In this document: in pieces, positions 1 to 64,000 of the stretch
How positions within the stretch are numbered: position 1 is the stretch's first letter
Layout of the letters: each line of letters opens with the position of its first letter
Assembly (NCBI GenBank): GCA_964579145.1
Contig: CAZOGB010000013.1
Location: 154 to 64,153 of the forward strand
Source: an uncultured bacterium
Lineage (GTDB): Bacteria > Armatimonadota > HRBIN16
Direction: 5' to 3'
Length of the DNA: 64,000 nucleotides
Program-made: the position numbers and the translations under genes
Notes under the pieces: generated by a model
What the model was told of the DNA's origin: nothing
What the model saw: only the letters and a program-made list of their open reading frames with translations
Databases searched by the model: none

Positions 1-123
1 AGGGCTATAATCTGCTTCAGCGGGTTTTGTCCTGTGTGTTGCACCACCTCTCGATTGCAGGCGGAAGAAGTCAACCTTTAGGTTTTGGTGGCGCTTCAGA
101 CCTGCTTTCCGCGACAGCGTTTG

Positions 124-3100
124 TCATGGAGTTTCAATTTGACATTGCTTACCTACGGGGGCCTCCTGTAATCTTCGAAGCAGTACTTCAAGATAGCGTG
201 CAACAGGACCCCGCTGGAGGTACTGGTGAGCAAACTGGTTTCGGTAGCTTCTCAAGCATCCGTAGCAGCTTGCGTTTTCGTCGCAGCCACACTTACCCCT
301 GACTCGCTCGAAGGCAGCACCTAAACAGGATACTAGTATTCTACTCTCTTCTAACTGTGCCACGAGACCTGCCCCACCTGGCACATTGTCGTATAAGACG
401 ATGGGAAGAATGGTGTGTTGTTCCTTATAATCCACTGTTGCATTGAGATCGGTAGACGGAACCTCCAATACCTCTGCTGCACCCTCTACTATAGCACAAG
501 CCAGTGAATAAGCGAACCAAATAGGGTCAGTACTATCCTCAGGCTTGACATGGAATAGAAGCTGCAGCACGTCGGTCACGAACTCGTGTCCCAAGGAAAC
601 TTGCTCAAGTGTACCTCGGCAATCTTGACCATATGGATCTCTGTGGCTTTTTACACGGCTTCTAAAGCCAGCTCCGCATTCACGACAAACGTAGAACCCC
701 TCTCCTCTTCGCCCTTCGCACAAAACCACCATTCGCCCAGGGGAAGCCTTTTGTATGCTAATGAGAGGATAGCGGGGGTCTGGGAGAACGATAATATCTG
801 GTTGACGTTCCACCGAACCTGCGAAATATGGACGAGTTGAAAAAGCTCTTGTAGTACGCGATCTTGGTTCCTTTGGTCTCTCTCTATCGGTTATAAAGCC
901 AAAAAGCGGAACGATGTACTGACAAGTCACGAGACGATCACCACATGGTGCCTCGGGGGCACTTTGTCCTTGTTCCCACTGCATGAACACGTTGTGTTTT
1001 GCACATCGTATGTAGAACCTCCGCTGCCACTCCTTTCCGGCAACCTTCTTGAGCCCATAGGATGTCCATTCCTTCTTATTTGCAACAATCTTGCTGGTGG
1101 GAGCAAACTCGGAAATAGCTATACTGAGGTCTCTTTGGAGAAGCACTTCAAAGGCTTCTTGATTTTTTAGCGCTCTTTGCGTATCAAGTTCGACCACATC
1201 CACTGGAAAGCCATATTTAGGTATAACTGCTTTGCGAGACAGAAACGAAAGCACTTCTTCTTGGCTGATTGTGTCTGCTCGCCTTGCTGCCCATTGGGCG
1301 GTTTTATAGTCCCTCTGTTCCGCCGATACTTTTTCGAGTTTTTTGACATTTTGATAGTCACTGGATACTTCAGCTTCTGCAAGAGCAAGACGGCTTTCGT
1401 CTCCTGCGATTCTCTCCACCCACTCGTCGTTTTCCAGACCGACCTTATCAAACATGTCTGGTGGGACGATTGCACGAAGACACGTTCGTATTCCATCTTT
1501 GTTGTTTTCCAGAAAATCTTTAAAATCAACACAACCTGTTGGCTGTTCTAAGTTTCTGAACAGCTGTTCTACGGTACGGAACCGTTCTGGGAACTGCCGG
1601 AAAAAACAAGAAAGAGCTACCGCAGTGACGTGGCGAGCGATAATCTTTTCGTTCCTCAAGCTCAAAACTGGCGGACGAACTGTGCCGTTAAGCATTCGTT
1701 CTGGTTCGGCAAAGTGATACAGATCGTGAGGAGACCGACGGCAGTAGGTAATAGCAAAGCCCGGGTAGCCTCTGCGACGCCCTGCTCGCCCCACCCGCTG
1801 GGCATAGTTGAAAGCCTCAGGAGGAACATTACGCAAGAATATTGTATCCAGGTCGCCAAGATCGACACCCAACTCGAAAGTTGTGGAACAGCTCAGAACA
1901 TGGATCTTGCCTTCTTTGAATTCTCGTTGAAACTCACGGGCTTTCTCCTTGTCCAATTGGGCAGTATGTTCCTCTACGCGAAGGATTCCAGGGAGATGCT
2001 CCATGTATAGCTGACGATAGTGATTTGGCTCCAATTCGCAAACTCTTACAGGCGTAAGTTTGCCAGGGCAACGATGCCTTGGACACATATCGCGGACCGA
2101 GAGCGTGTACAGGCGTCCACAAGTATCGCACCGATAAATGGTGCTGTCATCATGTAGAAGCTGAAATCTATACCACTCAGGGTTCAGTCTCCGAGCATCC
2201 CCTACAGAGAGCAAGAGGCGGTGCTCTAGTGGACAGGATTTCTGTTCAGAGTGCATGAAGGTTTGCCAGATATGCCTCAGCACTTCCACAGCCTCATTCA
2301 ACGCTTCTTCTTCAGAAATATCTCTGACCGATCTTAGGAGCAGCTTTGCCAGAAGTTTGGCGCGCTTTCCCATCCTACCATCCCAACCACGTACACTTTG
2401 CTCTCGTCTCGGATCGCCGATGCGGAAACACGTTTGAGAAGCCTGTAGTTTTAGGTCACTCCAGCTTAGCAAGACACCACTTTCTGCCTTCAATTCCACT
2501 GCCCTATCAGATCTCATAGTATCTAACAAGAGAAACACTATATCAAAAGCCTCCTGCTCAGTAAGAGACCAAGGAGGAGAAGTAAGTAAGCGGGGTACTT
2601 CAAGCCATTCCGGCCACTTGATAAACCACCGGATCAAGCCAACCCCTTCAAGTGAGACTCGTATCTCATCGGTCAAGAATTCCCGGTATAAGTCAATCCA
2701 TGCCTCTCGGCGCAGATCGATCTCTCCTGCAGCTGGGGAGGAAGCTCGCTTTTCGCGAAGGCTTTCCTGAAGCCCTCTTGCAAGTTCCCGTAAAGACAAT
2801 CCTTCCTGCGTATAGTGCTCCAGTCTTCGTGCAGTATCAAGAATTAAGTTGCGACTGAGAATATCCCGATAGGAGTTCTCAAGGTACCATGCAAAGAAGG
2901 CTGCTTCCTGCCGACCATCAGCGAATGCCAGAACTTTTTTGCGCTCTTCTGGAAGCAGAATATAGAGAGTTGTTGCAATGACAGCGTGCGGACCATCGGT
3001 CCCATGCACCACTTCCCGCACCGGGTCACGACCAGCAGCAGTATAGCCACAAGCGCTGCATCTTGCCAGTTGATCCGCCTTGTCTTCGTCCGAAGGAGAT

Positions 3101-4851
3101 TCTTCCCTAATAACGCGTAAGAAACTGTTGTGTCCGCAGGTTGGCTCGTTTCGGCTCACTTCACCACAGCGAACACAGAGATAAAGCATCGCCTTGCTGG
3201 GGATGTCATCGTTTTCATCCTCCTCGCTTTCTTCTTCACCGTTTTCGATAGGACGCAAAAACGTCGCTCCAAAATTAGCATCGTTTGGGTCACGAACAGG
3301 TTCTTGTATTTTACCTTCCTTAAAGTTCTTTCGGGCAACAAAGTAGTGTTGCCCACACTCTCGGCACAGAGCAACTTCAAAGGCGGCGCAGTCTGCTTTC
3401 CGATCTAGAAAGACCTTCTTCTCGGGCCAATAGGATACGAAAGCCCCCTCGAGTGATCTAAGGAAGAGATGGTATCGTGCGGACAGCAGTGGAGCACCGG
3501 ATAGAGGGTCTTCAGCCATGAGAAGGATATCTACCAAGTTAGCCAGTGCTTCCACACGCTTGTGCTCGGGTAGATCTTCAAAAACTTGGTCTGCGACATT
3601 TTTAACCTCCACAGGTTTACCAGTGATGAGACGGCGAAGATTTACAGAGCGGGCATCTGCCTGGAGAATTCTTCCCACATTGCGAGAGATGCTTGATTCC
3701 ATAGGTGGTGGAACGTGAACCTTTTCCGCTATCCGGCTTATGCCGTCTAAAGATGCTCCCTTTCCCGATAAGACTTTCCTAAGAACACGATAGTCTTCGT
3801 ACCCGAGCTTCGCGGAACTCGGCTCGGGAATCGGTTCTGCTTCACCTAAAATTACATCCTTTTCGTAGAAGTTCTCACCGAATAGATCGGATGCAAACTT
3901 GGCGACAGCAGATTTGTCCTGCTCTCCCCCCATCAGAGTTGCGCTGGTGGCAATACAGCGAAAAGATTCTGTTTGCCCTCCTTCCCTAAGGCGCTGCTTG
4001 AGGCGCCGCAGTAGCATTGCCATCTCTATGCCTCGCGCTCCGCGGTACTGATGAGCCTCGTCCAAGACCAAGAATGTCCACCAACGAGCACGTCCATTGT
4101 CAAAGAGAGGGCTGTCACCAGGACGAAGCAAAAGATATTCCAACATAGAATAATTGGTCAGAAGGATATGAGGTGGTGTGCGTCGCATTTCAGTGCGTAA
4201 AACAAGCTCTCCGTGTACTACTTCACCATTCTCAACGATAGAGTGACCTTGTCTGCTCGCAAGATGGTCTTGAGCATGACGGCTTAAGTCTTTCTCATCT
4301 TCGGGCGTTTCCCCAATATACTGTGCGAACGTAAACCGAAAAGGCGATTTTGCCTCTTTGAGTCGTTTGCAGATATCTCCTAGTCGGTCACGCTGGTCAT
4401 TGGCTAAAGCATTCATCGGATATAAGACCAGCGCACGTACCCCTGGCCCCAGGTTGCCCTCCAGAAATTCCCGGTAGAGATGGAGTAAGATGGGATAAAG
4501 AAATGCCTCGGTTTTTCCGCTACCTGTTCCCGTGGCAACAACCACGTTGCATCCTCTGGCTACGCGTTGAATAGCTTCCTCCTGATGCAGGTACAAGGGT
4601 CTATCTGCTTCCAACGCTCTCAAAAAACCATCGTCTGGCCAAGTCTGCAAGATGTTCTGAAGCAAGGCACGAAGTGTTGTACCGCGCTTGAAGACTGGGG
4701 TTGCTTCAAGGTACGGACCTCTACTCAGCCGTCCAGAGTCGAGCGCTTGCTCGAACGACCTTCTGAACTGGGGGTCTTTGAAGTAAAAAGTAGTTTTTAG
4801 GTAGCGCCTGTATCTTTCCTCGACATGATGGGCAATATCGATTGGGGTCAT
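124..4851 (-). CDS. DEAD/DEAH-box SF2 helicase with C-terminal DUF1998 (MrfA/DruE/DrmAB-like), 1575 aa
   Basis: Motifs I ATGTGSGKT, Ia YPMNALANDQ, II DEAH, III TSAT, V TTFELGVDLG, VI QRVGRAGRR. Several CxxC pairs. C-terminal LGHEFVTD...YDNVPGGAG...CGCDENASCYGC is typical of DUF1998. RBS GGAGAGG upstream. Confidence 0.92.
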   Translation of the reverse strand: MTPIDIAHHVEERYRRYLKTTFYFKDPQFRRSFEQALDSGRLSRGPYLEATPVFKRGTTLRALLQNILQTWPDDGFLRALEADRPLYLHQEEAIQRVARGCNVVVATGTGSGKTEAFLYPILLHLYREFLEGNLGPGVRALVLYPMNALANDQRDRLGDICKRLKEAKSPFRFTFAQYIGETPEDEKDLSRHAQDHLASRQGHSIVENGEVVHGELVLRTEMRRTPPHILLTNYSMLEYLLLRPGDSPLFDNGRARWWTFLVLDEAHQYRGARGIEMAMLLRRLKQRLREGGQTESFRCIATSATLMGGEQDKSAVAKFASDLFGENFYEKDVILGEAEPIPEPSSAKLGYEDYRVLRKVLSGKGASLDGISRIAEKVHVPPPMESSISRNVGRILQADARSVNLRRLITGKPVEVKNVADQVFEDLPEHKRVEALANLVDILLMAEDPLSGAPLLSARYHLFLRSLEGAFVSYWPEKKVFLDRKADCAAFEVALCRECGQHYFVARKNFKEGKIQEPVRDPNDANFGATFLRPIENGEEESEEDENDDIPSKAMLYLCVRCGEVSRNEPTCGHNSFLRVIREESPSDEDKADQLARCSACGYTAAGRDPVREVVHGTDGPHAVIATTLYILLPEERKKVLAFADGRQEAAFFAWYLENSYRDILSRNLILDTARRLEHYTQEGLSLRELARGLQESLREKRASSPAAGEIDLRREAWIDLYREFLTDEIRVSLEGVGLIRWFIKWPEWLEVPRLLTSPPWSLTEQEAFDIVFLLLDTMRSDRAVELKAESGVLLSWSDLKLQASQTCFRIGDPRREQSVRGWDGRMGKRAKLLAKLLLRSVRDISEEEALNEAVEVLRHIWQTFMHSEQKSCPLEHRLLLSVGDARRLNPEWYRFQLLHDDSTIYRCDTCGRLYTLSVRDMCPRHRCPGKLTPVRVCELEPNHYRQLYMEHLPGILRVEEHTAQLDKEKAREFQREFKEGKIHVLSCSTTFELGVDLGDLDTIFLRNVPPEAFNYAQRVGRAGRRRGYPGFAITYCRRSPHDLYHFAEPERMLNGTVRPPVLSLRNEKIIARHVTAVALSCFFRQFPERFRTVEQLFRNLEQPTGCVDFKDFLENNKDGIRTCLRAIVPPDMFDKVGLENDEWVERIAGDESRLALAEAEVSSDYQNVKKLEKVSAEQRDYKTAQWAARRADTISQEEVLSFLSRKAVIPKYGFPVDVVELDTQRALKNQEAFEVLLQRDLSIAISEFAPTSKIVANKKEWTSYGLKKVAGKEWQRRFYIRCAKHNVFMQWEQGQSAPEAPCGDRLVTCQYIVPLFGFITDRERPKEPRSRTTRAFSTRPYFAGSVERQPDIIVLPDPRYPLISIQKASPGRMVVLCEGRRGEGFYVCRECGAGFRSRVKSHRDPYGQDCRGTLEQVSLGHEFVTDVLQLLFHVKPEDSTDPIWFAYSLACAIVEGAAEVLEVPSTDLNATVDYKEQHTILPIVLYDNVPGGAGLVAQLEESRILVSCLGAAFERVRGKCGCDENASCYGCLRSYRNQFAHQYLQRGPVARYLEVLLRRLQEAPVGKQCQIETP

Positions 4852-4863
4852 AGTATCCTCTCC

Positions 4864-7254
4864 CTAGCGTAGACTATATAATTCCGTCTTATGCTTTTCA
4901 ATCAGATGTTTCCACCTTGCCTCATTTGTTTCCCGCACTGTATTAGCGCACAGCTCGCACCTATAGACAATAGGGAGTTGGCGCATAACCTTTTCCCGGA
5001 TTTCGTTGACATCATCGATGGTACGAAAGCTGACTGTTGCCCCCCAATGACAGGTATCGATGTGTTGCTGGATTTTGCTGGTCGGGCTTGCAGGGTCGCC
5101 TGATTCTGCATAAAAATCGCAGTAAGCACACTTGTAAATCTCATGGGGGAGTCCGTAGATAAAAGAACGTAGCTCTTGGTAAGAGTTCAACGGAGCGAAA
5201 AACTCATTCAGGTGTGCAGTTTGTATGTGACGATATATATCAGCCTCTCCAAGAGAGGCAAAGTTACACTTATTGCAGACAGCTTTAACTACCAGTTCGC
5301 CGAGGATGCCCTCATAATTTTTTTGTTCCTGAGAAATCCACACCTTGAGAGGAAACTTTCCGAGACAGTTCAATTCCTCTGCTCCACTGAAATCGCGAAG
5401 CGGTATAGAGACTTCCTTTTCACCTACCCCTACATCGTAATAGCGAGAATTCTCTTGCTTGAACCCTATACCTATCTTGTCTATCCATCGTTTTTGGGGT
5501 AACCGCAGCCATATTGCAGTGTTTGATGTCGGGAGCATCATGTCTCTTGAGAAGTCCAGGGGCTTGTCTTTCCACTGCGATGGCTTGCTATTCTCTTCTG
5601 CGACACCCCACCAAACTCTGTCCACCAGGAGCGCCAGAGTCACCTGGGGACCATTTTCGTAGCCAATTCGCCAACGAGTCATATCGTAATCGGGTTTGGC
5701 CGGTACTGTTAGAATAATTCTTCCATCTTCTTGATCAACCGACATATCTCGTAAGTTGTCAAGTGGGTATAAGTTGACATCCTTCTCACAGGAAAGTTGA
5801 ATACGAATCGCTTTATGTCCACCTGCAAAAGGGAGGGGAGATGTCGTTTGTGTTTCAATCTGCTGAAGCCCTAGTAGAAATCTAAAGTCCAAGCTCTCCA
5901 CGAGGTCCTCGTTCTCATCGTAGAACCTGATGAAATACCATCCTCCTCTTCTATCCAGGATTTCGGAAGGTAATTCCTGCTCTGTCCGACTAGGATCGGG
6001 GCTGAACTGTGTGCGCCATTTTCCTCGGCCGTGTCCCTCCTCTCCGAGAACTATTATTCTGATTTCTTTCCATATCTCCTTTTCTGTGGCACGAATCGTT
6101 GGGAGATTACTGAAAAGTGGTCCTACACCTTCGCTTGCATCTTCAATTTTATGCCCGATCAAGGTAAAGCAAGCTGACCTCATGGGAAGCTGCAAAACTT
6201 TCCCGCCAGAGCGGAACACGATCCCGTACGTGGAGTTCTTCTGTATATCGAAGAAATGAGCACGGTATCCTTCAATGGCAACGAATTCAGGTGCCACTGG
6301 TGGCGGTCCTGACATAGTTTCATCCCGCTCCCAAGCGTCCCCTGCAACCACAAGATATGAACCCAGCGTCGCCAACCTAACACGCCTGCCATCCCTCAAA
6401 TCTTGACCACTCAGTTTAAACAATAGATAATCCTCAGTATCAAACGCGATACTATGGGTGTGAAGCAAGCCGTTCTCTGTCCATTGCACAAGAACCTGAT
6501 CGCGGATGGAATTAAGAATCCATCGGTTCTCGCGGTCCGGGTCAGCAAAAAGGAATGCCTCTCCCTGGCGAATCTCGAGGTCGGAGCACTTCAGCATTTT
6601 CGTAGGCAATTCTATCCCAATAAACCACATCCGCTCTTTCTTCCAACAAACTACTTCTGGCTTTAGGAAATTACGCAGGGTGAACTGCGTAGAGGCTTCC
6701 CCACCGTAGGTGGTACCTCGTGGTCTGCCCCCCCTATTTATAGGGTCCCGTCGTCGCTTTGCTACCGAGACCGATAAATGGCCTTGCATTACACGCTGCG
6801 ATACAGCAACCTCTTGCTGTTGAACATCCTCCGCCCCTGATGACGCCCCGTTCTGTAGCATTATCGACCGAGCATCTACTACTGAGGATGATGCCTGATT
6901 CTCTTGCCGGCGTTCATCCGTTGGTTCTATCTGTCCCAAGCCCTGTGGTTCGTCTGAACACTCGAGATCTCCCGACTTCGTAGTTTCCGGTTCCTGTACA
7001 GCTACTGACAGGGTTTCTCGGAAGACCGTTGGGGTGCTCTCTTCAACAACATCGGGTTGGATACTCGCTGTTGCTACTCGTGTTTGCCCGTCTACGAGCT
7101 CGATGCCTTGCGCTTCATCTGCGTGGTGGGGCTGTGCCGCCTCAGCTGCTTCTGCTTCGTGCGATTGCTTACGCTTGCGTGCCACTAAGTAGACTGCGGT
7201 AGCGGTTGCGGCTAATACGAGAAAGAAAGCGCAGAACACGGTTACTGACCTCAT
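4864..7254 (-). CDS. Hypothetical membrane-anchored protein with three C-terminal C2H2 zinc fingers (about 796 aa)
   Basis: Long ORF 12 nt upstream of the helicase. N-terminal TM VFCAFFLVLAATATAVYLVA followed by RKRK. C-terminal CNKC-x12-H-x4-H, CAYC-x18-H-x4-H, CELC-x13-H-x4-H. ATG 7254 lies 8 nt after GAGGAG and is preferred over GTG 7263. Confidence 0.85.
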   Translation of the reverse strand: MRSVTVFCAFFLVLAATATAVYLVARKRKQSHEAEAAEAAQPHHADEAQGIELVDGQTRVATASIQPDVVEESTPTVFRETLSVAVQEPETTKSGDLECSDEPQGLGQIEPTDERRQENQASSSVVDARSIMLQNGASSGAEDVQQQEVAVSQRVMQGHLSVSVAKRRRDPINRGGRPRGTTYGGEASTQFTLRNFLKPEVVCWKKERMWFIGIELPTKMLKCSDLEIRQGEAFLFADPDRENRWILNSIRDQVLVQWTENGLLHTHSIAFDTEDYLLFKLSGQDLRDGRRVRLATLGSYLVVAGDAWERDETMSGPPPVAPEFVAIEGYRAHFFDIQKNSTYGIVFRSGGKVLQLPMRSACFTLIGHKIEDASEGVGPLFSNLPTIRATEKEIWKEIRIIVLGEEGHGRGKWRTQFSPDPSRTEQELPSEILDRRGGWYFIRFYDENEDLVESLDFRFLLGLQQIETQTTSPLPFAGGHKAIRIQLSCEKDVNLYPLDNLRDMSVDQEDGRIILTVPAKPDYDMTRWRIGYENGPQVTLALLVDRVWWGVAEENSKPSQWKDKPLDFSRDMMLPTSNTAIWLRLPQKRWIDKIGIGFKQENSRYYDVGVGEKEVSIPLRDFSGAEELNCLGKFPLKVWISQEQKNYEGILGELVVKAVCNKCNFASLGEADIYRHIQTAHLNEFFAPLNSYQELRSFIYGLPHEIYKCAYCDFYAESGDPASPTSKIQQHIDTCHWGATVSFRTIDDVNEIREKVMRQLPIVYRCELCANTVRETNEARWKHLIEKHKTELYSLR

Positions 7255-7337
7255 ATTATGCACTCCTCTACTTCCCGAACCGGAACCCGTCTAGGCGGTA
7301 GCAGGCAGACTGTGCGTCTTGCATGCTTCTACTTTTA

Positions 7338-7374
7338 ATCTTAGCAGTACCATTAAAGTTTTGGCAACTTGCCA
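7338..7374 (-). promoter_or_regulatory. Putative sigma70 promoter of the helicase operon (TTGCCA-N18-TAAGAT), with the -35 inside the palindrome TGGCAA-C-TTGCCA
   Basis: Minus-strand TTGCCA 7367-7362 and TAAGAT 7343-7338; perfect inverted hexamer 7362-7374. Confidence 0.45.
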
Positions 7375-7486
7375 CTTTTCGATTCTCCATCTTACACCCG
7401 CCTATCCTTTCTTCCCAGCGAAAGCAGGAGAATACCCGTCCACTCCCGAAAGTGCTTACGGGAAACGTGCGCAAAAGGAGAGCGGG

Positions 7487-8305
7487 ATGGAAATCGGCGT
7501 TATCAACAGTTTAACCAACGGTGGGCGATGCTTTGACCACGTGGCGCAGTTCGGCTTGCATGTGTGTCAGCTGGCGTGCTGGGATACCCGCCTGGCGACG
7601 CGCGAGGTGGCGCAGACGGTGGTGGAAGAGTCGGCAAGGGCGGGAGTGCGTGTGTGTGCCGTGTGGGCTGGCTGGAGTGGTCCTGCAGAATGGAACTTCA
7701 CGCGCGGACCGGTGACGCTAGGCTTGGTGCCGCCTGAATACCGTGCCCAGCGTGTGGAAGAGCTGAAACGGTGGGCGGATTTCGCCCGGTGGATTGGTGC
7801 GCCTGCTATCATCACCCACTGCGGCTTCATCCCCGAAAACATGACCGACCCCGAATATCCGCCGGTGGTGGAGGCGATTCGCGAAGTGGCTCAGTATTGC
7901 GCGGAGCGGGGCATCGGCTTCTGGTTTGAGACCGGGCAGGAGACGCCAGTGGTGCTTCTGCGAACGATCCAGCGTGTGGGAACGGGCAATCTGGGCATCA
8001 ACCTGGACCCCGCCAACCTTATCCTGTACGGCAAGGGCAACCCGATAGACGCGCTGGACGTCATCGGTCAATATGTGCGCAATGTGCACGTGAAAGACGG
8101 ACTGTATCCTACCGACGGCGACCATCTGGGGCGTGAGGTGCCAGTTGGGCAGGGCAGGGTACGCTTTCCAGAGTTTCTGAAGCGGCTCAAAGAGATAGGC
8201 TTTGACGGTGAGCTGATTATCGAGCGCGAAATCAGCGGCGAACAGCAGATTCGAGACATCCGTCAGGCGGTTAACGACCTGCAGAGGTGGCTTGCCGAAG
8301 TGTAA
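7487..8305 (+). CDS. Sugar phosphate isomerase/epimerase (xylose isomerase-like TIM barrel, AP endonuclease 2 family)
   Basis: WFETGQE, INLDPANL, VHVKDG, IIERE metal-binding pattern. Start ATG 7487 follows AGGAG; the ORF-track extension to 7319 is not supported. Confidence 0.88.
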   Translation: MEIGVINSLTNGGRCFDHVAQFGLHVCQLACWDTRLATREVAQTVVEESARAGVRVCAVWAGWSGPAEWNFTRGPVTLGLVPPEYRAQRVEELKRWADFARWIGAPAIITHCGFIPENMTDPEYPPVVEAIREVAQYCAERGIGFWFETGQETPVVLLRTIQRVGTGNLGINLDPANLILYGKGNPIDALDVIGQYVRNVHVKDGLYPTDGDHLGREVPVGQGRVRFPEFLKRLKEIGFDGELIIEREISGEQQIRDIRQAVNDLQRWLAEV

Positions 8306-8320
8306 ATGGAGGGAATGAGG

Positions 8321-9760
8321 ATGAAAGACCTGGTGCTTTTAGCCATAGACACTGCGAAGGGGAAGGGAGCAACCTACGCCGATGCACGCATCGTGCGTCT
8401 GCGCCGGCAGAACATCGCCTGCGAAGACCAGCGCGTGAGCCTGCTGGCTGACACCGAAGACTGGGGAATTGGCGTGCGGGTGATTGCCGATGGAGCGTGG
8501 GGCTTTGCGGGCACGTCGGTGCTGACGCGCGAGGAGGTTCAGCGTGTCGCCGCCGAGGCGGTAGCCATTGCCAAAGCCAGCGCATCCGCCCGACGCAAGC
8601 CGGTACAGCTCGCGCCCGAGCCGGTGCACCACATGAGCTTCCGCTCGGCGTGCGAGGTTGACCCCTTCACCGTGCCGATTGACCAGAAAGTGGGACTGCT
8701 CCTGCAGATTAACGAGGCATTGTTAAAGCACGAGGGCATCCGCAAGGCGAACAGCTTTATGCTCTTCAAGCGCGAGGAGCGATGGTTTGCCAGCACCGAA
8801 GGCTCGTTGATGGACAGCATCATCTACACTACCGCCACGGGGTATACCGCTACCGCCGTGGGCGAAAGAGACGCCCGAAGCCGCACCTATGCGCCTCCGC
8901 CCCGCACCATGGGCTACGAAAACATCCGCGCCGACGACCTACTTGCCAACACGGAGCGCGTGGCGCAACAGGCGCTGGAGCACCTGAAAGCCCCTGAAGT
9001 GGACGATATGGTGACCGACCTGGTGCTGGACCCGCTGAACCTTGCGCTGACCATGCACGAGTCGGTGGGGCATCCGAGCGAGCTCGACCGCGCGTTGGGC
9101 TACGAGGAGTCGCTGGCGGGACGCAGTTTCGCTACGCCCGACAAACTGCACAAACTGCAGTATGGTTCGCCAATCGTGAACTTCGTGGCGGATAACACCC
9201 TGCCCGGTGGACTGGCGACCCAGGGCTTTGACGACGACGGCGTAGAATGCCAGCGATGGTACATCGTGAAGGACGGCATCTTCTGCGGCTACAGCACCAG
9301 TCGCGAGGTTGCCGCCGAAATCGGGATGGCACGCAGTACCGGCTCCACCCGTGCCGACAGCTGGGGGAGTATTCCTATTGTGCGCCAGCCAAATCTTTCA
9401 CTGATGCCGGGCAAAGAGCCTCTCTCCCCCGAGGAGCTGATTGCCGATACGAAGGATGGCATCTACATAGAAGGCATGGGCAGTTTCTCCATTGACCAGA
9501 TGCGCCAGAACTTTCAGTTCGGTGGAGATGCCTTCTGGCGTATCAAGAACGGCAAACTGGTGCACATGCTGAAGAACGTCACCTATCACAGCATCACCGA
9601 GAAGTTCTGGAACTCGTGCGATGCCATCTGCGATGAACGGTTCTGGGTTCCCAACGGCGTGCTGAACTGCGGGAAGGGCGACCCCATGCAGATTGCGCAG
9701 ATGACGCACGGCGCGGCGACCGCCCGCTTCCGCCAGGTACAGGTGCGGCGGGCGAGGTGA
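8321..9760 (+). CDS. tldD: TldD/PmbA family metalloprotease (TldD type)
   Basis: YADAR N-terminus, HESVGH (HExxxH), FDDDG, NCGKG motif. Start ATG 8321 lies 8 nt after GGAGG. Confidence 0.9.
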   Translation: MKDLVLLAIDTAKGKGATYADARIVRLRRQNIACEDQRVSLLADTEDWGIGVRVIADGAWGFAGTSVLTREEVQRVAAEAVAIAKASASARRKPVQLAPEPVHHMSFRSACEVDPFTVPIDQKVGLLLQINEALLKHEGIRKANSFMLFKREERWFASTEGSLMDSIIYTTATGYTATAVGERDARSRTYAPPPRTMGYENIRADDLLANTERVAQQALEHLKAPEVDDMVTDLVLDPLNLALTMHESVGHPSELDRALGYEESLAGRSFATPDKLHKLQYGSPIVNFVADNTLPGGLATQGFDDDGVECQRWYIVKDGIFCGYSTSREVAAEIGMARSTGSTRADSWGSIPIVRQPNLSLMPGKEPLSPEELIADTKDGIYIEGMGSFSIDQMRQNFQFGGDAFWRIKNGKLVHMLKNVTYHSITEKFWNSCDAICDERFWVPNGVLNCGKGDPMQIAQMTHGAATARFRQVQVRRAR

Positions 9761-9779
9761 CGCGCATTGTCCCCCTGCC

Positions 9780-11801
9780 CTACCAGTTAATCGGGTAGAC
9801 GCTGATGTCGGTTAAACAGCCGACCAGTGTCCAGAAGCCGCCGTTCAAGAAGTCGCCCAGTATCAGCCCGAAGAAGAAGGGCAGGGACTGACGGTACAGC
9901 TTCATCCCGCCGAAGTGCAGCACCACCCACTTGATCGCCCACGCGATAATGAAGGGTAGCCACACCCACTGCATGGTAAAGGTCTGGGCGATAGCATAGC
10001 CGACGGGATGGAAGGGGAACCACGATAACTGCATACGCAGGACAGTCAGAATCACAGTAATCAGGAAGCCGAAGGCGACAGCAATCGTGCCGTTGACGTC
10101 GGCTTTGACGGGTGTCTTGATTGCCTCTGCCAGCGCGTCGAAGGGGGTACGCCCCATATAGGTGCGCCACGGTTCAGCCTTGGCGCCCGCTCCGAACTGA
10201 TACCATATCGCCAACGCAATCACGAAGGAGACGATAAACCCAAGCGTCACCGCGCTCATCATGGCGATAGCCAGCTGGCGCAGGTTGGCGCGCAGTTCCC
10301 CGCCCATCTTGAAACCGTCCAGCTGGTGAGGCATGGAGATACAGCGCAGGTCAAAGTTCGCCAGAGGCGCGCGCATGTACGCCAGAATGGTCAGGTCCTG
10401 CACGCGGAACCCCGTCGTGCCAAAGGTGGTGGTCATGAGCTGATACACATCCACGCTGGGACCGAACAACCAGGCGTTGCCGCTTTCGGCACGGGTGCGT
10501 GTCGCCGCCATCATGTACGATAACGCCAGCAGAACCAGTATCGCCGCTGCGCCCCAGCTCATGCCCGCCACCACACAGAAAGCGATACTGCCCAGTAACC
10601 CCGCAAAGAAGCCAATAACCGCCCAGCGGTAGGACATCGGCTCCATGCTGTCGTCCCCTTTGCCCTGCCAGGCGGTTTGCCACACCTCGCGCAGGTGCTT
10701 TCGCGCCAGATACAGGCTGATGCCCGCCAGCCCCAGAAAGGCTCCCGCGCCCTGATGCCCTATCCAAGGATACACGCTCTGCGCCGCGCCCCCTGCCGCA
10801 GCCGTCCAGCCCATCGCCGCTCCCAGCACTAGCTCCGCTTTGGTGACGAGGTAGAAAAACCAGCAGCTGAACGTGACCTCTAAGGACAGCAGATAAGCGA
10901 TACCGATGACGAACGGGTAGAACGACATCGGCATATAGCCGATAGCGTTCCAAGGAGGTGTGGTGACCCACTGTGCGATGTCCAGCCGGCTGGTGGCACG
11001 CAGAGGGATTTCGGGAACCGCCGGGTAGTTCAGATGGATGGTGTTCAGCGTGCCCAGCGCAAACGGGATGGCAAAGCCCAGCCACAACAGACGGTTGCTG
11101 AACAGCGACTGCGGTTCGCGAATCAACGCCAGCGGGAGGGCAACGGTGGGGAAGGTCAATCGCTCGCGTTCCACCCATTGCCGCCGCATAATCGCCATCA
11201 GGCACAGGCAGGTGAAGGTGTAGACGGTCATGAACAGCGTCCACGCGCCAATCTGCTTCCACCACAGCCCGAGCGGTACCGAGGCGTTGCCCTGATAGAA
11301 GTATTTGAGGGCAAACTCGTTCTTCTGCGCCAGCCAGTCGGGGATATAGCGGTGGAACAGCTCCGCCCAGCGGTTTTCAGGGGAGGCATAGTAGAACGCC
11401 GCGGTGACAGTAGGAACAATAAAGTGCAGAGCGCCCGACGAGGAAAGTACCGTTGCCACCGTCATCATCACGTAGATAACCAGCAGTTCCTGTGCGCTCA
11501 GCGCCCAGCGTGCCGCCGCCCGTCGCAACAGCATATTCATCACCACCAGCGCCACCAGTGCGTTGAACGCTCCCACTGGAATAGAGGTGTTCGCCAGTGC
11601 GGTGTGTCCACGCTGTCCCAGCACCAGCTCCGCCCAGTGAATCCACAGGTCTACCAGGATCACACAGATAATGCCGATAATCCATGCACGAAGGCTCAAC
11701 GCACGCCCGGGTATGCTCACTGCGGCAGACACCGGCTCCGCAACGCGCGCCTCCCTCACGCTGGTCGAGTAAGGCACCGTCCATTTGCGCCAGAAAAGCA
11801 T
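9780..11801 (-). CDS. Polytopic membrane protein, DUF6785/DUF6784-like putative transporter (673 aa)
   Basis: About 16 hydrophobic segments; motifs RRQWVERERLTFP and FPFHPVGYA. Clear paralog of 42996-44981. Confidence 0.8.
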   Translation of the reverse strand: MLFWRKWTVPYSTSVREARVAEPVSAAVSIPGRALSLRAWIIGIICVILVDLWIHWAELVLGQRGHTALANTSIPVGAFNALVALVVMNMLLRRAAARWALSAQELLVIYVMMTVATVLSSSGALHFIVPTVTAAFYYASPENRWAELFHRYIPDWLAQKNEFALKYFYQGNASVPLGLWWKQIGAWTLFMTVYTFTCLCLMAIMRRQWVERERLTFPTVALPLALIREPQSLFSNRLLWLGFAIPFALGTLNTIHLNYPAVPEIPLRATSRLDIAQWVTTPPWNAIGYMPMSFYPFVIGIAYLLSLEVTFSCWFFYLVTKAELVLGAAMGWTAAAGGAAQSVYPWIGHQGAGAFLGLAGISLYLARKHLREVWQTAWQGKGDDSMEPMSYRWAVIGFFAGLLGSIAFCVVAGMSWGAAAILVLLALSYMMAATRTRAESGNAWLFGPSVDVYQLMTTTFGTTGFRVQDLTILAYMRAPLANFDLRCISMPHQLDGFKMGGELRANLRQLAIAMMSAVTLGFIVSFVIALAIWYQFGAGAKAEPWRTYMGRTPFDALAEAIKTPVKADVNGTIAVAFGFLITVILTVLRMQLSWFPFHPVGYAIAQTFTMQWVWLPFIIAWAIKWVVLHFGGMKLYRQSLPFFFGLILGDFLNGGFWTLVGCLTDISVYPINW

Positions 11802-11888
11802 CGGGTTCCCCCTCGCTAAACGGTTTCTTTTATTATCGGTATTTCTTAATCGTTTAATTTGACCAGCCTGCAGAGATTCCCTTCTGCC

Positions 11889-11916
11889 TCAGCAAGTGCC
11901 CCCCTTCTTCCGATAA
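11889..11916 (+). promoter_or_regulatory. Possible sigma28 (FliA)-like promoter upstream of fapA
   Basis: TCCGATAA 11909-11916 resembles the GCCGATAA -10; weak -35 (TCAG, 16-nt spacer); precedes a flagellar-associated gene. Confidence 0.3.
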
Positions 11917-11975
11917 TAGGACAGGCAATATTCCCAGAGGAAGGCAGTGCTTGTTTTGCCTGAGGGAGGAACGCA

Positions 11976-13343
11976 ATGAGTATCATTCCACAGCGGGCAT
12001 CTGTGGATGGCAACTTCTGGGTGTTCTTTAACGAGGATAAGACGCAGGCGATGCTGCTGGTCGCCCCACCGCAGGGGGATGGCAACCCGGTGCGCGTGGC
12101 GGATGTCGTCAAGGCGCTCGAGGAGATGGGTGTCGCTTACGGCATCAACGAACAGGCTATCCGGGATGCCATCGAACGGGCAACGAACACGGCAACCAAA
12201 GTACAGGCGGTGGTAGCAGAGGGTGTTGTGCCCGTTCACGGCACGGATGCAAAGGTCAATTACCGTCTGCCGGAGGAGGCTGTTGTGCGTCCTCTGCCTC
12301 TGTTGCCCGATGGCAGTATAGACTATCTGCAGATAGACTCCGCCCGTTACATTCAGGCTGGTCAGCTGATTGCCACGGTGGTACCAGCTAACCACGGGCG
12401 CCCGGGGCGCACCGTAACTTTTCCCCCTCAGACCGTACACCAGCGACCGGGTAGAGACGCAAACCTTCGAGCGGGAGAGGGCGTCATCGCCTCCGACGAT
12501 AACCTGCAGTTCACCGCCGAAAAATCGGGATACGTATACCTCTCTGGGGACAAACTGTGTGTCCTGCCTGCACAACCGGTGAAGGGCGACCTGCAGGGAG
12601 CACAGCAGTTCCCACATGCGCTGGTGCTGACCGGCAGCGTTCTGCCCGGGGCACAGGTGCGCGTGTATGGTGATGCTGCCATCGGTGGGCGATGCGAGGG
12701 GGCACTGTTGAATGTGCGGGGAGCCTGCTACCTGCACGGCGGAGCGCAGAGTTCGGACATCGCGGCGGATGGAAACATCCTGCTGAGGGCAAGCGTGACC
12801 GACTGTACCCTGAGCACACGGCGCCGCGTGATTGCGCTAAGAGAGGATGTGCAGATTGTGGGCGGGCGCGTAGTGGCATTTGAAGGAGTAGAGGCGTATA
12901 CTATAGGTACGCCTTCGTGGGTTCCGACCGAAGTGGTGGCAGGCGTGGACACCCTGGGCGACGAGCGGCTGTTTGAGATTGCAGAGGAGATACGTCAGTG
13001 TGAAGATAATATACAGAAAATCAACACCGCCTTGCGCCCGTTCGCCTCGGTCACCGCGGAGGTCACTTCGCCGGAGAAAAAGGAGGCGGTTCAACGGCTG
13101 ATTGCACACCGTCGCCGTCTGGAAGCGCGGCTGAAGGAGCTTCAACACGAGAAACGCACCATCACCATTCAGGTCAACGCGCCTATCCGGGCAGAGGTCG
13201 TGGTGATGGGGACAGTATACCCGGGTGTGAAGGTAACCATCGGCAAACACAGCTATCTGGTGGAAGCAGAAATGCAGGCGGTACGCTTCTTTGTAGCGCG
13301 CGGCGAGTCGCGTGTGCAGGTCAGGCCATTGAACAAACTATAG
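11976..13343 (+). CDS. fapA: FapA family (DUF342) protein
   Basis: N-terminal AMLLVAPPQGDG/EEMGVAYGINE region, PGRTVT...GEGV, beta-helix repeats, C-terminal coiled coil and GTVYPGVKVTIG. RBS GGAGG. Confidence 0.85.
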   Translation: MSIIPQRASVDGNFWVFFNEDKTQAMLLVAPPQGDGNPVRVADVVKALEEMGVAYGINEQAIRDAIERATNTATKVQAVVAEGVVPVHGTDAKVNYRLPEEAVVRPLPLLPDGSIDYLQIDSARYIQAGQLIATVVPANHGRPGRTVTFPPQTVHQRPGRDANLRAGEGVIASDDNLQFTAEKSGYVYLSGDKLCVLPAQPVKGDLQGAQQFPHALVLTGSVLPGAQVRVYGDAAIGGRCEGALLNVRGACYLHGGAQSSDIAADGNILLRASVTDCTLSTRRRVIALREDVQIVGGRVVAFEGVEAYTIGTPSWVPTEVVAGVDTLGDERLFEIAEEIRQCEDNIQKINTALRPFASVTAEVTSPEKKEAVQRLIAHRRRLEARLKELQHEKRTITIQVNAPIRAEVVVMGTVYPGVKVTIGKHSYLVEAEMQAVRFFVARGESRVQVRPLNKL

Positions 13344-13353
13344 GAGAAGTGGG

Positions 13354-13701
13354 ATGAACAACGTGCGCTTGAACCGTCTGGTTCGCACCGAAAGCTCGGA
13401 AATCTACCTGATATGGCGCAACAACGAGCGAGTGGGTCAGGTAGATATTCACTACGCTTCCGGCACTATCTATGCCACCCTGCTGCTGGAGGGCGATTTC
13501 GCCCCTGAACAGGAAGAAGCGCTCATCGCCACCATTGATGAGGACATCGTGTCCAGCTACATGCCTCGTTTCGAGCGCGATGACTTCGTGGTGCACGTCT
13601 TCCGCGCGGAGGAAATCGGACGGTACACCGACCCCAGTATGGACCTTGAGGACATCGAAGGCTTCGACTTCGAGGACGAAGACGAGGACGAAGACAACTA
13701 A
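13354..13701 (+). CDS. Hypothetical protein with acidic C-terminal tail (115 aa)
   Basis: RBS GGAG, host-like codon usage, 10 nt after fapA; tail DFEDEDEDEDN. Confidence 0.75.
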   Translation: MNNVRLNRLVRTESSEIYLIWRNNERVGQVDIHYASGTIYATLLLEGDFAPEQEEALIATIDEDIVSSYMPRFERDDFVVHVFRAEEIGRYTDPSMDLEDIEGFDFEDEDEDEDN

Positions 13702-14210
13702 TCCGCCTGTTCCGGAAGGGTCGCTTTGCGGGCGCGTTCTACCCACTTGCCTCGTCGGTTACGCAGGAGGAACTCGCGCACCTTCATTGCCTTCTGCGCC
13801 TCGCCGGAGGACTGGTAAGCACGCATTAGCAAATAGTGCGCTTCGCCGTCCCAGTCGAAACCCCGATTGCCGAAGCGCGTGAATGGTTCCAGAGCGACCC
13901 GCGCCGCCTGCCAGAGGTGTTTCTGCACCGCCGTGCGTCCCAAATCCTTCAGCCGACGATAGTTCTGGCGCACCTGCCACATCATCATCTGCACCAGCAC
14001 AAACACCACCACAAAGTTCAACAGCAGGAAGTTCCACTGCCTTAGCTTCAGCAGGGCGCCCAGAACGGTCATCACCACCGGCGCAACGAACATCAGTATC
14101 GTTATCCAGAACATATAGCGCCACCAGATGGTGCGTAGTTCGCGCTGTGCCTCTTCGATAATCGCCTGCTCGGTGGCGGGTTTGCGCTCGGTGCTCTCCT
14201 TTTTCGCCAT
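13698..14210 (-). CDS. Hypothetical membrane protein (2 TM plus helical/TPR-like C-terminus)
   Basis: RBS GGAGG, two hydrophobic segments, co-directional with the btu genes. Confidence 0.75.
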   Translation of the reverse strand: MAKKESTERKPATEQAIIEEAQRELRTIWWRYMFWITILMFVAPVVMTVLGALLKLRQWNFLLLNFVVVFVLVQMMMWQVRQNYRRLKDLGRTAVQKHLWQAARVALEPFTRFGNRGFDWDGEAHYLLMRAYQSSGEAQKAMKVREFLLRNRRGKWVERARKATLPEQAD

Positions 14211-14229
14211 GCTTTCCTCCCGACAGCAG

Positions 14230-15237
14230 TTATGTGAATCGCTCCCTGCGAAGCAAGGTGATGAAGAAGGGCGCGCCCAGCAGAGCGGTGATTACCCCCA
14301 CGGGTATCTCCGCCGGGCGGGCGATGCTTCGCGCCAGGGTATCCGCCCACACCATCAGCACCGCTCCCAGCACCCCTGCACTCAGACCAAGTTGGCGGTG
14401 GTCCGCGCCAAACAACCGTCGCGCCATGTGCGGCACCACCAGCCCCACGAAGCCGATGATTCCGCTGACCGACACCGCCGCCGCCGTGCACAGCGCAGAC
14501 AGCACAATCGCCCAGCGTTTCAATCGCTCCACGTCAAATCCCAGGTGCGCCGCGCTCTCCTCGCCCAGCGCAAAGGCGTTCAGTCCGTAAGCCATCGCCC
14601 GCAGTGCCAGCACCCCCGCCAGCACAAAGGGCAACAACAGCCTGACGCGCGTCCACTCGGCGTCGGCGAAACTGCCCATCAGCCAGAACAGCACCCGCCC
14701 CACATCCGCGCCCGCCAGCGTGAGCATTAAGGTGACCACCGACCACATGAACGAACCGACCACAATCCCCGCCAGCAGAAACACCGACACACGCAGGGAA
14801 CCTTCGCGTCTGGCTACCATCAGTACCAGCACCGCAGCGCCGATCGCGCACACAAACCCTGCTGCTGGCACGCCAAAGCCATGCCACTTCGCCTCCCAGC
14901 CTGCCAGCACCGCCGCCGACGCGCCCATCGCCGCGCCAGATGAGACGCCCGTCGTGTAGGGGTCGGCGAGGTCGTTGCGCAAAAGCCCCTGCAGGATGAC
15001 TCCAGCCACGCTGAGCAAAACGCCCACCAGCGCCGCCATCGCCATGCGGGGCAGTCGCAGCTGCCACACAATCAGCCCGGAGGTATCGCCCGCGCCGACG
15101 CCCTCGCGCAGGATATGCCATACCTGCCCTGGAGACAGCCTCTCTGCTCCCAGGCACAGTCCCGCCACCGCCGTGACGATGACCGCCGCCCCAAGAAGCA
15201 GTATCAGCCAGATACGCTTTCCCGCTCGCGGAGTCAT
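14230..15237 (-). CDS. btuC: FecCD/BtuC family ABC permease (cobalamin or iron chelate)
   Basis: LRLPR, QGLLRNDLADPYTTGVSSGA, GEESAAHLG, GIIGFVGLVVPHMAR, EIPVGVITALLGAPFF. Confidence 0.9.
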   Translation of the reverse strand: MTPRAGKRIWLILLLGAAVIVTAVAGLCLGAERLSPGQVWHILREGVGAGDTSGLIVWQLRLPRMAMAALVGVLLSVAGVILQGLLRNDLADPYTTGVSSGAAMGASAAVLAGWEAKWHGFGVPAAGFVCAIGAAVLVLMVARREGSLRVSVFLLAGIVVGSFMWSVVTLMLTLAGADVGRVLFWLMGSFADAEWTRVRLLLPFVLAGVLALRAMAYGLNAFALGEESAAHLGFDVERLKRWAIVLSALCTAAAVSVSGIIGFVGLVVPHMARRLFGADHRQLGLSAGVLGAVLMVWADTLARSIARPAEIPVGVITALLGAPFFITLLRRERFT

Positions 15238-15240
15238 CGG

Positions 15241-16071
15241 CTAATGCACCTTCGCCTCCGCCAGGATCTTCCTCAGCACTTCCAGCCCCTTCAAGAGGCG
15301 CGGGGTGGGGCGCACGAAAAGGTTGGAGTCCACGCTGTACACCGCCCCATTGCGCACCGCCTTCAGTCGCCTCAGCACTGGGTGCTCGCGCAGGGGCGAC
15401 AGCCTGTCCGCCGGCACAGTCGTGATGATGACGTCGGGGTCTTTCGCCAGCAATACCTCTGTGGAGATAGTATAGTAGTTCGTCCCACCATCTTCTGCGA
15501 CATTGCGCCCGCCTGCCAGACGGATCATATCGTTCACAAACAGGTCGCGCCCAGCCACCCACATCGGCAGAGGCTCCACATTCAGCGTGAACAGCACACT
15601 GACGGGATGCGGATTGGCAGGGCGCGAACGGAGTTTGCGCTCTTCCTGTTCGAATCGAGTTGCCAGCGTTTCGGCGGTGCGGTCGTGCCCGGTGGCTTTG
15701 CCCAGCAGGCGTATCACCTTTGCCACGTCCAGCCAGCTTTTGGGCGCAATCACCAGCAGAGGCAGTTTCAATCGCTCCAGCTGGGGAATAAATCGCCGGT
15801 TCAACACGCCATCCGCCACCACCAGGTCGGGGCGCAGGGCGACCACCGCCTCCACATTGGTGCGCATATCGCCCACTTTGGGCAGGCGTTTGGCTTCGGG
15901 CGGGTAGTCACAGTAAGTGGTCACTCCCACCACCTGCCTGCCCGCGCCAATGGCGAAGAGCGTTTCGGTGGTGCCCGGCGTCAGCGAGACGATACGCCTG
16001 GGCGGCTGGCGCAACAGCAGTATTCTGCCGCGAAAGTCCGTAACACGCCGTGGAAAGCCTGTGTCGGGCAT
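15241..16071 (-). CDS. btuF: BtuF-like helical-backbone substrate-binding protein
   Basis: PRRIVSLTPGTTETLFAIGAG, VGVTTYCDYP, LRPDLVV, LAKDPDVII, AVRNGAVY, RPTPRL. Confidence 0.85.
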   Translation of the reverse strand: MPDTGFPRRVTDFRGRILLLRQPPRRIVSLTPGTTETLFAIGAGRQVVGVTTYCDYPPEAKRLPKVGDMRTNVEAVVALRPDLVVADGVLNRRFIPQLERLKLPLLVIAPKSWLDVAKVIRLLGKATGHDRTAETLATRFEQEERKLRSRPANPHPVSVLFTLNVEPLPMWVAGRDLFVNDMIRLAGGRNVAEDGGTNYYTISTEVLLAKDPDVIITTVPADRLSPLREHPVLRRLKAVRNGAVYSVDSNLFVRPTPRLLKGLEVLRKILAEAKVH

Positions 16072-16099
16072 CTCCTCTCCTCCTGTTCAGCCGAGTAAG

Positions 16100-16129
16100 A
16101 TTATACAGGCAGGCAGGCTCTGCTGTCGA
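16100..16129 (-). promoter_or_regulatory. Putative sigma70 promoter for btuF (TCGACA-N18-TATAAT)
   Basis: Minus-strand TCGACA 16129-16124 and TATAAT 16105-16100, about 30 nt upstream of the start. Confidence 0.55.
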
Positions 16130-16144
16130 GGTATAGAAGCGCAG

Positions 16145-16171
16145 CAGGAGCGGTGTTACCAGCCGCTCCTG
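16145..16171. other. Perfect 9-bp stem-loop (CAGGAGCGG/CCGCTCCTG)
   Basis: Inverted repeat with a 9-nt loop at the transition from host-like to lower-GC sequence. Confidence 0.6.
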
Positions 16172-16189
16172 TTTACGTCAACCGGTTAA

Positions 16190-16537
16190 GAGGGCAAGCA
16201 GCAAGACTATCTTATTACCAATGTCAAAACCAGCAACCACTTCTTTGCAGTGACTCTCCCATACGGCGCACAACCTGACGTTGTTTGTGCTCGTGCAATG
16301 CCAGCTGATGGCGAGGAGATCATTAGGTGGGAGCTGTGGATAGGACATTGGTCAGAAGATACGGGGCAACCAATAAAGTATTACAGGATCGCTTGGGGTA
16401 GCAACGCCCTGGATACCACAATCTGGGAGATTAACACCACACAATCCCAGGGCGCAAAGTATGGCTACACATTCATTGTTTATGGAAGTGCGGGCTATAC
16501 AGCCACATGCTACTCTGGCATGTTTGTTCGTCCGTAA
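16190..16537 (+). pseudogene. Orphan low-GC open frame, possibly the 3-prime remnant of a gene (about 115 codons)
   Basis: Frame open from 16190 (after TAA 16187-89) to TAA 16537; protein-like W/Y-rich sequence; no RBS before GTG 16250; followed by a strong hairpin. Confidence 0.35.
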
Positions 16538-16544
16538 AGCTTTG

Positions 16545-16572
16545 ACTGGGAGGGGAAACATCCCCTCCCAGT
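16545..16572. terminator. 12-bp perfect hairpin between convergent ORFs (probable terminator)
   Basis: ACTGGGAGGGGA-AACA-TCCCCTCCCAGT; no clear U-tract. Confidence 0.6.
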
Positions 16573-16576
16573 GTTG

Positions 16577-16753
16577 CTATCGCGGCGCGCCCTCTAGAGG
16601 CGGTATTTTGGGTGCAGGGTAGTGGCTTCGCAGACTTTTTTCATCGGTACGCGGAGCAGGTGCCATCCCTGACCGCATGAAAACTATGATAAACCCGACG
16701 ACAACTACTGCGATGGCCACTGCTACCCAGACAGGACTAATCTGCCTTCTCAT
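16577..16753 (-). CDS. Small single-TM Pro-rich protein (58 aa, not in ORF track), paralog of 33732-33935
   Basis: Translated by hand: MRRQISPVWVAVAIAVVVVGFIIVFMRSGMAPAPRTDEKSLRSHYPAPKIPPLEGAPR*. RBS AGGAGG overlaps the DUF1559 stop. Confidence 0.8.
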   Translation of the reverse strand: MRRQISPVWVAVAIAVVVVGFIIVFMRSGMAPAPRTDEKSLRSHYPAPKIPPLEGAPR

Positions 16754-16762
16754 GTGCCTCCT

Positions 16763-17473
16763 CTACAACCCCGGACAGGAGTTATCCGATGACCAGGGAT
16801 AGTAAATGTACAGGTATCTACCCGTGCAGGGATTAGTGGAACGGTCATTCCACCAGCCCTCCAGCACGTTGCGGGATACGTACTTGGCATGAGTATCAAT
16901 GAAAGTGACGTTCATGCCATCCGTATGACGGAAAGCCCAATGGCTTGGACCCCATGTTGCATTGTAGCCAAGCCCCTGATCATTATCGTCCGCGTCGTAG
17001 ACCTCGAAGAACCAGATACGCTCCGCAGGACGCTTGATCAGATCGAGCATGAACTCACTGACCGTGTTGTCCGATTTGATGTAGATTACGGCACCATACA
17101 CGTTAATGCCGTAACTCTTGTAGTACCACTCGGGAACCCAATCATATGGGTCGGTATTCCAAGGTTTCCTGGGCACTGCATGGCTTGGGCAGCGAAAGAT
17201 GTCTTCATTCTTCACATACGGCAGAATAAACCCAGACCATGTATTTGGAAAATGGGTAAACTGCCAGTATGTGTCCCAGATAGACATGCCATCATAGTCT
17301 TCTACATACATTCGCGCTCCCGTGCCAATCTGCTTCATGTTCGAGAGGCACGAGGTCTGCCTTGCTTTTTCCCTGGCTTGAGCGAAGACAGGGAACAGTA
17401 TCGCCGCCAGTATCGCGATAATCGCGATAACCACCAGCAGCTCAATCAGAGTGAACCCACGCTTGCTTTGCAT
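16763..17473 (-). CDS. Prepilin-type N-terminal cleavage/methylation protein, DUF1559 / H-X9-DG family
   Basis: G|[42 protein letters not shown]; C-terminal H-X9-DT variant ([14 protein letters not shown]). Confidence 0.92.
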
Positions 17474-17502
17474 TTCAGAACCCTCCTTCGGTTTTCAGGT
17501 TG

Positions 17503-18603
17503 TTATGTCGTTTTGGCTGGTGCACACGATTCGCGCAGAACCACCTGCGCTGGTACTTCCACCCGATGGGGCACAGGCTTGCCCTCCATCATGTCCATCA
17601 GCAAGCGCACACCCGTCTGCGCCATCTGTTCGAGGTCTACCCGCACCGACGAGAGAGGCGGCTGCATGGTGGTGCAGAAAGGCTCGTCGTCAAAGCCGAT
17701 GAGCGACAGGTCTTCTGGCACCTTCACGTTCATCTCTGTAATCGCGGGATAGGCGAACGCCAAAAGGATGTCCGACGCTCCCACGATCGCCGTCAGGGGT
17801 GGACGTACTTCCAGCAGACGCCTCAGTGCCTCTTGCACCGTCGGGCGGGGGCGGCCATGTTGCATCACCCAGTTCGCTTCGGGAGTGATGCCGGCTTCCT
17901 GCAAGGCGTCCATATAGCCCTCGAAACGCTGGGCGTAATGAGGCATATAGTGTCCGGTAAAGAAGCCGATGCGCCGATGTCCCAGGCGAATCAGCTCACG
18001 CACCGCCTGTCTGGTGCCGTCGCGATTTGCCTGCACCACGCGGGGAACAGGCACTTCTGGCTCCGCATCCACAATCACCACCGGATAGCCCCGTCTTTGC
18101 ATCCACAGCAAGCCCTCTTCATGCAAGGGACCGAACACCAGCGCGGCATCAAAGCGGTGATGACGCTCCCACTCCTGCAGGTAACTGGCGGATGCGCTCC
18201 GGTCGGGGAAGTGAAGCAGAAGGCTCCCCCACAGGTGCCGGGCGCACTCTTCCGCCGCCGCGTGCAACATGCGCATCTCGCCCACCGAGTACGAGGGGCG
18301 TGCGCCGGGTATCTGCCAGGTATACATGAGCGCAACCAGATGCTGTTGGACGGGCTGTTTGGGGCGACTGACCGCAATCACCGTGCCGCGGCGCGTCCGC
18401 TCCACCACCCCCCGTTGTGCCAGCAGGGTCAGGGCACGCTCGGCGGTCTGGTAGCTGATGCCGTAGTGGCGGGCAATCGTGCGGGCGGACCACAGCGGTG
18501 TGCCTGGCGTCAGCTGCCCGGCGTTTACCGCGGCTTCCACCTGCTCCACGATTTGCACGTAGAGCGGCGTGCGCAGGTGAGGGTTCAGGTGTAGCGGTAT
18601 CAT
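17503..18603 (-). CDS. GntR-family regulator with LacI-type sugar-binding effector domain
   Basis: PLYVQIVEQV..PGTPLWSARTIARHYGISYQT winged HTH; GHRRIGF, PEDLSLIGFDD, PPLSSVR. Start ATG 18603 is downstream of the promoter. Confidence 0.88.
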   Translation of the reverse strand: MIPLHLNPHLRTPLYVQIVEQVEAAVNAGQLTPGTPLWSARTIARHYGISYQTAERALTLLAQRGVVERTRRGTVIAVSRPKQPVQQHLVALMYTWQIPGARPSYSVGEMRMLHAAAEECARHLWGSLLLHFPDRSASASYLQEWERHHRFDAALVFGPLHEEGLLWMQRRGYPVVIVDAEPEVPVPRVVQANRDGTRQAVRELIRLGHRRIGFFTGHYMPHYAQRFEGYMDALQEAGITPEANWVMQHGRPRPTVQEALRRLLEVRPPLTAIVGASDILLAFAYPAITEMNVKVPEDLSLIGFDDEPFCTTMQPPLSSVRVDLEQMAQTGVRLLMDMMEGKPVPHRVEVPAQVVLRESCAPAKTT

Positions 18604-18628
18604 CGTTTCGGTCCTTGCTATGACTGCT

Positions 18629-18641
18629 ATGGTAATACCAT
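18629..18641. promoter_or_regulatory. GntR-type palindromic operator ATGGTA-A-TACCAT
   Basis: Perfect inverted repeat just downstream of the -10 of the gntR promoter; fits the GT-N-AC GntR box pattern. Confidence 0.65.
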
Positions 18642-18648
18642 TGCTTAC

Positions 18649-18677
18649 ACTATACAGTATCACGCTGTGTTTGTCAA
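18649..18677 (-). promoter_or_regulatory. sigma70 promoter TTGACA-N17-TATAGT for gntR
   Basis: Minus-strand TTGACA 18677-18672 and TATAGT 18654-18649. Confidence 0.75.
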
Positions 18678-18999
18678 GGGCTTTTGGCTCGCTGATGTAC
18701 GGGTTTTTTCGCTGGCTCGTCAATGCGTTTTGGATGACGATTTTAGAATGCAGAAAGACGATTTAGGCAATGACGAGCGTGGCCTGCCTGGCGGCTGTCG
18801 TCGGCTCAGGACGGCAATTGTGTTGATTTAACCGGTGTGTGCTATGATTTTTGAGGAGATTGAACGCGACGTGCTATGATAACGGTTCGCTCACGGTATC
18901 TGGCAGGACGACAGAGATGAGCCTCTCGTCCCTGATCGGTACAGAAACACCTCTCCGGAAAAGCTATGAAAAATTGTTGATGTTCCCAGCAAAAAGGTA

Positions 19000-19029
19000 T
19001 TGACAGGCTTGGCTGAGGGATAATATAAT
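19000..19029 (+). promoter_or_regulatory. Consensus sigma70 promoter TTGACA-N18-TATAAT for the DUF1559 gene
   Basis: TTGACA 19000-19005, TATAAT 19024-19029, preceded by an A-tract. Confidence 0.75.
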
Positions 19030-19085
19030 GAAAATACGCTTAAGCCCATAATCAGGCGCAAACTGCTCAAAGGAGGTGCACAGTC

Positions 19086-20021
19086 GTGAAGCGTGGTTTT
19101 ACGCTCATTGAGCTGCTGGTGGTCATCGCGATAATCGCGATACTGGCAGCCATCCTGTTCCCCGTGTTCGCGCAGGCACGGGAGAAAGCTCGCCAAGCTT
19201 CCTGCCTCAGCAACTTCAAGCAGGTGGGCACGGGCGTGATGATGTACGTGCAGGACTACGACGAGACCTTCCCCTACAACCGCTTCATCGGTCCCGGAGG
19301 GGCTACCTGGTCTACCTGGAAATACGCTATCCTGCCGTACGTCAAGAATCTGCAGGTGTATGAGTGCCCAAACGCTCGGGCGCAGATAGCGCGTATGCTC
19401 GGCGACAACGAGCGGGCATGGCGCGGATCCAAGATGGATGAGACGTGGGCGCACTGTCATCCCGAATCGCCGTGGGTAAGAAGTGACCCCTACTGCGACA
19501 TCCCACGCAGTCAGAACCTGTGGTTCCCGCGAGGATACACGGTAAACGGCGCGGTGTTTAACCTCTCGGCGTGGATTGGCGGGGCGAACAATCCGCGCAA
19601 GCTGGCTGACCTCGACGCTCCCGCCGAGACCATCTGGCTGCAGGATGGGCGCAACTACGAGCCGGACACCGGTCCCTGGGCAGTCGTGCGATGCTGGTGC
19701 GCGCCTCCGGGAGACCCGCTCGGCGGAGACGTGCCCGATTCCAGCCCGAACAACCCCTGTGGCTTCGTGCGGCAGTATGGATGGCTGATTAACCATCTGA
19801 AGGGCACGCACTTCATTTTCGCGGATGGACACGTGAAGTGGACGCGCGTGCACAGCGCCATCGCCAGCAACCTGTGGAAATGGGCTTGCTTCCAGCGGCC
19901 GGGCGAACGCACCTTCTGGGGAGACCCGCGCGACTTCCCCACTGACGGCAGCTGCCGACAGCCGGACCCGGATACCTGCCGCAGCGTTGCCAGTGCGCTG
20001 GCCGCTTACGAATACCGCTAA
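19086..20021 (+). CDS. Prepilin-type DUF1559 / H-X9-DG protein, Cys-rich (311 aa)
   Basis: G|[10 protein letters not shown]-terminus; [16 protein letters not shown]; 10 Cys; RBS AGGAGG. Confidence 0.92.
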
Positions 20022-20043
20022 TTCCTGAAATCATCAGCATTTG

Positions 20044-20074
20044 CGTCCGCAGAGGCTTCTCTGCGGGCGTTTTT
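20044..20074 (+). terminator. Rho-independent terminator
   Basis: CGTCCGCAGAG-GCTT-CTCTGCGGGCG followed by TTTTT. Confidence 0.75.
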
Positions 20075-22910
20075 ACTTCTGTCCACGCGCCCGTTTCTTG
20101 GCGTCGAGCAGGCGGCTGATCGGCTCACCCGATGAGGCAGGAGGGGCGACAGGCTGAGAGTCTGGTTTCTCATCTACCTCCGGCAGCCCAGCTGAGGGTT
20201 GGTTTGCAGGCTGAGGCGGTGTGTACTTTTCGCGCAGGCGCTGTTTACGCTGGAGCAGTCGCGAGGTTGCCTCAGCGGTTTGCCGGGCGGAAGGCATCCA
20301 CCGAAAGCGCACCGTCAGCCTCGCCCATGCCTCCTGCCATTCGGGAAGCGTTTCCGCCTGCCATAGAATGCGCCGCAGGGCGATGTCCACGGGCAGGAGA
20401 AACAACGCCACAAACAGCAGGGGAACGCTGGCTTCCGAGGGCACGCGCACCGGCACACGCTGTGAGCCGAAAATCTCCTGCGGTGGCGGCTGCTGTTTAC
20501 CACCGGTGAGCCGGGCAATCTGCTCCAGCAAGCCCGAATTGCTCTTCAGATCGCGGTATTCCGGCGAGTAGGCGATGGTATCCGTACCGATGCTGAGGCT
20601 GGTAGTGCCGTCCGAACGGCGATACTGTGTGGCGATAACGTAGGTTCCATAGCCCCGTGCATCAAAGGAGGCTTCGTAGCGGGTGGCGCCCGTCTGTGAT
20701 AGCACCAGCGGCACCACCTGACCGGTAGACGTGATGAGTTTGGCAGAGAGCGAGCGGTTACCATTGTCCTCTGACGCCCGCAGGAGATTCACCGCCACGT
20801 AGCCCTTCCCTCCCGAAATGGTAACCTGCGTGCGCACGTCTTCAGCGGGCAGACTGCGCAGCACCGTCCGCACCGCACGCGCAGCAAAGGCAGGAAACTC
20901 CCCCCATTTCACCCACTGCGCGCACCACTTCGCCTGACCGTCAGAAGTAAAAGCCATACTGCGCCCTACGCCATACTGCCATACCGCAAAGATGGGGTCT
21001 TCTTTGTGCGACAGCAAACCCAGCCGTGCGCCCGGCTTGGCGGTGGTAGTGTTGTAGCCCAGCAGGGGTGGTGAGCCTTCCCAGCCGATGCCCGTTACAA
21101 CCTCATCGCCGGTGTAGCGCACGTAGAAGGGTTCCTCAATGAACTGCGCCTTGCTGGCAATCAGTGCCTCTTTGGTGAAAATCTGCGGCAGGTTCGCCAT
21201 GCGGTCGGTGAAGTAGTAGCGCCCGCCCCCCGCCTTCGCCAGCTGCTGGAGGAAGGCTTCATCCTTGCCATGCCCGAAACAGACTACTGTCACGGTGATG
21301 CCTGCCCTGCGCAACTGCGCCGCGAGGGGAATGGCGCCCTCCTGGTGGTCACAGTCGTCGCCGTCGGCAAGGATAATCATGTGCCTCAACCGGGCACGGC
21401 TGACCTGCATCAGCTTTGCGCCTGCCTCCATACCCGGTCGCACGTAGATACCACCACCGCCCGGCTGGAAGGCCGCGATGGCACGCAGAATCTCTTCCTT
21501 CTTTTCGCCCACCCGCCACATCGGCACTACCGCCCGACAGTCAGAACCCGCAGCGATGACGCCCACCTCATCCTGCGCCGTCAGAAACCGTACCACCGTG
21601 GCGGCAGCGCGGTTTGCCAGCTCCATTTTGGTCGTTCCGCCCTCCGGCATCGCCATACTACCCGAATCGTCCACCACGAGCACAATGCCCACCGAAGGGT
21701 AGGAATGGTACTTGCGCACGTCCATCGACACGGGCAGAACCTCTTCCACGGGCGTCTCGAAGTAGCCTCCCGCGCCGAAGCTGTCCTCGCCACCAATCAT
21801 GCCCAGCCCCACGCCCAGCTCGCGCGTAGCGACCTGCAGGGCGCGCATGGCAGGGACACCCAGTTCATAGGCAGGCACGTTGTGCAGGATGACGGCATCA
21901 TAAGCCTGCAGCTGTGCGGGCTGGGTCTTCATCGCCTGCGGGCTGACCACGTCCACCCGGATACGCTGGGTTTGCGCCGCCTGCGCGAAGGGGGTAGACC
22001 TACCGTTGCCTGTTACGTACAGTACGCGCGGCATGCCCTGCACCCGCACATAGCCCGCGCCGCGGTTGTTCTGGGGATAGGTATCGGTGGATGCCAGCAG
22101 GGATACCTGATAGCGATACTGCCCGGCAGTGTCCTCGCGGTGCGACATCTGCACCAGATTCTTGCCCGGCTTGAGCTCTACTACCTGACTCTTCACCGGC
22201 TGACCGTCGCGCAGCAGCACCAGCTCCGCCGACTGCGGATGGGTGGACGCAATCCACACGCGCAGGTTGAACGGCTCCCCCTCTTTCACCAGCGTGGGGG
22301 TCTGAACCCGTTCTACCAGCGTTTCCGTTCGCACCTCGCGCGGGAAAGGAACCACATGCACCTTGACGCCTCGCCCCGCTGCCTGCAGTGCCTGGGCAAC
22401 CGCGTCACCCGCGTTGGCGTTGCCGTCAGAGAAGAGTACAATCTGTTTGCCCACGTTTTCAGGAAAGGCGGCGAGCGCTAGGCTGAGCCCCCGCCCGATA
22501 TCGGTCATTTCTGGGGAGTTGCTTGGGGGGATATGCGTCACTTCCAGCCGACTGCTCAGCGGAGCCACTATCTGCGGGTCGCTGCCGAAGACGATAATAC
22601 CCGCCATATCGTCCTCGCGCATCTGGCGCACGGCATCCCGGATGAAACGCAATGCGGATTCGCGCTGTTGCGGGTCCACACTGGCGCTTCCGTCCACCAC
22701 GAAGAACACCGCCTGCGCGGTGGCGGTTCGCACCCAGCGGATGCCAGCCAGTGCGAGAATAATCAGCGTCACCAGCAGGAGACGGAGCCACAATGACGCC
22801 TGCATCTGCCAACGGGGCAGTGCCGCCATACTGTGACGATGCACCCACCAGAAGATGGGCAGAATCGCCAGCAGTAACAGCATCCATGCACGCGCGAACT
22901 CCATAGGCAT
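20073..22910 (-). CDS. Membrane-anchored protein with two vWA domains and glutamine-amidotransferase-like (DUF1355-type) domains
   Basis: BatA-like N-terminal TM pair; MIDAS DGSAS and DDSGS motifs; LGMIGGEDSFGAGGY..TPVEEVLPV; PIFAVWQYGVGRS; C-terminal TM. Confidence 0.85.
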   Translation of the reverse strand: MPMEFARAWMLLLLAILPIFWWVHRHSMAALPRWQMQASLWLRLLLVTLIILALAGIRWVRTATAQAVFFVVDGSASVDPQQRESALRFIRDAVRQMREDDMAGIIVFGSDPQIVAPLSSRLEVTHIPPSNSPEMTDIGRGLSLALAAFPENVGKQIVLFSDGNANAGDAVAQALQAAGRGVKVHVVPFPREVRTETLVERVQTPTLVKEGEPFNLRVWIASTHPQSAELVLLRDGQPVKSQVVELKPGKNLVQMSHREDTAGQYRYQVSLLASTDTYPQNNRGAGYVRVQGMPRVLYVTGNGRSTPFAQAAQTQRIRVDVVSPQAMKTQPAQLQAYDAVILHNVPAYELGVPAMRALQVATRELGVGLGMIGGEDSFGAGGYFETPVEEVLPVSMDVRKYHSYPSVGIVLVVDDSGSMAMPEGGTTKMELANRAAATVVRFLTAQDEVGVIAAGSDCRAVVPMWRVGEKKEEILRAIAAFQPGGGGIYVRPGMEAGAKLMQVSRARLRHMIILADGDDCDHQEGAIPLAAQLRRAGITVTVVCFGHGKDEAFLQQLAKAGGGRYYFTDRMANLPQIFTKEALIASKAQFIEEPFYVRYTGDEVVTGIGWEGSPPLLGYNTTTAKPGARLGLLSHKEDPIFAVWQYGVGRSMAFTSDGQAKWCAQWVKWGEFPAFAARAVRTVLRSLPAEDVRTQVTISGGKGYVAVNLLRASEDNGNRSLSAKLITSTGQVVPLVLSQTGATRYEASFDARGYGTYVIATQYRRSDGTTSLSIGTDTIAYSPEYRDLKSNSGLLEQIARLTGGKQQPPPQEIFGSQRVPVRVPSEASVPLLFVALFLLPVDIALRRILWQAETLPEWQEAWARLTVRFRWMPSARQTAEATSRLLQRKQRLREKYTPPQPANQPSAGLPEVDEKPDSQPVAPPASSGEPISRLLDAKKRARGQK

Positions 22911-22916
22911 CTCACA

Positions 22917-25019
22917 TCACCGCTGCTCCTTCAGCGCCCGCGCACACTCCTCGCGCAGTGCCTCCAGTGCCCGCTCACGCTCCGGGGGACGGGACAGAGC
23001 CTGCGCCATCGGGTTGTTCTCTCGCACGGAACGGTCGGCATCCAGTATCTGCAGGGCGCGCGCACACAACCTCTGCGCCTCTTCCGATTGATTGCGTGCC
23101 CTGGCAAGGCGTGCCAGCCCGGCGTAGGCGAAGGCGTAGTCCACCTCCGGTATCTCGGGAATAGCGCGTATCTGGTTGAAGACGCTCGCCTCGATATCCA
23201 GCATTCGCCGGTACACCGCCTCTGCCTGCTGAAGGTCACCGGTCTGCTCCAGTGTCCTGCCCAGCTCCGCCATCACGCGCAGGGCGTGCGGGTCTACCTC
23301 CAGTGCACGGCGGTACGCCTCTATCGCCTTTGCCGGATTGCCCAGCACGTCGCGATACAGGTTGCCCAGATGATACCACGTTTTGGACATCGGCATCACC
23401 TCTGCCGAACGCCTCAGAAAGCGCACCGCGTCCTCTGCCCGCGAGGTATCCCCCGCCCGCGCCATGGCGTAATACAGCATTCCCAGGCTCAACAGGTGGT
23501 CGCCGTTCCAGGGTTCCCAGCGCAGGGCTTGCTGAAAGCCTTCTTCGTCGGGTATTCCCTGCGCCAGGTCCCAGTTCGCCCTGTTCGCGCTGAGCGCACC
23601 CGCCATCCGTAAGGTGAGCACAGGCAGGGCGAGAAGCAAAAGCAGTGCGTGTGCGAGGTAGAGCCGTTTTGTCGGTGCCTGGCGCTCCTCCTCTGGCGCG
23701 AACGATATCGCCAGCATCAGCCCCACCACCGCCCAGAAGGTGAGCAGGCAGGCGACAATAGACCAGTCGGAGTCCACCAGATTACGCGCCAGTCCGGCGG
23801 CAATCGCGCCTGCCAGACCGGCACGCAGGGGACGGAGGTCCCAGCCACCAGCCTGATGGGGAGCGTTCCTCTCCCGACGCAGCACCGCCCATGCCAGCGT
23901 TCCCAGCGTGCCCAGCAGGAAAAGCAGTGCAGGCACTCCCGCCTCCGCGCTGATTTGCAGGTAGCTGTTGTGCGCCAGGCGGGTAAAACCGACGATGGCG
24001 TAACGTGGATAGGCAATCTCATACGTTCCCAGACCCGTGCCGAGTATCGGGTTCGCCTTCGCCACCCTGAGCGTGCCCTTCCACGTCCAGATGCGAAAGC
24101 CTCCGGAGTGGCTCTCCGCCTGCGCCGCCTGTGCCGTCACGCGCTGGGTGAGGGGACGCGCCGCCAGCACCGCCGTCAGCACCGCAATCAGGCAGAACAG
24201 CGCAAACGTCACGGCACGCTGAGGGTTCCAGGAGCGATTAAACGCCATCCACCCAGCCATGACCACCAGCGACAGCACCGCACAAATCGCCCCGAAGCGT
24301 GAGCCGGTGAGCAGAAGCGCGCCCACCTGAAGCCATGTGCCGAAGCCCGCCAGCCAGCGAATGCTCTTGGCGCTGGGGTGGGAGGGAGGGGTGGATAGAG
24401 CGATTGACAGTGTGGCCGGTACCGTCAAACACAGGTAGCCCGCGAGAAAGTCGGGGTTGAAGAATGTCCCGAACACGCGCCAGTTCGCCACCTCGCGCAC
24501 GTTCTGGGCGTATTCGCGCACGGCGACGGCAGCGGCAAGTGTGCCCCCTGTCGCCAGCGCATGAACCATTGTCACCGTCGCCTCGCCGCGCCGCTGAGAG
24601 AACAACCATGCCGGCACAATGGCGACCACCCAGTAGCTCCACGCAACCAGCGTTGCCCAGCGATACACGGAGGCAAATACCGACGCTAACAGCCACACCA
24701 GCAAAAGCACCGCCAGCACGCGCGCCCCTCGCGGCACGCTGTCGCCGTGTGCCGGCTGGCGTATTCCCTCCCACACCAGCGCGGCCAGCGCCAGTAGAAG
24801 GATGCACCATACCGTCACCGACAGCATCGTGCCTGTGGTGAACAGCGCGACGACCACTCCGCGCAGGGTGGGCTCTACCGGTTCACCGCCCACCTCCAGC
24901 CTGCCGGTGGTGAGCGGCGCCAGCACCACTATCGCCCCCAGAAGCCACGTGGAGAGAGAAACCTCGCCCCTGGTGGTCTGCCGATTGGTTGGTTCCGTTT
25001 TTCGCGAACGTTTCTTCAT
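22917..25019 (-). CDS. O-antigen ligase (Wzy_C/WaaL/PglL-like) family protein with C-terminal TPRs
   Basis: GTFFNPDFLAGYL, LTGSRFG, WTWKGTLRVAKANPILGTGLGTY, AHNSYLQISAEAG; TPR helices at the C-terminus. Confidence 0.88.
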   Translation of the reverse strand: MKKRSRKTEPTNRQTTRGEVSLSTWLLGAIVVLAPLTTGRLEVGGEPVEPTLRGVVVALFTTGTMLSVTVWCILLLALAALVWEGIRQPAHGDSVPRGARVLAVLLLVWLLASVFASVYRWATLVAWSYWVVAIVPAWLFSQRRGEATVTMVHALATGGTLAAAVAVREYAQNVREVANWRVFGTFFNPDFLAGYLCLTVPATLSIALSTPPSHPSAKSIRWLAGFGTWLQVGALLLTGSRFGAICAVLSLVVMAGWMAFNRSWNPQRAVTFALFCLIAVLTAVLAARPLTQRVTAQAAQAESHSGGFRIWTWKGTLRVAKANPILGTGLGTYEIAYPRYAIVGFTRLAHNSYLQISAEAGVPALLFLLGTLGTLAWAVLRRERNAPHQAGGWDLRPLRAGLAGAIAAGLARNLVDSDWSIVACLLTFWAVVGLMLAISFAPEEERQAPTKRLYLAHALLLLLALPVLTLRMAGALSANRANWDLAQGIPDEEGFQQALRWEPWNGDHLLSLGMLYYAMARAGDTSRAEDAVRFLRRSAEVMPMSKTWYHLGNLYRDVLGNPAKAIEAYRRALEVDPHALRVMAELGRTLEQTGDLQQAEAVYRRMLDIEASVFNQIRAIPEIPEVDYAFAYAGLARLARARNQSEEAQRLCARALQILDADRSVRENNPMAQALSRPPERERALEALREECARALKEQR

Positions 25020-25095
25020 GGTAGGGCTTTACCTGCTGAGTTATCGTTTTAGAGTTATTTATGTGACGTTCTGCAAGCGTGTTACCCGTACCCCT

Positions 25096-25564
25096 CTGGA
25101 GGGCGAACCTCCCGGTGAGCCGAAAGAAGCCCCACCTGGCCTCCCCGCAGGCGGGAAGGGAAGCCCTCACCCTGACCCTCTCCCACGGGGAGAGGGCAAA
25201 CGGCTCGGCAGGAGCCTCGCGCTCCAGAGATAGTCCGCCAATTTGGGGGGCGAACCTCCTGTGGGGGCAACCCTCTGTGGTTGCTCCCCCTTTGATTTGG
25301 AACCGACCTTCCTGCAGGGGGGAGGAACGCTTGGCATCCTCTCCCAACCGCCCCGCAGGCGGAAAGAGACGTCCCCCTGCTTGCGGGGGGACCACAGGGG
25401 GGCTGACAACTCCTGAAAAAGCCCCACCTAGCCTCCCCGCAGGCGGGGAGGAGAACCCCTCTCCCGACCTCTCCCCGACGGGGGACAGCCCCACCTAACC
25501 TCCCCGCAGGCGGGGAGGGAATCTGGCTCTCCTTCCCTCGCAGGGAAGGGGCTGGGGGTTAGGT
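25096..25564. repeat. Intergenic mosaic of palindromic REP-like repeats
   Basis: AGCCCCACCT(G/A)(G/A)CCTCCCCGCAGGCGGG units at 25128, 25420 and 25487; CCCTCACCCTGACCCTCTCCC-ACG-GGGAGAGGG at 25164; imperfect IR pair 25096-25122/25201-25227; GTGGGGGCAACCCTCTGTGGTTGCTCCC at 25261; CCCCCTGCTTGCGGGGGG near 25373. Confidence 0.85.
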
Positions 25565-25596
25565 CTGCCGACCCCCTTGCTTACCTGCCCGCACGT

Positions 25597-26493
25597 TCAC
25601 CTGCCCAGCAGCTTCAGCCGAATGGCTATCAGATGATTGCGGGTTATCAGCAGGTTTGCTCTCAGCCACAAGCCCAACGGGATAAGCACCCGGCTCCAGA
25701 TGGGCAGGCGGTGCGCGTAGTGTTTCTGGAAAAACAGCCGATGACTGCGATGGAACTGTCGGATCATCGCGTTGACCGCCCTGTCGGTGCTGCGCCCGAT
25801 GGCGTGAGTGACCGTCGCTTCGGGGTGGTACACCACCTTCCAGCCCGCCTCATGCGCCCGCCAGCACAGGTCCACATCCTCGCAGTACATGAAGAACTGT
25901 TCGTCGAACCCGCCCAGCTGGTCCCATGTTTCCCGCCGTATCATCATCGCACAGCCCGACACCCAGTCCACCTCTATCGTGTGGGCGTGGTCAAAGTCGG
26001 TCATCAGGTAATCGCGCACAAAGCGGTTTTGCGGGAACAGCCGACCCAGAAAGGTATTGCGAAACAGCCCCGCCTCGTACACGGGAAAGCGCCGGCAGGA
26101 GTACTGCAGGGAGCCGTCGGGGTTGAGCACCTTGGGCGCGATGATGCCGACCTCGGGATGGGCGTCGGCGTAGTCCACCAGCGCTTTGAGTGCGCCCGGA
26201 TGCGCTTTAGCGTCCGAGTTCAACAGCATCAGATAGCGTCCCTGTGCGACCTGTGCCGCGCGGTTGTGCGCCTTACCAAAGCCCTCGTTCAGGCGGTTCT
26301 CAATCAGCTTCACCTCGGGAAACTCGCGCTTCACCATTGCCACGCTGTCGTCCCATGAGGCGTTGTCTACCACGATAATCTCCACCTGCACGCCCGGATG
26401 CAGGGAGGGGTGAAGCGAACGCAGGCACTCGCGCAGGTCATCGCGCGTGTTCCAGTTGACGATAATCACGCTCACATCAGGCTTTTCGTTCAC
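25597..26493 (-). CDS. Glycosyltransferase family 2 (WbbL-like)
   Basis: SVIIVNWN, VDNASWD, LLNSD, VDWVSGCAMMIR, FDEQFFMYCEDVDLC. GTG 26493 overlaps the upstream gene end. Confidence 0.9.
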   Translation of the reverse strand: MNEKPDVSVIIVNWNTRDDLRECLRSLHPSLHPGVQVEIIVVDNASWDDSVAMVKREFPEVKLIENRLNEGFGKAHNRAAQVAQGRYLMLLNSDAKAHPGALKALVDYADAHPEVGIIAPKVLNPDGSLQYSCRRFPVYEAGLFRNTFLGRLFPQNRFVRDYLMTDFDHAHTIEVDWVSGCAMMIRRETWDQLGGFDEQFFMYCEDVDLCWRAHEAGWKVVYHPEATVTHAIGRSTDRAVNAMIRQFHRSHRLFFQKHYAHRLPIWSRVLIPLGLWLRANLLITRNHLIAIRLKLLGR

Positions 26494-27355
26494 TTTGCCA
26501 CCCCTCGCGTCCTCTGCCAAGCGTCCTCAGCCAGGCGTTGCAGGTGATGCTCCACAGAATCAGCCCATATATCGGCAGGGGAAGTCGCCCTCGGTAGTGC
26601 TTCTGGTAAAACTTCTGCAGTGACCGATGCGATTCCCATATCATCTGCGGGCGCACCTGCCGGGTACTCGCTCCGCCGTGATGGACCACCACCACGCCGG
26701 GATGGAAATATATCTTCCAGCCCATCTTTTTCGCCCGGTAGCACCAGTCCACCTCGTTGAAGAAGATGGGGAACCGCTCGTCCATCAGCCCCACCTGTTC
26801 CACCGCCCTTCGGGACAGCATCAGGAACGTGCCCATCGGCTGGTCCACCTCGGCGATGTGGTCGTAGGTAAACCACGTCATGCGGTATGCTCCGAATCGG
26901 CGTGAACGGGGAAACAGCTTTGCCAATCCCAAATACTCCCACATCACCGCTTCGGGTTCCGGGAAACCCCGCACCGACGCCTGCACGCGCCCATCGGGAT
27001 GCACCAGCTTCGCGCCCAGCGCAGCCGCTTCAGGGTGTTCGCGAAGGAACTGTACGGCGGTGTCCAGTGCCCCCTCGGTCACCTCTGTGTCGGCGTTCAG
27101 CAGGAGCAGGTACTCGCCCTGTGCTTTCTGCATCAGCAGGTTGTTGCCCGCGGCGTAGCCCAGGTTGCTCTCCGAGGCTATCAGGTGCACCTCGGGGAAC
27201 TCCTGCTGGACCATCTGCGCACTGCCATCGCGCGAGGCGTTGTCCAGCATCCATACCTCCATCGGCTCGGAAAGGGGATAGCACCGCAATGAACGCAGGC
27301 ATGCCCTCAACAGGTCGCGCGTGTTCCAGTTGACGATAAGGATGGAGAGGGTCAT
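26477..27355 (-). CDS. Glycosyltransferase family 2 (tandem paralog)
   Basis: SILIVNWN, LDNASRD, LLNAD, VDQPMGTFLM, MDERFPIFFNEVDWC. Confidence 0.9.
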   Translation of the reverse strand: MTLSILIVNWNTRDLLRACLRSLRCYPLSEPMEVWMLDNASRDGSAQMVQQEFPEVHLIASESNLGYAAGNNLLMQKAQGEYLLLLNADTEVTEGALDTAVQFLREHPEAAALGAKLVHPDGRVQASVRGFPEPEAVMWEYLGLAKLFPRSRRFGAYRMTWFTYDHIAEVDQPMGTFLMLSRRAVEQVGLMDERFPIFFNEVDWCYRAKKMGWKIYFHPGVVVVHHGGASTRQVRPQMIWESHRSLQKFYQKHYRGRLPLPIYGLILWSITCNAWLRTLGRGREGWQSERKA

Positions 27356-28008
27356 AGTAGTTCTCTCAACTCCCGCACCAGCACATCGGGCGGATGATTG
27401 CGGAAGGGATTAATGGGCACATCGCGCCGCCAGATGCCCACTGTGCGGCAGCCCGCACCCCGTCCCGCCTCCACGTCCATCCAGTAATCGCCCACCACCA
27501 CGCACCGTTCCGGCGCAATACGCCACTCCTGCAGGGCAACAAGAACATGCTCTGGATGCGGTTTGACCTGCTGCACGTCGTCGCGGCTGACCAGCAGGTC
27601 ATAGGGTATCTGCAACTGCTCCAGCGTTCGCAGGGATACCTGTCGGTCGTTGCGGGTGATGATGCCGATGCGCACTCCCATCGCCCTCAGCGCAGTCAGC
27701 AGGTCGGTCATGCCCGGCACCGGGCGTGGGGTCGCACAGTAAGCCATCTCCATCGCCTGCAGGCGGGCAAGCGCACGCTGACGAAACTCCTCTGCCTGCT
27801 CGGGTTTGCCGGCAGAGCGCAATTCATTTGCCGCCTTCTCCACCGCGCCCAGCACGTCCAGCGACTGCAAAGGCTGAGGGTCCAGCCCGTATTCGGCAAC
27901 CAGCTTCAGCGTCGCCGCACGCAGTTTGGAGAAGTCGATATCCGTCTCGGCGAGCGTGCCGTCCAGGTCAAACAGTACCGCCTGTGCGTTCTGGAAGATT
28001 GCATGCAT
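27352..28008 (-). CDS. HAD-family hydrolase (phosphoglycolate phosphatase-like)
   Basis: FDLDGTL, IITRN, KPHP, VGDYWMD motifs. Confidence 0.88.
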   Translation of the reverse strand: MHAIFQNAQAVLFDLDGTLAETDIDFSKLRAATLKLVAEYGLDPQPLQSLDVLGAVEKAANELRSAGKPEQAEEFRQRALARLQAMEMAYCATPRPVPGMTDLLTALRAMGVRIGIITRNDRQVSLRTLEQLQIPYDLLVSRDDVQQVKPHPEHVLVALQEWRIAPERCVVVGDYWMDVEAGRGAGCRTVGIWRRDVPINPFRNHPPDVLVRELRELL

Positions 28009-28091
28009 ACCCCGATTATACCAGATGCACGGCGAAGCAGGAACTGCCTGCCTTCCCCGCGAACCTTTCCCCGGCGAAAGGAGGAAACGGG

Positions 28092-28475
28092 ATGAGCAAA
28101 CAGGTCATCAGCACGGCAGACGCCCCCGCCGCGATTGGACCTTACTCGCAGGCGATTCGCGCGGGGAACATGCTTTTCGTGTCGGGACAGATACCTCTGA
28201 ATCCTCAAACGGGCGAGATGGTAGGCACAACCGCTGCCGAGCAGGCGCGACAGGTGCTGAACAACCTGAAGGCGGTTCTGCAGGCGGCGGGCACATCGCT
28301 GGACAACGTGGTGAAAACAACTATCTTCCTCACCGACCTGACGCAGTTCGCCGAAGTGAACGCCGTTTACGCCGAGTTTTTCCCTCAGAATCCACCGGCA
28401 CGTTCGACGATACAGGTTTCCGCCCTGCCGCGCGGGGCGCAGGTAGAGATTGAGGCGATAGCCATCATCCCGTAG
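28092..28475 (+). CDS. ridA: RidA (YjgF/YER057c/UK114) enamine/imine deaminase
   Basis: APAAIGPYSQAI, VSGQIP, VVKTTIFL, PPARSTIQVSALP..VEIEAIA. Start ATG 28092 follows GAGG. Confidence 0.93.
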   Translation: MSKQVISTADAPAAIGPYSQAIRAGNMLFVSGQIPLNPQTGEMVGTTAAEQARQVLNNLKAVLQAAGTSLDNVVKTTIFLTDLTQFAEVNAVYAEFFPQNPPARSTIQVSALPRGAQVEIEAIAIIP

Positions 28476-28498
28476 GGGCGACAGCCCCGTCGCCCCTA
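28472..28498. repeat. GTAG-type REP-like palindrome spanning both stop codons of convergent genes
   Basis: GTAGGGGCGAC-AGCCCC-GTCGCCCCTA. Confidence 0.65.
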
Positions 28499-29851
28499 TA
28501 TCCGCGCCGCCTCGTGCAGTACCTCTATCATGGTGGGATGGGCAGGGAACAACGCCCCCAGCGTTTCTACCGTTGCACCCAGCGCCATCGCTGTTGCCAG
28601 CGGCGCCAGCACGTCCGCTGCGTGTGCCCCAACTGCCGCGCCTCCCAGAAGCCTGCCGGTAGACTCTTCCACCACCAGCTTGACGAACCCTTCGCTCTCG
28701 CCCAGCAATTGCGCCTTGAGGGTGTCGGCGTAGCGGGCGCGGAACACCTGAACCGCCATTCCCTGCTGGCGTGCCTGCACTTCGGTCATACCTACCTGCG
28801 CCACCTGCGGCTGGGTGTACACCGCTTCCACCACCAGGTCGGGGCGGAAGGGAGCAGTTGCCAGGCCAAGCGCGTGACGCACCGCCACTCGCGCCTGCGC
28901 CCAGCCACGGTTGAGGGTGAACGGCGGTCCGGCGGAGTCACCTGCGACGTAGATGTGCCCAACGGACGACTGCATGAACTCGTTTACCACGACGCCCTGG
29001 GAATCGGTCTGTATCCCTGCCGATTCGAGGTTCAGCCGCGCCAGGTCTGCCCGCCTGCCGATGGCGATAAAGGCATGTGAGCCTTCTATCACCGTGCCGT
29101 CCACCAGCCTGACCTGTACGCCCCCATCGGTAGCGGTCACGCTCTCCACCGGTGAGGAGAGCTGAATCTCTATACCCATCTGGCGGAAGGCGTGTTCGAG
29201 TTCTTTCGAAACCTCCTCATCGGCGCGAGGCAGAAGACGAGGCATATCGGTGATGACGGTCACTTCCGAACCCAGTGTGCGGAACAGGTAGGCGAACTCG
29301 CTCCCGGTGACGCCACCTCCGACCATCACCATCCGCTCGGGCAGGCTCTGCAGACTGCTGGCGAAGCGGGGTGCAAGGATGCGTTTGCCGTCCGGTTTCA
29401 TGCTGGGTGGAAAGATGGGCACTGAACCGGTGGCAATCAACGCAAGGTCGAAGGTTATCTCCTGCTCGTCTGCGCCCTCGCTCCGCACCTTCAGCGTGTG
29501 CGGGTCCGCAAAGGAAGCCACACCCGTTATCACCCTTACCCCCGCCTGTTGTAAAGCCTTATGTTGTTGCTCACCCCACTGGCGGGTGCGCTGGCGGATG
29601 CGCTCCATCAGGTGAGCGAGATTGGCAGGGGAAGCCTGAATGTCCACCCCGCGATGCTGTGCATAGCAGGTATCACGTAAAGTGTCCGCCGCGGTGAGCA
29701 GTACCTTGCTTGGAACGAGGCTGTCCCATGTGGTACGCCCGCCGATTTCGCCTTCGCTAATCAGGGTTACCTCAGCTCCCTCGTTAGCCGCTTCCAGCGC
29801 AGCGTACACACCCACCGCGCCGCCTCCGATGATGACAAACCGTTTGGGCAT
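28496..29851 (-). CDS. Lpd/LpdA-like FAD-dependent pyridine nucleotide-disulfide oxidoreductase family protein lacking the redox cysteines
   Basis: GGGAVG FAD fold; GGRTTWDSLVPSK in place of GGTCxxxGCIPSK; GGGVTG NAD(P) fold; C-terminal HPTMIE. Confidence 0.85.
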   Translation of the reverse strand: MPKRFVIIGGGAVGVYAALEAANEGAEVTLISEGEIGGRTTWDSLVPSKVLLTAADTLRDTCYAQHRGVDIQASPANLAHLMERIRQRTRQWGEQQHKALQQAGVRVITGVASFADPHTLKVRSEGADEQEITFDLALIATGSVPIFPPSMKPDGKRILAPRFASSLQSLPERMVMVGGGVTGSEFAYLFRTLGSEVTVITDMPRLLPRADEEVSKELEHAFRQMGIEIQLSSPVESVTATDGGVQVRLVDGTVIEGSHAFIAIGRRADLARLNLESAGIQTDSQGVVVNEFMQSSVGHIYVAGDSAGPPFTLNRGWAQARVAVRHALGLATAPFRPDLVVEAVYTQPQVAQVGMTEVQARQQGMAVQVFRARYADTLKAQLLGESEGFVKLVVEESTGRLLGGAAVGAHAADVLAPLATAMALGATVETLGALFPAHPTMIEVLHEAARI

Positions 29852-29954
29852 CTGCGTCACCTCCAGCGTTCTCACAGGGTTGGACTCCGCAACAGGAACA
29901 GGAGATTCTCCGATGTAGAGGCGTAAGTTTTCGCCCTACCCCTCTCACGCAAGA

Positions 29955-29981
29955 CAGCTCGGCAGAAGCCTCGCCCTCCAG
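29955..29981. repeat. Dispersed copy of the CGGCTCGGCAGGAGCCTCGC(C/G)CTCCAG repeat
   Basis: CAGCTCGGCAGAAGCCTCGCCCTCCAG matches 25201-25227 with 3 mismatches. Confidence 0.7.
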
Positions 29982-29993
29982 GTTTTTTGCTGT

Positions 29994-30950
29994 CTACAGC
30001 GGCTCGCCGCCCTTGTCCACGTTCTCCTTCGTGAAGATGCGCGTACCGAGAGTGATGTTCTTCGGCACCTGCTCGCCCTTCAGTATCTTCAGCGCGGTTT
30101 CTATCGCCTCTTTGCCGCCGGTGGGATACTCGAAGGTGGCGGTGAGGATGCCTTCCTTCACATAACGCACGCCCTCGTGGGGCAGGGCGTCGATGCCGAT
30201 GAACTTGATGGTCTTCTCGCGCCCCTTGCCTTCCTGTCGCGCGGCGAGGTACGCCCCGTGTGCGCTGGGGTCATTGTGCGCGTAAACGGCATCAATCTGA
30301 GGGAACCGAGCCAGGGCGGACTGCATCTCGCGCTGGGCAATGGGTTCCAGCCACTGGCAGTCGGCGTCAAAGATAATCTCAATCTGCGATCCGGCGATGC
30401 CTTCCATGAAGCCTTTGTGACGCTCCTGTCCGGGTGTGGAAGTCATCAGTCCCTTCAGCTCCACCACCTTACCCTTGCCGCCGAGCAGTTTCACCAGGTA
30501 CTTGCCCGCCTCACGCCCGATCTTCACGTTGTCCGCGCCGATGAAGCAGGTATACTGGTCGCCCTCTACCTTGCGGTCGAGCACGATAACGGGGATGCCC
30601 TTCTGGTATGCCTCGGCGACGGGCTGGGTGAGCGGGCGTGCCTCCTTTGGGCTGATGATGAGCAGGTCTACGCCCATCTGGATGAACTCGCGCACCTGCG
30701 CCTGCTGCACCTCCGTCTTGTTCTGCGCATCCTTGAAGATGACCTCGATCTCGTCAGCGTGCTGGCTCGCCGCCTGCCTGATGTCTTCGTTCATCTGCAC
30801 GCGCCAAGGCTCGCCCAGGTTGCACTGCGACATGCCGATAACCCACTTCTTTTTGCCCTGTGGTGCGGATGTCTGCTCGGTCTGCTTCTTCCCACATCCG
30901 GCACACACCACCAGCAGGGCGAATGCCACAGCGATAGCGATTTGTTTCAT
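29994..30950 (-). CDS. Sugar ABC transporter substrate-binding lipoprotein (RbsB-like)
   Basis: Start MKQIAIAVAF at ATG 30950 (RBS GGAGG), lipobox CAGC; IGMSQCNLGEPWR, IGADNVKIG, YAHND, IGIDAL. Confidence 0.88.
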   Translation of the reverse strand: MKQIAIAVAFALLVVCAGCGKKQTEQTSAPQGKKKWVIGMSQCNLGEPWRVQMNEDIRQAASQHADEIEVIFKDAQNKTEVQQAQVREFIQMGVDLLIISPKEARPLTQPVAEAYQKGIPVIVLDRKVEGDQYTCFIGADNVKIGREAGKYLVKLLGGKGKVVELKGLMTSTPGQERHKGFMEGIAGSQIEIIFDADCQWLEPIAQREMQSALARFPQIDAVYAHNDPSAHGAYLAARQEGKGREKTIKFIGIDALPHEGVRYVKEGILTATFEYPTGGKEAIETALKILKGEQVPKNITLGTRIFTKENVDKGGEPL

Positions 30951-31960
30951 CACGACCTCCCTCTCTTTTGCTGGATAAGCACCGCGATAGCGATGATGAT
31001 ACCCTGAATGACCATGCGCGGCGCCAGCTCCACCGCGTTCAAACTGAGGATTTTGTTGATGTATGCCATAATCAGCACGCCGATGAGGGTGAACATCATG
31101 CCCCCGCGTCCCCCCATCAGGCTGGTGCCGCCGATAACGACGGCAGCGATAGCGTCCAGTTCGTAGGTCATACCCGCTTCGGTGTCGCCCAGGTCCTGTC
31201 GACAGGCGTTCAGCACTCCCGCCAGCGCGGCGAACATCCCGCACAGCGCGTAGGTCAATACCTTCACCGCCCCCACACGAATGCCGCTGAGCCGCGCCGC
31301 CTCTTCGTTGCCGCCGATGGCATATAGCCACCTGCCATAGGAGGTATATCGCACCAGCGCCGCCATCACCAGAATGCACAGCAGAAAGAGAAGCGTGGAT
31401 GGCTGGATGCCGATGCCCGGCAGGGCGGTGGTCATCCACTGGAAGAAGGGCGGAGTGCCCGACTGCATCACGTACCACGGTTGTCCGCCGGGCTGAACCT
31501 TGATCCCTCCCGCTACCAGCTTCGCCGCGCCGCGTGCAGCGGTCATCATTGCCAGCGTTGCCACAAACGGTTGCATCCGAAAACGCGCGATCAGGCTTCC
31601 GTTAATGACCCCACACGTCAGCCCTGTTAACAGCACCACGCCCAGCGCGGGCGCGATGCTCCAGCCGTAGCCGATGGTCAGCAGGGAAAAAAGCACCGCG
31701 CTCAGCCCCAGCACCGACCCCACCGACAGGTCAATGCCACCCGTCAGGATGACTAAGGTCATGCCAGTCGCCAGCAGTCCGTACTCCGAGTATTCGTACA
31801 GGATGGCAAGCTGCGTCTGCCAGGACAGAAAAATGGGAAGCCCAGTATCCAGGGCACGCGGACTGAAGATGATGCCCAGCGTGAAAACCACTACGAAGGC
31901 AATCACGCCACGATAGTCGTTCAGCTTCTCCAGAAAACCGTGTAACCTGCTTGTCTCCAT
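30950..31960 (-). CDS. Sugar ABC transporter permease (RbsC-like)
   Basis: ILTGGIDLSVGS, PFVATLAM, YAIGGNEEAARLSGI, YELDAIAAVVIGGTSLMGGRG. Confidence 0.9.
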   Translation of the reverse strand: METSRLHGFLEKLNDYRGVIAFVVVFTLGIIFSPRALDTGLPIFLSWQTQLAILYEYSEYGLLATGMTLVILTGGIDLSVGSVLGLSAVLFSLLTIGYGWSIAPALGVVLLTGLTCGVINGSLIARFRMQPFVATLAMMTAARGAAKLVAGGIKVQPGGQPWYVMQSGTPPFFQWMTTALPGIGIQPSTLLFLLCILVMAALVRYTSYGRWLYAIGGNEEAARLSGIRVGAVKVLTYALCGMFAALAGVLNACRQDLGDTEAGMTYELDAIAAVVIGGTSLMGGRGGMMFTLIGVLIMAYINKILSLNAVELAPRMVIQGIIIAIAVLIQQKRGRS

Positions 31961-32083
31961 GCGTTGAGGGTTCCTCTGATCCTCACTGTGCACCCTGCGA
32001 TTTCCTGTTCGCAAGCGGGCGAAGATTCTCCTTCACAGGTGGAAGGGTAGGGAAAAGGACACGGATAGCCAATTATCTTATCA

Positions 32084-32237
32084 GGAGCTACGCAGTGGAG
32101 TAGGTTAGCCATAAAGGGCTGCTGAAGGTTGCTGCGAAGCGTCGGGAGTGGGTGTCGGAGTGAAGCTTGAGACCCTTCGCTGGCGCTCAGGGTGATCAAA
32201 GCGGCAGGGTGATAGCGTTTCGCGACTGTGTAGCTCC
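32084..32237. mobile_element. Putative 154-bp MITE-like element with 13-bp terminal inverted repeats
   Basis: GGAGCTACGCAGT ... ACTGTGTAGCTCC (1 mismatch); non-coding interior contains REP-like GAGACCCTTCGCTGGCGCTCAGGGTGA (32169-32195); no target-site duplication seen. Confidence 0.4.
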
Positions 32238-32274
32238 GGTTCTTTGTGACACTTTCGTCTTTGGGGAGGAAAAC

Positions 32275-33687
32275 ATGCGATTCGGCAAACCGCTTCTAAC
32301 CTTTGTGCTGGCCGTGCTGGTATCCACGAGCGTTTTCGCTCAGATAAAGGTAAGCGGCACCTGGCGACTGCGAATCGAGGACTGGCAGTGGTTCAACGTG
32401 CCCGGCTTTGATACCGATTACACCTATGCGCATTCCCTCCTGCGTCTTGCGCTGACGGGCGAAACGGGTACAGCTCGGTGGAGAGCTGAACTGGCGCAGG
32501 CGGGGCTGTTCGACGTGCCCGATGCGGTGGCCCCACCGCCTGCAGGTCAGCTGGGGCTGGGTGGAACGCTCAAAGCGGTGAACGGCAACAACAAAGCCAG
32601 CCTGTTCGTGAAGCAGCTGAATGCAGAGTGGTCGCTGAACTGGGGCAGTCTGGAGGTTGGGCGTATGGAGTTCGGTGATGGGTGCGAGGTAGCGGTCAAA
32701 GACGCTGGATTGAACTGGCTACATGCCAATCGTATCAGCAACCGTCTGATTGGTCCTTTCGGCTTCTCTCCTGTCACCCGCTCGTTTGATGGGGTGCTGT
32801 TGCAGACGGGCGACAACTCCGGGCGATGGCTTTTCTTCGCCGCCTATCCCACGCAGGGCGCGTTTGACCTGAACGGCAACCCCACGTTGACCAATGTGAA
32901 CCAGCTGTATCTTGCCTACGCCCGTGCCCAGGAGACGAAGAATACGAGCTTTGACTGGCGTCTGTTCTGGGGCTGGTATCGCGACAGCCGCAACGTGCTC
33001 AAGGTAGACAACCGCCTGCTGGCGGCGCGGCAGGCAGACAGCGAGGACATCCGCGTGTGGACGCTGGGCGGACACTGGGCGCAAGTGTGGAACAGTGCCG
33101 CGGGACGAACCGACCTGCTGTTGTGGGGCGCTCTGCAGGGCGGTGAGTGGGGACAGATCAGCCACTCGGCATACGCGCTGGCGGCGGAAGCGGGCTTCCA
33201 GTTCCCGACGCTGTGGAAACCGTGGGTGCGTGCCGGCTATTACGTTGGCTCCGGCGACAAGGATAACACCGACGACCGCCACGAGACCTTCATCGCTGGC
33301 ATGAACACGCCTCGCCTGTATGCGATGACACCCTTCTACAACACCATGAACCTGGAGGACGCCTTCGTGCAGGTGATGTTCACACCGCATCCGCGCTGGT
33401 CGGCGAGGGTGGACTATCACCGCCTGCGCCTGAACCGCTCTTCCGACCTGTGGTATGCGGGAGGCGGTCCTTTCGACAACACCAGCTACGGTGTGGTGGG
33501 GCGTCCTTCGGGAGGCAATCGCGACCTGGCGCATCTGTTTGACATCTCGCTGAACTACCGCGCCAGCGATAGCCTGCAGATTTCGGTCTACAAGAGCTGG
33601 ATTCAGGGCGGCAGCGTCCTGCGCTCGGTGTATCCGGCTGGCGAGGACGGAGGGTTCTTCTTCGTCGAGGCGAACTATCGCTTCTAA
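32275..33687 (+). CDS. Outer-membrane beta-barrel, alginate export (AlgE)-like family
   Basis: Signal peptide MRFGKPLLTFVLAVLVSTSVFA; alternating beta-strand pattern; RSFDG; SGDKDNTDDRHETF; C-terminal NYRF. RBS GGAGG before ATG 32275. Confidence 0.72.
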   Translation: MRFGKPLLTFVLAVLVSTSVFAQIKVSGTWRLRIEDWQWFNVPGFDTDYTYAHSLLRLALTGETGTARWRAELAQAGLFDVPDAVAPPPAGQLGLGGTLKAVNGNNKASLFVKQLNAEWSLNWGSLEVGRMEFGDGCEVAVKDAGLNWLHANRISNRLIGPFGFSPVTRSFDGVLLQTGDNSGRWLFFAAYPTQGAFDLNGNPTLTNVNQLYLAYARAQETKNTSFDWRLFWGWYRDSRNVLKVDNRLLAARQADSEDIRVWTLGGHWAQVWNSAAGRTDLLLWGALQGGEWGQISHSAYALAAEAGFQFPTLWKPWVRAGYYVGSGDKDNTDDRHETFIAGMNTPRLYAMTPFYNTMNLEDAFVQVMFTPHPRWSARVDYHRLRLNRSSDLWYAGGGPFDNTSYGVVGRPSGGNRDLAHLFDISLNYRASDSLQISVYKSWIQGGSVLRSVYPAGEDGGFFFVEANYRF

Positions 33688-33697
33688 GGCACAAAGC

Positions 33698-33725
33698 GCA
33701 GGGGCAATCTGCCGATTGCCCCTGC
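33698..33725. terminator. 12-bp perfect hairpin between convergent genes (REP-like)
   Basis: GCAGGGGCAATC-TGCC-GATTGCCCCTGC. Confidence 0.65.
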
Positions 33726-33731
33726 CAGTTT

Positions 33732-33935
33732 CTATCGAGGGGTTTTCGCCGCCGGAGGGTAGTCAGGCGTCGGCTTGTAGGAACCACCCTGTTCCATCCA
33801 GGGCGGTACGCCCGGTGTGTATTTGACTCCCCTCGGTGGGCGTGGAGCGCTGAGGTAGTAATATGCTCCAAGAATCAGCCCAATCACCACCACGAGGAGC
33901 ACCACTGCAAGCGCGGGACTGACTTCCCGTTTCAT
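33732..33935 (-). CDS. Small single-TM Pro-rich protein (67 aa), paralog of 16577-16753
   Basis: MKREVSP + TM + Pro-rich tail; RBS GAGG; 15 nt after the DUF1559 stop. Confidence 0.82.
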   Translation of the reverse strand: MKREVSPALAVVLLVVVIGLILGAYYYLSAPRPPRGVKYTPGVPPWMEQGGSYKPTPDYPPAAKTPR

Positions 33936-33950
33936 GGAACCTCACCCCAA

Positions 33951-34703
33951 TTACTGCCTCTTGTCCCACATGCCGTTGGGCCAGGGGCCGTTGGGCGGGT
34001 CGCGTCGGGCAGGGTCGCGGGTCTGGTTGCCGATAGGTTGCGTGGTCTGGTCGCGGCGCATCCACTTCACATGCCCGTCGCACATGGCGTAGTTACTGCC
34101 CTGCGAGTGCATCGTTGCGCCGCCACCCTGCATGTTGAACTCGTTGTAATCCCAGAAGACCTCCGTTGCCCAGCCGACACTCCACTGGTGATACCAGTTG
34201 GGGCGCTCTGCCATGAAGATGGTGGTCGCTGGGCTAACGATGGTGGATTCGGCGGAAGCGGCAGGCGACATCAGGAAGCTGTAGGAGTTGGGACCCCAGC
34301 CCCAGTCGCTCTCGGGCCAGCGAAAGTTCTGGCTGTAGGTGACCGGAATGGCAGGTTTGGTGTTGTCCACGGCATCCTGTCCGCGCCCCCAGGCGTCGCT
34401 TGGGCATCGCCACATCTGCTGGTTTTTGACGTAGGGGTGTATCTGCTGGTGCCAGGGCACCCATGTGGGATTCCACCCCCATGTCCAGCTGTGCACTTCG
34501 TCATAGTCCTGAATGTACATCAGCTCGCCCAGCATGATTTGTTTCATGTTGGACAAGCAGGTAGTGGAGCGTGCCTTTTCCCGTGCCTGTGCGAACACCG
34601 GGAACAGAATCGCCGCCAGAATGGCGATAATGGCGATGACTACGAGCAGCTCAATGAGGGTGAACGCTCGCGCATCGTCTCGCCGTTGAGCAGTGAGTTG
34701 CAT
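33951..34703 (-). CDS. Prepilin-type DUF1559 / H-X9-DG protein
   Basis: A|[32 protein letters not shown]; [25 protein letters not shown]. Confidence 0.92.
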
Positions 34704-34727
34704 TGTTGAACCCTCCTTCTGTGCGTT

Positions 34728-35771
34728 TTATGGTGTACCGGATGCAGATGCTGCACCCAGCGTTGTCCCTTGTTGAATCTGCACTGGGATAGTCACGTCG
34801 GCGTATGTTTCCTGTTCACCTGTGATGTAGCGGTGCAGGAGATTCACCGCCGCTTCGGCTAGTGCGTCAAGGTCTACGTGCACTGACGCGGCGATGTGGC
34901 AGGTGGTGGCGGGCCAGTGTAACCCGTCGTAGCCAACCACCGAAAGCTGCGCAGGCACTTGTATACCCAGCTGGTCGCAGTCTTCCAGAACACGATACGC
35001 CAGCCAGTCACGCCAGCAGAACACCGCCGTTGGAGGCTCCCGCTGGCTCATCAGGTGGGCAAGCACCCCATGCGGCTCACTCCAGTAGCTGGCGATACGG
35101 TGCTCGGGAAGGTCGGCGCCAAGCTCGCGCAGGTAGTTCTGCAGAAGGCGAACGCGCGGAACGGCATCGCGAAAGTCGCTACCCTCCTCGATGATGGCAG
35201 CTACACGCCGATGCCCCAGCGATACCAGCGTCTGAGCAACCTGCTGCATCCCGCTTTCCATATCATCTCTGACCGACGGCAGGATGCCCGCTTCGTCGCG
35301 CGCGTTAATCAGCACGACCGGCAGGCGTGAACGCCTGAGCAGGGGCAAAAGGGGGTCATCGGGAAGAGGGGCAAACAGCAACACGCCATCCGCCCGACCG
35401 CCGTTGAGGAAGCGATAGGTCTCTTCGGGTGGGCGGCTGAAGTCGCAATGCACCAGCACATCATAGCCCAGCTTGCCCGCCGCGCGCTCGATGGCGGTGG
35501 ACAGCCTGTCCATATACAGGTCGTTGACGGTGCGCAGGCGGAAGGCGTTGAAGAAGGAAAGCACCTGCGTGCGCCCTCGCTGCAGAGAGCGTACCAGCAG
35601 GTTGGGGCTGTAGTCCAGCTCCTGCGCCGCCTCTTTCACGCGTTGGCGCGTCTGCTCGGAAATGCGGTGGCTGGTTGCCTTGCCGCTGAGCACCAGCGAG
35701 GCGGTGGTACGGGATACACCTGCCCGCCTGGCAACCTCATCTAGGGTTGTTCGCAACCTGCGCTTTGACAT
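34728..35771 (-). CDS. LacI-family transcriptional regulator
   Basis: TTLDEVARRAGVSRTTASLVL HTH; LGHRRVA; VPAQLSVVGYD. Start ATG 35771. Confidence 0.92.
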   Translation of the reverse strand: MSKRRLRTTLDEVARRAGVSRTTASLVLSGKATSHRISEQTRQRVKEAAQELDYSPNLLVRSLQRGRTQVLSFFNAFRLRTVNDLYMDRLSTAIERAAGKLGYDVLVHCDFSRPPEETYRFLNGGRADGVLLFAPLPDDPLLPLLRRSRLPVVLINARDEAGILPSVRDDMESGMQQVAQTLVSLGHRRVAAIIEEGSDFRDAVPRVRLLQNYLRELGADLPEHRIASYWSEPHGVLAHLMSQREPPTAVFCWRDWLAYRVLEDCDQLGIQVPAQLSVVGYDGLHWPATTCHIAASVHVDLDALAEAAVNLLHRYITGEQETYADVTIPVQIQQGTTLGAASASGTP

Positions 35772-35782
35772 GGGTTCTTTTC

Positions 35783-35800
35783 TGCTAAAGTACTTTAGCA
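35783..35800. promoter_or_regulatory. LacI-type operator O1: TGCTAAAGTACTTTAGCA (perfect 18-bp palindrome)
   Basis: Lies between the -10 and the start of lacI. Confidence 0.75.
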
Positions 35801-35802
35801 AT

Positions 35803-35831
35803 ATTATAGCCCACTCTTTCTCTGCTGTCAA
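35803..35831 (-). promoter_or_regulatory. Consensus sigma70 promoter TTGACA-N17-TATAAT for the lacI-DUF1559-small TM operon
   Basis: Minus-strand TTGACA 35831-35826 and TATAAT 35808-35803. Confidence 0.8.
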
Positions 35832-35838
35832 GAGGTTT

Positions 35839-35854
35839 GCTAAAATATTTTAGC
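35839..35854. promoter_or_regulatory. LacI-type operator O2: GCTAAAATATTTTAGC (perfect 16-bp palindrome)
   Basis: Same GCTAAA/TTTAGC arms as O1; overlaps an extended -10 (TG-C-TAAAAT, 35838-35846) facing the GH30 gene. Confidence 0.72.
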
Positions 35855-35990
35855 GAAATTTCAAAGAGGTTGATGCGGCCGGGGGGAAAGTTTCCCCCCT
35901 TCGCCCGCGATCCGAGGATAGGGGAACAGGGGTTTCAAGCCGTAACCGATTCATTTCCATTCCATTCTGAACAACACGAGGAGAGGATAG

Positions 35991-37451
35991 ATGTCTGCTG
36001 TAACTGTAGAGGTAGACACGGGACGGCGCTACCAGGTGATAGAAAACTTTGGGGCGTCGGGCGCATGGAGCATAGACCCCATCGGTAAGGAGTGGTCGGA
36101 GGCGAACAAGAACGCGCTTGCTGACCTGCTCTTCTCGCGCGAAAAGGGCATTGGATTATCGCTGTGGCGGTTCAACATCGGCGCGGGAGGAGCGCTCACC
36201 GACCAGCTATGGGACCCCTGGCGGGGTGCAGAGGTGTTCAAAGCCAGCGAGAACGCCGATTACGACTGGAGCAAACATGCGGGACAGCAATGGTTCCTGC
36301 GCGCCGCCAGAAAACGCGGGGTAGAGCGGTTCCTCGCCTGCGTGTACAGCCCACCCATCTGGATGACCAAGAACGGACATGCCCACTGCGACAAACAGTC
36401 CGGCTCCACGAATCTCAAGCCTGGCTATGAACAGCCTTTTGCCCGTTTCCTCACCGATGTGCTGGAGCATTTCGCCAGAGAGGGACTGCCTTTTCACTAC
36501 ATCAGCCCGGTCAACGAGCCGAACTGGGAGTGGGAAGGCGGTCAGGAAGGCTGCCGATATGACAACGACGACCTGAAGCGAGTGATTCACGCCCTCTATG
36601 CCGAGGTTCGGTCTCGCAGGCTGTCCACCCAAATCGTGGTGCCGGAGGCAGGCGAGCTGGTCTCCCTGCTGGACGACGAGTTCTATCGTCGCTGGGCGGG
36701 CATTGATGACCCGAAAGCTGCCCACACCCACGGCAACCGCTCCAGAGGCTGGGGGATGTATGGGCAGTATATCCGGGAACTGCTGGGCGATGCCGAACTG
36801 CGGCGCAGGATAGGCAACCGTATCTGCGCACATGCCTACTGGACTGATTCCAGCCTGCATCTTCTGCGCGACCTGCGTCGCACGGTGCAGGAAAACATCG
36901 CGCGTTACGCGCCGGGCGCACAGTACTGGCAAACGGAGTACTGCGTGATGGAGCACCGACGTGACCTGGGCATGGATACCGCTCTCCGTGTGGCTCGGGT
37001 GATCCACTACGACCTGACCGCGGGCAACGCCTCAGCATGGCACTGGTGGCTGGCGGTTTCGCCCTATGACTACAAAGACGGGCTGATATACACCGACTAC
37101 CGGCGCACCGGTCAGCAAAACATCCTGCCCTCCAAAACGCTGTGGGTGCTGGGGAACTTCAGCCGCTATCTGCGTCCGGGCGCCATCCGCGTACACGCCG
37201 AACCCTCCGAGGTAGAGGAAGACCTGCTGGTTTCCGCTTATATCCAGTCCACCAGTCCGCGCTTTGTGTGCGTGGTGGTCAATCGTGAGTCGCAGGAGGT
37301 TACCCTCAAACTGAAAGTGGACCGCAAGGTAGATACGCTCCTTCCGGTAGTGACCTCCGCCGAACACGACCTGGCCCCGCAGCCGGCGGTCAGAGCCTCC
37401 ACAGGGACAGTGATCCCCCCGCGCAGTGTGGTGACGTTAATTCACCGGTGA
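35991..37451 (+). CDS. Glycoside hydrolase family 30 (Glyco_hydr_30_2 type), no signal peptide
   Basis: NFGASGAW, GLSLWRFNIGAG, SPPIWMTKNG, catalytic NEP and TEY, ASAWHWW, FSRYLRPG. Confidence 0.88.
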   Translation: MSAVTVEVDTGRRYQVIENFGASGAWSIDPIGKEWSEANKNALADLLFSREKGIGLSLWRFNIGAGGALTDQLWDPWRGAEVFKASENADYDWSKHAGQQWFLRAARKRGVERFLACVYSPPIWMTKNGHAHCDKQSGSTNLKPGYEQPFARFLTDVLEHFAREGLPFHYISPVNEPNWEWEGGQEGCRYDNDDLKRVIHALYAEVRSRRLSTQIVVPEAGELVSLLDDEFYRRWAGIDDPKAAHTHGNRSRGWGMYGQYIRELLGDAELRRRIGNRICAHAYWTDSSLHLLRDLRRTVQENIARYAPGAQYWQTEYCVMEHRRDLGMDTALRVARVIHYDLTAGNASAWHWWLAVSPYDYKDGLIYTDYRRTGQQNILPSKTLWVLGNFSRYLRPGAIRVHAEPSEVEEDLLVSAYIQSTSPRFVCVVVNRESQEVTLKLKVDRKVDTLLPVVTSAEHDLAPQPAVRASTGTVIPPRSVVTLIHR

Positions 37452-37521
37452 AAAACGCAGGAAATATGCGCCAGCGCAGGTAAAATTAGGCTGTATCCGG
37501 CAAGGGAGGCTGGTAACAAGG

Positions 37522-38763
37522 ATGTCCAGGCGTAAGTCCAAAATCATCGGTACAGCGCAACCTGCGGAGGGGACCATTCGCCTGCTGGAGCCGGCGCGTG
37601 GGGTTGCAGACCCTGATGACCCGCATGTTCAACAGGTGGCGTCGCAGTTGCTGACGCTCTCGCAGGAGGAGCAGATAGCGGCGGCACAGTGGATGGGTTC
37701 ACAGCCCGATTACGTTGCGCTGGTGGCTTGTCTGCTCCATAGGATAGGGGTCAGTGGCGCGGTGCGTCGCGTGCTGAAGCGGGCGATGTTCGAACTGGAT
37801 CGACAGGGCGTACAGGTCGCACAGGTGTACTCAGTAGTGAGTTCAGACCGTGAAGACACTCGCAGGTCCGAGCAGTGGGTGACCGAAGAGGTGTTTGCGA
37901 GTGTGTTCTACGGATTCAGCAGCGACGTGCATCTGCGATTCTTCATGCGCCACCCCGTAGAGGGACGGGCGGCATTCCTCCTCGAGGTCACCGGCGGCGG
38001 CTACCTTGGGCTGGCACAGTTTGTGGATAGACAAGTCGATGAATTGCACCACGAGTGCCTGACCTACACGTATAATGCGCTGCTGCCGGGGCGCGAATCG
38101 GAGATCGAAGGCAACATAGGCATGTTTTTTACGCCAGTACCTGTAGACTGGGCAGTACAGGTGGTCAACCGGGCACGTCAACGGAACCTGCAGGAGCACC
38201 AGGAATTACATCCCCATGCCGCCTTCTACTGGGGTCGCCTGCCTGCGCCGCCAGATCCTCCAGTGCCCATGCCTGTCGATTCCATCCCGGACGCAGAGAC
38301 GGACTGGGCACTGTCCCCTTTGATGGGCAACCAGCCGGAGCGCGAAGCACCCCAGCCGCTCCTGCTGATGCTGACGGGATACATACCTCCATCAGAAGTG
38401 CTTGCTGAAGAGATGACGCGCCAGATGAAGCAGATGCAGAGCAGACTCATCCTGACCGAGCAGGCAGAGCGAGACCGGCTTGCTCAGGTGATGGACAGAG
38501 TCGCCCAGCAACTTCTGCCTGAAAAGTTTCGAGGATGGCTGCAAGAAATACTTCCCGTCTACGGGAGCGTTGCTTTGCTGGCTGGCGACCGTCAAACCGC
38601 GGTATGGTGCAAGGCACTCTGGCGCGAGCTGACCGAAAGGCGTGATAAACCCTTCTGGGATACTCGTACAGCATCGCTGTTGATCGCTATGTCATTGTCG
38701 GTATTGCTGTCCGAGATAGAAACGGCTGAGGGAGGTTTCGCTAATGACACGCCACTTGCATAG
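37522..38763 (+). CDS. Hypothetical protein (413 aa)
   Basis: RBS GGAGG; long ORF overlapping the next gene; no recognised motif. Confidence 0.75.
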   Translation: MSRRKSKIIGTAQPAEGTIRLLEPARGVADPDDPHVQQVASQLLTLSQEEQIAAAQWMGSQPDYVALVACLLHRIGVSGAVRRVLKRAMFELDRQGVQVAQVYSVVSSDREDTRRSEQWVTEEVFASVFYGFSSDVHLRFFMRHPVEGRAAFLLEVTGGGYLGLAQFVDRQVDELHHECLTYTYNALLPGRESEIEGNIGMFFTPVPVDWAVQVVNRARQRNLQEHQELHPHAAFYWGRLPAPPDPPVPMPVDSIPDAETDWALSPLMGNQPEREAPQPLLLMLTGYIPPSEVLAEEMTRQMKQMQSRLILTEQAERDRLAQVMDRVAQQLLPEKFRGWLQEILPVYGSVALLAGDRQTAVWCKALWRELTERRDKPFWDTRTASLLIAMSLSVLLSEIETAEGGFANDTPLA

Positions 38764-39736
38764 TAGAGGTTTCGCGTGGAGTCTGTCTCGCTGTTTGGCG
38801 ACCCTTTTACTGGTCGCTGTTGCTACCGGGTGTGCCCGTACCCAGAACGCACAGCCCTCGCGCAGCATTCCCTACGAGCAGGTTTATGCTTACGACCGCG
38901 ACCTGCCCCTCAACGCTGAAGTTACCGAGCAACAACGCGGCACGGGCTATGTCATCTACCGCGTGCAATACAGCAGCGTGCACGATAAGCGTGTGCCCGC
39001 GTGGTGGTGCGTGCCGACGACCGGAACGCCTCCCTATCCCTGTGTCATCATCATGCACGGCTACGGCGGTGACAAGAACGGTCTGCAGATGCTGGCGCCT
39101 GCCTTTGCCATGCGCGGTATTGCCACGCTGGCGATTGATGCCGAATATCACGGCGACCGCAAACAGCCGGGCAACGATATCCTCAGCACATACATCTACC
39201 GCAACCGCGAAGCCCTCGTTCAGACGGTGATTGACCTGCGCCGCGCCGTGGACTTCCTGCAAAGCAGGCAGGAGATAGACGGCAAGCGCATCAGCTATAT
39301 CGGCTTGAGCATGGGAGGCATTCTGGGCGGGATACTGGCAGGCGTGGACGAGCGCATCCAGGCGCCCATCCTGATTGTAGCGGGCGGCGACTGGGGCTAC
39401 CTGTTCAGCACCAGCCAACACCCAACCGCCGTGCAGCTGCGTGAGAAGAACCCTGAACTGTTCAAGAGCACACAGAAGATGAACGAGGTGATGGGCGTGG
39501 TTGACCCGGTGAACTGGGTGGCACACATCTCGCCGCGCCCCCTGCTGATGATTAACGGCAAGGATGACCAGATTGTGCCCAAAGAGTGCACCGAGCGCCT
39601 CTTCGCCGCAGCAAAAGAGCCGAAGGAGATTGTGTGGCTGGAAGGCGGACATATGCCCCAGCCCGATGTCGTCCTGCGCAAGGTAGACGAGTGGCTGACG
39701 AAGCACCTGTTGAACGGACAGACGGCAGGGAAGTAG
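38744..39736 (+). CDS. Alpha/beta-hydrolase lipoprotein (acetyl xylan esterase / dienelactone hydrolase-like)
   Basis: Lipobox VATGC; HGYGG; GLSMG nucleophile elbow; GKDDQIVP; GGH. Confidence 0.82.
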   Translation: MTRHLHSRGFAWSLSRCLATLLLVAVATGCARTQNAQPSRSIPYEQVYAYDRDLPLNAEVTEQQRGTGYVIYRVQYSSVHDKRVPAWWCVPTTGTPPYPCVIIMHGYGGDKNGLQMLAPAFAMRGIATLAIDAEYHGDRKQPGNDILSTYIYRNREALVQTVIDLRRAVDFLQSRQEIDGKRISYIGLSMGGILGGILAGVDERIQAPILIVAGGDWGYLFSTSQHPTAVQLREKNPELFKSTQKMNEVMGVVDPVNWVAHISPRPLLMINGKDDQIVPKECTERLFAAAKEPKEIVWLEGGHMPQPDVVLRKVDEWLTKHLLNGQTAGK

Positions 39737-39763
39737 GCGGGCTGGATGTGGGAGCCAGAGCAT

Positions 39764-39791
39764 AGCCCCACCTGACCTCCCCGCAGGCAGG
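39764..39791 (+). repeat. Dispersed copy of the AGCCCCACCT..CCTCCCCGCAGGC repeat
   Basis: AGCCCCACCTGACCTCCCCGCAGGCAGG between convergent genes; same family as 25128/25420/25487. Confidence 0.75.
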
Positions 39792-39804
39792 ATGGTTTGT
39801 GGCG

Positions 39805-40836
39805 TTACCCCGCTCTGCTCACCTGCGCGAAGGCATCAATCGCCCGGCTGATGTCCTCGTCGTCCACGTCTTTGTGCGTAACCAGGCGAAGCGTGTGGGG
39901 AAATACGTCCAGACACAGCACGTCCAGCGTCTCTAACTGCTGAACCACCCGACGCGCCGGTTGTTCGGTTTGTACATACACCATGTTGGTCTGCACCGTC
40001 TCCATGTCCACCGAAAAACCGGGCATCTCTGCAATCGCTTCCGCCAGGCGTCGCGCTCGGGCGTGGTCTTGCGCCAGCCGGTCAATCATGGTGTCCAGTG
40101 CTACCAGTCCCGCCGCGGCGAGAATCCCCGCCTGACGCATCGCGCCCCCCAGTATCTTGCGCACGCGACGTGCCTCCTCGATGAACGCTCGTGAACCGCA
40201 AAGCACCGACCCCACCGGACACGCCAGCCCCTTTGAGAGACAGAACATCACCGAATCGGCGCACGCCGCCAGTTCCTTCGCAGCCACGCCCAGCGCCACC
40301 GCGGCGTTGAAAATGCGCGCCCCGTCCAAATGCACCGACACGCCATACCGTCCAGCCAGATCCCACACCTCGCGCATATACTCTAAGGGTAGCACCACGC
40401 CTCCCGCCGCGTTGTGGGTGTTCTCCAGACAGATGAGACGGGTAGGGGGTGTATGGTCATCGCCCGGGTGGATGCGTTTGGCGTACTCTTCCACCGGCAC
40501 AATACCGCGCGTATTGGGCAGGGTGTGCAACTGCACGTTGCTGATAAACGCCGCTGCACCCAGCTCCCACTTCACAATATGGCAGTCCTCGTCGATTAAT
40601 ACCTCGTCGCCCGGGCGGGTGTGTACCTTGATAGCGATTTCGTTGCCCATCGTGCCCGAGGGAACAAACAGGGCAGCTTCCTTGCCCAGCAGTTCCGCGC
40701 TCCTCTCCTGCAGACGATTGATAGTCGGGTCCTCCCCGTAAACGTCGTCGCCCACCTCGGCGTTCGCCATCGCGCGGCGCATTTCGGGGGTGGGTACGGT
40801 CACCGTATCACTGCGCAAATCCACCAGACGCTTCAT
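39805..40836 (-). CDS. ltaE: Low-specificity L-threonine aldolase
   Basis: [47 protein letters not shown] (PLP Lys). Confidence 0.93.
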
Positions 40837-40928
40837 TGCTCTCCTCCAGAGGTCAGGTCTGCTCACCTAACAGGATACACTCTGTGCGTACCGAAATCAA
40901 CGCTTTGCGGGATGTCTTCCTATTGTGC

Positions 40929-40980
40929 CCTGCGATTGGAAATCGCAGGCAACACAGAACAAAACCTGCTGAAGCAGGTT
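40929..40980. repeat. Two adjacent intergenic hairpins (CCTGCGAT-TGGAA-ATCGCAGG; AACCTGCT-GA-AGCAGGTT)
   Basis: Perfect 8-bp stems at 40929-40949 and 40963-40980 in a divergent intergenic region. Confidence 0.5.
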
Positions 40981-41062
40981 CCAGTCTCGGAAGAAGGCTT
41001 TGTCATGGATGACCTGCAGCTTTGGGTTGCGGGATTGCCTCTTACCAATTAGGAGACGAAAG

Positions 41063-42088
41063 ATGCGCAGTCTGAACAAACTTCTGGAGCCGATACGTGC
41101 GGAGTCGGGAGTGCCCGCGCTGGCGGCTGGGGTAATAAAGCACGGGAAGCTGGTGGCACTGGGGGCGGTGGGCAGGAGACGCGCCGACCACGAACAGCCT
41201 GTGCAGACGGGCGACCGTTTCCACATCGGTTCCTGTACCAAGTCTATGACCGCTACCCTGCTCGCAAAGCTGGTGGAAAGCGGCAGAATAGACTGGGGAA
41301 GCATGATTGCTGAAGTGTTCCCCGATATTCGCAAGCGTATCAAACGAGAGTACTGGAAGGTGACGTTAGAGCAGTTACTGACGCACCGCTCCGGCTTACC
41401 AGAGGACCGTGCGCCCGACCCGCAGGTCTTTCCCAAACTATGGGCACTGTCAGCCAGTCAGCGCAAGCAGGCGGTGGAATTGATACTTCAGCAGGAACCT
41501 GTAGCGAAGCCAGGCGAGAAGATGGTGTACTCCAATGGCGGCTATGTGGTGGCAGGGGCGATGGCGGAGGTGGTTGTGGGCAAAAGCTGGGAAGAGCTGA
41601 TTCAGGAGATGCTTTTCCACCCGCTGGGCATCAGGAGCGCAGGGTTTGGTGCACCCCTCAACGCCCCATGGGGGCATCGGGCAACGCCACAGGGCTACAT
41701 GCCTGTTGCACCCTCTCCCCTTGCGGATAACCCGCCGGTGTTCGGTCCGGCAGGAAGGGTGCATCTGTCTCTGCCAGACTGGGCGCGCTATGCCATCGCC
41801 CATCTGAATGGGGCAACGGAGCAGAAACCGCCCTTGCTGTCTCACTCTGCCTTCCGCAAACTGCACACCCCTCCTGATGGAAACGGCTACGCGATGGGCT
41901 GGGGAGTGGCTCAGCCCACGTGGGCGAAGGGTGTTGTGTTGCTCCACGCGGGAAGCAATACCCTGTGGTTTGCCCAGATTGTGCTTGTGCCGGCGGCGCG
42001 AGCTGGTTATCTGGTAGCCACTAATGCCGGGGACGAGAAGGCAGTGGGCGCGGTAAGGCAGGTGCAGGAGATTTTGCGCCAGCTGTGA
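41063..42088 (+). CDS. Serine hydrolase, beta-lactamase/AmpC-like family
   Basis: FHIGSCTKS (SxxK), LLTHRSGL, YSNGGY, PAG, HAGSN. ATG 41063 follows AGGAG. Confidence 0.88.
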   Translation: MRSLNKLLEPIRAESGVPALAAGVIKHGKLVALGAVGRRRADHEQPVQTGDRFHIGSCTKSMTATLLAKLVESGRIDWGSMIAEVFPDIRKRIKREYWKVTLEQLLTHRSGLPEDRAPDPQVFPKLWALSASQRKQAVELILQQEPVAKPGEKMVYSNGGYVVAGAMAEVVVGKSWEELIQEMLFHPLGIRSAGFGAPLNAPWGHRATPQGYMPVAPSPLADNPPVFGPAGRVHLSLPDWARYAIAHLNGATEQKPPLLSHSAFRKLHTPPDGNGYAMGWGVAQPTWAKGVVLLHAGSNTLWFAQIVLVPAARAGYLVATNAGDEKAVGAVRQVQEILRQL

Positions 42089-42163
42089 AGCGAGACGGTA
42101 CAGGGAAAACCGCTGGCGATGGCGAATTGGACAGTGCAGGCAATTTCGCAGGAGGTCACAGAG

Positions 42164-42916
42164 ATGGGGAAATTCGGTATCGCCTTACAGACCTACACCG
42201 TGCGCGATGAGATGGCGCGCGATTTCAAAGGCACTCTGCAGAAGGTGGCAGAAATGGGCTATCCGGCGGTGCAGCTCGCTGGTACCGGCGGGATGAGCAT
42301 TCAGGAGGCGAGGCAGTTTCTGGACAGTCTCGGCTTGAAGGTATTTGGCGGGCATTTCGGCATCGAGCAGCTGGAGAAGGATCTGGATAGCGTGCTGGAG
42401 CTGGCTCGCGGGCTGGGCATGGAGTATATCGTGGTGCCCTGGATGCCAGAGGAGCTGCGCCGGGATGCGGAAGGCTGGAAGACCGTGGCAAAGCGCATGA
42501 ACGCCATCGGTGAGAAGGTTGTGGCAGAGGGATTTGTGTTCTGCTACCACAACCACTCGTTTGAGTTCCAGAAGTTCGACGGCAAATACGGGCTGGATAT
42601 CTTCTATGAGAACACCGACCCGAAGCTGGTGCAGGCGGAGCTAGACACCTACTGGGTGAAACACGGTGGCGAAGACCCCGCCGAGTACATCCGCAAGTAC
42701 GCCGGGCGAGTGCCCCTGCTTCATCTGAAGGATATGGCGGAAGACGGCAGCTTCGCCGAAGTGGGGCACGGGATTCTGGACTGGGATGCCATCTTCAAAG
42801 CGGCGGAAGAGAGCGGCGTGAAGTGGATGGCGGTCGAGCAGGACGTGTGCAAACGCCCGCCCCTGGAGAGCGCAAAACTGAGTCTGGAGTTCCTGAAGTC
42901 TAAGGGCTTGCTGTAG
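42164..42916 (+). CDS. Sugar phosphate isomerase/epimerase (xylose isomerase-like TIM barrel)
   Basis: LQTYTVRD, YHNHSFEF, ELDTYW, HLKD, VEQD. ATG 42164 follows GGAGG. Confidence 0.9.
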   Translation: MGKFGIALQTYTVRDEMARDFKGTLQKVAEMGYPAVQLAGTGGMSIQEARQFLDSLGLKVFGGHFGIEQLEKDLDSVLELARGLGMEYIVVPWMPEELRRDAEGWKTVAKRMNAIGEKVVAEGFVFCYHNHSFEFQKFDGKYGLDIFYENTDPKLVQAELDTYWVKHGGEDPAEYIRKYAGRVPLLHLKDMAEDGSFAEVGHGILDWDAIFKAAEESGVKWMAVEQDVCKRPPLESAKLSLEFLKSKGLL

Positions 42917-42930
42917 TTCCCTGCTTTCGT

Positions 42931-42966
42931 CCCCACCTCTCTGTGGTCAAGTGCAGGGAGGTGGGG
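42931..42966. repeat. 13-bp imperfect hairpin with CCCCACCT core
   Basis: CCCCACCTCTCTG...CAGGGAGGTGGGG; shares its core with the 25128 repeat family. Confidence 0.5.
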
Positions 42967-42995
42967 GCAATCTATCATGTACCGGGTAGAGATGC

Positions 42996-44981
42996 ATGGC
43001 AACGACGATATGGCAGAGAATACGTGCCGAGGCAGAGACGCGCGAAGAGGCTATCCCGGCGCAACGTGGCGTTACCTTGCGTGCCGTACTTGTCGGCATT
43101 ATCCTCGCTCCGCTGATTGCGTGGTTCAATATTTCCGTTGAAGCTATCCGCTACGCCGGTCAACCCACCACGATATCGCTTTTCCCACATGTGCTGTTTG
43201 TTCTGCTCTGTTTGATTGCGTTGAACGCGGTGGTAGGGCGCGTCTTGCCGCGATGGCGGTTCTCACCGGCGGAGCTGATGACGGTCTATTTCTTCACGCT
43301 GATGAACGCGGTGATGGCGTCGCATGACCTGATTGAAGTGATTACCCCCATCCTCACCTATCCCTTCAAATACGCCAACCCCGCTAACCGCTGGGAGAGC
43401 GAGGTTATCCCCTACATGCCGAAGTGGCTGTTCGTGAGCGACCCCGATGCGGTGGATAAATACTACATCGGCAATTCCAACTTTTGGAACGTCCGCGACC
43501 TGCGCATCTGGACGCCACCCCTGCTCATCTGGACGGGCTTTTTTACCGTGCTGGCGTTCGGCATGTTCTGCCTGAACGTGCTCCTGCGCAAACAGTGGAC
43601 AGACCGCGAACGGCTCTCCTATCCGCTGGTGCAGCTGCCACTGGAGCTGGTACAGCCGCGCGTGCCGGTGCTCCAAAGCCGCCTGTTCTGGATTGCCTTC
43701 GCCATTGCTGCGGTCAACGATATCTGGTTCGGGTTGAACCGACTCTTCCCCAACATCCCCCAGCCTTACGTGCGCTGGCAGACGCTGGAACAGTACATCA
43801 CCACGCCTCCGTGGAACGCTATCGGCTGGCTTCCGCTGGCGTTTTTCCCGTGGATTGTGGGCATTGGGGTGATGCTGCCCACCGACCTGCTCTTTTCATG
43901 CTGGTTCTTCTTCTGGATGTGGAAGCTTCAGCCCATCATCGCCGCCTATTACGGCTGGAACCAGATACCCGGCTTTCCCTACGTGAACGAACAATCGTTC
44001 GGGGCATATATGGGTATCGCCCTGTTCACGATATACACGGCGCGGAAGGCACTGGCGCACGGCTTCTCGTCAATATGGCGAGGCTCGGACGGCACCGACA
44101 AGGGCGAGGCGATGTCCTATCGCTGGGCGGCGCTGGGCTTTCTGGCAAGCCTGGCGGCGCTGTACCTGTTCTTTCTGTCCACCGGCATGACGGGTTGGGT
44201 GATTGCCCTCTCCCTGCTCATCTATCTGGCGATTTCGCTGGCGGTAACACGAATGCGTGCCGAACTCGGTCCACCTGCGCATGACCTGCACGACTCGGGA
44301 CCTCAGCGACTGATTCCCCTGCTGTTTGGGGTGGAAAACCTGAAACGCCAGGACCTGGTGATGTTCGCGCCGATACAGGGCTTCAACCGCGCCTACCGCG
44401 CCCACCCGATGCCGACGCATATTGAAGGGCTTCGCGCCGCCGAACGCACCCGCTCCTCCATGCGGGCGATGTTCTGGGTGCTGGTGTTTGCCGTGTTCTG
44501 GGGCACGTTGACCGGTTTCTTCGTGAACGTGCACCTGCATTACCAGTGGGGCGCGGCGTCCAAGGCGGATACCCCCTACGTCAGCACCATCTTCGGCAGG
44601 GAGCCTTATGACCGCATCACCTCTCTGCTGTCGGGCTCGGTCTCGTCGTTGCAGAAGCGCAACGTCATCTGGGCAATGATGGTGGGCTTTGGCGTTACGG
44701 CGGTGCTCAGCCTTTTCCGCATGAACATCCCGAACTTTCCGTTCCACCCGGTGGGCTATGCTATCTCCAGCAGCTGGAGCCTGAGCGTGCTGTGGTTCTC
44801 ACTGCTGGTAGCATGGGTGTGTAAGGTGGTGATTATGAAAGTGGGAGGGTTGCGCAGCTACCAGCGTGCCCTACCCTTCTTCCTCGGGCTGGTGCTGGGA
44901 GAGTGCACCATGGGTAGCCTGTGGATGCTGGTCAGCATCTTCACCGGCACGAAGACCTTTATTGTCTGGCCATACGGATAA
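42996..44981 (+). CDS. Polytopic membrane protein, DUF6785/DUF6784-like putative transporter (661 aa)
   Basis: RKQWTDRERLSYP, TTPPWNAIG, FPFHPVGYA; paralog of 9780-11801. Confidence 0.8.
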   Translation: MATTIWQRIRAEAETREEAIPAQRGVTLRAVLVGIILAPLIAWFNISVEAIRYAGQPTTISLFPHVLFVLLCLIALNAVVGRVLPRWRFSPAELMTVYFFTLMNAVMASHDLIEVITPILTYPFKYANPANRWESEVIPYMPKWLFVSDPDAVDKYYIGNSNFWNVRDLRIWTPPLLIWTGFFTVLAFGMFCLNVLLRKQWTDRERLSYPLVQLPLELVQPRVPVLQSRLFWIAFAIAAVNDIWFGLNRLFPNIPQPYVRWQTLEQYITTPPWNAIGWLPLAFFPWIVGIGVMLPTDLLFSCWFFFWMWKLQPIIAAYYGWNQIPGFPYVNEQSFGAYMGIALFTIYTARKALAHGFSSIWRGSDGTDKGEAMSYRWAALGFLASLAALYLFFLSTGMTGWVIALSLLIYLAISLAVTRMRAELGPPAHDLHDSGPQRLIPLLFGVENLKRQDLVMFAPIQGFNRAYRAHPMPTHIEGLRAAERTRSSMRAMFWVLVFAVFWGTLTGFFVNVHLHYQWGAASKADTPYVSTIFGREPYDRITSLLSGSVSSLQKRNVIWAMMVGFGVTAVLSLFRMNIPNFPFHPVGYAISSSWSLSVLWFSLLVAWVCKVVIMKVGGLRSYQRALPFFLGLVLGECTMGSLWMLVSIFTGTKTFIVWPYG

Positions 44982-44996
44982 AGGAGGCAATGCGCA

Positions 44997-46241
44997 ATGT
45001 CCCGTGTGAGTGCGAACGACAGGGTGGTGCTGGGCTTCATCGGCACCGGCGGACGCGGTCAGCACCTGATGCGGGTGGCACTGAGCAACCCCGACGTGCA
45101 GATTGCTGCCGTGTGCGATGTGATGGAGTCCCGACTGTCGCAGGCGGTGCAAATCACCGGCGGCACCGCGACCCCTTATAAGGACTTTCGCCGCCTGCTG
45201 GAGCGCAAGGACCTGGATGCGGTGTTCGTCACCACGCCGGACCACTGGCACTGCATCATGACCATCGCCGCGTGCGAGGCAGGCAAAGATGTGTACGTGG
45301 AGAAGCCGCTGGGGCACAACATTGCCGAAGGGCGCGCGGCGGTGAACGCGGCGAAGCGGTTCAATCGTATCGTCCAGCACGGAACCCAGCAGTTAAGCGG
45401 TCAGCACTATGCGGAGGCGCGCGAGCTGATTCGCTCTGGGGCGCTGGGCAAAATCACCCATGTGCGCATCTGGAACGTGTGGAACGAGTCGCCCGACGGC
45501 ATCGGCAATCCGCCCGACTCGGAGCCGCCGCCCGATATCGATTACGACATGTGGCTGGGGCCTGCGCCCAAACGCCCGTTCAATCCCAACCGGTGCTACG
45601 CGCCCGGCTACTGGTTCCAGTGGGACTACTCCGGCGGGCACATGCTGGCGTGGGCAATCCACCATATCGACACGGCGCACTGGGTGCTGGGGGTTACCGC
45701 TCCGCGCATGGTGGTGTCCACCGGCGGCAAGTACGCCCTGAAGGACAACCGTACCACCCCGGACACGCAGGACGCCCTGCTGGACTACGGCGACTTCATC
45801 GTGCAGGCTTCCGTCTACCACGCCAACGCCCGCCCCATTGAGGGCAGCTGGTACGGCATCGCCTTCTACGGAACGAACGGCACCATGCGCCTCCTGCGCG
45901 AGGGCTTTGAGGTCTACCCCGAGGGCAACCGTACCCGACCGATAGGGCGCGGCGGCTCCCCGCAGGAGGAACCGCATGTCCGTAACTTTCTGGACTGCGT
46001 GAAGAGCAGAAAACAGCCCAACGCACCGGTGGAATGGGGGCATCTCTCCACGAACGCCATGCACCTGGCGAACATCGCCCTTCGCACGGGGCGAGCGGTG
46101 CACTGGGACGCAAAGGGCGAGAAAGTCATCGGCGATGAGGGAGCGAACCGCTATCTGTGTCGCACCTACCGCAAACCGTGGGGGCAGTATGTCCTGCGCT
46201 ACCTTGCGCCGGCACACCGGAAGTACTATCGGGAGACATAG
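44997..46241 (+). CDS. Gfo/Idh/MocA family oxidoreductase
   Basis: GFIGTGGRG, TTPDHWH, YVEKP, QHGTQQ, DYDMWLGPAP. Confidence 0.92.
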   Translation: MSRVSANDRVVLGFIGTGGRGQHLMRVALSNPDVQIAAVCDVMESRLSQAVQITGGTATPYKDFRRLLERKDLDAVFVTTPDHWHCIMTIAACEAGKDVYVEKPLGHNIAEGRAAVNAAKRFNRIVQHGTQQLSGQHYAEARELIRSGALGKITHVRIWNVWNESPDGIGNPPDSEPPPDIDYDMWLGPAPKRPFNPNRCYAPGYWFQWDYSGGHMLAWAIHHIDTAHWVLGVTAPRMVVSTGGKYALKDNRTTPDTQDALLDYGDFIVQASVYHANARPIEGSWYGIAFYGTNGTMRLLREGFEVYPEGNRTRPIGRGGSPQEEPHVRNFLDCVKSRKQPNAPVEWGHLSTNAMHLANIALRTGRAVHWDAKGEKVIGDEGANRYLCRTYRKPWGQYVLRYLAPAHRKYYRET

Positions 46242-46274
46242 AGGAGATTTTTCTTGACAATTTGGCAGGTAAAA

Positions 46275-46354
46275 ACCTAACCCCCAGCCCCTTCCCTGCG
46301 AGGGAAGGAGAGTCAGATTCCTCCCCGCCTGCGGGGAGGTTAGGTGGGGCTGTC
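46275..46354 (-). repeat. 80-bp inverted copy of the composite repeat at 25484-25564
   Basis: Reverse complement matches 25484-25564 with one substitution and one 1-nt indel. Confidence 0.9.
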
Positions 46355-46396
46355 ATCGGGGTCTGAACAAACCTGCTAACAGGAGGTGTGAAATCC

Positions 46397-47149
46397 ATGC
46401 AGACCGTCATCAGGATGGCTCTGGTGCTTGGCTTATGGTTTACCGTGTTCAACACATCACCGGGAGAGGCACAGAAGATGGAGACAGACAAACCCATCCG
46501 TGTTCTGGTCGTGACGGGCGGACATGACTTTGAGCGTGAACCGTTCTTCGAGATGTTTCGCGCCTTTGAGGGCATCGTGTACGAAGAAGTACAGCACCCC
46601 AACGCGCACGCACGTCTGACCCCCGAAGGCGCAAAAGGCTATGATGTGATCGTGCTGTACGACATGTGGCAGCCCATCAACGAGGAGAGTCAGGAGGCGT
46701 TCGTGAAACTGCTGAGGCAGGGCAAGGGGCTGGTCGCGCTTCACCACAGCCTTGCCAGCTACCAGACCTGGGATGAGTACCGAAACATCATCGGCGGCAG
46801 GTGGTACATGGACAAATGGAGCCAAAATGGGAAGGAACAGCCTCCATCCACTTTTAAACATGATGTACAATTTAAAGTGCATATCGCCGATAGCAAGCAC
46901 CCTGTCACCAGAGGCTTGCAGGATTTCGACATCCGGGATGAAACCTACGGCAACTTCGAAGTGTTGCCGAAAGTCAAACCGTTGCTGACCACCGAGGAAC
47001 CGACCAGCAACCGCGTGATTGCCTGGGCGCACACTTACGGCAGGTCGCGCGTGGTGTATATCCAGCTGGGGCACGACCATTACGCCTACCAGAATCCAAA
47101 CTACCGCCGCCTTGTTCTGCAGGCGATACGCTGGGTGGCAGGTAGATGA
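46397..47149 (+). CDS. ThuA-like (trehalose utilisation) domain protein with signal peptide
   Basis: RVLVVTGGHDFE, YDVIVLYD, GKGLVALHHS, DETY, YGRSRVVYIQLGHD. Confidence 0.85.
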   Translation: MQTVIRMALVLGLWFTVFNTSPGEAQKMETDKPIRVLVVTGGHDFEREPFFEMFRAFEGIVYEEVQHPNAHARLTPEGAKGYDVIVLYDMWQPINEESQEAFVKLLRQGKGLVALHHSLASYQTWDEYRNIIGGRWYMDKWSQNGKEQPPSTFKHDVQFKVHIADSKHPVTRGLQDFDIRDETYGNFEVLPKVKPLLTTEEPTSNRVIAWAHTYGRSRVVYIQLGHDHYAYQNPNYRRLVLQAIRWVAGR

Positions 47150-47170
47150 GCAGGAGAGTCTGCGACGTCG

Positions 47171-50100
47171 ATGGGATTAAGGAAATCGTTTCGTAATCCG
47201 GGCGCGGAATACAGGGGCGCGCCCTTCTGGTCATGGAACGACCGACTGGACGCCGCCGAACTGGTACGCCAGATTGACAGCATGATGCAGGCGGGGATGG
47301 GAGGCTTCTTCATGCACTCCCGCACCGGTCTGCTCACCCCATATCTGTCGGACGAGTGGATGGCGCTGGTTCGCACCTGCGTTCAGGCTGCGGGAGAGCG
47401 AGGGCTTCTTGCCTGGCTGTACGATGAAGACCGCTGGCCCTCTGGATTCGCCGGGGGCGATGTGCCCGCGATGCATCCCTCCTTCAGGGCGAAACACCTC
47501 ACCTGGACCCGGGGGGATACGCCTGTTTCGGCAGAGGACAACGTGCTGGTGGTCTATTCCTGTGTGGAAGAGGATGGCTCGCTTCGGGATTTCTGCCTTC
47601 TGCGCGATGGCGAGGAAGTGCCTGCTGGACGAACAGTGATACGATTCGTGTGGCGATACGACCAACCCAGCCCCTGGTACAACGGCGGCAGCTACCTGGA
47701 CACTCTGAACCCCGAAGCGGTCGCCGCCTTCCTGCACCATACCTACGACGCCTACGCCCGCGAGGTGAGCAATGAGTTCGGCAGGGCGATACCGGGCATC
47801 TTCACCGACGAACCGCACTACGGCAAATGCTTTCAGCCCGACAAACTGCCGTTCACGGAAAGGTTGCCAGCGGAGTTCCAGAAGGCGTACGGCTATCCGT
47901 TCGTGGAGGCACTGCCCGCGCTCTTCTTCGATACGCCCGATGCCACTGCACACCGCTACCGTTTCCATCGCCTGCTGACGCAGATGTTTGTGCAGAGCTT
48001 CGGCAAGCAGCTGTACGACTGGTGCGAGGCGCACGGTATCGAACTGACCGGGCACTACTTGTTGGAGGATACCTTCCAGGACCAGATTGCAGCCATCGGT
48101 GCGGCGATGCCCCTGTACGAGTACATGCAGTCGCCGGGCATTGACCATCTCGGCAGACGCCTACCGGACGCCCTGCTGGCGCGACAGGTCTCTAGCGTGG
48201 CAAGGCAGATGGGCAGGAAGCGCGTGTTGTGCGAGACCTATGGCTGTTCGGGGTGGAACATCTCCTTCGCCGAGCAGAAATGGATTGCCGACAGCCTGTT
48301 CGTGCAGGGCGTGACCTATATGAACCAGCATCTTGCGCTCTACTCCATGTGGGGCGGACGCAAGCGCGACTTTCCACCGTCCATCTTCTACCAGCAACCC
48401 TGGTGGAAGCACTACCGCTATCTTTCCGACTATATGGCGCGGGTAACGCTGATGCTTCAGTCGGGCGCGCCCTGCAGTGAACTGCTGGTGCTACATACCA
48501 TCGGCTCGGGCTGGGCGACCTTCCGACCGGACAACCAGCAGGAGTGTGCCCGCTACGGCGAGGCGTGTATGCGCATCAGCACCTGGCTGAACGAGTTACA
48601 GCACGACCACGATTTCGGCGACGAGCTGATAATGCAGAGGCACGCCGGCGTGGAAGGCGAGACCCTGCGCGTCGGGCAGGCGCGTTATCGCCTGCTGGTG
48701 ATACCCCCTGCGCTCACGCTTGCGCGCAGCACGGTCACTCTTCTGCGCCAGTGGCTGGAGGCTGGGGGGCGGATTATCGTCGTGGGAGAGACCGCGTGGC
48801 AGATAGAAGGCGTGCCTGCGGCAGAGGAGCTCGATTCGCTGTGGAACCATCCGAACGTGATACGTATACCCGAGGATTTCACCGCGCTGGCGCAAAGCGT
48901 GGATGGGGTTCTGCCTCCGCTAGTGCGTGTGACCTATCCGGGCGGCGAGGTGTGTCGCTCGGTGTACGCGCGCACAGTGCAGCGGGAGGATGACTCTCTG
49001 GTGGTCTTCCTTGCCAACCGCGCTCTGAACGACGACCACGGCGACCTGACGGTGCACCTGCGCCGCGAGGGACACCTGAGCCAGTGGAAGGCAGAAACGG
49101 GTGAAATCGTGGCACTGCCTGCGGACAGAACGAGTGATGGCGTTCGGTGCACCCTGCCGTTCGGACCCGCGCAGTCCTACCTGCTGATGCTGGACGGCAG
49201 TGCGGGTTCCACGTACGAGCGCAGGAAGCATCCTGCCATGCAGATACAGCTGGACCATAATTACCGGGTGGAGCGTACCGAGCCGAACGTGCTTCTGCTG
49301 GACTACGCCACGCTGACAATACCCGGTCAACCTCCAACCGAACGCCTGCCGATGTGGAAACTGCATCTGCAGCTGGCAGAGCATCTGGGAATCGACCCCG
49401 ATCTACATAACAGCGGGGTATCGCTGTGGAAGCGCGAAAAGGAGCGAGCGACACCACCCAAGACGTGCGATGTAGTGCTGACTTATACCTTTGAGAGCCG
49501 CATCAAGCCGTCCTCACCGCTGACGCTGGTGGTGGAGAAACCGGAACACAGCCGATTCCTCATCAACGGAACGCCGATAGACAGCACGGACATCGGCTGG
49601 TGGCTGGACATCGGTTTTCGCAAGCTGGACATTTCGGGAACCATTCGCAAAGGAACAAACATCATCGAACAGCATCTCCACTTTGTGGAGGGGCTGACAC
49701 TGGAGCCTATCATGATACTGGGAGATTTCGGGGTGTTGCCGATGAAGAATAACTGTCAATTTGTACTGGACAGGGAGCCGAAAACCATCACGCTGGACGA
49801 CTGGTGCAAGCAGGGGTATCCCTTCTATTGCGGGTCACAGCGATTCACCTGGCGAGTACACCTGCCCGGTGAGGCACAGCGCGTGGTGCTGGAGTGCCAG
49901 AAACCCGGTGCGCCGGTGTACAGTGTGCACGTGAATGGGCAGTACGCCGGACTGCTGGCATGGCATCCCTACGAGGTGGACATCACTGACCTGGTGCACG
50001 AAGGGGAAAACGAAATCACGATAGAGGTGTTCACCAGCCCGCGCAACCTGCTGGGTCCCCTGCATCACCGGCAGGGCGAGCTGTTCGGCGTGGGACCGGA

Positions 50101-50191
50101 GAGTTTCACCGCGGGCGAGGCGTGGACGGACGAGTATCAGTTCGTGCCGTATGGCTTGCTGACGCCTCCACGCATCACCATTTACGAGTAG
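47171..50191 (+). CDS. GH106-like glycoside hydrolase (alpha-L-rhamnosidase-related, 1006 aa)
   Basis: PFWSWN, GGFFMHSRTGL, WLYDEDRWPSG, GIFTDEP, PGIDHL, SSVARQMG, CETYG; C-terminal beta-sandwich. Confidence 0.78.
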   Translation: MGLRKSFRNPGAEYRGAPFWSWNDRLDAAELVRQIDSMMQAGMGGFFMHSRTGLLTPYLSDEWMALVRTCVQAAGERGLLAWLYDEDRWPSGFAGGDVPAMHPSFRAKHLTWTRGDTPVSAEDNVLVVYSCVEEDGSLRDFCLLRDGEEVPAGRTVIRFVWRYDQPSPWYNGGSYLDTLNPEAVAAFLHHTYDAYAREVSNEFGRAIPGIFTDEPHYGKCFQPDKLPFTERLPAEFQKAYGYPFVEALPALFFDTPDATAHRYRFHRLLTQMFVQSFGKQLYDWCEAHGIELTGHYLLEDTFQDQIAAIGAAMPLYEYMQSPGIDHLGRRLPDALLARQVSSVARQMGRKRVLCETYGCSGWNISFAEQKWIADSLFVQGVTYMNQHLALYSMWGGRKRDFPPSIFYQQPWWKHYRYLSDYMARVTLMLQSGAPCSELLVLHTIGSGWATFRPDNQQECARYGEACMRISTWLNELQHDHDFGDELIMQRHAGVEGETLRVGQARYRLLVIPPALTLARSTVTLLRQWLEAGGRIIVVGETAWQIEGVPAAEELDSLWNHPNVIRIPEDFTALAQSVDGVLPPLVRVTYPGGEVCRSVYARTVQREDDSLVVFLANRALNDDHGDLTVHLRREGHLSQWKAETGEIVALPADRTSDGVRCTLPFGPAQSYLLMLDGSAGSTYERRKHPAMQIQLDHNYRVERTEPNVLLLDYATLTIPGQPPTERLPMWKLHLQLAEHLGIDPDLHNSGVSLWKREKERATPPKTCDVVLTYTFESRIKPSSPLTLVVEKPEHSRFLINGTPIDSTDIGWWLDIGFRKLDISGTIRKGTNIIEQHLHFVEGLTLEPIMILGDFGVLPMKNNCQFVLDREPKTITLDDWCKQGYPFYCGSQRFTWRVHLPGEAQRVVLECQKPGAPVYSVHVNGQYAGLLAWHPYEVDITDLVHEGENEITIEVFTSPRNLLGPLHHRQGELFGVGPESFTAGEAWTDEYQFVPYGLLTPPRITIYE

Positions 50192-50207
50192 GGCGCAGGC
50201 GGAGCCA

Positions 50208-51068
50208 TCACTTCCCCTGCGGAGGCGCGGTCTGCGGCTTGGGGATTTTCTTCCCGCACATCGGGCAGTAGTTCCAGTGCGGTTGCAGTTCCGTGCCGCA
50301 GTTGCCACAGCGCAACGCCCCTACCTGCGTATCCGCGCCTGCTCTTTTCGCGGCTACCGACGGTTGAGCCGGCACAGCTGCCCCCAGCGTCGGCGCAACG
50401 CGCAGGGTCATTGGGTCAACGAACTGTCTCATGCCGGGCGCGGGTGCACCTTTCACCTGAATCTGTGGAGCGGGTACCAGCAAAATCGAGCCATCGGGCT
50501 GAACCTGATACTGCGTCTGGGTCGCCTGGGCAATCACGTTCAGCGCGTAGCCCAGTGTGACGTTGCTCAGCACCAGTCTTGTGACCTCCAGGTCGGGAAC
50601 CTCCGGCGCGGCGCTAATCGGCACGCCCGTCTGTTGAGAGAGCATCGCCAGCACGTTGCGCAGGCGTGCACTGGCGACCATGTTCACCGGTCGCGAAAGG
50701 ATGTCCACCGGCGCCTGCATCGCCATCAGCATTGCCGGACGCGCCCGCACGACGTACGTCTCCACCAGGCGCCCCTGCGGCGAGCGCGACCGCTCCAGCC
50801 GATACATCAGCCCCGCGCTTTGCAGAACGCGGTTCAGCGCCTCCTCAAACGAGTTGGTCGCTATGCGCAGAGAAACCCGTCCCTGCACGCCGGGCTCTAT
50901 CACATATTGCTTGCCCGCTTTCTGGAACAGGTCATCCAGCACCTCACGCACATCGCGATTGACCGCCTCAATCTGATACGCCCGGAGGGGTGCTGGCTGC
51001 TGGCACCATGCCGTCAGTGGAGCCATGAGTATTGCTGTGACTATCAGGGTTATCCATCGGCTGTTCAT
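50208..51068 (-). CDS. Exported tandem STN (secretin/TonB N-terminal) domain protein with C-terminal zinc ribbon
   Basis: Hydrophobic leader; two STN-like repeats (DVREVLDDLFQKAGKQYVI...FEEALNRVL; LRNVLAMLSQQTGVPI...LGYALNVIA); CGNCG...YCPMCG. Confidence 0.75.
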   Translation of the reverse strand: MNSRWITLIVTAILMAPLTAWCQQPAPLRAYQIEAVNRDVREVLDDLFQKAGKQYVIEPGVQGRVSLRIATNSFEEALNRVLQSAGLMYRLERSRSPQGRLVETYVVRARPAMLMAMQAPVDILSRPVNMVASARLRNVLAMLSQQTGVPISAAPEVPDLEVTRLVLSNVTLGYALNVIAQATQTQYQVQPDGSILLVPAPQIQVKGAPAPGMRQFVDPMTLRVAPTLGAAVPAQPSVAAKRAGADTQVGALRCGNCGTELQPHWNYCPMCGKKIPKPQTAPPQGK

Positions 51069-51783
51069 TCGTTTCCACCTCCACCACTGCTGAGCTGTTC
51101 ATCTCTATCTGCACCGCTTTGGGTTGACCAGTCGAATCGTAAGTGGTTTGCAAAAGCACTTTGCCCACCAGCTCGCCGTCCGCGTTGCGCACCTCGGCAT
51201 ATGCCATGCTGACCGTCGCCTCCGGCGCGGGCTGCGAAGGCACGCTCACAGGCGCCGTTTTGGACGTCTGTTGCACCGCCACGCGCGGCGGCGCAGGAAC
51301 CTTCGGTCGGCTATTCACTGGAACGCGGTCGGGTTCTGCCGTATCCTGCTGGGATGGTGCGATGTGGGGCGAGGGAACCGCATCTACCGGCGGCGCCTTG
51401 ACGAACTCCCCTGCCTCAGACGGACTGCTAACGGGAGAGGTCGCCGGAGCGGGAGTGGGATTTCGTGCCCACCAGACCACGCCAAGCACCAGCGCACACG
51501 CCGCCGCTGCGGTTACTGTGCCCACCTGCCACCACAGAACACCTGCCCTGCGAGCAGGAGCGGTGCGCCCGGCGAGTCGCTGTTGAAACTCCTGCCACAT
51601 CTCCTGCGACGGCGGCGCGGATACCGTGACCTTCAACACCCGGCGCAGGGAACGTTGCCACTTCAGCTCCTGTGCACACGCCCGGCACGTCTGAAGGTGC
51701 GCCTGCACCCATTGCAGACGCCGACCGCTCAGCCTGCCGTCGATATACTCATCCAGCCACCACCGAACCAGCACACAGCGCAT
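50968..51783 (-). CDS. Zinc-binding anti-sigma factor (zf-HC2) with one TM and Pro-rich linker
   Basis: MRC...LDEYIDG...HLQTCRAC (HxxxCxxC); TM AAAACALVLGVVWW; 2 nt after the sigma gene. Confidence 0.85.
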   Translation of the reverse strand: MRCVLVRWWLDEYIDGRLSGRRLQWVQAHLQTCRACAQELKWQRSLRRVLKVTVSAPPSQEMWQEFQQRLAGRTAPARRAGVLWWQVGTVTAAAACALVLGVVWWARNPTPAPATSPVSSPSEAGEFVKAPPVDAVPSPHIAPSQQDTAEPDRVPVNSRPKVPAPPRVAVQQTSKTAPVSVPSQPAPEATVSMAYAEVRNADGELVGKVLLQTTYDSTGQPKAVQIEMNSSAVVEVETNEQPMDNPDSHSNTHGSTDGMVPAASTPPGVSD

Positions 51784-51785
51784 CG

Positions 51786-52400
51786 TTACTCGCCGTCCTC
51801 CTGTGCAAACCTCTTCCCATACAGGCGACGGAAGGTGTTGCGAGCCCGGTGCAGACGAACCTTAACCGCCGCCACCGAGCAGTTCATCACCTCAGCCATC
51901 TCCTCCAGCGACATCTCCTGAAAATAGCGCAGCACCAGCACCGCCCTCTGCTGTTCCGGCAGCTGGGCAAGTAGTTCCTGTACCGCCTGCTGGGTCTCCA
52001 CCCGTGCCAGCTGTTGCTCCGGCTCTGCCTCGATGTCGGCGCGGAACTCGCGCAGGGCGTCCAGCGGTATCTGCGGGTGACGTTTCTGTTTGCGCACATG
52101 CGTAATCGCCGCGTTCACCGCTACCCGGTACAGCCACGTAGACAGCGCGGAACCGCCACGAAAGCTCGACAGCGCATCGTAAACATGCAGAAAAACGTCC
52201 TGCGTGACATCTCGCGCGTCGTCGGGGTTCTGCACGATGCCGTACACCACGTTGTACACGTAAGGCTGGTACCGGTGGTATAGTTCCTCGAACGCGCTGG
52301 CGTCGCCCGCCAGAAATCGCTCGATCGCCTGGTGGTCGGCGTCAGCCGAGTTAACCGTACCGGAAGAGTGCGGCAACGCTATCGCTCCCAGATTCGCCAA
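51786..52400 (-). CDS. ECF-type RNA polymerase sigma factor (sigma-70 group 4)
   Basis: AFEELYHRY, DARDVTQDVF, STWLYRVAVN, LPEQQRAVLVLRYFQEMSLEEMA, VKVRLHRAR. Confidence 0.93.
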   Translation of the reverse strand: MANLGAIALPHSSGTVNSADADHQAIERFLAGDASAFEELYHRYQPYVYNVVYGIVQNPDDARDVTQDVFLHVYDALSSFRGGSALSTWLYRVAVNAAITHVRKQKRHPQIPLDALREFRADIEAEPEQQLARVETQQAVQELLAQLPEQQRAVLVLRYFQEMSLEEMAEVMNCSVAAVKVRLHRARNTFRRLYGKRFAQEDGE

Positions 52401-52446
52401 TGATTCGCTCCCGCTTCCCGCCTTGCGCGGATGTCATGCACAGATA

Positions 52447-52473
52447 AGACGTCATGCATCCCACAAAGGTTAC
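52447..52473 (-). promoter_or_regulatory. Putative autoregulated ECF promoter GTAACC-N16-CGTCT
   Basis: Minus-strand GTAAC 52473-52469 and CGTCT 52451-52447, about 45 nt upstream of the sigma start; matches the ECF AAC/CGT pattern. Confidence 0.55.
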
Positions 52474-52555
52474 GGGACGCGGGGAGTTTCGCTCTCATTC
52501 TTAGACGCGCTTTCTCTCTGTCCCTTTTCAGGGATGCAGGCGAACGCAGATGGAG

Positions 52556-52570
52556 TATTTAACTTAAATA
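52556..52570. promoter_or_regulatory. AT-rich palindrome TATTTAA-C-TTAAATA (candidate operator)
   Basis: Perfect inverted heptamer 30 nt upstream of the URO-D-like operon. Confidence 0.4.
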
Positions 52571-52599
52571 GTGCAATCAGATGAACGGAGGCGATGGCT

Positions 52600-53772
52600 A
52601 TGTCTGCGCAGATAACCGATTTCGCCGAGCACAACGCGGAGGTTCGACACGTCTGGGAGGCATACCGGGCGGGCAAGCCGGTGCGCGTGCCCATCATCTG
52701 GGGCATAAACGTCCGGTTTACCATGGAAATACCCGAAGCAAACCCGCGCGGTCTTACTTTTAGCCAGTACTTTGATGACCCGCAGGCGATGCTGGAGCGG
52801 CAGATTGAGCATATTTATTGGGTGCGCCACCACGTCCCGCAGGACGCCGAAATGGGCGTTCCCGAAAAGGGATGGGACGTGTGGGTGGACTTCCAGAACG
52901 TGTACGAATCGGCGTGGCTGGGCTGTGAGATATTCTACTCTCCCGACCAGGTACCCGACGTGAAACCTCTGCTAGCGGGCGACCGGAAGAACCTGCTATT
53001 TGACAGGGGCATTCCCGACCCCTTCACGGGCGGACTAATGGCACGCAACTGGGAGTTCTGCGAGTACATGAAGTGCAGGCAGGAAGAGGGCTGGACCATG
53101 TACGGCAAGCCCATCGCCTCCGTCTCGCCGACGGGTCTGGGGACGGATGGACCCATGACGATATGCTGTAACCTGCGTGGAGCATCGCAGTTCGCCGCCG
53201 ACCTGATCGAAGACCCTGACTACGCCCTGCAGCTGCTGGACTTCGTGACCACAGCCATTATCACCCGCATCAAAGCGTACCGCCGCCATCTGGGGCAGCC
53301 TGAGAAGACGCCCAACGGCTGGGGCTTTGCCGACGACAGCATTGAACTGCTCAGCACGCACATGTACGAGCAGATGGTCTTTCCCTTCCACCAGCGATTG
53401 AAAGAGGAGTTGATGGAAGACCCCACCCAGCCGATAGGCATCCACCTGTGCGGTGATGTGCAGAGGCATCTGGTGTTCCTGCGCGACAGGCTGAACGTGC
53501 GCAGTATCGACACCGGTTTCCCCATAGACCTTGGCAGGGCGCGACGCGACCTGGGTCCCGAGGTGGAACTGCTGGGTGGACCCGCGGTGCCCCTGCTTCA
53601 TCATGGCACGCCAGATGAGGTGCGCAGGGAGACCATCCGAATCCTGCAGAGCGGAGTGATGGAGGGCGGCAGGTTCATCCTGCGTGAAGGCAATAATCTC
53701 GCCCCGGGCACGCCACTGGAGAATCTGTGGGCGATGTATGAAACCGGAAAGCAATACGGACGATACACATAG
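52600..53772 (+). CDS. Uroporphyrinogen decarboxylase (URO-D)/MtaA-like family protein
   Basis: DLIEDPDYA, FADDS, HLCG, GGRFILREGNNL..GTP. Lacks the HemE RQAGR motif. Confidence 0.8.
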   Translation: MSAQITDFAEHNAEVRHVWEAYRAGKPVRVPIIWGINVRFTMEIPEANPRGLTFSQYFDDPQAMLERQIEHIYWVRHHVPQDAEMGVPEKGWDVWVDFQNVYESAWLGCEIFYSPDQVPDVKPLLAGDRKNLLFDRGIPDPFTGGLMARNWEFCEYMKCRQEEGWTMYGKPIASVSPTGLGTDGPMTICCNLRGASQFAADLIEDPDYALQLLDFVTTAIITRIKAYRRHLGQPEKTPNGWGFADDSIELLSTHMYEQMVFPFHQRLKEELMEDPTQPIGIHLCGDVQRHLVFLRDRLNVRSIDTGFPIDLGRARRDLGPEVELLGGPAVPLLHHGTPDEVRRETIRILQSGVMEGGRFILREGNNLAPGTPLENLWAMYETGKQYGRYT

Positions 53773-53792
53773 CACAGGAGGAGGGCACAGCG

Positions 53793-54326
53793 ATGGAGTT
53801 CTTCGAGGTGTTGAAAGAACGTCGCTCGGTGCGCGCCTACGAGCGCAAGCCGATTGAAGAGGAGAAGCTGCAGAAGATTCTGGAAGCCATCAACAGCGCG
53901 CCCTCAGCGGGCAACCTGCAGGCATACGAGGTGGTGCTGGTGCGCGACCGCGAGCGCATCCGCCAGCTGGCACGAGCCTCCCATGACCAGACCTTCATCG
54001 AGGACGCGCCCGTGGTGCTGGTGTTCGTTGCCAACCCCCTGCGCAACAGCCACACCTACGGGAGGCGTGGAGAACACCTGTACTGTATGCAGGACGCCAC
54101 CATTGCCTGCACCGTCGCTCACTTCGCTGCGACCGCGCTGGGGCTGAGCAGCTGCTGGATCGGCGCGTTCGACGACGAGGCGGTGGCGAACATTGTGGGT
54201 GCGGAGCCGCCCCTGCACGTCGCGGCAATACTGCCCATCGGCTATCCCGCCGAGCATCCTTCCCCGCGCCCGCGCCGTCCACTGAGCGACCTGGTGCACG
54301 AGGAGCGACTGAGGAGGACGAAATGA
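53793..54326 (+). CDS. Nitroreductase family protein
   Basis: RRSVRAY, APSAGNLQ, ATALGLSSCWIGAF, IGYP. Confidence 0.92.
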   Translation: MEFFEVLKERRSVRAYERKPIEEEKLQKILEAINSAPSAGNLQAYEVVLVRDRERIRQLARASHDQTFIEDAPVVLVFVANPLRNSHTYGRRGEHLYCMQDATIACTVAHFAATALGLSSCWIGAFDDEAVANIVGAEPPLHVAAILPIGYPAEHPSPRPRRPLSDLVHEERLRRTK

Positions 54327-55477
54327 ACAGTTATGAACGGTTCATGACCGCCCTTTTGCGCCGCGGGGAGCCCGACAGGGTTCCCCTGTGGGAGCTTATC
54401 GTCAACGAGCCGACCCTTTCCGCGGTGGGCGCGAAATCGCTTGAAGACCTCGCCGAGATGGACCATCTGGACGGAATCACCATCTTTGAAGACATGCAGA
54501 TGCAGTTACTTGGCTCGGCACAGCAGTCGGAAGTGGTGTGGCGAGGGCGCACCATCCTGGAGGGCACTCAGCAGATTATGCGCGACGAATGGGGCATTAT
54601 CTGGGGCGTGACGGAGTTCGGTATCCCTTACCCGATTGAGGGGCCCATCCGCTCCCGCGAAGACCTGAAGCACTACACCCCGCCCGACCCCGATGCGCCA
54701 CACCGTCTGCGCTCCCTGCGTGAGGCGGTCAAACGGTTCAAAGGGCGCAAAGCGATTGTTTTCCTGACCCACGACGGCTTCGAGTTCCCGCACTACCTGC
54801 GCGGGGGCATGGAAAACCTGCTGATGGACTACGTGGACGACCCCGACCTGGCGCATACCCTGGCGGAGATGGTGATTGACTACAAGATTCGCCTGCTTCG
54901 TCGCGCCATTCGCGAGGGGGCGGATGCTATCGTTTCGGGTGATGACTACGCCACCGCGCACGGGTTAATTATGAGCCCCGCCCACTTTCGCACCTTTATC
55001 CTGCCTTACCTGAAGCGCAGTATCGACGCGGTGCACGAGATGGGCGTGCCGTACATCAAACATACCGATGGCAACATCTGGGCGATTATGGATATGCTCG
55101 TGGAGGCGGGCATTGACGCCATTGACCCCATCGAACCCTTAGCGGGCATGGACATCGGCGAAGTGAAGGCACGCTACGGCGATCGGATTGCTGTCATCGG
55201 CAACGTGGACTGCTCGCTGGTGCTCACTCAGGGCACAACGGAAGAGGTAGAGGAAGCGGTGAAGGAGACCATTGCCAAAGCCTCGCACGGCGGTGGGCAC
55301 ATCCTAGCGTCCAGCAACTCCATCCATCCCGCCGTCAAGCCCGAGAACTATCTCGCGATGGTGGAAGCGGCAAAGAAGTACGGCAGATACCCGATAGACC
55401 CGAATCTGGTAGCGGAGTATCGCACGCGCCGTTATATCCAGCGATACACCCACGCGCAGGAAGCCCACAGCGGGTGA
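54323..55477 (+). CDS. Uroporphyrinogen decarboxylase (URO-D)-like family protein
   Basis: PDRVP, DEWGI, GGMENLLMD, GDDYA, KHTDG, IGNVD, GGHILASSNSI. Confidence 0.82.
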   Translation: MNSYERFMTALLRRGEPDRVPLWELIVNEPTLSAVGAKSLEDLAEMDHLDGITIFEDMQMQLLGSAQQSEVVWRGRTILEGTQQIMRDEWGIIWGVTEFGIPYPIEGPIRSREDLKHYTPPDPDAPHRLRSLREAVKRFKGRKAIVFLTHDGFEFPHYLRGGMENLLMDYVDDPDLAHTLAEMVIDYKIRLLRRAIREGADAIVSGDDYATAHGLIMSPAHFRTFILPYLKRSIDAVHEMGVPYIKHTDGNIWAIMDMLVEAGIDAIDPIEPLAGMDIGEVKARYGDRIAVIGNVDCSLVLTQGTTEEVEEAVKETIAKASHGGGHILASSNSIHPAVKPENYLAMVEAAKKYGRYPIDPNLVAEYRTRRYIQRYTHAQEAHSG

Positions 55478-55514
55478 AAAAGGAAATCACGTTCGCTGGC
55501 GTGAACAGAATGCT

Positions 55515-57350
55515 GTGACCATCCGAATACTGGCTATCCTGACAGGGCTTCTGCTTCTGCTGGTGTCGGCGGCAGCGCAGCGCGTGGTGGTGGTGTGTCT
55601 TCCTCCAGCCGACGCGCAGAACAGTGTCCCTCATCTGCTTCGCGAAACCGCTAACCTGCGGGGAGCGCAGGCTCTGGTGCTGAGCCGGGTTGCCTCCTCG
55701 CCGTGGAAACGTTCCAAGCCACTCTTGTTGGAACGGTGGGAACAGAGCGCATACCTTACCCTGAATGCGGGCACGCGCGCGCTCGCGCCCGGGAACCTGC
55801 CGGCGGACGGCATCGAGCGGCTTCGTTCCCAGGTAGAGGCCAATCGGGGATGGGGCTACCCGGTGGTGATAGGGCTTCTGCCGGAGGAGCTGAAGGCGAG
55901 GGGGGTACACCTTCGCTACCTGACCCAACGCCCCGACTCGCCCATGTTGCTGGTGGGAGCACCGTTTGCCCAGCGTGATACCCGCCTTGTGCCCGACTTT
56001 CCCACGTTGTTGCGGATGGCGGAGTTCATAGTGCGCGGGCACTCACGCCTGATGCTGTGGGTTGACGCGGATGGTGTCTCCCCCGCGCAGAGGCAGACGC
56101 TGGTGAACATCTTGTACAAAAACCTGACCCAGCCCCAGGATAAACTCTACCTGCTCCTGCCCACTCCCACGCCTGCAGAGGCGCAGACGGGCTTGCGTTT
56201 GGGATGGGTGATGCGACTGGGCAGGGAGGACTCGGGCGTGCTGGCATCCAATTCCACCCGCCTGCCCGGCTATATCACCCTGCCCGACCTTACCGCCACA
56301 TGGCTATCGCACTTCGGTTGTGCTCCCATTCCGCCAGAGGTGCTCGGCTCGCCAGCGCGAACCCTGCCCGATGAAGAGGCGGTGCAGAGGGTGCATCGCC
56401 TGTATCTCTCAATGCTTCGGCAGGTGTGGTGGAACCGCACAGTGGGCGCACTGCCGACGGTGCAGGCGGTGGTGCTTGTGCTGGCGTGGCTCTGGTGGTA
56501 TCGCTTCGGGCGAGTGGTGCGGGCGCTGTGGCTGTTTCCATGTGTTGTGCCCGTGCTGGGCGTTTCGCTGGCTCCGGTGCTTATCACTCTGCCTCTGGGA
56601 GGCGTTTCGCTACAGGCTCGCGCTGGCGTCTGGGCAGCTGTGCTGGCTGGGCTTCTGGTGTGGCTTTCACGATTTCCTCTGCGCAGCTCCCTGCGCGGGC
56701 TGGCAACGGTGCTTCTTGTGTTCGTCGGGGTGGGGCTGTTGCACGGAGGCGACCTTCTGCGCTGGAGCGGCTTCGGTTACATCCTGCAGGAGGGGGCGAG
56801 ATATTACGGCGTGGGCAACGAAATGGCGGGCAGTTTGTTCGGAGCGCAAAGCGGCTTTCTGGTGACGGAAGGGGCGGGCTGGGGGCTGGTGCGCTGGCTG
56901 GCAACCGCACTGGCATCAGGCGCGCCGTTCTGGGGAGCAAACGCGGGGGCGATGCTTGCCTCGCTGTGTGTGGCAGGTGTGCAGGCTCTGCGCTCTCGCA
57001 GGGTGGTGCTGTGGGGGATGCTCGCCGTGGCGGTTCTGGCAGCGGGGGTGGTGGCATGGGAGATGGTGTCGCCCAATCCAACCCATGTAGGGGCTTTCCT
57101 GCGCAGCCCTCAGACATGGCTACCGACCGTGTGGCGCAAGGCGCAGATGAATCTGGCACTACTGTGGCAAAGCGCGTGGACACCTCTACTCGTATTCGGA
57201 TTGTTGGGGCTGAGGAGTGCGCCCGCGGGGGTGTGGGCGGGAGCGGTTGCCCTGCTGTTGCTGAACGATTCGGGAGTGGTTGCCGCAGCGGCGATGCTGG
57301 CGTGGTGGTGGGCATGGCGAATGGCAAACCACGAGCAAACCTCCCCCTAA
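55515..57350 (+). CDS. Hypothetical polytopic membrane protein with extracytoplasmic phosphatase-like domain (YGxGNE family), paralog of 58092-59864
   Basis: Signal peptide; GVLASNSTRLPGYITLPDLTAT; GARYYGVGNEMAG; GANAG; about 10 TM. Confidence 0.75.
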   Translation: MTIRILAILTGLLLLLVSAAAQRVVVVCLPPADAQNSVPHLLRETANLRGAQALVLSRVASSPWKRSKPLLLERWEQSAYLTLNAGTRALAPGNLPADGIERLRSQVEANRGWGYPVVIGLLPEELKARGVHLRYLTQRPDSPMLLVGAPFAQRDTRLVPDFPTLLRMAEFIVRGHSRLMLWVDADGVSPAQRQTLVNILYKNLTQPQDKLYLLLPTPTPAEAQTGLRLGWVMRLGREDSGVLASNSTRLPGYITLPDLTATWLSHFGCAPIPPEVLGSPARTLPDEEAVQRVHRLYLSMLRQVWWNRTVGALPTVQAVVLVLAWLWWYRFGRVVRALWLFPCVVPVLGVSLAPVLITLPLGGVSLQARAGVWAAVLAGLLVWLSRFPLRSSLRGLATVLLVFVGVGLLHGGDLLRWSGFGYILQEGARYYGVGNEMAGSLFGAQSGFLVTEGAGWGLVRWLATALASGAPFWGANAGAMLASLCVAGVQALRSRRVVLWGMLAVAVLAAGVVAWEMVSPNPTHVGAFLRSPQTWLPTVWRKAQMNLALLWQSAWTPLLVFGLLGLRSAPAGVWAGAVALLLLNDSGVVAAAAMLAWWWAWRMANHEQTSP

Positions 57351-58108
57351 AGCCCCGTCGGGTGGTCAAAGAAGCGGTGTTCCAGCCCGAACTGTCGTTG
57401 CAGATGCTCGCCCAGCGCACGCACCCCCAGCGTTTCGGTGGCATAGTGCCCGGCATACACCAGATTGATGCCCAGCTCTTCGGCGTCCAGATAGGTGTGG
57501 TGTGCGCCTTCGCCGGTGATCAGTGTATCAATGCCCAGACGATGCGCTTCGGTGAGGCTACGTGTGTTGCCCCCGGCGCCCGTCAGGATGCCCACGCGAC
57601 GAACAGGGTCCCGGCCAAACGGAAGTACCTTCGCCTGTGTGTTCAGCCTGTTCTCTAACAGAGACACCAGCTCGGACAGGGGCGTTTCGGTGTCGCACAC
57701 CAGCCCGGTGGGCACGCCCTGGTAGTCCCCGAAACGCTCGACCGGCGTCAGCCCCAGTAACCGCGCCAGTCGGGCGTTGTTGCCCACCTCGGGATGCACA
57801 TCCAGCGGAAGGTGTACCGAATACAGGCTGATGTTCTCACGCAAGAGGGGCTGTAATCGCCTGCGGAACCGCCCCACGATGGGCTGTAAGCCGTTCCAGA
57901 ACAAACCGTGATGCACCACCAGCAGGTCAGCGCCCCACGCCACCGCCTCCTCGACCGATGCGACAGACACGTCCACCGCCGTCAAGACGCGCCGCACCTC
58001 CTCCCTGCCTTCCGCCTGCAACCCGTTGAAGGCGTTCGGATAGTCGGGAACCTCGCGGACAGCAAGGTATTCGTCCAGATAGCCCACCAGATCAGGCAGA
58101 CGAACCAT
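57347..58108 (-). CDS. Nif3-like dinuclear metal-centre protein (YbgI family)
   Basis: DYPNAFNGLQ, VVHHGLFW, HLPLDVHPEVGNN, TGE, AGHYATE. Start MVRLPDL at 58108. Confidence 0.92.
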   Translation of the reverse strand: MVRLPDLVGYLDEYLAVREVPDYPNAFNGLQAEGREEVRRVLTAVDVSVASVEEAVAWGADLLVVHHGLFWNGLQPIVGRFRRRLQPLLRENISLYSVHLPLDVHPEVGNNARLARLLGLTPVERFGDYQGVPTGLVCDTETPLSELVSLLENRLNTQAKVLPFGRDPVRRVGILTGAGGNTRSLTEAHRLGIDTLITGEGAHHTYLDAEELGINLVYAGHYATETLGVRALGEHLQRQFGLEHRFFDHPTGL

Positions 58109-59864
58109 GATATACCTCCTGTAACCGACGGGTGAGCATCGCCCCCACGCCCACTCCCAGTATGGCTGATGCGGGCACAAAGCCCGAATCATTGAATATA
58201 AAAGCGGCGATAATACATGCCAGCCACGCGGTGTACTCCCTCTGCCATCCACTGTCTACTGCCTGCAGGGCGCCGCTTCGTCGCATCGCCCAGAGCGCAA
58301 GCGCAATCGCCGCCAGCACCGCCCAGGCAAACGGACTGGTCAGCACCCGCGCGGTCAGCACAAGCTTGGAGCCAAGCGTCTCCATCACCGCCTGCCAGCC
58401 TCCCATGCACCATCTCAACCACGCCTCACCAGCGTGCGACGGCGATGCACTCAGGCTGTCTATCCACATGATGCCCACAGCGCCCACTATCGCCACCGCC
58501 AGCCACCGAGCGCATCGTCTCCAGCCCTTGGCCTGCATCGCCTCCCAGGCACAGCCAAGTCCGGTCACCGCCGTGAGCCATCCGCCCAGGTTGGCGCCCC
58601 ATGCGGGCAGAGCCAGCACAACGGCTGCGATCGCCCACAGCGCGGCACGCAGGATAGCACCAGCACCATACAGCCCCCACACCAGGGCACACCCCACCAG
58701 CACGCCCATCATCTCGTTGCCGATGCCGTAGAAGCGGATGCCCGATAGCGCATACGCGCTGTACATGGACGCCCTGATGCCATGCTGGCCGTCGATGCCG
58801 TCTACCAGAATCACCAGCACGCTCAGGGCACAGGCGCGGATGTAGGCACGGAACGGCTCCTCCCATGCGCCCCAGTGCGCCCACAGCGACAGACACACTG
58901 CCGACAGCATAATCGCGCCCACATACTGCCACAGCGTCCCGGCGGGAAGGTAGGGCGCCAGCACCGTGCCTGCAGGCAGGGAGAGCAGTCCGCCTATCGA
59001 CGCCGAAAGCAGTAACCTCGCGCGACGGGATGCTGTCTGCCGGCGTGTCATACTCAACGCCGTGAATACGGCAAGAAGCCCGCCGCCCACCTGCACTGCC
59101 CCCACAGGTATCAGCCCCTGCGCGTTCCACCTGTATAGCCGGGCGGCTCGTTGAACGACAGTGGCGGCGTTCTCTTCCCCAGTAACACGCGTGGGATGCT
59201 CGCCGACGCGAGGCGCGACACCATGCCACCGTAACAGCGTGGGCGCGATGTCCACATCAGAGACCAATCCCGGCGTGCGCGTGGTGTCGGAAGCCAGAAC
59301 GCCCGGCGATAGCCCACTTCCCGCGGCGATGAGAGGACCCAGCCCTTCACCCGGCGGAGGCAAGCCGATGATGAGCACCCTGTCGCGTTCGGGGTTCAGC
59401 GAGCCGATCGCCCTCTCCATCTGCCTGCTCACCGCGTCCGTGCTTCCCTGAAGCCACCATATCTGCACCTCTGCCGTGGGGGAAGCAGGAGGATGCGGTT
59501 GTTCGAGCAGGGATTGCAGATACTGTTGCGATGGCTGGAAATGGGTGGTTACCCGCACGCCCGCCTGTGCCAAAATGTCCGTCAACCCAGCCGATGGGCG
59601 TGCCGCCTGCTTCGAAAACGCAGGTCGTTTCCCCGTCTGCAGGGTAAGGGCAAAGCGGGTAGCGGTATCCCGTCCTGCACCCACGCTCATCAAGCCGATC
59701 GCCCCATGCCTTGCCAGCACATACAGCGCGCCCGCCTCTCCGCGTTCAATCTGCTCCCAGGTCAAGCCGTCTACCACCACCACTGCCGTCACCGGGGGCT
59801 GGGCAGAGACGCAGGGGAGCAAGCACGATACCAGTAACGCTATAGCCAGCGAGATTCGGTTCAC
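58092..59864 (-). CDS. Hypothetical polytopic membrane protein with extracytoplasmic phosphatase-like domain (YGxGNE family)
   Basis: VVVVDGLTW; GVLASDTTRTPGLVSDVDIAPT; GIRFYGIGNEMMG; GANLG; FNDSG. Confidence 0.78.
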   Translation of the reverse strand: MNRISLAIALLVSCLLPCVSAQPPVTAVVVVDGLTWEQIERGEAGALYVLARHGAIGLMSVGAGRDTATRFALTLQTGKRPAFSKQAARPSAGLTDILAQAGVRVTTHFQPSQQYLQSLLEQPHPPASPTAEVQIWWLQGSTDAVSRQMERAIGSLNPERDRVLIIGLPPPGEGLGPLIAAGSGLSPGVLASDTTRTPGLVSDVDIAPTLLRWHGVAPRVGEHPTRVTGEENAATVVQRAARLYRWNAQGLIPVGAVQVGGGLLAVFTALSMTRRQTASRRARLLLSASIGGLLSLPAGTVLAPYLPAGTLWQYVGAIMLSAVCLSLWAHWGAWEEPFRAYIRACALSVLVILVDGIDGQHGIRASMYSAYALSGIRFYGIGNEMMGVLVGCALVWGLYGAGAILRAALWAIAAVVLALPAWGANLGGWLTAVTGLGCAWEAMQAKGWRRCARWLAVAIVGAVGIMWIDSLSASPSHAGEAWLRWCMGGWQAVMETLGSKLVLTARVLTSPFAWAVLAAIALALWAMRRSGALQAVDSGWQREYTAWLACIIAAFIFNDSGFVPASAILGVGVGAMLTRRLQEVYHGSSA

Positions 59865-60721
59865 GGTTTCACCATCGTGCCCACGCCGCGGTCGGTGAAC
59901 ACCTCCATCAGGATAGCATGGGGCTGACGTCCGTCAATGATATGCGCCCGGTGCACTCCGCCGCGCAGGGCGGTAATACACGCCTCCAGCTTGGGCGTCA
60001 TGCCGCTCTCTGCCTTGCCGTTGCGCAGGAGCTCTTCCGCTCCGGTGATGCTCATCTCGGAGATGAGCGAGGAGGGGTCGTTGAGGTTCGCCAGCACGCC
60101 GGGCACGTCGGTCAGCACAATCAGCTTCTCCGCCTTCAGCGCGGCGGCGATAGCGCCAGCAGCATGGTCGGCGTTGACGTTGTAGCTCTGCCCATCCTCA
60201 CCGATGGCCACCGAGGAGATGACCGGGATATACCCCGCACCCGAAAGCACTTCTATCACCTCCGGGTTGACCTGCGTCACCTCGCCGACGTAGCCGATGT
60301 CCGTACCGCCGGGGGTCAGCTTCTTCGCCATCAGCAGGTTGCCGTCCTTGCCGCTTAAGCCCACCGCCTTGCCGCCCGCGCGGTGTATCAGCGAGACGAT
60401 GCCTTTGTTGGTCGTGCCCGCCAGCACCATCTCCACAATCTCCATCGTTTCAGCGTCGGTCACGCGCAGACCGCCCGCAAAGCGCGGCTGTAATCCCATG
60501 CGCTGCATGACCTCGCTCACCTCTTTGCCTCCACCATGCACCAGCACGGGTTTGATGCCTACCGTGCGCAACAGCACGATGTCCTGCATCACCTGCGCCT
60601 TGAGGCGTTCGTCTACCATCGCCGCGCCGCCATACTTGACCACAAAACACTTCCCACTGTAGCGCTGCATGTACGGCAGCGCCTGCACCAGCACGTTTGC
60701 CTGATGGATTGCTTCCTGCAC
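59861..60721 (-). CDS. argB: Acetylglutamate kinase
   Basis: KYGGAAM, VHGGGK, GLRVTD, NVNADHAA, GMTPK, IIDGR. Confidence 0.95.
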   Translation of the reverse strand: MQEAIHQANVLVQALPYMQRYSGKCFVVKYGGAAMVDERLKAQVMQDIVLLRTVGIKPVLVHGGGKEVSEVMQRMGLQPRFAGGLRVTDAETMEIVEMVLAGTTNKGIVSLIHRAGGKAVGLSGKDGNLLMAKKLTPGGTDIGYVGEVTQVNPEVIEVLSGAGYIPVISSVAIGEDGQSYNVNADHAAGAIAAALKAEKLIVLTDVPGVLANLNDPSSLISEMSITGAEELLRNGKAESGMTPKLEACITALRGGVHRAHIIDGRQPHAILMEVFTDRGVGTMVKP

Positions 60722-60952
60722 GTCTGCACCTCCCTTAACGGCTTTATTGTACCGACAGGCGAGGGATTACGCAACGAGCAGATAACGGCGAGAGGACAGA
60801 TTGCCCGCCGAGGCCCGAACCGTACGCGATCAGAAATGTTCGTACGAAAAAATCCCTGCTTCAACGTTTTATAAAGGAAAATAAAAACGAGTAGTCAAAT
60901 ATACTATGTGTAGTAACTCTACATTAAACAATGACGGTGAGGTGGATAAACA

Positions 60953-61408
60953 ATGCACGTCTGGCGACCTCTGTACGTGGTTCTGGCACTGATTGGATTG
61001 GTGCTCATCGCTCGCCAGGCTATGGTGCCGAAGGATTTTGGGGTCTCCAGCAGAGGGTATACCTATGGATGGCATAGAAGGTCCAACGAGGCGGAATGGA
61101 AAGCCCTGAAGCCAAAGTACCGAGGCAGAGAATATTGCAGAGACTGCCATGAGGAGCAGGTGAAGAGTATTCTCACCTCCCCTCACGCGCCGATTCAGTG
61201 CGAAAACTGCCATGGTCCGGCTACGGAGCACCCTGACGCCCCGGAAAAGCTTCCTATCACCAGAGACAGGGAGCAATGCCTGCGTTGTCACACTTATCTG
61301 CCCTATCCAAGCAGTGCACGGGCTAAGATTAAGGGCATCGTGCCTGATAAACATTACGCGGACACGGAGTGTGTCGCATGCCACTATCCACACAATCCCG
61401 CTCAGTAG
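60953..61408 (+). CDS. Membrane-anchored tetraheme cytochrome c
   Basis: N-terminal TM; CRDCH, CENCH, CLRCH, CVACH. Confidence 0.9.
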   Translation: MHVWRPLYVVLALIGLVLIARQAMVPKDFGVSSRGYTYGWHRRSNEAEWKALKPKYRGREYCRDCHEEQVKSILTSPHAPIQCENCHGPATEHPDAPEKLPITRDREQCLRCHTYLPYPSSARAKIKGIVPDKHYADTECVACHYPHNPAQ

Positions 61409-61418
61409 GAGGGTAGCG

Positions 61419-62198
61419 ATGATTACCAGACGCACATTCGTTCGTGGATTACTGCGTTTCGCCTTCGGGCTGGCAGGCACTGCCAGTATTGCAACGGTTG
61501 CCTTTCGCAAACGGGCGATGGGGAACAAAGCAAAATCCCCACGCTGGGCTTTTCTGGTAGACACTTACAAATGCGTGGGTTGCGGCTTCTGCGTGAAAGC
61601 GTGCAAGATGGAAAACGACGTGCCTTACGATGCCAGCGTGACTCGCACGTGGGTGGAAAGATACATCCTGACAAAAAACGGCGAGGTGCTTGCAGACACC
61701 CCCAGGGGGGGACGGGATGGATTTATCACGTCAAAGGTACAGCTGGGCGCGGAGCATTACCGGGAAGTGAAGCCAGAAGAGATAGCAAAAGCGTTTTTCG
61801 TGCCCAAGCTGTGTAACCAGTGCGAGAACCCGCCGTGTGTGCAGGTGTGCCCGGTAGGTGCTACTTACCAGACAGAGGACGGCGTGGTGCTGGTAGACCG
61901 CAAATGGTGCATCGGCTGTGGCTACTGCATCATGGCGTGTCCCTACGGAGCGCGCTTTTTCCATCCGGTGTACAAGGTCGCCGATAAGTGTAACTTCTGC
62001 TATCACAGGATTCATCAGGGTCTCAAGCCCGCCTGTGTGGAAGCCTGCCCATTTGAGGCTCGGCTGGTCGGCGATTTGAACAATCCTGATGACCCTGTCA
62101 CCCAGTTTATCAACACACAACGAGTGGGCGTGCTCAAGGAAGACTACGGTACCAGACCACAGGTCTACTACGTCGGACTGAGCAAGGAGGTGCGCTAA
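61419..62198 (+). CDS. 4Fe-4S dicluster protein (NrfC/PsrB/TtrB-like) with Tat leader
   Basis: MITRRTFV; CVGCGFCVKAC, CNQCENPPCVQVCP, CIGCGYCIMACP, CNFC..CVEACP. RBS AGGAGG before ATG 61419. Confidence 0.9.
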   Translation: MITRRTFVRGLLRFAFGLAGTASIATVAFRKRAMGNKAKSPRWAFLVDTYKCVGCGFCVKACKMENDVPYDASVTRTWVERYILTKNGEVLADTPRGGRDGFITSKVQLGAEHYREVKPEEIAKAFFVPKLCNQCENPPCVQVCPVGATYQTEDGVVLVDRKWCIGCGYCIMACPYGARFFHPVYKVADKCNFCYHRIHQGLKPACVEACPFEARLVGDLNNPDDPVTQFINTQRVGVLKEDYGTRPQVYYVGLSKEVR

Positions 62199-62199
62199 G

Positions 62200-63450
62200 A
62201 TGGACGTACACGGTGAGGTGTGGACTCTCAAAGAGCTGTTCGTCTACCCCAACGAGTTTGTATACTGGAGTGTTCAGATCGTCATGTACCCGTTTATGAC
62301 GGGTGTGGTGGCGGGCGCCTTTGTGCTCTCCTCGCTGTACCACGTGTTCGGTATCAAGCAGCTCAAGGGCATGGCACGGTTTTCGCTGGTGCTGTCTTTT
62401 GCCCTGCTGCTTGCGGCGCCGCTACCCCTGCTGTTCCACCTTCTGCAGCCGAGTCGGGCTTTTAACGTGTTTCTCACCCCGCATTTCACGTCGGCTATTG
62501 CCGCCTTCGGTGTGGTCTTCTCGGCGTACACAGCCATCGTTGCCTCCGAACTGTGGTTTCTCTATCGCAAGCATTTTGTCACTACCGCCTCTTCCCTGCG
62601 CCAGAAGCCCGATAGAAGCCTTCGGGAAAGCCTGCTCCTGTTGCTGTACTCTGCACTAACTCTGGGCGCCTGTGACATCAGCGAATCTGCCCTGCGCAAA
62701 GATGAGATGGCTACACGAGTGCTCGCGGGTGTCGGCATTCCTGTGGCGTGCTTCCTGCACGGCTACGCGGGATTCATCTTTGGCTCTGTCAAGGCGAACG
62801 CGCTGTGGATGACCCCGCTCATGCCTGTTATCTTCATCGTGTCCGCAGTGGTCTCGGGCATAGCGCTGTGTATGTTGACCTACATCGTGGTCATGGAGGG
62901 TCGGCGAGCGCGTGTTTCGAACACAACCGCCTCTTATTCGCTCACCCGGGAAGAGATAAAGGGGGTGGAGCTGTTCGAAATTACCACAACGGCGAAATAT
63001 CTGGTGCTGTTTATGATTTTCGCTATCAGCCTGGAGCTGCTGGACCTTATCTTCCGCGAGTACACGGCGCTGAAGTCCTGGGACGTGCTGAGACGCATTA
63101 TTTACGGCAGAGACTTCGTGAACATCTTCATTCTGCAGTATCTTGTGGGCAACCTTGTGCCGTTCATCATGCTGTTACTGCCGAATCTTACCATTCGACG
63201 GGCGGTGGTCAGCCTTCTGCTGGTGCTTCTGGGGGTATTCATGATGCGCTGGAACGTGGTCATCGGTGGACAGGCGTTCTCGCTGAGCTTTGCGGGTTAT
63301 ATGCACTATCGCCTGCCTGTGATACCGCATGACCTGAGCACTTTCAAGGAGGGGCTGTTTGGAGCGCTGGTGATTCTTGCCGTGCCTTACGTGCTGTTCT
63401 GGTTCCTCAGCAAGATATTCCCGGTGTTCAACACTGAGGAGGTGCACTGA
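62200..63450 (+). CDS. NrfD/PsrC-family quinol-interacting membrane subunit
   Basis: YPFMTGVVAGA, HLLQPSRA, LHGYAGFIFG, WMTPLMPVIFIVSA, MRWNVVIGGQ. Confidence 0.88.
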   Translation: MDVHGEVWTLKELFVYPNEFVYWSVQIVMYPFMTGVVAGAFVLSSLYHVFGIKQLKGMARFSLVLSFALLLAAPLPLLFHLLQPSRAFNVFLTPHFTSAIAAFGVVFSAYTAIVASELWFLYRKHFVTTASSLRQKPDRSLRESLLLLLYSALTLGACDISESALRKDEMATRVLAGVGIPVACFLHGYAGFIFGSVKANALWMTPLMPVIFIVSAVVSGIALCMLTYIVVMEGRRARVSNTTASYSLTREEIKGVELFEITTTAKYLVLFMIFAISLELLDLIFREYTALKSWDVLRRIIYGRDFVNIFILQYLVGNLVPFIMLLLPNLTIRRAVVSLLLVLLGVFMMRWNVVIGGQAFSLSFAGYMHYRLPVIPHDLSTFKEGLFGALVILAVPYVLFWFLSKIFPVFNTEEVH

Positions 63451-63925
63451 GGTTCCGGAAAGCCATCTCCACTGCCTGCTCGGGGGTCTGGGCGTGGTAT
63501 AGCGGAGCATGCTCTTGCGGTGGCAGGTCCCACGAGCGAAGCATCACTACCGGTTTGCCCACTTTCAGCGCAAGGGCAATCTCGGAGAGGGTTCCGTAGC
63601 CCCCGGCAATGGCGATAATCGCATCGCTGGCGCAGATGTTTATCCAGTTGCGTCCGTCGCGCAAGCCGGTGAAAATCGCCACGTCAATATATGGGTTGGG
63701 TGGGGTCTCGCTAGCGTTCATGCCGGGCAGGATACCGACCGTCAGTCCTCCTGCCTCTTTAGCGCCGCGCGCCGCGGCCTCCATCACCCCGCCGCGTCCA
63801 CCGCACAGCAATACCGCTCCACGCTCGGCGATGAGTGCGCCTACCCGACGTGCCATCTGGTAAATCTCTTCATCGCACTGCGACGCTCCCATCACTCCAA
63901 TCACCACGCGGTAGGTTCGTGCCAC
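63428..63925 (-). CDS. TIGR00725/LOG-family Rossmann-fold protein
   Basis: IGVMG, CGGRGGVMEAAARGAKEAGGLTVGILPG, RNWIN, GGYGTLSEIALA. Confidence 0.88.
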   Translation of the reverse strand: MARTYRVVIGVMGASQCDEEIYQMARRVGALIAERGAVLLCGGRGGVMEAAARGAKEAGGLTVGILPGMNASETPPNPYIDVAIFTGLRDGRNWINICASDAIIAIAGGYGTLSEIALALKVGKPVVMLRSWDLPPQEHAPLYHAQTPEQAVEMAFRNLSAPPQC

Positions 63926-63937
63926 TGTCTTTGCCTC

Positions 63938-64000
63938 CTACCCGGGTTGGATGCACAGCGGGTCGTCGTTGCCGGGGTTGTTTACGCGCGTGGAGACGGC
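63938..64000 (-). CDS. 3-prime end of a SOS response-associated peptidase (SRAP/YedK) gene, truncated by the window edge
   Basis: Translated by hand: AVSTRVNNPGNDDPLCIQPG*, typical SRAP C-terminus; stop lies just upstream of the LOG gene RBS. Confidence 0.7.
   Translation of the reverse strand, partial: AVSTRVNNPGNDDPLCIQPG

What the first reader, a model, noticed from the sequence alone, without database searches (positions are those of the whole stretch)
124..7254. Low-GC two-gene operon: membrane-anchored zinc-finger protein plus DEAD/DUF1998 helicase, a candidate Druantia-like defence system with an atypical partner
Seen: two translationally linked minus-strand genes (12-nt gap, RBS GGAGAGG) with lower GC than the flank (hand count 25/60 at 1201-1260 vs 40/60 at 8401-8460). 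The helicase has intact SF2 motifs, several CxxC pairs and a DUF1998 C-terminus. Known: helicase+DUF1998 proteins are the core of Druantia (DruE) and DISARM (DrmA/DrmB); type III Druantia is a two-gene system (DruH+DruE). Inference: the partner (TM anchor, disordered linker, beta-rich core, three C2H2 fingers) is not one I recognise, so this may be an undescribed subtype where a membrane-tethered DNA sensor recruits the helicase. No methylase or nuclease gene is visible on the side of the operon covered by the window.
Basis: partly seen in the sequence, partly recalled or inferred. Interest (0 to 1): 0.82.

Follow-up and report, generated by a model that had tools for sequence, protein, structure and literature searches.

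The report
Druantia-like helicase with new membrane partner
Two linked genes on a foreign-looking stretch of DNA encode a Druantia-type anti-phage helicase without a nuclease and a membrane-anchored, zinc-finger partner from a large undescribed protein family that travels with this helicase across more than 15 phyla, so it is probably an unrecognised variant of a known bacterial immune system.

Summary
Window 124-4851(-) encodes a 1575-aa SF2 helicase and 4864-7254(-) a 796-aa protein. They are 12 nt apart, with a GGAGAGG ribosome-binding site between them. The region has GC 0.47-0.50 against about 0.60 in the flank.

The helicase is a DruE-type YprA/MrfA helicase (PADLOC DruE1, 623 bits). It ends 42 residues after its Zn domain, so it has no nuclease.

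The partner has an N-terminal membrane helix (predicted N-out/C-in), a roughly 150-aa acidic disordered linker and a conserved RGGRPRG motif. These are followed by about five Ig-like beta-sandwich domains and three zinc fingers with conserved ligands. It is not DruH: there were no PADLOC hits, none of the DruH Pfam domains, and hhalign gave 1% probability.

The pair is conserved in 39 of 41 informative loci, all from MAGs in at least 15 phyla. No third gene is conserved. The associated helicases form their own clade (100/100 bootstrap) and are at most 30% identical to type I and III-A DruE. The partner family has about 1,090 clusters at 50% identity. Its ends are swappable: a zinc-finger, ribosomal-S9-like or helical C-terminus, and a membrane anchor or SbcC-like ATPase at the N-terminus.

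Verdict: a new variant of a known kind, a Druantia-like two-gene system. The membrane-tethered sensor mechanism is inferred, not shown.

The parts
1..7300 (.). Low-GC island (GC 0.47-0.50 against about 0.60 in the flank). Its left boundary lies beyond the window.
   Evidence: Composition profiles. No tRNA in the window and no flanking direct repeats.
124..4851 (-). DruE-type YprA/MrfA-family SF2 helicase, 1575 aa, with no nuclease domain
   Evidence: PADLOC DruE1 623 bits and DruE3 541 bits; the last ~375 positions of the DruE3 profile, which hold the nuclease part, have no counterpart. Pfam DEAD, Helicase_C and MZB. Clade placement.
3931..4587 (-). RecA1 / DEAD domain (aa 89-307) with Walker A ATGTGSGKT (aa 106-114) and DEAH (aa 264-267)
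   Evidence: Pfam PF00270, E=3.1e-21; motif conservation.
1987..3930 (-). Insertion between RecA1 and the RecA2 core (aa 308-955). It carries conserved Cys clusters C496/C499 + C598/C601, C559/C562/C572 and C908/C911/C923/C928, which are predicted zinc-binding modules.
   Evidence: These cysteines are 96-100% conserved in the clade. The position corresponds to the BrxA-like, Zn beta-barrel and MarR-like insertions described for DruE and ARMADA helicases in PMC12458937. That correspondence is inferred and was not modelled here.
1774..1986 (-). RecA2 / Helicase_C core (aa 956-1026) with motif VI QRVGRAGRR
   Evidence: Pfam PF00271, E=1.1e-10; motif conservation.
253..501 (-). MZB / DUF1998 zinc domain (aa 1451-1533) with Cys 1521, 1523, 1529 and 1532. 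The protein ends 42 aa later.
   Evidence: Pfam PF09369, E=3.6e-9; the four cysteines are 100% conserved in the clade.
4852..4863 (-). 12-nt intergenic spacer GGAGAGGATACT holding the helicase ribosome-binding site
   Evidence: Sequence. In related loci the two genes overlap or lie at most about 30 nt apart.
4864..7254 (-). Partner gene, 796 aa: a membrane-anchored Ig-repeat protein with zinc fingers, from an undescribed family
   Evidence: ORF. 277 homologues in the word-indexed search. 1088 clusters at 50% identity with E<=1e-3. No PADLOC hit, no Pfam hit above threshold and no sequence relative in the PDB.
7180..7245 (-). Single N-terminal transmembrane helix (aa ~4-25), followed by RKRK
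   Evidence: Hydropathy 2.39 and no other TM-like segment. AF2 helix at 2-38. 84 of 100 full-length homologues have a TM helix in the first 60 aa. In 82 of 84 there are more K/R after the helix than before it.
6745..7167 (-). Acidic, disordered, length-variable linker (aa ~30-170)
   Evidence: pLDDT 30-44. 23 D/E against 7 K/R. Linker length across the family is 42-256 aa, median 171. It does not align between homologues.
6715..6735 (-). Conserved RGGRPRG motif (aa 174-180), AT-hook-like
   Evidence: Family consensus P-x-K-R-G-G-R-P-R-G; each residue of R174-R179 is identical in 32-37 of 45 zinc-finger-type members. A looser GGRPR-like pattern is present in 84 of 100 members. The AT-hook reading rests on resemblance to the GRP core and is an inference.
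5290..6666 (-). Conserved core (aa ~197-655), about five tandem Ig-like beta-sandwich domains
   Evidence: pLDDT above 90 and all-beta. The best Foldseek PDB hits are tandem Ig chains (titin I65-I70 E=5.7e-8, S-layer proteins, complement MG domains). BFVD gives the same kind of hit. The number of domains is my own reading of the DSSP string.
4867..5283 (-). Three zinc fingers (aa 658-796): C660/C663/H676/H681, C709/C712/H731/H736, C766/C769/H783/H788
   Evidence: Beta-beta-alpha units in the model. Ligands conserved in 42-45 of 45 members. Pfam C2H2 models score only below threshold.
7255..7483 (-). Upstream intergenic region shared with the divergent + strand gene. Shine-Dalgarno GAGGAG at 7263-7268. 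One promoter-like site runs from 7367 to 7338.
   Evidence: Sequence. The promoter-like site is no more than chance would give.

Best explanation
This is a horizontally acquired two-gene anti-phage module of the Druantia kind.

The downstream gene encodes a DruE-clade YprA/MrfA-type helicase that has lost, or never had, a nuclease domain. The upstream gene encodes its dedicated sensor and adaptor protein.

Proposed mechanism:
1. The partner sits in the cytoplasmic membrane by a single N-terminal helix, with almost all of the protein in the cytoplasm.
2. A long acidic flexible linker lets its head sweep the zone under the membrane where phage DNA and ejected phage proteins arrive. The head consists of the RGGRPRG minor-groove-type motif, about five Ig-like domains and three zinc fingers.
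3. The Ig-like core is the constant part of the family. It is the most likely surface for binding the helicase, a phage protein, or both. The C-terminal fingers bind nucleic acid; in relatives an S9-like or a helical domain takes their place.
4. On infection the partner releases or loads the helicase onto ssDNA-containing or 3'-tailed phage DNA. The helicase then translocates 3' to 5' and unwinds the DNA. This blocks circularisation and replication and leaves the DNA to host nucleases.

Shown here: gene structure, domain make-up, DruE family membership of the helicase, absence of a nuclease, conservation and co-divergence of the pair, predicted topology, and the modular nature of the partner.

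Inferred: the defence function, which partner domain contacts what, the trigger, helicase polarity (taken from E. coli DruE), and the outcome for phage DNA (taken from the nuclease-free M. smegmatis DruH-DruE system).
For: Helicase identity. PADLOC DruE1 E=3.9e-187 and DruE3 E=2e-162. For calibration, ARMADA-type Thermus scores about 280 bits, E. coli III-A DruE scores 574 on DruE1, and true members score 1566-2180 end to end. Solved DruE-like helicases 9tu7 and 9wae are the best PDB sequence matches. SF2 motifs and Zn clusters are intact.

No nuclease. The protein ends 42 aa after MZB, and the last ~375 positions of the DruE3 profile are unmatched.

Pair conservation. The helicase lies directly downstream on the same strand in 39 of 44 loci. 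Three of the five exceptions stop at a contig end. The genes overlap or lie at most about 30 nt apart. No third conserved gene cluster exists among 448 flanking ORFs.

Co-divergence. Partner-core and helicase identities correlate at r=0.89 (n=22). The partner diverges faster, 36% against 61% mean identity, as reported for DruH against DruE (PMC13192584).

Own clade. The 25 helicases with this partner are monophyletic at 100/100.

Accessory and mobile character. The GC is 10 points below the flank. The loci come from MAGs of at least 15 phyla plus one archaeon. Some neighbours are RM, type IIG or methyltransferase genes, and one locus has an ARMADA-like system directly upstream.

Topology. K/R count is 4.8 after the TM helix against 0.4 before it, in 82 of 84 members.

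Modularity. The C-terminus is zinc-finger in 45, S9-like in 57 and other in 18 of 120 members, and never two types together. The S9 domain is genuine (PF00380, E=3e-16). A variant replaces the TM helix and linker with an SbcC/Rad50-like ATPase, is preceded by an SbcD-like phosphoesterase and is followed by a helicase 54% identical to this one.

Precedent. M. smegmatis DruH plus a 1667-aa DruE, neither with a canonical nuclease domain, protects against phage and blocks circularisation of phage DNA (PMC13316683). E. coli DruE is a 3'-to-5' helicase that loads on ssDNA.
Against: No experiment exists for any member of this partner family. All 44 loci are from MAGs, so no cultured host is at hand.

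The window ends 123 nt after the helicase, so a further gene in this particular copy cannot be excluded. Relatives show none that is conserved.

Defence-island association is only modest. In the window itself the visible neighbours are housekeeping genes: a TIM-barrel isomerase-like protein and TldD.

The partner-helicase contact was not modelled, because no multimer tool was available. Zinc-finger Pfam models score below threshold. The AT-hook reading rests on a 7-residue motif in a low-confidence region of the model.

Ig-like chains are common, so they do not show homology with DruH. A system without a nuclease needs either helicase-only interference or a host nuclease, and neither is shown.
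Confidence: 0.62

Rival explanations
1. It is ordinary Druantia type III. The partner is simply a very divergent DruH (YjiT / STY4851 family) that sequence methods no longer recognise.
For: The gene order is the same (partner, then DruE) and the system has two genes. Solved DruH contains a run of Ig-like subdomains and the partner core is a run of Ig-like domains. The partner evolves faster than the helicase, as DruH does.
Against: No PADLOC DruH model matches at E<=0.1, whereas E. coli DruH hits ten of them. All 40 DruH-family hits carry PF27205, PF27201 or both (38 carry both), and none of the 120 listed partner homologues carries either. hhalign of a 120-sequence against a 26-sequence profile gives probability 1%. 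BLASTP finds nothing. The architecture also differs. DruH is a soluble protein of about 1100 aa with helical N- and C-terminal domains and an ATP/ssDNA pocket. The partner is 796 aa with a TM anchor, a disordered linker and zinc fingers, and has no helical end domains.
Confidence: 0.1
2. It is a housekeeping DNA-repair or replication-restart helicase of the MrfA/YprA/Hrq1 type with a membrane-bound accessory factor, not an immune system.
For: It shares the SF2 core and MZB domain with MrfA (90 bits to 6znp). There is no nuclease or methylase. The visible neighbours in the window are housekeeping genes.
Against: The helicase is twice the size of MrfA and carries the Cys-rich insertions typical of defence YprA helicases (PMC12458937). 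It scores 623 bits on DruE1 and lies within the Druantia group in the tree. Its distribution is patchy: 44 loci among 185,579 species genomes, spread over at least 15 phyla and an archaeon. Its GC is foreign to the flank. Some copies are fragmented. RM and ARMADA-like genes are among the neighbours.
Confidence: 0.08
3. The partner is chiefly a sensor of phage proteins. Its Ig-like domains would recognise ejected tail, tape-measure or baseplate proteins at the membrane. The zinc fingers, S9 domain and GRP motif would only help position the complex on DNA or RNA. This shares the defence framework of the best explanation but names a different trigger.
For: In M. smegmatis a phage minor tail protein activates DruH-DruE. 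E. coli DruH associates weakly with a baseplate protein and shows positive selection in its Ig-like domains. A membrane anchor places the partner where the tail tip and ejected proteins arrive. The partner diverges much faster than the helicase.
Against: The Ig-like core is the best-conserved part of the family, with many invariant Trp, Phe and Gly residues. That pattern fits a constant helicase-binding scaffold better than a rapidly adapting recognition surface. The parts that vary are nucleic-acid-binding-type modules. Selection on individual sites was not analysed.
Confidence: 0.2
4. The two genes are part of a larger system. The remaining genes, for example a methyltransferase or a nuclease, would lie beyond the left edge of the window.
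For: Only 123 nt follow the helicase, no terminator-like hairpin is seen there, and GC is still low at the window edge. One relative has a three-gene form with an SbcD-like gene, and one has an ARMADA-like methyltransferase plus helicase directly upstream.
Against: Across 44 loci, all-against-all clustering of flanking ORFs finds only two conserved clusters, the partner and the helicase. The genes after the helicase differ from locus to locus and often lie on the other strand.
Confidence: 0.1

Closest known systems
Druantia type III-B / nuclease-free type III (M. smegmatis MSMEG_1253-1254 DruH-DruE; the 'Druantia type III-like' branch of Bell et al. 2025)
   Same: Both are two-gene operons with the partner gene first. 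The DruE-type helicase is about 1550-1670 aa with DEAD, Helicase_C and MZB domains and no nuclease domain. The partner is large, beta-rich and fast-evolving.
   Different: The partner here is not DruH by any sequence test. It is membrane-anchored and carries zinc fingers. Whether this helicase clade falls inside or beside III-B could not be tested, because no III-B reference sequence was obtainable. Its nearest cultured relative is a 1559-aa nuclease-free helicase on a C. butyricum megaplasmid (30% identity, sister at 98/100). That helicase has yet another unrelated partner.
Druantia type III-A (E. coli DruH-DruE; solved DruE-like helicase 9tu7)
   Same: The helicase family and gene order are the same. 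The DruE mechanism (dimer, loading on ssDNA or a 3' tail, 3'-to-5' unwinding) is the best available model for the helicase here.
   Different: E. coli DruE is 2104 aa with C-terminal PLD-type nuclease domains, which are absent here. Identity is 26%. DruH is a soluble YjiT-family protein. The E. coli system is usually next to the membrane complex Zorya II, whereas here the partner itself is membrane-bound.
Druantia types I, II and IV (DruABCDE; DruMFGE; DruL-DruF-DruE)
   Same: The best single HMM hit of the helicase is DruE1.
   Different: The match is partial: 623 bits in three stretches, against 1566 bits end to end for a true type I member. No DruA-D, DruF, DruG, DruL or DruM homologue is present in the window, and none is conserved in relatives.
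ARMADA / DISARM / Dpd (other YprA-centred defence systems)
   Same: They share the YprA-family helicase core and MZB domain. The Zn-rich insertions are also shared with ARMADA.
   Different: There is no BrxHII-like helicase, no PglX/DrmMI methyltransferase and no PLD or Vsr nuclease. ARMADA-type references fall outside the Druantia group that contains this clade. DrmA and DpdJ models score only 60-90 bits.
Membrane-associated DNA-entry defences (Zorya ZorAB-ZorE; SNIPE)
   Same: The idea is the same: immunity positioned at the inner membrane where phage DNA enters (cites SNIPE; describes Zorya II).
   Different: There is no sequence or architectural relation. The resemblance is one of proposed logic only and is an inference.

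Membership tests
DruE (Druantia core helicase, YprA/MrfA-like SF2) | SF2 tandem RecA core with intact ATPase and helicase motifs | tested here: met
   Pfam DEAD and Helicase_C. Motifs I, Ia, II (DEAH), III and VI are present and conserved.
DruE (Druantia core helicase, YprA/MrfA-like SF2) | C-terminal MZB/DUF1998 four-cysteine zinc domain | tested here: met
   PF09369, E=3.6e-9, above the curated cut-off. Cys 1521, 1523, 1529 and 1532 are conserved.
DruE (Druantia core helicase, YprA/MrfA-like SF2) | Matches DruE profile HMMs better than those of other YprA-type defence helicases | tested here: met
   DruE1 623 bits and DruE3 541 bits, against DpdJ 86, DrmA 61 and BrxH 82. The match is partial, in three stretches, so this is an outlying clade and not one of the modelled ones.
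DruE (Druantia core helicase, YprA/MrfA-like SF2) | Phylogenetic position within the Druantia branch | tested here: inconclusive
   In an NJ tree (35 sequences, 1523 columns) the clade groups with type I, III-A and other DruE-like references. ARMADA-type references lie outside. The reference set is small, no maximum-likelihood tree was made, and no III-B or type II reference was included.
DruE (Druantia core helicase, YprA/MrfA-like SF2) | Confers anti-phage defence | not testable with these tools
   This needs cloning and phage challenge.
Druantia type III (DruH + DruE) | Two-gene operon with the partner gene immediately upstream of druE | tested here: met
   12-nt gap in the window. The same order is found in 39 of 41 informative loci, and no third gene is conserved.
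Druantia type III (DruH + DruE) | The partner belongs to the DruH / YjiT / STY4851 family | tested here: not met
   0 PADLOC hits. PF27205 and PF27201 are absent from all 120 listed homologues, whereas all 40 DruH relatives carry at least one and 38 carry both. hhalign probability 1%. BLASTP finds nothing. The local Pfam copy lacks these two models, so one search is not a test of this feature.
Druantia type III-A | DruE carries C-terminal PLD-like nuclease domains | tested here: not met
   The protein ends 42 aa after MZB, and DruE3 profile positions from about 1680 to 2055 are unmatched.
Druantia type III-B (Bell et al. 2025) | The helicase falls in the separate III-B branch and usually lacks a nuclease | not tested
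   The nuclease-free state is met. Branch membership could not be tested, because reference GIH50614.1 and MSMEG_1254 were not obtainable and the stored copy of supplementary Table S1 is cut.
Druantia types I, II and IV | Presence of DruA-D, or DruM/F/G, or DruL/DruF | tested here: not met
   The partner has no PADLOC hit. No conserved extra gene occurs in 44 loci. The window's upstream neighbours are a TIM-barrel protein and TldD.
DISARM | Split DrmA and DrmB(DUF1998), with DrmC and a methyltransferase | tested here: not met
   The helicase and MZB domain are fused in one protein. DrmA models score at most 61 bits. No methyltransferase is present or conserved.
MrfA/YprA repair helicases | Protein of about 750 aa without large insertions, alone or with the MrfB exonuclease | tested here: not met
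   The protein is 1575 aa with Cys-rich insertions. It scores 90 bits to MrfA (6znp) against 244 bits to 9tu7. No MrfB-like gene is present.
C2H2-type zinc finger | C-x2-C ... H-x3-5-H ligand set on a beta-beta-alpha unit | tested here: met
   There are three ligand sets with the right spacing, conserved in 42-45 of 45 members. The model shows beta-beta-alpha units with pLDDT above 80. Pfam finger models score only below threshold. Metal binding was not tested.
AT-hook | G-R-P core flanked by basic residues in a disordered segment | tested here: inconclusive
   RGGRPRG is conserved across the family and lies in a low-pLDDT segment. No profile or binding test was available.

The most novel reading that the evidence does not exclude
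The partner family defines a separate, widespread Druantia type. In this reading, a conserved Ig-repeat scaffold couples a nuclease-free DruE helicase to interchangeable positioning and sensing modules: a membrane anchor or an SbcC-like ATPase at one end, and zinc fingers, an S9-like domain or a helical domain at the other. The membrane-anchored form would surveil DNA entry at the inner membrane and stop phage by helicase action alone, without any dedicated nuclease.
Probability: 0.3. Interest if true: 0.8.

Novelty: new variant of a known kind. Interest (0 to 1): 0.62.

Why it matters
Work published in 2025-2026 shows that DruE is the constant engine of Druantia and that the subtype-specific partner decides how it is triggered. 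Only DruH has been studied.

The partner found here belongs to a family of about a thousand 50%-identity clusters. It is not covered by the PADLOC models (release 2.0.0), and public records annotate it as 'hypothetical' or, wrongly, as 'ribosomal protein S9'. Current defence annotation would therefore report these loci at best as an orphan DruE.

The architecture makes two questions directly testable. One is where in the cell Druantia senses infection. The other is how a DruE system works with no nuclease. The module swaps (TM anchor or SbcC-like ATPase with an SbcD-like gene; zinc fingers or S9-like domain) offer natural experiments on what the sensor reads.

The system occurs almost only in uncultured lineages, including an archaeon. 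It therefore also extends the known range of Druantia-like immunity.

Tried and rejected
1. Canonical DruH. Rejected by PADLOC, the precomputed Pfam columns, BLASTP and hhalign.

2. Pfam as a DruH test. I first took as showing that the DruH domains are absent. The local Pfam copy does not hold PF27205 or PF27201: E. coli DruH itself gives 0 hits. One search was therefore discarded as a test, and the precomputed columns were used instead.

3. Solved-structure relatives of the partner. None was found by sequence or profile. Foldseek against the PDB and BFVD gave only generic tandem Ig chains with TM-scores of about 0.1. No DruH structure surfaced in the PDB fold library, whose entries run to 2026-04-08.

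4. The sister clade's partner (C. butyricum, 1069 aa). It resembles neither DruH nor this partner in single-sequence hhalign, which has low sensitivity. Two attempts to collect its homologues timed out.

5. Extending the window leftwards. The partner is not on record in the contig index. An exact 40-mer from the left end is not in metagenome contigs.

6. Mobile-element boundaries. There is no tRNA, no integrase and no meaningful direct or inverted repeats around the island.

7. Promoter and terminator scans. Both were at chance level. The 3' flank does not fold better than shuffled sequence, z=-0.48.

8. Classification of these loci in Bell et al.'s supplementary table. The stored copy is cut, and none of six contig accessions was found.

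9. Actinobacterial plasmid hits fetched as possible III-B references. They turned out to be ARMADA type I or II.

10. Host taxonomy. NCBIfam scans of eight large window proteins were uninformative. The prepilin-type N-terminal proteins hint at a PVC- or Armatimonadota-like host, but this was not pursued.

Full report
**1. What is in the sequence**

Two minus-strand ORFs fill window 124-7263. The downstream one, 124-4851, encodes 1575 aa.

The upstream one runs from a GTG at 7263. An ATG at 7254 is the more likely start. It has a GAGGAG 8 nt upstream, and the GTG overlaps that Shine-Dalgarno sequence. This gives 796 aa, the length public gene callers also assign (P0001).

The partner stop codon TAG (4864-4866) is followed by 12 nt, GGAGAGGATACT, and then the helicase ATG.

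GC is 0.47-0.50 over 1-6000 and rises to about 0.60 from 7500 onwards. The rest of the 64-kb window stays at 0.57-0.64, apart from one dip to 0.54 at 16-18 kb. The descriptive part of the finding is therefore confirmed.

**2. The helicase**

Pfam finds DEAD (aa 89-307), Helicase_C (956-1026) and the MrfA Zn-binding domain MZB/DUF1998 (1451-1533). All are above their curated cut-offs.

In PADLOC the best models are DruE1 (623 bits, E=3.9e-187) and DruE3 (541 bits). DpdJ, DrmA and BrxH models reach only 60-90 bits.

For calibration:
- E. coli type III-A DruE scores 2180 bits end to end on DruE3, and 574 bits on DruE1.
- A haloarchaeal helicase scores 1566 bits end to end on DruE1.
- An ARMADA-like Thermus helicase scores about 280 bits.

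The window helicase is therefore DruE-like but outside every modelled DruE clade. It is about as far from type I as type III-A is.

The last ~375 positions of the DruE3 profile hold the nuclease part and have no counterpart here. The protein ends 42 aa after MZB. It therefore has no nuclease domain.

SF2 motifs I, Ia, II (DEAH), III and VI, the four MZB cysteines and several further Cys clusters are conserved.

The best solved relatives by sequence are two large DruE-like helicases, 9tu7 (244 bits) and 9wae (171 bits). MrfA/YprA (6znp) follows at 90 bits.

**3. The partner**

It has no PADLOC hit, no Pfam or NCBIfam hit above threshold, and no sequence or profile relative in the PDB.

AlphaFold2 with a 120-sequence alignment gives mean pLDDT 82, and above 90 for residues 194-796. 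The model shows:
- a helix at 2-38;
- a disordered stretch at 40-193;
- an all-beta region at 200-657, which I read as about five beta-sandwich domains;
- three beta-beta-alpha units at 658-796.

Foldseek returns tandem Ig-like chains as best matches. These include titin I65-I70 (E=5.7e-8), S-layer proteins and complement MG domains in the PDB, and tail and adhesin-like proteins in BFVD. TM-scores are low, as expected for a flexible multi-domain chain.

The three fingers have complete ligand sets: C660/C663/H676/H681, C709/C712/H731/H736 and C766/C769/H783/H788. These are conserved in 42-45 of 45 zinc-finger-type homologues. The fourth ligand of the middle finger is Cys in most homologues.

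There is a single transmembrane segment, residues about 4-25. Across 84 homologues with such a helix, the N-terminal tail has a median of 6 residues. The 15 residues after the helix hold 4.8 K/R on average, against 0.4 before it, and 82 of 84 follow this pattern. By the positive-inside rule the bulk of the protein is cytoplasmic.

The linker is acidic, with 23 D/E against 7 K/R. It does not align between homologues and varies from 42 to 256 residues.

Just before the folded core lies a conserved P-x-K-R-G-G-R-P-R-G motif. It resembles the GRP core of AT-hooks. That reading is an inference.

**4. The family and its module swaps**

A word-indexed search found 277 homologues. An exhaustive profile search of 1.84 billion cluster representatives found 1088 at E<=1e-3 and 790 at E<=1e-30.

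Public names are 'hypothetical protein' or 'ribosomal protein S9'. The second name arises because many members end in a genuine Ribosomal_S9 domain instead of fingers (PF00380, E=3e-16 in P0049).

Of 120 members, 45 have the finger C-terminus, 57 the S9-like one and 18 neither. No member has both. At least seven of the 18 share a basic helical domain of about 130 aa.

At the other end, rare members of about 2180 aa replace the TM helix and linker with an SbcC/Rad50-like ABC ATPase with a long coiled coil (AAA_23/AAA_27). One of these sits in a three-gene operon:
- an SbcD/Mre11-like phosphoesterase;
- the fusion protein;
- a 1568-aa helicase that is 54% identical to the window's.

The Ig-repeat core is thus the constant part, and both ends are interchangeable.

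**5. Conservation of the pair**

A scan of one genome per species (185,579 species) returned 44 loci. All are from MAGs, in at least 15 bacterial phyla and one Methanophagales archaeon.

A helicase homologue lies directly downstream on the same strand in 39 of them. Three of the other five have less than 520 nt of contig left. One is a 49-aa fragment, and one lacks the helicase altogether. Gaps are at most about 30 nt, or the genes overlap.

All-against-all clustering of 448 flanking ORFs found only two conserved clusters, the partner and the helicase. This is a self-contained two-gene module.

Partner-core and helicase identities to the window proteins correlate at r=0.89 (n=22). The partner diverges faster, with 36% against 61% mean identity. 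The same asymmetry is reported for DruH and DruE (PMC13192584).

Some neighbours are RM, type IIG or methyltransferase genes. In a Thermoflexus MAG, a DrmMI/PglX-like methyltransferase plus a second YprA helicase lie directly upstream. The defence-island signal is real but modest, and I could not quantify it properly.

**6. Position among DruE helicases**

I built an NJ tree of 35 helicases on 1523 well-occupied columns.
- The 25 helicases that have this partner form one clade (100/100 bootstraps) on a long stem. They are 45-72% identical to the window helicase.
- Their sister (98/100) is a 1559-aa nuclease-free helicase on a Clostridium butyricum megaplasmid, 30% identical.
- Type I (P. putida, annotated with DruA), a haloarchaeal DruE1-type helicase, E. 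coli III-A and two further DruE-like helicases come next.
- ARMADA-type references lie outside.

The C. butyricum helicase has a 1069-aa partner with no PADLOC hit and no detectable similarity to DruH or to this family.

This tree is small and distance-based, and it lacks type II and III-B references. It supports 'own clade within Druantia' but does not settle the relation to III-B.

**7. Is the partner DruH?**

The tests were as follows:
- PADLOC DruH models: 0 hits. E. coli DruH hits ten of them, the best at 2539 bits.
- Precomputed Pfam: all 40 DruH relatives carry PF27205, PF27201 or both (38 carry both). None of the 120 listed partner homologues carries either.
- BLASTP: nothing.
- hhalign of the two family profiles: probability 1%, E=0.054.

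Cryo-EM work describes DruH as a soluble protein of about 1100 aa. It has a globular or helical N-terminal domain, a run of Ig-like subdomains and a C-terminal domain that forms an ssDNA/ATP pocket. The partner shares only the presence of Ig-like repeats, which are too common a fold to argue homology.

Membership in the DruH family is therefore not supported. A very remote structural relationship cannot be excluded, because I could not superpose the model on DruH coordinates.

**8. How it most likely works**

Established for relatives:
- E. coli DruE is a dimeric 3'-to-5' helicase that loads on ssDNA or 3' tails. DruH is the likely sensor or regulator.
- M. smegmatis DruH with a 1667-aa DruE, neither with a canonical nuclease domain, protects against phage. 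It blocks circularisation and replication of phage DNA. DruH is toxic alone, and a phage minor tail protein acts as trigger.

Carrying this over, I propose the following. The partner is a sensor and adaptor tethered to the inner face of the membrane. Its flexible linker lets the head explore the region where phage DNA and ejected proteins enter. The Ig-repeat core holds or regulates the helicase. The fingers, or in relatives the S9-like or helical domain, together with the RGGRPRG motif engage nucleic acid. On infection the helicase is loaded on phage DNA and unwinds it. Host nucleases, or in the three-gene variant an SbcCD-like pair, complete the destruction.

Only the anatomy, topology prediction, linkage and family membership are shown. 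The trigger, the contacts and the outcome are inferred. A version in which the Ig-like domains read a phage protein is a live alternative.

**9. Novelty and verdict**

The helicase is a new member of a known family. A nuclease-free 'type III-like' branch is already noted in PMC12458937.

The partner family, its strict linkage to a distinct DruE clade, its membrane anchoring and its module swaps are not described in any paper I could find. They are not covered by PADLOC models. I therefore rate the finding a new variant of a known kind.

Noticed in passing
L055:707-13088 (Logan SRR23310591 contig): A three-gene variant. An SbcD/Mre11-like Metallophos protein (382 aa) is followed by a 2177-aa protein and then a 1568-aa DruE-like helicase, 54% identical to the window's. 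The 2177-aa protein has an N-terminal SbcC/Rad50-like ABC ATPase and coiled coil, fused to the partner's Ig-repeat core and three zinc fingers. This variant brings a nuclease into the system.
   Followed up: partly
Partner homologues P0024-P0120, e.g. P0049 aa 688-787: About half of the family ends in a genuine Ribosomal_S9 domain (PF00380, E=3e-16) instead of zinc fingers. This has led public databases to name these roughly 800-aa membrane proteins '30S ribosomal protein S9'. A third, basic helical C-terminal domain of about 130 aa occurs in at least seven members.
   Followed up: partly
L001:570-17110 (Thermoflexus sp. MAG): A DrmMI/PglX-like methyltransferase (1412 aa) and a second YprA-family helicase (1678 aa) lie directly upstream of the partner-helicase pair, on the same strand. 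The second helicase groups with ARMADA-type references. The two YprA-centred systems are thus in tandem.
   Followed up: partly
L026:3325-10428 (Methanophagales archaeon MAG): The complete pair occurs in an archaeal MAG, with a helicase 60% identical to the window's. This implies transfer between domains, unless the contig is mis-binned.
   Followed up: no
L045:4783-12668 (Clostridium butyricum plasmid pNPD4_2): This is the nearest cultured relative of the helicase: 1559 aa, nuclease-free, sister clade. It is paired with a 1069-aa hypothetical protein that matches neither PADLOC DruH models, nor the DruH profile, nor this partner family. It may be yet another undescribed DruE partner.
   Followed up: partly
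L042:52-5863, L032:800-7718, also L005, L006, L018, L036: In several MAG loci the helicase is broken into two or more ORFs. In L042 and L032 the partner is broken as well. These are decaying copies or assembly or frameshift errors.
   Followed up: no
window 16763-17473 (-) and 19086-20021 (+): Two paralogous proteins share an identical prepilin-type N-terminus, (K/R)[33 protein letters not shown]. The first lies in the only other GC dip of the window (0.54). Proteins of this kind are abundant in PVC-group and Armatimonadota genomes, which hints at the host lineage.
   Followed up: no
window 9780-11801 (-) and 11976-13343 (+): The flank holds a large DUF6785/DUF6784 membrane protein (E=1e-151) and a FapA-type flagellar-assembly-like protein. 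The genes next to the island are a xylose-isomerase-like TIM-barrel protein (7484-8305) and TldD (8306-9760). None of them is defence-related.
   Followed up: no
Tool library (Pfam-A copy): The local Pfam library does not contain the recent DruH (PF27205, PF27201) or DruE N-terminal (PF27116, YjiV_N) models, although the precomputed annotations of the protein collection do. A negative Pfam scan here says nothing about those families.
   Followed up: yes

What the first reader, a model, noticed from the sequence alone, without database searches (positions are those of the whole stretch)
4864..5277. Three classical C2H2 zinc fingers plus an AT-hook-like motif in a bacterial membrane protein
Seen: C-x2-C-x12-H-x4-H (CNKC...HIQTAH), C-x2-C-x18-H-x4-H and C-x2-C-x13-H-x4-H at the C-terminus, and an RGGRPRG motif near residue 180. 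RKRK directly after the TM suggests the bulk is cytoplasmic. Known: tandem C2H2 fingers and G-R-P AT-hooks are nucleic-acid binding modules typical of eukaryotes and uncommon in bacteria. Inference: a DNA-sensing arm held at the membrane, e.g. at sites of phage DNA entry.
Basis: partly seen in the sequence, partly recalled or inferred. Interest (0 to 1): 0.62.

Follow-up and report, generated by a model that had tools for sequence, protein, structure and literature searches.

The report
Membrane-tethered zinc-finger partner of Druantia helicase
The three zinc fingers are real and conserved, and they form the swappable tip of a membrane-anchored protein that always sits next to a Druantia-type anti-phage helicase, which points to an undescribed variant of a known bacterial immune system.

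Summary
Window 4864-7263 (-) encodes a 796/799-aa protein with one N-terminal membrane helix followed by RKRK. After that come an acidic disordered tether, a conserved KRGGRPR motif, about five Ig-like beta-sandwich domains, and three C2H2-type fingers whose Cys/His ligands are conserved in relatives of 31-47% identity. This is far beyond chance: 0 of 200,000 shuffles give three motifs.

The gene is the first of a two-gene operon. A nuclease-less DruE helicase starts 12 nt downstream (PADLOC E 4e-187). The same pair recurs in about 45 of 52 loci from more than 15 phyla, including archaea, with no conserved third gene. It lies on a low-GC island that is absent from 200 other genomes of the phylum.

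The protein occupies the DruH position and shares its tandem Ig-like fold class. It shows no sequence homology to DruH in HMM or profile-profile tests and lacks both helical end domains of DruH.

Its C-terminal head has been exchanged repeatedly between close relatives. The alternatives are the triple finger, a uS9-like domain, an eL13-like domain and a basic helical domain.

My best reading is a membrane-tethered sensor or adaptor for a Druantia-like defence. Nucleic-acid binding by the near-neutral finger head is unproven. I rate it a new variant of a known kind.

The parts
4864..7263 (-). Partner gene (799 aa from the GTG at 7263; probable real start is the ATG at 7254, giving 796 aa). It is a membrane-tethered Ig-array protein with a triple zinc-finger head.
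7180..7245 (-). Single N-terminal transmembrane helix (aa 7-28), followed by RKRK (aa 29-32, 7168-7179). Predicted orientation is N-out, C-in.
6754..7179 (-). Acidic, low-complexity disordered tether (aa 29-170, net -12). Its length and composition vary in relatives (18-346 aa, sometimes coiled-coil-like).
6715..6735 (-). Conserved AT-hook-like motif RGGRPRG (family consensus KR.EP.KRGGRPR), about 29 aa before the first Ig-like domain.
5287..6657 (-). Conserved all-beta core (aa 203-659), about five tandem Ig-like beta-sandwich domains. Boundaries are read from DSSP: about 203-272, 279-369, 389-471, 486-556 and 569-659.
5212..5277 (-). Zinc finger 1: C663-x2-C666-x12-H679-x4-H684, predicted beta-beta-alpha.
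5047..5130 (-). Zinc finger 2: C712-x2-C715-x18-H734-x4-H739. It is BED-like; most relatives have Cys as the fourth ligand.
4891..4959 (-). Zinc finger 3: C769-x2-C772-x13-H786-x4-H791, predicted beta-beta-alpha with a long C-terminal helix.
4852..4863 (-). 12-nt intergenic gap containing the GGAGAGG ribosome-binding site for the helicase gene; this is the operon junction.
124..4851 (-). DruE-type YprA/MrfA-like SF2 helicase, 1575 aa. It has DEAD, Helicase_C and MZB/DUF1998 domains, with intact GSGKT, DEAH and QRVGRAGR motifs and the Cys cluster. No nuclease domain was detected.
1..7300 (.). Low-GC island (0.48-0.50 against about 0.60 in the rest of the window). It abuts the end of contig C13.

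Best explanation
The gene encodes the membrane-tethered partner of a nuclease-less DruE helicase. Together they form a self-contained two-gene Druantia type III-like anti-phage system.

Anatomy. The protein is anchored in the cytoplasmic membrane by one N-terminal helix, N-out and C-in. A long flexible acidic tether and a conserved KRGGRPR (AT-hook-like) motif lead to a rigid array of about five Ig-like domains. That array carries an exchangeable C-terminal head. In this genome the head is a compact module of three zinc-binding C2H2/BED-like fingers. In close relatives the same position holds a uS9-like, an eL13-like or a basic helical module.

Proposed mechanism (inferred). The head, together with the GRP motif, recognises a ligand that appears during infection. 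The most likely ligand is phage nucleic acid (linear, single-stranded or structured DNA, or RNA) close to the membrane. Recognition would recruit or release DruE, which loads on free or forked DNA ends and unwinds the phage genome 3'-to-5'. This would block circularisation and replication without a nuclease of its own.

Shown here: the motifs and their conservation, the predicted folds, the operon, the gene linkage across phyla, the head swaps, horizontal acquisition, and the lack of sequence homology to DruH.

Inferred: zinc binding, topology, the ligand, the interaction with DruE, and defence activity.
For: - DruE identity: PADLOC DruE1 E 3.9e-187, DruE3 E 2e-162; Pfam DEAD, Helicase_C and MZB.
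- Operon: 12-nt gap with an RBS.
- Linkage: a DruE homolog lies immediately downstream on the same strand in about 45 of 52 genome loci from more than 15 phyla plus 2 archaeal MAGs. Most of the rest end at the contig edge. No conserved third gene was found.
- The DruEs paired with this family form one clade (SH-aLRT 100), apart from E. coli III-A and P. putida type I.
- Horizontal acquisition: GC 0.49 against 0.60; present in 1 of 201 genomes of the phylum and 0 of 12 in the genus.
- Fold: pLDDT 91.5; the best PDB matches are tandem Ig arrays such as titin I65-70 (E 3.6e-8), VEGFR, nectin and DSCAM. Canonical DruH, with six Ig-like domains, is reported to give the same class of hit (10.64898/2026.05.13.724313; 10.64898/2026.05.12.722862).
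- Fingers: ligands conserved, beta-beta-alpha at pLDDT 94.8, far beyond chance.
- Topology: positive-inside bias in 86 of 96 relatives.
- Heads: Pfam Ribosomal_S9 E 1e-12 to 1e-18 and PDB uS9 E 1e-13; Pfam Ribosomal_L13e E 1e-8 to 1e-11 and PDB eL13 E 7e-9. These heads are strongly basic (+7 to +16).
- Head swaps: finger and S9 heads are intermixed on the DruE tree, with at least 7 changes forced by well-supported branches. L013 (fingers) and L033 (S9, an archaeon) are 63% identical over aa 1-631 and then have unrelated tails.
- Published work shows that type III Druantia needs both proteins, that DruH binds ssDNA or forked DNA, and that DruE is a 3'-5' helicase (10.64898/2026.05.13.724758; PMC13316683).
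Against: - There is no experiment on this family, and no member comes from a cultured, tested strain.
- The finger head is near-neutral (median net -2, pI 6.6). It has conserved acidic residues at the helix start of finger 1 and long structured spacers instead of TGEKP linkers. It therefore does not look like a typical DNA-wrapping finger array.
- Pfam C2H2 and BED matches are marginal, and Foldseek on the head is not significant.
- The GRP motif deviates from the R-G-R-P core.
- No direct evidence links the partner to DruE physically; co-folding could not be run.
- The system has no recognisable nuclease, so how phage is cleared is open.
- Ig arrays behind an N-terminal helix are also typical of surface proteins.
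Confidence: 0.6

Rival explanations
1. The finger head is a protein-protein module. It docks or holds DruE (or another protein) at the membrane as an off-switch, and infection releases the helicase. Nucleic acid is not its ligand.
For: - The head is near-neutral, with conserved acidic residues at the helix start of finger 1 and non-classical spacers.
- In canonical type III systems the C-terminal domain of DruH contacts the DruE stalk (10.64898/2026.05.13.724313).
- DruE partners are displaced on infection (10.64898/2026.05.13.724758).
- C2H2 fingers can mediate protein contacts (general knowledge).
Against: - Heads are exchanged between close DruE relatives without regard to the DruE tree. 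A dedicated docking surface would not be expected to behave this way.
- The alternative heads are strongly basic homologs of rRNA-binding proteins.
Confidence: 0.22
2. The heads target RNA or the ribosome rather than DNA. In this reading the system senses phage transcripts or translation-linked events at the membrane, and the fingers act as RNA-binding fingers.
For: - Two of the alternative heads are homologs of the globular rRNA-binding parts of uS9 and eL13.
- H-x4-H spacing and long helices also occur in RNA-binding fingers (general knowledge; not tested here).
Against: - DruE and DruH act on DNA in every published study.
- No RNA-specific feature was demonstrated here.
- The S9-like head lacks the C-terminal tail of uS9 (Pfam profile positions 1-94 of 121).
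Confidence: 0.18
3. The bulk of the protein is outside the cytoplasm (C-out): an Ig-array surface or periplasmic protein, for example a phage-receptor decoy.
For: Tandem Ig-like arrays behind an N-terminal hydrophobic helix are common in bacterial surface proteins. The Foldseek hits include an S-layer protein and adhesin-like proteins.
Against: - There are 5.4 K/R on average in the 15 residues after the helix, and the N-tail is acidic or neutral.
- The protein has three Cys/His zinc sites.
- The alternative heads are like ribosomal proteins.
- The fixed partner is a cytoplasmic helicase.
- Canonical DruH is a cytoplasmic Ig array.
Confidence: 0.04
4. The pair is a housekeeping DNA-repair module (MrfA/YprA-like) rather than an immune system.
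For: DruE belongs to the YprA/MrfA helicase family, which includes repair helicases (PMC12458937).
Against: - The best HMM matches are to DruE, not MrfA.
- The pair sits on a low-GC island and is absent from all sampled congeners.
- Genomic neighbourhoods vary between loci.
- The partner evolves faster than the helicase (47% against 72% identity to the nearest relative).
Confidence: 0.05

Closest known systems
Druantia type III (DruH-DruE; E. coli / P. aeruginosa III-A, Mycolicibacterium smegmatis system; PDB 9tud DruH)
   Same: - Two-gene operon with the partner upstream of a DruE helicase (DEAD, Helicase_C and MZB domains).
- The partner is built around a tandem array of Ig-like domains.
- The DruE is nuclease-less, as described for subtype III-B and for the M. 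smegmatis system.
- The location is a horizontally acquired island.
   Different: - The partner has no sequence similarity to DruH. It hits none of the 11 PADLOC DruH3 models, and neither Pfam PF27205 nor PF27201. hhalign probability is 0.12%.
- It is 300 aa shorter and has about five rather than six Ig-like domains.
- The N-terminal helical (putative exonuclease) domain of DruH is replaced by a membrane helix, a tether and a GRP motif.
- The C-terminal helical domain of DruH is replaced by exchangeable heads.
- Its DruE forms a separate clade.
Eukaryote-type C2H2 and BED zinc fingers (e.g. CTCF, Kaiso, ZFY; Pfam zf-C2H2, zf-BED)
   Same: - C-x2-C-x12/13-H-x4-H ligand spacing and a predicted beta-beta-alpha fold.
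- Finger 2 fits the BED pattern C-x2-C-x17-22-H-x3-5-[HC].
- The top (weak) structural matches are CTCF and Kaiso arrays.
   Different: - No Pfam model reaches its threshold on this protein. BED matches appear in only 5 of 26 relatives.
- Spacers are about 27-29 structured residues, not TGEKP.
- The module is near-neutral.
- The three fingers are predicted to pack into one compact unit.
Ros/MucR prokaryotic C2H2 zinc finger
   Same: It is a bacterial Cys2His2 zinc site.
   Different: Ros/MucR has a single finger inside a larger globular fold and acts as a soluble transcription regulator. No Pfam ROS_MucR match was seen.
AT-hook (HMGA-type R-G-R-P minor-groove motif)
   Same: A G-R-P core flanked by basic residues in a disordered segment, strongly conserved.
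   Different: The core is G-G-R-P, not R-G-R-P. There is a single copy and no Pfam AT_hook hit. Binding has not been tested.
Zorya (membrane-embedded anti-phage sensor with cytoplasmic effector recruitment)
   Same: The concept is shared: a membrane-located component coupled to a cytoplasmic DNA-targeting effector.
   Different: There is no homology and no motor complex. Here the anchor is a single-pass helix.

Membership tests
Classical C2H2 zinc finger | Ligand pattern C-x2-4-C-x12-H-x3-5-H | tested here: met
   Finger 1 fits exactly (x12, x4). Finger 3 has x13. Finger 2 has x18, which is BED-like.
Classical C2H2 zinc finger | Beta-beta-alpha fold around the metal site | tested here: met
   AlphaFold2 with DSSP: each finger has two short strands and then a helix carrying the His pair. 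pLDDT is 94.8. This is a prediction only.
Classical C2H2 zinc finger | Significant match to a curated C2H2 profile | tested here: not met
   The best Pfam hits have E 0.037-0.33, all below the gathering score. The PDB profile search gives ZFY at E 0.21. Foldseek on the head gives E 0.06 or worse.
Classical C2H2 zinc finger | Short TGEKP-type linkers between tandem fingers | tested here: not met
   The spacers are 27 and 29 residues long and contain their own strand and helix.
Classical C2H2 zinc finger | Zinc binding | not testable with these tools
   It needs ICP-MS or a PAR assay on purified aa 655-799.
BED zinc finger (PF02892) | C-x2-C-x(17-22)-H-x(3-5)-[HC] and a profile match | tested here: inconclusive
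   Finger 2 fits the pattern. The profile matches 5 of 26 relatives (best E 4e-5; P0004 scores 22.2 bits against a cutoff of 20.6) but not the window's own protein.
AT-hook | R-G-R-P core with basic flanks in a disordered region | tested here: not met
   The core is G-G-R-P (family consensus KRGGRPR). The flanks are basic and the region is disordered (pLDDT below 50). No Pfam AT_hook match was found.
DruH (STY4851/ECs_5259 family; PADLOC DruH3; Pfam PF27205 and PF27201) | Sequence or profile similarity to DruH | tested here: not met
   There is no PADLOC hit at E up to 0.1 and no Pfam hit. As a positive control, E. coli DruH hits 11 DruH3 models. hhalign of the family against a DruH alignment gives probability 0.12%.
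DruH (STY4851/ECs_5259 family; PADLOC DruH3; Pfam PF27205 and PF27201) | Gene immediately upstream of druE in a two-gene operon | tested here: met
DruH (STY4851/ECs_5259 family; PADLOC DruH3; Pfam PF27205 and PF27201) | Central array of Ig-like domains | tested here: met
   The model is all-beta and its top PDB hits are tandem Ig arrays. There are about five domains, against six in DruH. A direct superposition on 9tud was not possible.
DruH (STY4851/ECs_5259 family; PADLOC DruH3; Pfam PF27205 and PF27201) | N-terminal and C-terminal alpha-helical domains that contact each other | tested here: not met
   The N-terminus is a TM helix plus a disordered tether. The C-terminus is the finger module.
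Druantia defence system (type III-like) | DruE signature helicase (SF2 core plus MZB/DUF1998) | tested here: met
   PADLOC DruE1 E 3.9e-187; Pfam DEAD, Helicase_C and MZB.
Druantia defence system (type III-like) | Protection against phage that requires both genes | not testable with these tools
   It needs plaque assays with the cloned operon.

The most novel reading that the evidence does not exclude
This is an unnamed Druantia-like type in which a membrane-tethered 'fishing-line' sensor replaces DruH. The sensor consists of an anchor helix, a long tether, a GRP motif and an Ig array. It carries interchangeable reader heads recruited from eukaryote-type zinc fingers and from ribosomal proteins (uS9, eL13). 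The heads would recognise different nucleic-acid signatures of infection at the inner face of the membrane and license a nuclease-free helicase. Ribosomal-protein domains and C2H2 fingers would then have been adopted as immune receptors in bacteria and archaea.
Probability: 0.3. Interest if true: 0.8.

Novelty: new variant of a known kind. Interest (0 to 1): 0.63.

Why it matters
Druantia is widespread, and its mechanism was only worked out in 2025-2026. The role of DruH is still disputed: sensor, ssDNA clamp or exonuclease.

Here a large family takes the DruH position next to its own DruE clade. It has at least 1060 clusters at 50% identity and is found almost only in uncultured lineages of many phyla. 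It keeps the Ig array but swaps both ends of the protein. A membrane anchor replaces the putative exonuclease domain, and modular heads replace the DruE-contacting domain.

This natural experiment can show which parts of the partner are essential. It can show whether Druantia-like helicases work without any nuclease, and whether defence can be localised to the membrane.

Current tools (PADLOC, NCBIfam, Pfam) do not recognise the partner, and public records mislabel many members as '30S ribosomal protein S9'. These systems are therefore missed or mis-annotated. Conserved triple C2H2 fingers and an eL13-like domain in bacteria are also unusual in their own right.

Tried and rejected
- PADLOC and NCBIfam gave no meaningful hit for the partner.
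- Profile-profile comparison with canonical DruH and with the 1069-aa partner of the nearest outgroup DruE in Clostridium butyricum found nothing. Homology to DruH is therefore not claimed.
- A profile search of PDB sequences gave only low-complexity matches to the tether and sub-threshold hits to single C2H2 fingers.
- Foldseek on the finger module alone gave no significant match.
- The search for a conserved third gene, for example a nuclease, in the flanks of 52 loci found none.
- The promoter and terminator scan gave no more sites than shuffled sequence, so I make no promoter claim.
- Literature searches for this architecture (Druantia with transmembrane, zinc finger or ribosomal protein S9) found no description.
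- The other side of the island cannot be seen because the contig ends 153 nt before the window.
- I considered and rejected a signal peptide: the hydrophobic stretch is 22 residues long and is followed directly by RKRK.
- I considered and rejected a chance motif.
Full report
OBSERVATION

The minus-strand frame 4864..7263 is open and encodes 799 aa from a GTG. An ATG at 7254 has a GAGGAG ribosome-binding site 8 nt upstream and is the likelier start. It gives the 796-aa protein held in the public collection (P0003).

The finding's coordinates, 4864-5277, run exactly from the first Cys of finger 1 to the stop codon. The motifs are as described:
- Finger 1: CNKC-x12-H-x4-H, aa 663-684.
- Finger 2: CAYC-x18-H-x4-H, aa 712-739.
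- Finger 3: CELC-x13-H-x4-H, aa 769-791.
- RGGRPRG: aa 177-183.
- A 22-residue hydrophobic helix at aa 7-28, followed by RKRK.

This is not chance. The pattern occurs 12 times in 1.9 million residues of long open frames of the whole genome. Three of those are here, and this is the only frame with more than one. None of 200,000 composition-preserving shuffles of the tail gives three motifs.

CONSERVATION AND FOLD OF THE FINGERS

Among 26 finger-bearing relatives, 31-47% identical to the query, the ligands are invariant or at least 90% conserved. In P0003 numbering these are C660, C663, H676 and H681; C709, C712 and H731; and C766, C769, H783 and H788. The fourth ligand of finger 2 is usually Cys (H-x4-C). 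With the 18-residue loop, this is the BED-finger pattern.

Pfam zf-BED matches 5 of 26 relatives (best E 4e-5), but not the window's own protein. On that protein the C2H2 models stay below threshold.

AlphaFold2 models the last 152 aa at pLDDT 94.8, with each finger as beta-beta-alpha. The fingers are separated by structured spacers of 27 and 29 residues, each with its own strand and helix. The module therefore looks compact rather than like beads on a string. Foldseek's best PDB matches are the CTCF, Kaiso and ZFAT finger arrays, but at E 0.06 or worse.

In short, the fingers are C2H2-type in ligands and fold, but atypical in their linkers. They are also atypical in charge: the head has median net charge -2 and pI 6.6, with a conserved E-E-D at the helix start of finger 1.

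THE REST OF THE PROTEIN

A single N-terminal helix followed by a basic cluster is found in 99 of 120 relatives. The 15 residues after the helix carry a mean net charge of +3.3 (5.4 K/R), against -0.3 for the very short N-tail. The bias holds in 86 of 96 cases. By the positive-inside rule, the bulk of the protein is cytoplasmic. This also fits three Cys/His metal sites and a cytoplasmic helicase partner.

After the helix comes a disordered tether. It is acidic here (net -12). In relatives it is 18-346 aa long (median 141) and often E/K/R-rich.

The tether ends in a strongly conserved motif with consensus KR.EP.KRGGRPR. The motif is present in 85 of 120 relatives and usually lies 29 aa before the folded core. 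It resembles an AT-hook, with a G-R-P core, basic flanks and a disordered setting. However, it has G-G-R-P rather than R-G-R-P, and it gets no Pfam AT_hook hit.

The conserved core, aa 203-659, is all-beta at pLDDT 91.5 and pTM 0.79. Its best PDB matches are tandem Ig-like arrays: titin I65-I70 at E 3.6e-8, an S-layer protein, VEGFR-1, nectins and DSCAM. From the DSSP string I count about five beta-sandwich domains.

GENOMIC CONTEXT

Twelve nucleotides downstream, behind a GGAGAGG site, starts a 1575-aa helicase (124..4851). It matches the PADLOC DruE models (DruE1 E 3.9e-187, DruE3 E 2e-162) and Pfam DEAD, Helicase_C and MZB/DUF1998. No nuclease domain was detected. The gene upstream of the partner is divergent and metabolic, so the unit is two genes.

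The island has GC 0.48-0.50, against about 0.60 for the rest of the window. It lies at a contig end. The family profile finds it in only 1 of 201 sampled genomes of the phylum, the window's own genome, and in none of 12 genomes of the same genus.

A scan of species-representative genomes returned 52 loci. They come from more than 15 phyla and include Methanophagales and Thermoplasmata MAGs. In about 45 of them a DruE homolog follows immediately on the same strand. In most of the others the held sequence ends just after the partner gene. No third gene is conserved in the flanks.

The family is large: 1060 clusters at 50% identity with E up to 1e-3. Every locus in the genome scan comes from a metagenome-assembled genome.

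RELATION TO DruH

Canonical type III Druantia pairs DruE with DruH. [quoted passage not shown] It binds ssDNA or forked DNA, and in one study it acts as a 3'-5' exonuclease. Its C-terminal domain contacts DruE (10.64898/2026.05.12.722862; 10.64898/2026.05.13.724313; 10.64898/2026.05.13.724758; PMC13316683).

The window's protein sits in the same operon position and has the same fold class in its core. It is not a detectable homolog:
- It hits none of the PADLOC DruH models. As a positive control, an E. coli DruH taken from a type III-A locus hits eleven.
- It lacks the Pfam families PF27205 and PF27201 that mark DruH.
- Profile-profile comparison of 120 family members with 25 DruH sequences gives probability 0.12%.
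- It lacks both helical end domains.

The DruE helicases paired with this family form one clade (SH-aLRT 100). That clade is separate from E. coli III-A and P. putida type I. In my small sample the nearest outgroup is a two-gene system from Clostridium butyricum, whose 1069-aa partner is also unrelated. This tree is small and has long branches, so the rank of the clade is provisional.

The published subtype III-B also has a compact, nuclease-less DruE (PMC12458937; 10.64898/2026.05.13.724758). I could not fetch its representative to compare.

INTERCHANGEABLE HEADS

Only part of the family carries fingers. Among the 52 loci, the C-terminal heads are:
- The triple finger in about 20.
- A domain matching Pfam Ribosomal_S9 in 11 (E 1e-12 to 1e-18, profile positions 1-94 of 121). 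Against the PDB it matches bacterial uS9 at E 1e-13, covering the globular part without the tail.
- A domain matching Pfam Ribosomal_L13e in 9 (E 1e-8 to 1e-11, above threshold). Against the PDB it matches eukaryotic eL13 at E 7e-9.
- A basic helical module in 7.
- A different Cys/His-rich module in 2.

On the DruE tree the finger and S9 heads are intermixed. The finger label needs 11 changes, and well-supported branches force at least 7; this is no better than shuffled labels. The eL13-like head, in contrast, forms a single clade.

One clean example is L013 (Nitrospirota, fingers) and L033 (a Methanophagales archaeon, uS9-like). They are 63% identical over residues 1-631, and their tails are then unrelated.

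The S9-like, eL13-like and helical heads are strongly basic (+7 to +16, mostly pI above 10). The finger head is near-neutral. The partner also diverges faster than the helicase: identity to the nearest relative is 47% for the partner and 72% for DruE.

MECHANISM

What is shown is the architecture, the linkage, the horizontal acquisition and the head swapping. What follows is inference.

I propose that the protein is a membrane-tethered sensor or adaptor of a Druantia-like system. The helix fixes it to the inner face of the membrane, and the tether gives it reach. The GRP motif and the head would bind an infection-specific ligand. That ligand is most likely phage nucleic acid, given that the heads are homologs of nucleic-acid-binding modules and that DruH binds DNA. 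The Ig array would serve as the scaffold that couples recognition to DruE.

By analogy with published DruE enzymes, the helicase would then load on free or forked ends and unwind the phage genome 3'-to-5'. With no nuclease in either protein, the outcome would be a block of circularisation and replication, as reported for the nuclease-less M. smegmatis system (PMC13316683), or clearance by host nucleases.

Because heads swap independently of the DruE lineage, I favour a ligand-recognition role over a DruE-docking role. The near-neutral charge and acidic helix of the finger head keep the docking or regulatory rival alive. The ribosomal-protein ancestry of two of the heads keeps an RNA- or ribosome-directed reading alive as well.

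My confidence is about 0.9 that the fingers are genuine metal sites on a cytoplasmic, membrane-anchored DruE partner. It is about 0.85 that the pair is a defence system, and about 0.45 that the finger head binds nucleic acid.

NOVELTY

Full-text searches found no description of a Druantia partner with a membrane anchor, zinc fingers or ribosomal-protein-like domains. Public records either leave these proteins unnamed or call them '30S ribosomal protein S9'.

A sibling note on this stretch (e1-5109675) and a follow-up on another genome (e1-774372) reached a compatible reading for the family. I saw the second note only after my own analysis. Neither is independent evidence.

I class the finding as a new variant of a known kind: Druantia type III-like, with a non-homologous, membrane-tethered, modular partner.

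LIMITS

- There are no experiments.
- The structures are predictions.
- Domain boundaries are read from DSSP only.
- Direct superposition on DruH (PDB 9tud) and co-folding with DruE could not be run.

Noticed in passing
P0052, P0079, P0039, P0047 and others: Public records name 700-830-aa members of this family '30S ribosomal protein S9' or 'uS9 family ribosomal protein'. The reason is a C-terminal S9-like domain of about 100 aa. This is a systematic mis-annotation of a defence-linked protein.
   Followed up: partly
L020, L022, L023, L024, L026, L030, L031, L040, L044 (C-terminal ~70 aa of the partner gene): These bacterial proteins carry a domain homologous to eL13 (Pfam Ribosomal_L13e; PDB eL13 E 7e-9). 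eL13 is a ribosomal protein otherwise known from eukaryotes and archaea. All nine belong to one DruE subclade.
   Followed up: partly
L013 versus L033; also L049: Partner proteins from a Nitrospirota MAG and a Methanophagales archaeal MAG are 63% identical over 631 residues. A Thermoplasmata MAG also carries the pair. This suggests recent transfer between bacteria and archaea, or a binning error.
   Followed up: no
L053:3783-11668 (Clostridium butyricum plasmid pNPD4_2): This is another two-gene DruE system. Its 1069-aa upstream partner hits no PADLOC DruH model and shows no similarity to the family studied here. It may be a further unrecognised partner type.
   Followed up: partly
window 7362-7374: The perfect palindrome TGGCAA-C-TTGCCA overlaps the promoter-like TTGCCA-N18-TAAGAT upstream of the partner gene, at the point where GC content returns to the host level.
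   Followed up: no
P0125 (1582 aa), P0212 (1428 aa), P0248 (2177 aa), P0197 (1268 aa); L014 open frame of 1428 aa: Some family members are much longer, and the family match lies only in their C-terminal 600-700 residues. These may be N-terminal fusions or gene-call artefacts.
   Followed up: no
window 1-153 upstream context (G000:C13:1-153): The helicase gene ends about 277 nt from the contig end, so the far boundary of the island, and any integrase or tRNA there, cannot be seen.
   Followed up: partly

Follow-up and report, generated by a model that had tools for sequence, protein, structure and literature searches.

Does the reading frame for 58 amino acids that follows a DUF1559 gene in an uncultured member of Armatimonadota encode a protein and, if so, what could a protein of this size do beside a pseudopilin-like gene? 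The window analyzed here, i.e. the whole stretch of 64,000 nucleotides, holds this reading frame and a second one for 67 amino acids behind another gene of the same type. DUF1559/H-X9-DG prepilin-like proteins are encoded in tens to more than 100 copies per genome in Planctomycetota, Verrucomicrobiota, Lentisphaerota and Armatimonadota, and to our knowledge they are among the largest families without known function in these four phyla. The microprotein family described here would offer a new handle on this very large DUF1559 family.

Two short genes and their operons

The first locus comprises the following features:

16548..16569, no strand assigned: GC-rich hairpin GGGAGGGG-AAACAT-CCCCTCCC, read from the sequence, just past the stop of the 58-aa gene at the operon end
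16577..16753 (stop included), minus strand: 58-aa microprotein gene, MRRQISPVWVAVAIAVVVVGFIIVFMRSGMAPAPRTDEKSLRSHYPAPKIPPLEGAPR
16757..16762, minus strand: Shine-Dalgarno site AGGAGG of the 58-aa gene, immediately next to the stop codon (TAG) of the pilin-like gene
16763..17473, minus strand: prepilin-type DUF1559 (SBP_bac_10) pseudopilin-like gene, 236 aa (PF07963 E = 1e-9, PF07596 E = 1.8e-9)
17503..18723 (maximal ORF), minus strand: regulator with a GntR-HTH and a periplasmic-binding fold (LacI-type sugar-binding; PF13377 E = 8e-36, PF00392 E = 2e-11)
18649..18677, minus strand: promoter-like TTGACA-17-TATAGT (11/12 matches), heading the regulator, the pilin-like gene and the 58-aa microprotein gene

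TIGR02532 also matches the 236-aa pseudopilin-like protein, and the likely start codon of the GntR-HTH regulator is the ATG at 18603, which lies 3' of the promoter. The hairpin at 16548..16569 fails the T-run rule of the terminator scan. The initial annotation had described MRRQISP, a transmembrane (TM) helix and a Pro-rich tail at 16577-16753 behind the DUF1559 gene; these coordinates hold on the minus strand, and the tail ends with a final Arg. Its statement that AGGAGG overlaps the DUF1559 stop has to be refined: AGGAGG itself abuts the stop, and a one-base overlap with the TAG results if the site is read as GAGGAGG. Nine nucleotides separate this TAG from the ATG of the 58-aa ORF.

The second locus is organized similarly:

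33698..33725, no strand assigned: terminator-like hairpin with a 12-bp stem, between the 67-aa gene and a convergent porin-like gene
33732..33935, minus strand: 67-aa paralogous microprotein gene, MKREVSP...KTPR (MKREVSP, TM helix, YYY, Pro-rich tail, final Arg)
33951..34703, minus strand: prepilin-type DUF1559/H-X9-DG pseudopilin-like gene, 250 aa (PF07596 E = 4e-10, PF07963 E = 7e-9)
34728..35831 (maximal ORF), minus strand: LacI-family regulator (PF00356 E = 3.5e-16, PF13377 E = 7e-23)
35803..35831, minus strand: perfect match to the consensus promoter, TTGACA-17-TATAAT (12/12), heading the LacI regulator, the pilin-like gene and the 67-aa microprotein gene

TIGR04294 matches the 250-aa pseudopilin-like protein with 30.5 bits, above the cut-off of the model. 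The LacI regulator likely begins with the ATG at 35771, from where translation would yield MSKRRL. As had been anticipated, the 67-aa ORF shares the layout of the shorter one and lies behind a DUF1559 gene of its own, starting 15 nt after 33951-34703, and a Shine-Dalgarno site is present. Each window microprotein has a single strongly hydrophobic segment of 19–26 residues, and the tails contain 22–30% Pro.

Both ORFs are real, strongly conserved protein-coding genes. Orthologs of the 67-aa ORF are found in 9 genomes of the genus at a nucleotide identity of approximately 82–92%. Its dN/dS according to Nei and Gojobori is 0.04–0.11 in frame versus 2.0–4.8 in the two other frames. Residues 23–61 of the protein, GAYYYLSAPRPP(K/R)GVKYTPGVPPWMEQGGSYKPTPDYPP, show only isolated substitutions among orthologs, with synonymous sites being saturated, and its tail is essentially invariant between species. 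The 58-aa ORF has orthologs of 57–58 aa in 4 genomes of the genus, which differ by a one-codon in-frame indel and conservative changes and retain SHYPAPK(I/V)PPLE. Relative to the most distant full-length ortholog, its in-frame differences are synonymous in 36 and non-synonymous in 32 cases, versus 9–11 and 41–54 cases, respectively, off frame. Both proteins are members of one HMM family (E = 2e-9 for the 58-aa and E = 1.3e-12 for the 67-aa ORF). The dN/dS values, the orthologs and this common family bear out the earlier proposal that the two ORFs are real and paralogous. The description as unannotated applies to the exact 58-aa sequence, which is not among approximately 15 billion predicted proteins; the 67-aa sequence is among them, and its orthologs have been deposited under 'hypothetical protein [Armatimonadota bacterium]'. 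A predicted tryptic peptide of the microproteins is YTPGVPPWMEQGGSYKPTPDYPPAAK.

A family of predicted membrane microproteins

Judged from their sequences, the products of the window ORFs are predicted bitopic membrane microproteins, and the family to which they belong is undescribed and centred on Armatimonadota. In the source genome, a 3.68-Mb draft with 60% GC, an HMM comprising the N-terminal motif and the TM helix converges on at least 28 paralogs. The likeness between the two window proteins lies far beyond what chance would produce. Members are 52–116 aa long and have one hydrophobic segment. They start with M(K/R)(K/R)E(V/I)SP, continue with a Val/Ile/Ala-rich helix of 19–26 residues, then 2–3 aromatic residues and Arg/Lys, and end with a tail of 25–85 residues that is rich in Pro (usually 16–35%) and Gly. 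Longer members carry an additional helical motif, sGGDxxKLTPEEr, or an NPNMPPQAK motif. A GGAGG-type ribosome-binding site is located 4–10 nt 5' of the ATG in nearly all 28 members. The heads are alike among paralogs; the tails are unrelated among paralogs and near-fixed among orthologs. AlphaFold2 (AF2) modeled the tail at low confidence and without a stable fold.

The C-terminal residue is Arg in 24 and Lys in 3 of the 28 members, whereas the genomic background of C-terminal Arg is 17–20% (p ~1e-13 for the excess). Both window genes end with CGATAG, and a nucleotide motif was therefore considered as the origin of the terminal Arg. However, all six Arg codons and all three stop codons are used at this position, which rules out such a motif and indicates selection on the residue rather than on the DNA. 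The final Arg also persists among orthologs despite changes of the preceding residues (KTPR, STTR, DTRR, PSHR). A C-terminal Arg selected at the residue level together with invariant low-complexity tails among orthologs is unusual for small membrane proteins, and both features point to what would be a specific peptide-recognition event.

A whole-genome profile search yielded 13–27 copies per genome within the genus (13 genomes), where the pairing is conserved, 1–6 copies in other genera of the family and 0–7 in other families of the phylum. Several other Armatimonadota genomes contained no HMM-detectable member despite many DUF1559 candidates, which were counted at first look and are unscored. 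The loci closest to the 67-aa protein are four from Chthonomonadaceae and Chthonomonas MAGs. A word-indexed protein search returned 82 small proteins from Armatimonadota or Chthonomonadetes MAGs, and every name given was 'hypothetical protein'. An exhaustive search of 1.84 billion metagenome cluster representatives gave 741 clusters (50% identity) at E <= 1e-3. The best 150 of these are 47–130 aa long and, with the exception of a few longer ones, their match begins at residue 1–8. About half of the 225 proteins from both searches combined end with Arg. No Pfam-A or NCBIfam model matched above its curated cut-off; the sub-threshold matches were TM-like and differed per member. The expanded family is thus partly missed by gene callers and not covered by a curated model. 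In those parts of the literature on DUF1559, H-X9-DG or SBP_bac_10 that were accessible, nothing was found that indicates such a microprotein partner.

Linkage to pilin-like genes and sugar-type regulators

The source genome contains 71 pilin-like ORFs by prepilin motif and 89 by profile. It also encodes the machinery on which pseudopilins depend, with a prepilin peptidase (one gene) and PilC/GspF-type platform proteins (four genes). Among 60 pilin-like genes, 23 are followed by a small ORF whose N-terminal part contains a hydrophobic segment; this is true of only 18 among 2686 other genes (Fisher p = 9e-30), and many of these 18 belong to the arrangement LacI regulator, microprotein, pilin-like gene. 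The HMM scan beside all DUF1559 genes that the initial annotation had suggested was strongly positive: all 28 members adjoin a prepilin/DUF1559-like gene, with approximately 18 being located downstream and 10 upstream of it. Co-directional gaps between both genes range from 3 to 62 nt. Beyond the HMM members there are about 18 more small anchored ORFs of similar design. Overall, 46 of the 89 pilin-like genes have such a neighbor if divergent single-pass partners and two mini-lipoproteins are included, and 43, i.e. about half, have no small partner. The mini-lipoproteins, which carry a lipobox and similar Pro-rich tails, occupy the position of the microprotein at two pilin-like genes. Distant metagenomic members were directly beside an N_methyl + SBP_bac_10 gene in four of six cases and not in the other two.

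The association extends to regulators. LacI/GntR-type regulators with a periplasmic-binding-protein domain precede a same-strand pilin-like gene in 25 of 31 cases in the source genome, and a small anchored partner is found at 22 of the 25 regulator-linked pilin-like genes versus 21 of the 64 others (p = 3e-6). A LacI/GntR-type regulator, a pseudopilin-like gene and a microprotein gene form a three-gene unit, of which the pair is mostly the distal part in this genome. These units have their own strong predicted promoter, of the sigma-70 type at both window loci, and a predicted terminal hairpin. The sequence data strongly support a new microprotein family tied to DUF1559 pseudopilin-like genes and sugar-regulator modules, and the three-gene unit under sugar-type repressors would link the DUF1559 family to carbohydrate sensing.

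The pairing also leaves traces in the evolution of both partners. The similarity of the microprotein heads correlates with that of the pilins (Mantel r = 0.29, p = 0.009); in a mirror-tree test, tail similarity did not follow pilin similarity (r = 0.04). Genes with a partner did not cluster in a tree built from 70 paralogous pilin-like proteins (23 changes vs 22.6 ± 2.1 after shuffling). Pilin, spacer and microprotein share a frame in 6 of 18 pairs, as often as expected by chance, and therefore nothing suggests programmed read-through.

Possible roles of the microprotein

We tentatively propose, with a probability of about 45%, that the microprotein is a membrane-anchored, paralog-specific accessory partner of its cognate pseudopilin. 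Strict one-to-one and co-directional adjacency in either gene order, an own ribosome-binding site, co-duplication of head and pilin, and selected paralog-specific tails are together the signature expected for a cognate partner. The microprotein would insert with the N-terminus inside and the C-terminus outside, placing its TM helix beside the hydrophobic N-terminal helix of the pseudopilin in the cytoplasmic membrane. The extended paralog-specific tail could contact the variable periplasmic head of its own pseudopilin, possibly with the C-terminal Arg as anchor point, and this contact would hold, stabilize or prime the pseudopilin for a type IV pilus- or T2SS-like machinery. Both proteins would be made together once the matching sugar derepresses the operon. 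The mode of action could be like that of the pilin-specific TfpX/Y/Z proteins of Pseudomonas, exerted by a far smaller and unrelated protein. A dedicated partner of DUF1559 proteins had already been suggested by the initial annotation, and the genomic side of this suggestion is now backed by the 28/28 adjacency, the paralog-specific tails and the Mantel correlation of r = 0.29. A conserved one-to-one partner would represent a concrete binary interaction with built-in cognate and non-cognate controls.

As a surrogate for the complex, AF2 was given the natural read-through of pilin, spacer and microprotein, which share one frame in both window pairs, with stops read as Gly. For the 58-aa pair, the alignment held 14 fused rows and the model was unusable (mean pLDDT 45.6). 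The model of the 67-aa pair, based on 47 rows with a shallow tail alignment, reached a mean pLDDT of 69, with values of 88–96 for the microprotein helix (263–285) and 45–53 for the tail, which contained no strands. With the tail at this level there is no confident docking, and physical binding is something that we infer. When the PDB was searched with the fusion model by Foldseek, only the pilin helix found matches, and a phmmer search of the PDB with the DUF1559 protein matched only pilin N-termini.

The proposed role places the tail outside the cytoplasm. Here, the positive-inside rule is ambiguous, since the N flank counts +2/-1 and the C flank +2 to +3. An extracytoplasmic tail is favored by the similar tails of the mini-lipoproteins and by a faint likeness of the long subgroup (GGD..LTPEE) to CpxP/Metal_resist. 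Four of its nine members match PF13801 below the cut-off (best E = 8e-4, 20 vs 29.2 bits), and CpxP and Spy in the PDB gave E = 0.7–2.4 against this subgroup. The window proteins themselves were rejected as members of the CpxP/Spy/Metal_resist group as the LTXXQ motif of these helical-hairpin proteins (PF13801/PF07813) is absent from both, and as lipoproteins as neither contains a Cys; the lipobox [LVI][ASTVI][GAS]C was found in two other partners only.

The nearest functional analogues of the family are TfpX, TfpY and TfpZ of Pseudomonas aeruginosa and other Pseudomonadota. The genes of these FimB-like proteins lie next to the pilin gene; the proteins are proposed to interact with the pilin and to promote assembly, which is not optimal without them, yet they do not form part of the fibre (PMC11841053). 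In TfpY-like proteins, the TM helices are conserved, whereas the periplasmic C-terminus varies and is thought to confer pilin specificity (PMC11841053). The microproteins share with them the adjacency to a pilin gene, a membrane anchor, a conserved TM part, a variable C-terminus and the fact that they are not pilins themselves. However, TfpY-like proteins span the membrane three times within 170–245 aa and fold into a mixed beta-sheet domain in the periplasm (PMC11841053), whereas the microproteins have 52–116 aa, one TM helix and a Pro/Gly-rich tail. The neighbors differ as well, a DUF1559/H-X9-DG pseudopilin-like protein in one case and a major type IVa pilin in the other, as do the phyla. 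No sequence similarity of the microproteins to TfpX/Y/Z was detected, and given the three TM helices and the folded domain of the latter, the microprotein family is not a member of this group. A closer parallel in terms of the neighbor could exist in Planctomycetes, where small signal-peptide or lipoprotein genes flank N_methyl+SBP_bac_10 genes; among the papers searched, this pairing surfaced in a single one-line remark (PMC8567305). As far as this remark goes, a small envelope-targeted protein beside individual DUF1559 paralogs is common to both cases, but the planctomycete proteins carry a lipobox or type I signal and the microproteins a predicted uncleaved N-terminal TM helix with a KKEVSP motif. 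The alignment proteins PilN/PilO and GspL/GspM likewise cross the membrane once, with a short N-terminal stretch in the cytoplasm and the remainder in the periplasm, and act with pilins or pseudopilins in the inner membrane. However, they are single-copy proteins of 150–400 aa with ferredoxin-like domains and are encoded in the machine operon rather than per pilin paralog. The only match of members to an alignment protein was GspL_C at a non-significant E = 0.21.

We consider it unlikely that the microprotein is instead an envelope tether or spacer, similar to a mini-TonB or to Braun's lipoprotein, in which a membrane anchor projects a rigid polyproline rod into the periplasm. The C-terminal Arg would then touch the cell wall, or a component of the outer membrane, and position the apparatus or the envelope rather than bind a pseudopilin head. 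The lone N-terminal anchor with a tail of 25–45 residues and 16–35% Pro fits this idea, as does the C-terminal basic residue selected at the amino acid level, and in two cases the anchor type is replaced by a lipobox. TonB likewise has a membrane anchor from which an extended Pro-rich segment runs into the periplasm, and Lpp is similarly tiny and has a basic residue at its C-terminus that matters for its function. Lpp has 58 aa and is linked to peptidoglycan via its terminal Lys. The terminal residue of the microproteins is Arg and not Lys, though, and a generic spacer would not need paralog-specific tails that are very strongly conserved within each ortholog group. The one-to-one linkage with individual pilin paralogs suggests a specific partner as well. 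Identity with TonB was rejected since Pfam finds no C-terminal TonB domain, nor any other domain, and the microprotein ends after the Pro-rich tail.

Quite improbable, in our view, is a small membrane regulator of the sugar regulon that modulates a transporter or sequesters or relays to the LacI/GntR regulator, with a tail that could be cytoplasmic and the pilin-like gene as a mere neighbor. It would be the regulatory output of its operon, with SgrT, AcrZ and MgtS, which act on transporters of E. coli, as counterparts. The occurrence of the microprotein in 22 of 25 regulator-linked modules agrees with this scenario, as do the strong dedicated predicted promoters of operons that look autoregulated, and the positive-inside count slightly favors a cytoplasmic C flank in many members. 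On the other hand, 21 partners lie beside pilin-like genes without a regulator nearby, and distant members have kept the pilin neighbor and not the regulator. Furthermore, no transporter gene is consistently adjacent, and the mini-lipoprotein equivalents imply an extracytoplasmic tail.

A long shot is a reading in which the tail is a tethered pseudo-ligand or gate in the H-X9-DG site of its own pseudopilin, and the regulator, DUF1559 protein and microprotein form a 'bindosome'-like or glycan-capture device. The tail, including the C-terminal Arg that is under selection, would sit in the ligand or assembly site of the pseudopilin and be driven out by either the assembly machine or the cognate carbohydrate, and the microprotein would act as a specificity-coupled switch. 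Armatimonadota would then possess a modular, substrate-specific envelope device that has been duplicated dozens of times.

The initial annotation had also listed a minor-pilin-like role as an option besides assembly and anchoring, and this option does not hold: a prepilin cleavage/methylation motif is absent and neither TIGR02532 nor PF07963 matches. It is accordingly very improbable that the microprotein is a minor pilin, or an atypical one, whose class III signal is unusual and which is incorporated into the fibre after processing by prepilin peptidase. MAFFT did place the microprotein helix on the pilin alpha-1 helix, which has a similar composition, and a mixed alignment of free microproteins and fusions was discarded since it superimposed the TM helices of the microproteins on the N-terminal helix of the pilins. 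A further resemblance is that of the VSP(V/A)V start to archaeal pilin N-termini. However, the sequence lacks Gly/Ala at -1, F/M at +1 and Glu at +5. N_methyl (PF07963) and TIGR02532 match both neighboring genes but neither microprotein. Instead of a globular alpha/beta pilin head, the AF2 fusion model shows the tail only, and the tails contain 16–35% Pro; the identity as a minor pilin was rejected for lack of both the prepilin motif and such a head. An archaeal-type pilin N-terminus was rejected as well, since Pilin_N (PF07790) matched sub-threshold in one of 25 members scanned (E = 1.8e-4), but not in the other 24, and in none of the 16 in A1. In place of the [KR][GA] that precedes the cleavage site in a class III signal of this type, position -1 would be Glu.

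Lastly, there is next to no chance that the ORFs lack a protein function, or that their importance lies solely in translational coupling or in terminating the operon. In favor of this view, the ORFs are tiny, their tail is of low complexity and the 58-aa sequence is absent from the protein collection, but the substitution pattern already contradicts it, with dN/dS values of 0.04–0.11 in frame, where synonymous sites are saturated, and of more than 2 out of frame, and so do the in-frame indel among orthologs, the selection at the amino acid level on the C-terminal residue, the own ribosome-binding sites of the members and the 741 clusters of similar small proteins.

Regulators coupled to pilin-like genes

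The whole source genome (G000) encodes 31 LacI/GntR-type regulators that include a periplasmic-binding-fold domain, and for 25 of them the gene directly 3' on the same strand is DUF1559/prepilin-like. Nearly the entire LacI repertoire of the organism is thus tied to pseudopilin-like genes and not straight to catabolic genes. Two examples lie in the window, each containing a promoter within its maximal ORF, which argues that the true starts are probably ATGs further downstream, at 18603 (GntR-type) and 35771 (LacI).

17503-18723, GntR-type regulator gene, pilin-like gene next on the same strand
18649-18677 (-), promoter TTGACA-17-TATAGT, inside the longest-ORF extension of the GntR-type gene
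34728-35831, LacI regulator gene, pilin-like gene next on the same strand
35803-35831 (-), perfect promoter TTGACA-17-TATAAT, inside the longest-ORF extension of the LacI gene

A third DUF1559-type gene of the window, 19085-20021 (+), is divergent from the GntR-type regulator; no small anchored ORF lies upstream or downstream of it. On contig C18 of the source genome (45632-51607), two PilC/GspF-type platform genes are found approximately 2-4 kb from a cluster of regulator, pilin-like gene, microprotein and pilin-like gene.

The two cassettes of the window

In both pilin-like gene/microprotein pairs of the window (junctions at 16763-16753 and 33951-33935), one frame runs through the pilin-like gene, the spacer and the microprotein, interrupted between the two genes by one or two stop codons. 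This shared frame is probably a coincidence since genome-wide it occurs in 6 of 18 pairs, which is the chance rate. The 58-aa cassette (16577-17473) looks more mobile or recently exchanged because of its lower GC content (0.55 for the 58-aa gene and 0.50 for its pilin-like gene, compared to 0.59 for the window and 0.63 for the adjoining regulator) and because only 4 of 12 other genomes of the genus hold orthologs, as opposed to 9 for the 67-aa cassette.

Microprotein subgroups, anchors and distant members

Two pilin-like genes of the source genome are followed by mini-lipoproteins with Pro/Gly-rich tails in place of the TM-anchored microprotein, suggesting that the anchor type (TM helix or lipobox) is exchangeable among the small partners. 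Their lipoboxes are IAGC and LTGC, and one of the two ends in RR.

C10, mini-lipoprotein ORF 13 nt past pilin-like gene 36938-37771
C15, mini-lipoprotein ORF 60 nt past pilin-like gene 33623-34450
C4:90591-90878, microprotein of the longer subgroup (95-116 aa), outside the window; others on C78, C64, C15, C8 and C68

In the longer subgroup a helical motif, sGGDxxKLTPEE(R/K), is conserved; the subgroup matches PF13801 (Metal_resist) as well as CpxP and Spy (PDB) below threshold. The sequence common to a third subgroup is I(Q/M)NNPNMPPQAK.

Among the metagenomic loci with distant family members, L035 (3293-6077, distant MAG) contains a pseudopilin-microprotein pair; the genes directly after it are for a GH10-type glycoside hydrolase and for sugar metabolism, a gene order that fits a tie of the pair to carbohydrate use. 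Two other distant microproteins, L037/L038 (4001-4225) and L046 (2501-2791), lack an adjoining pilin-like gene; both adjoin a gene for a zinc-dependent alcohol dehydrogenase (ADH_N/ADH_zinc_N).
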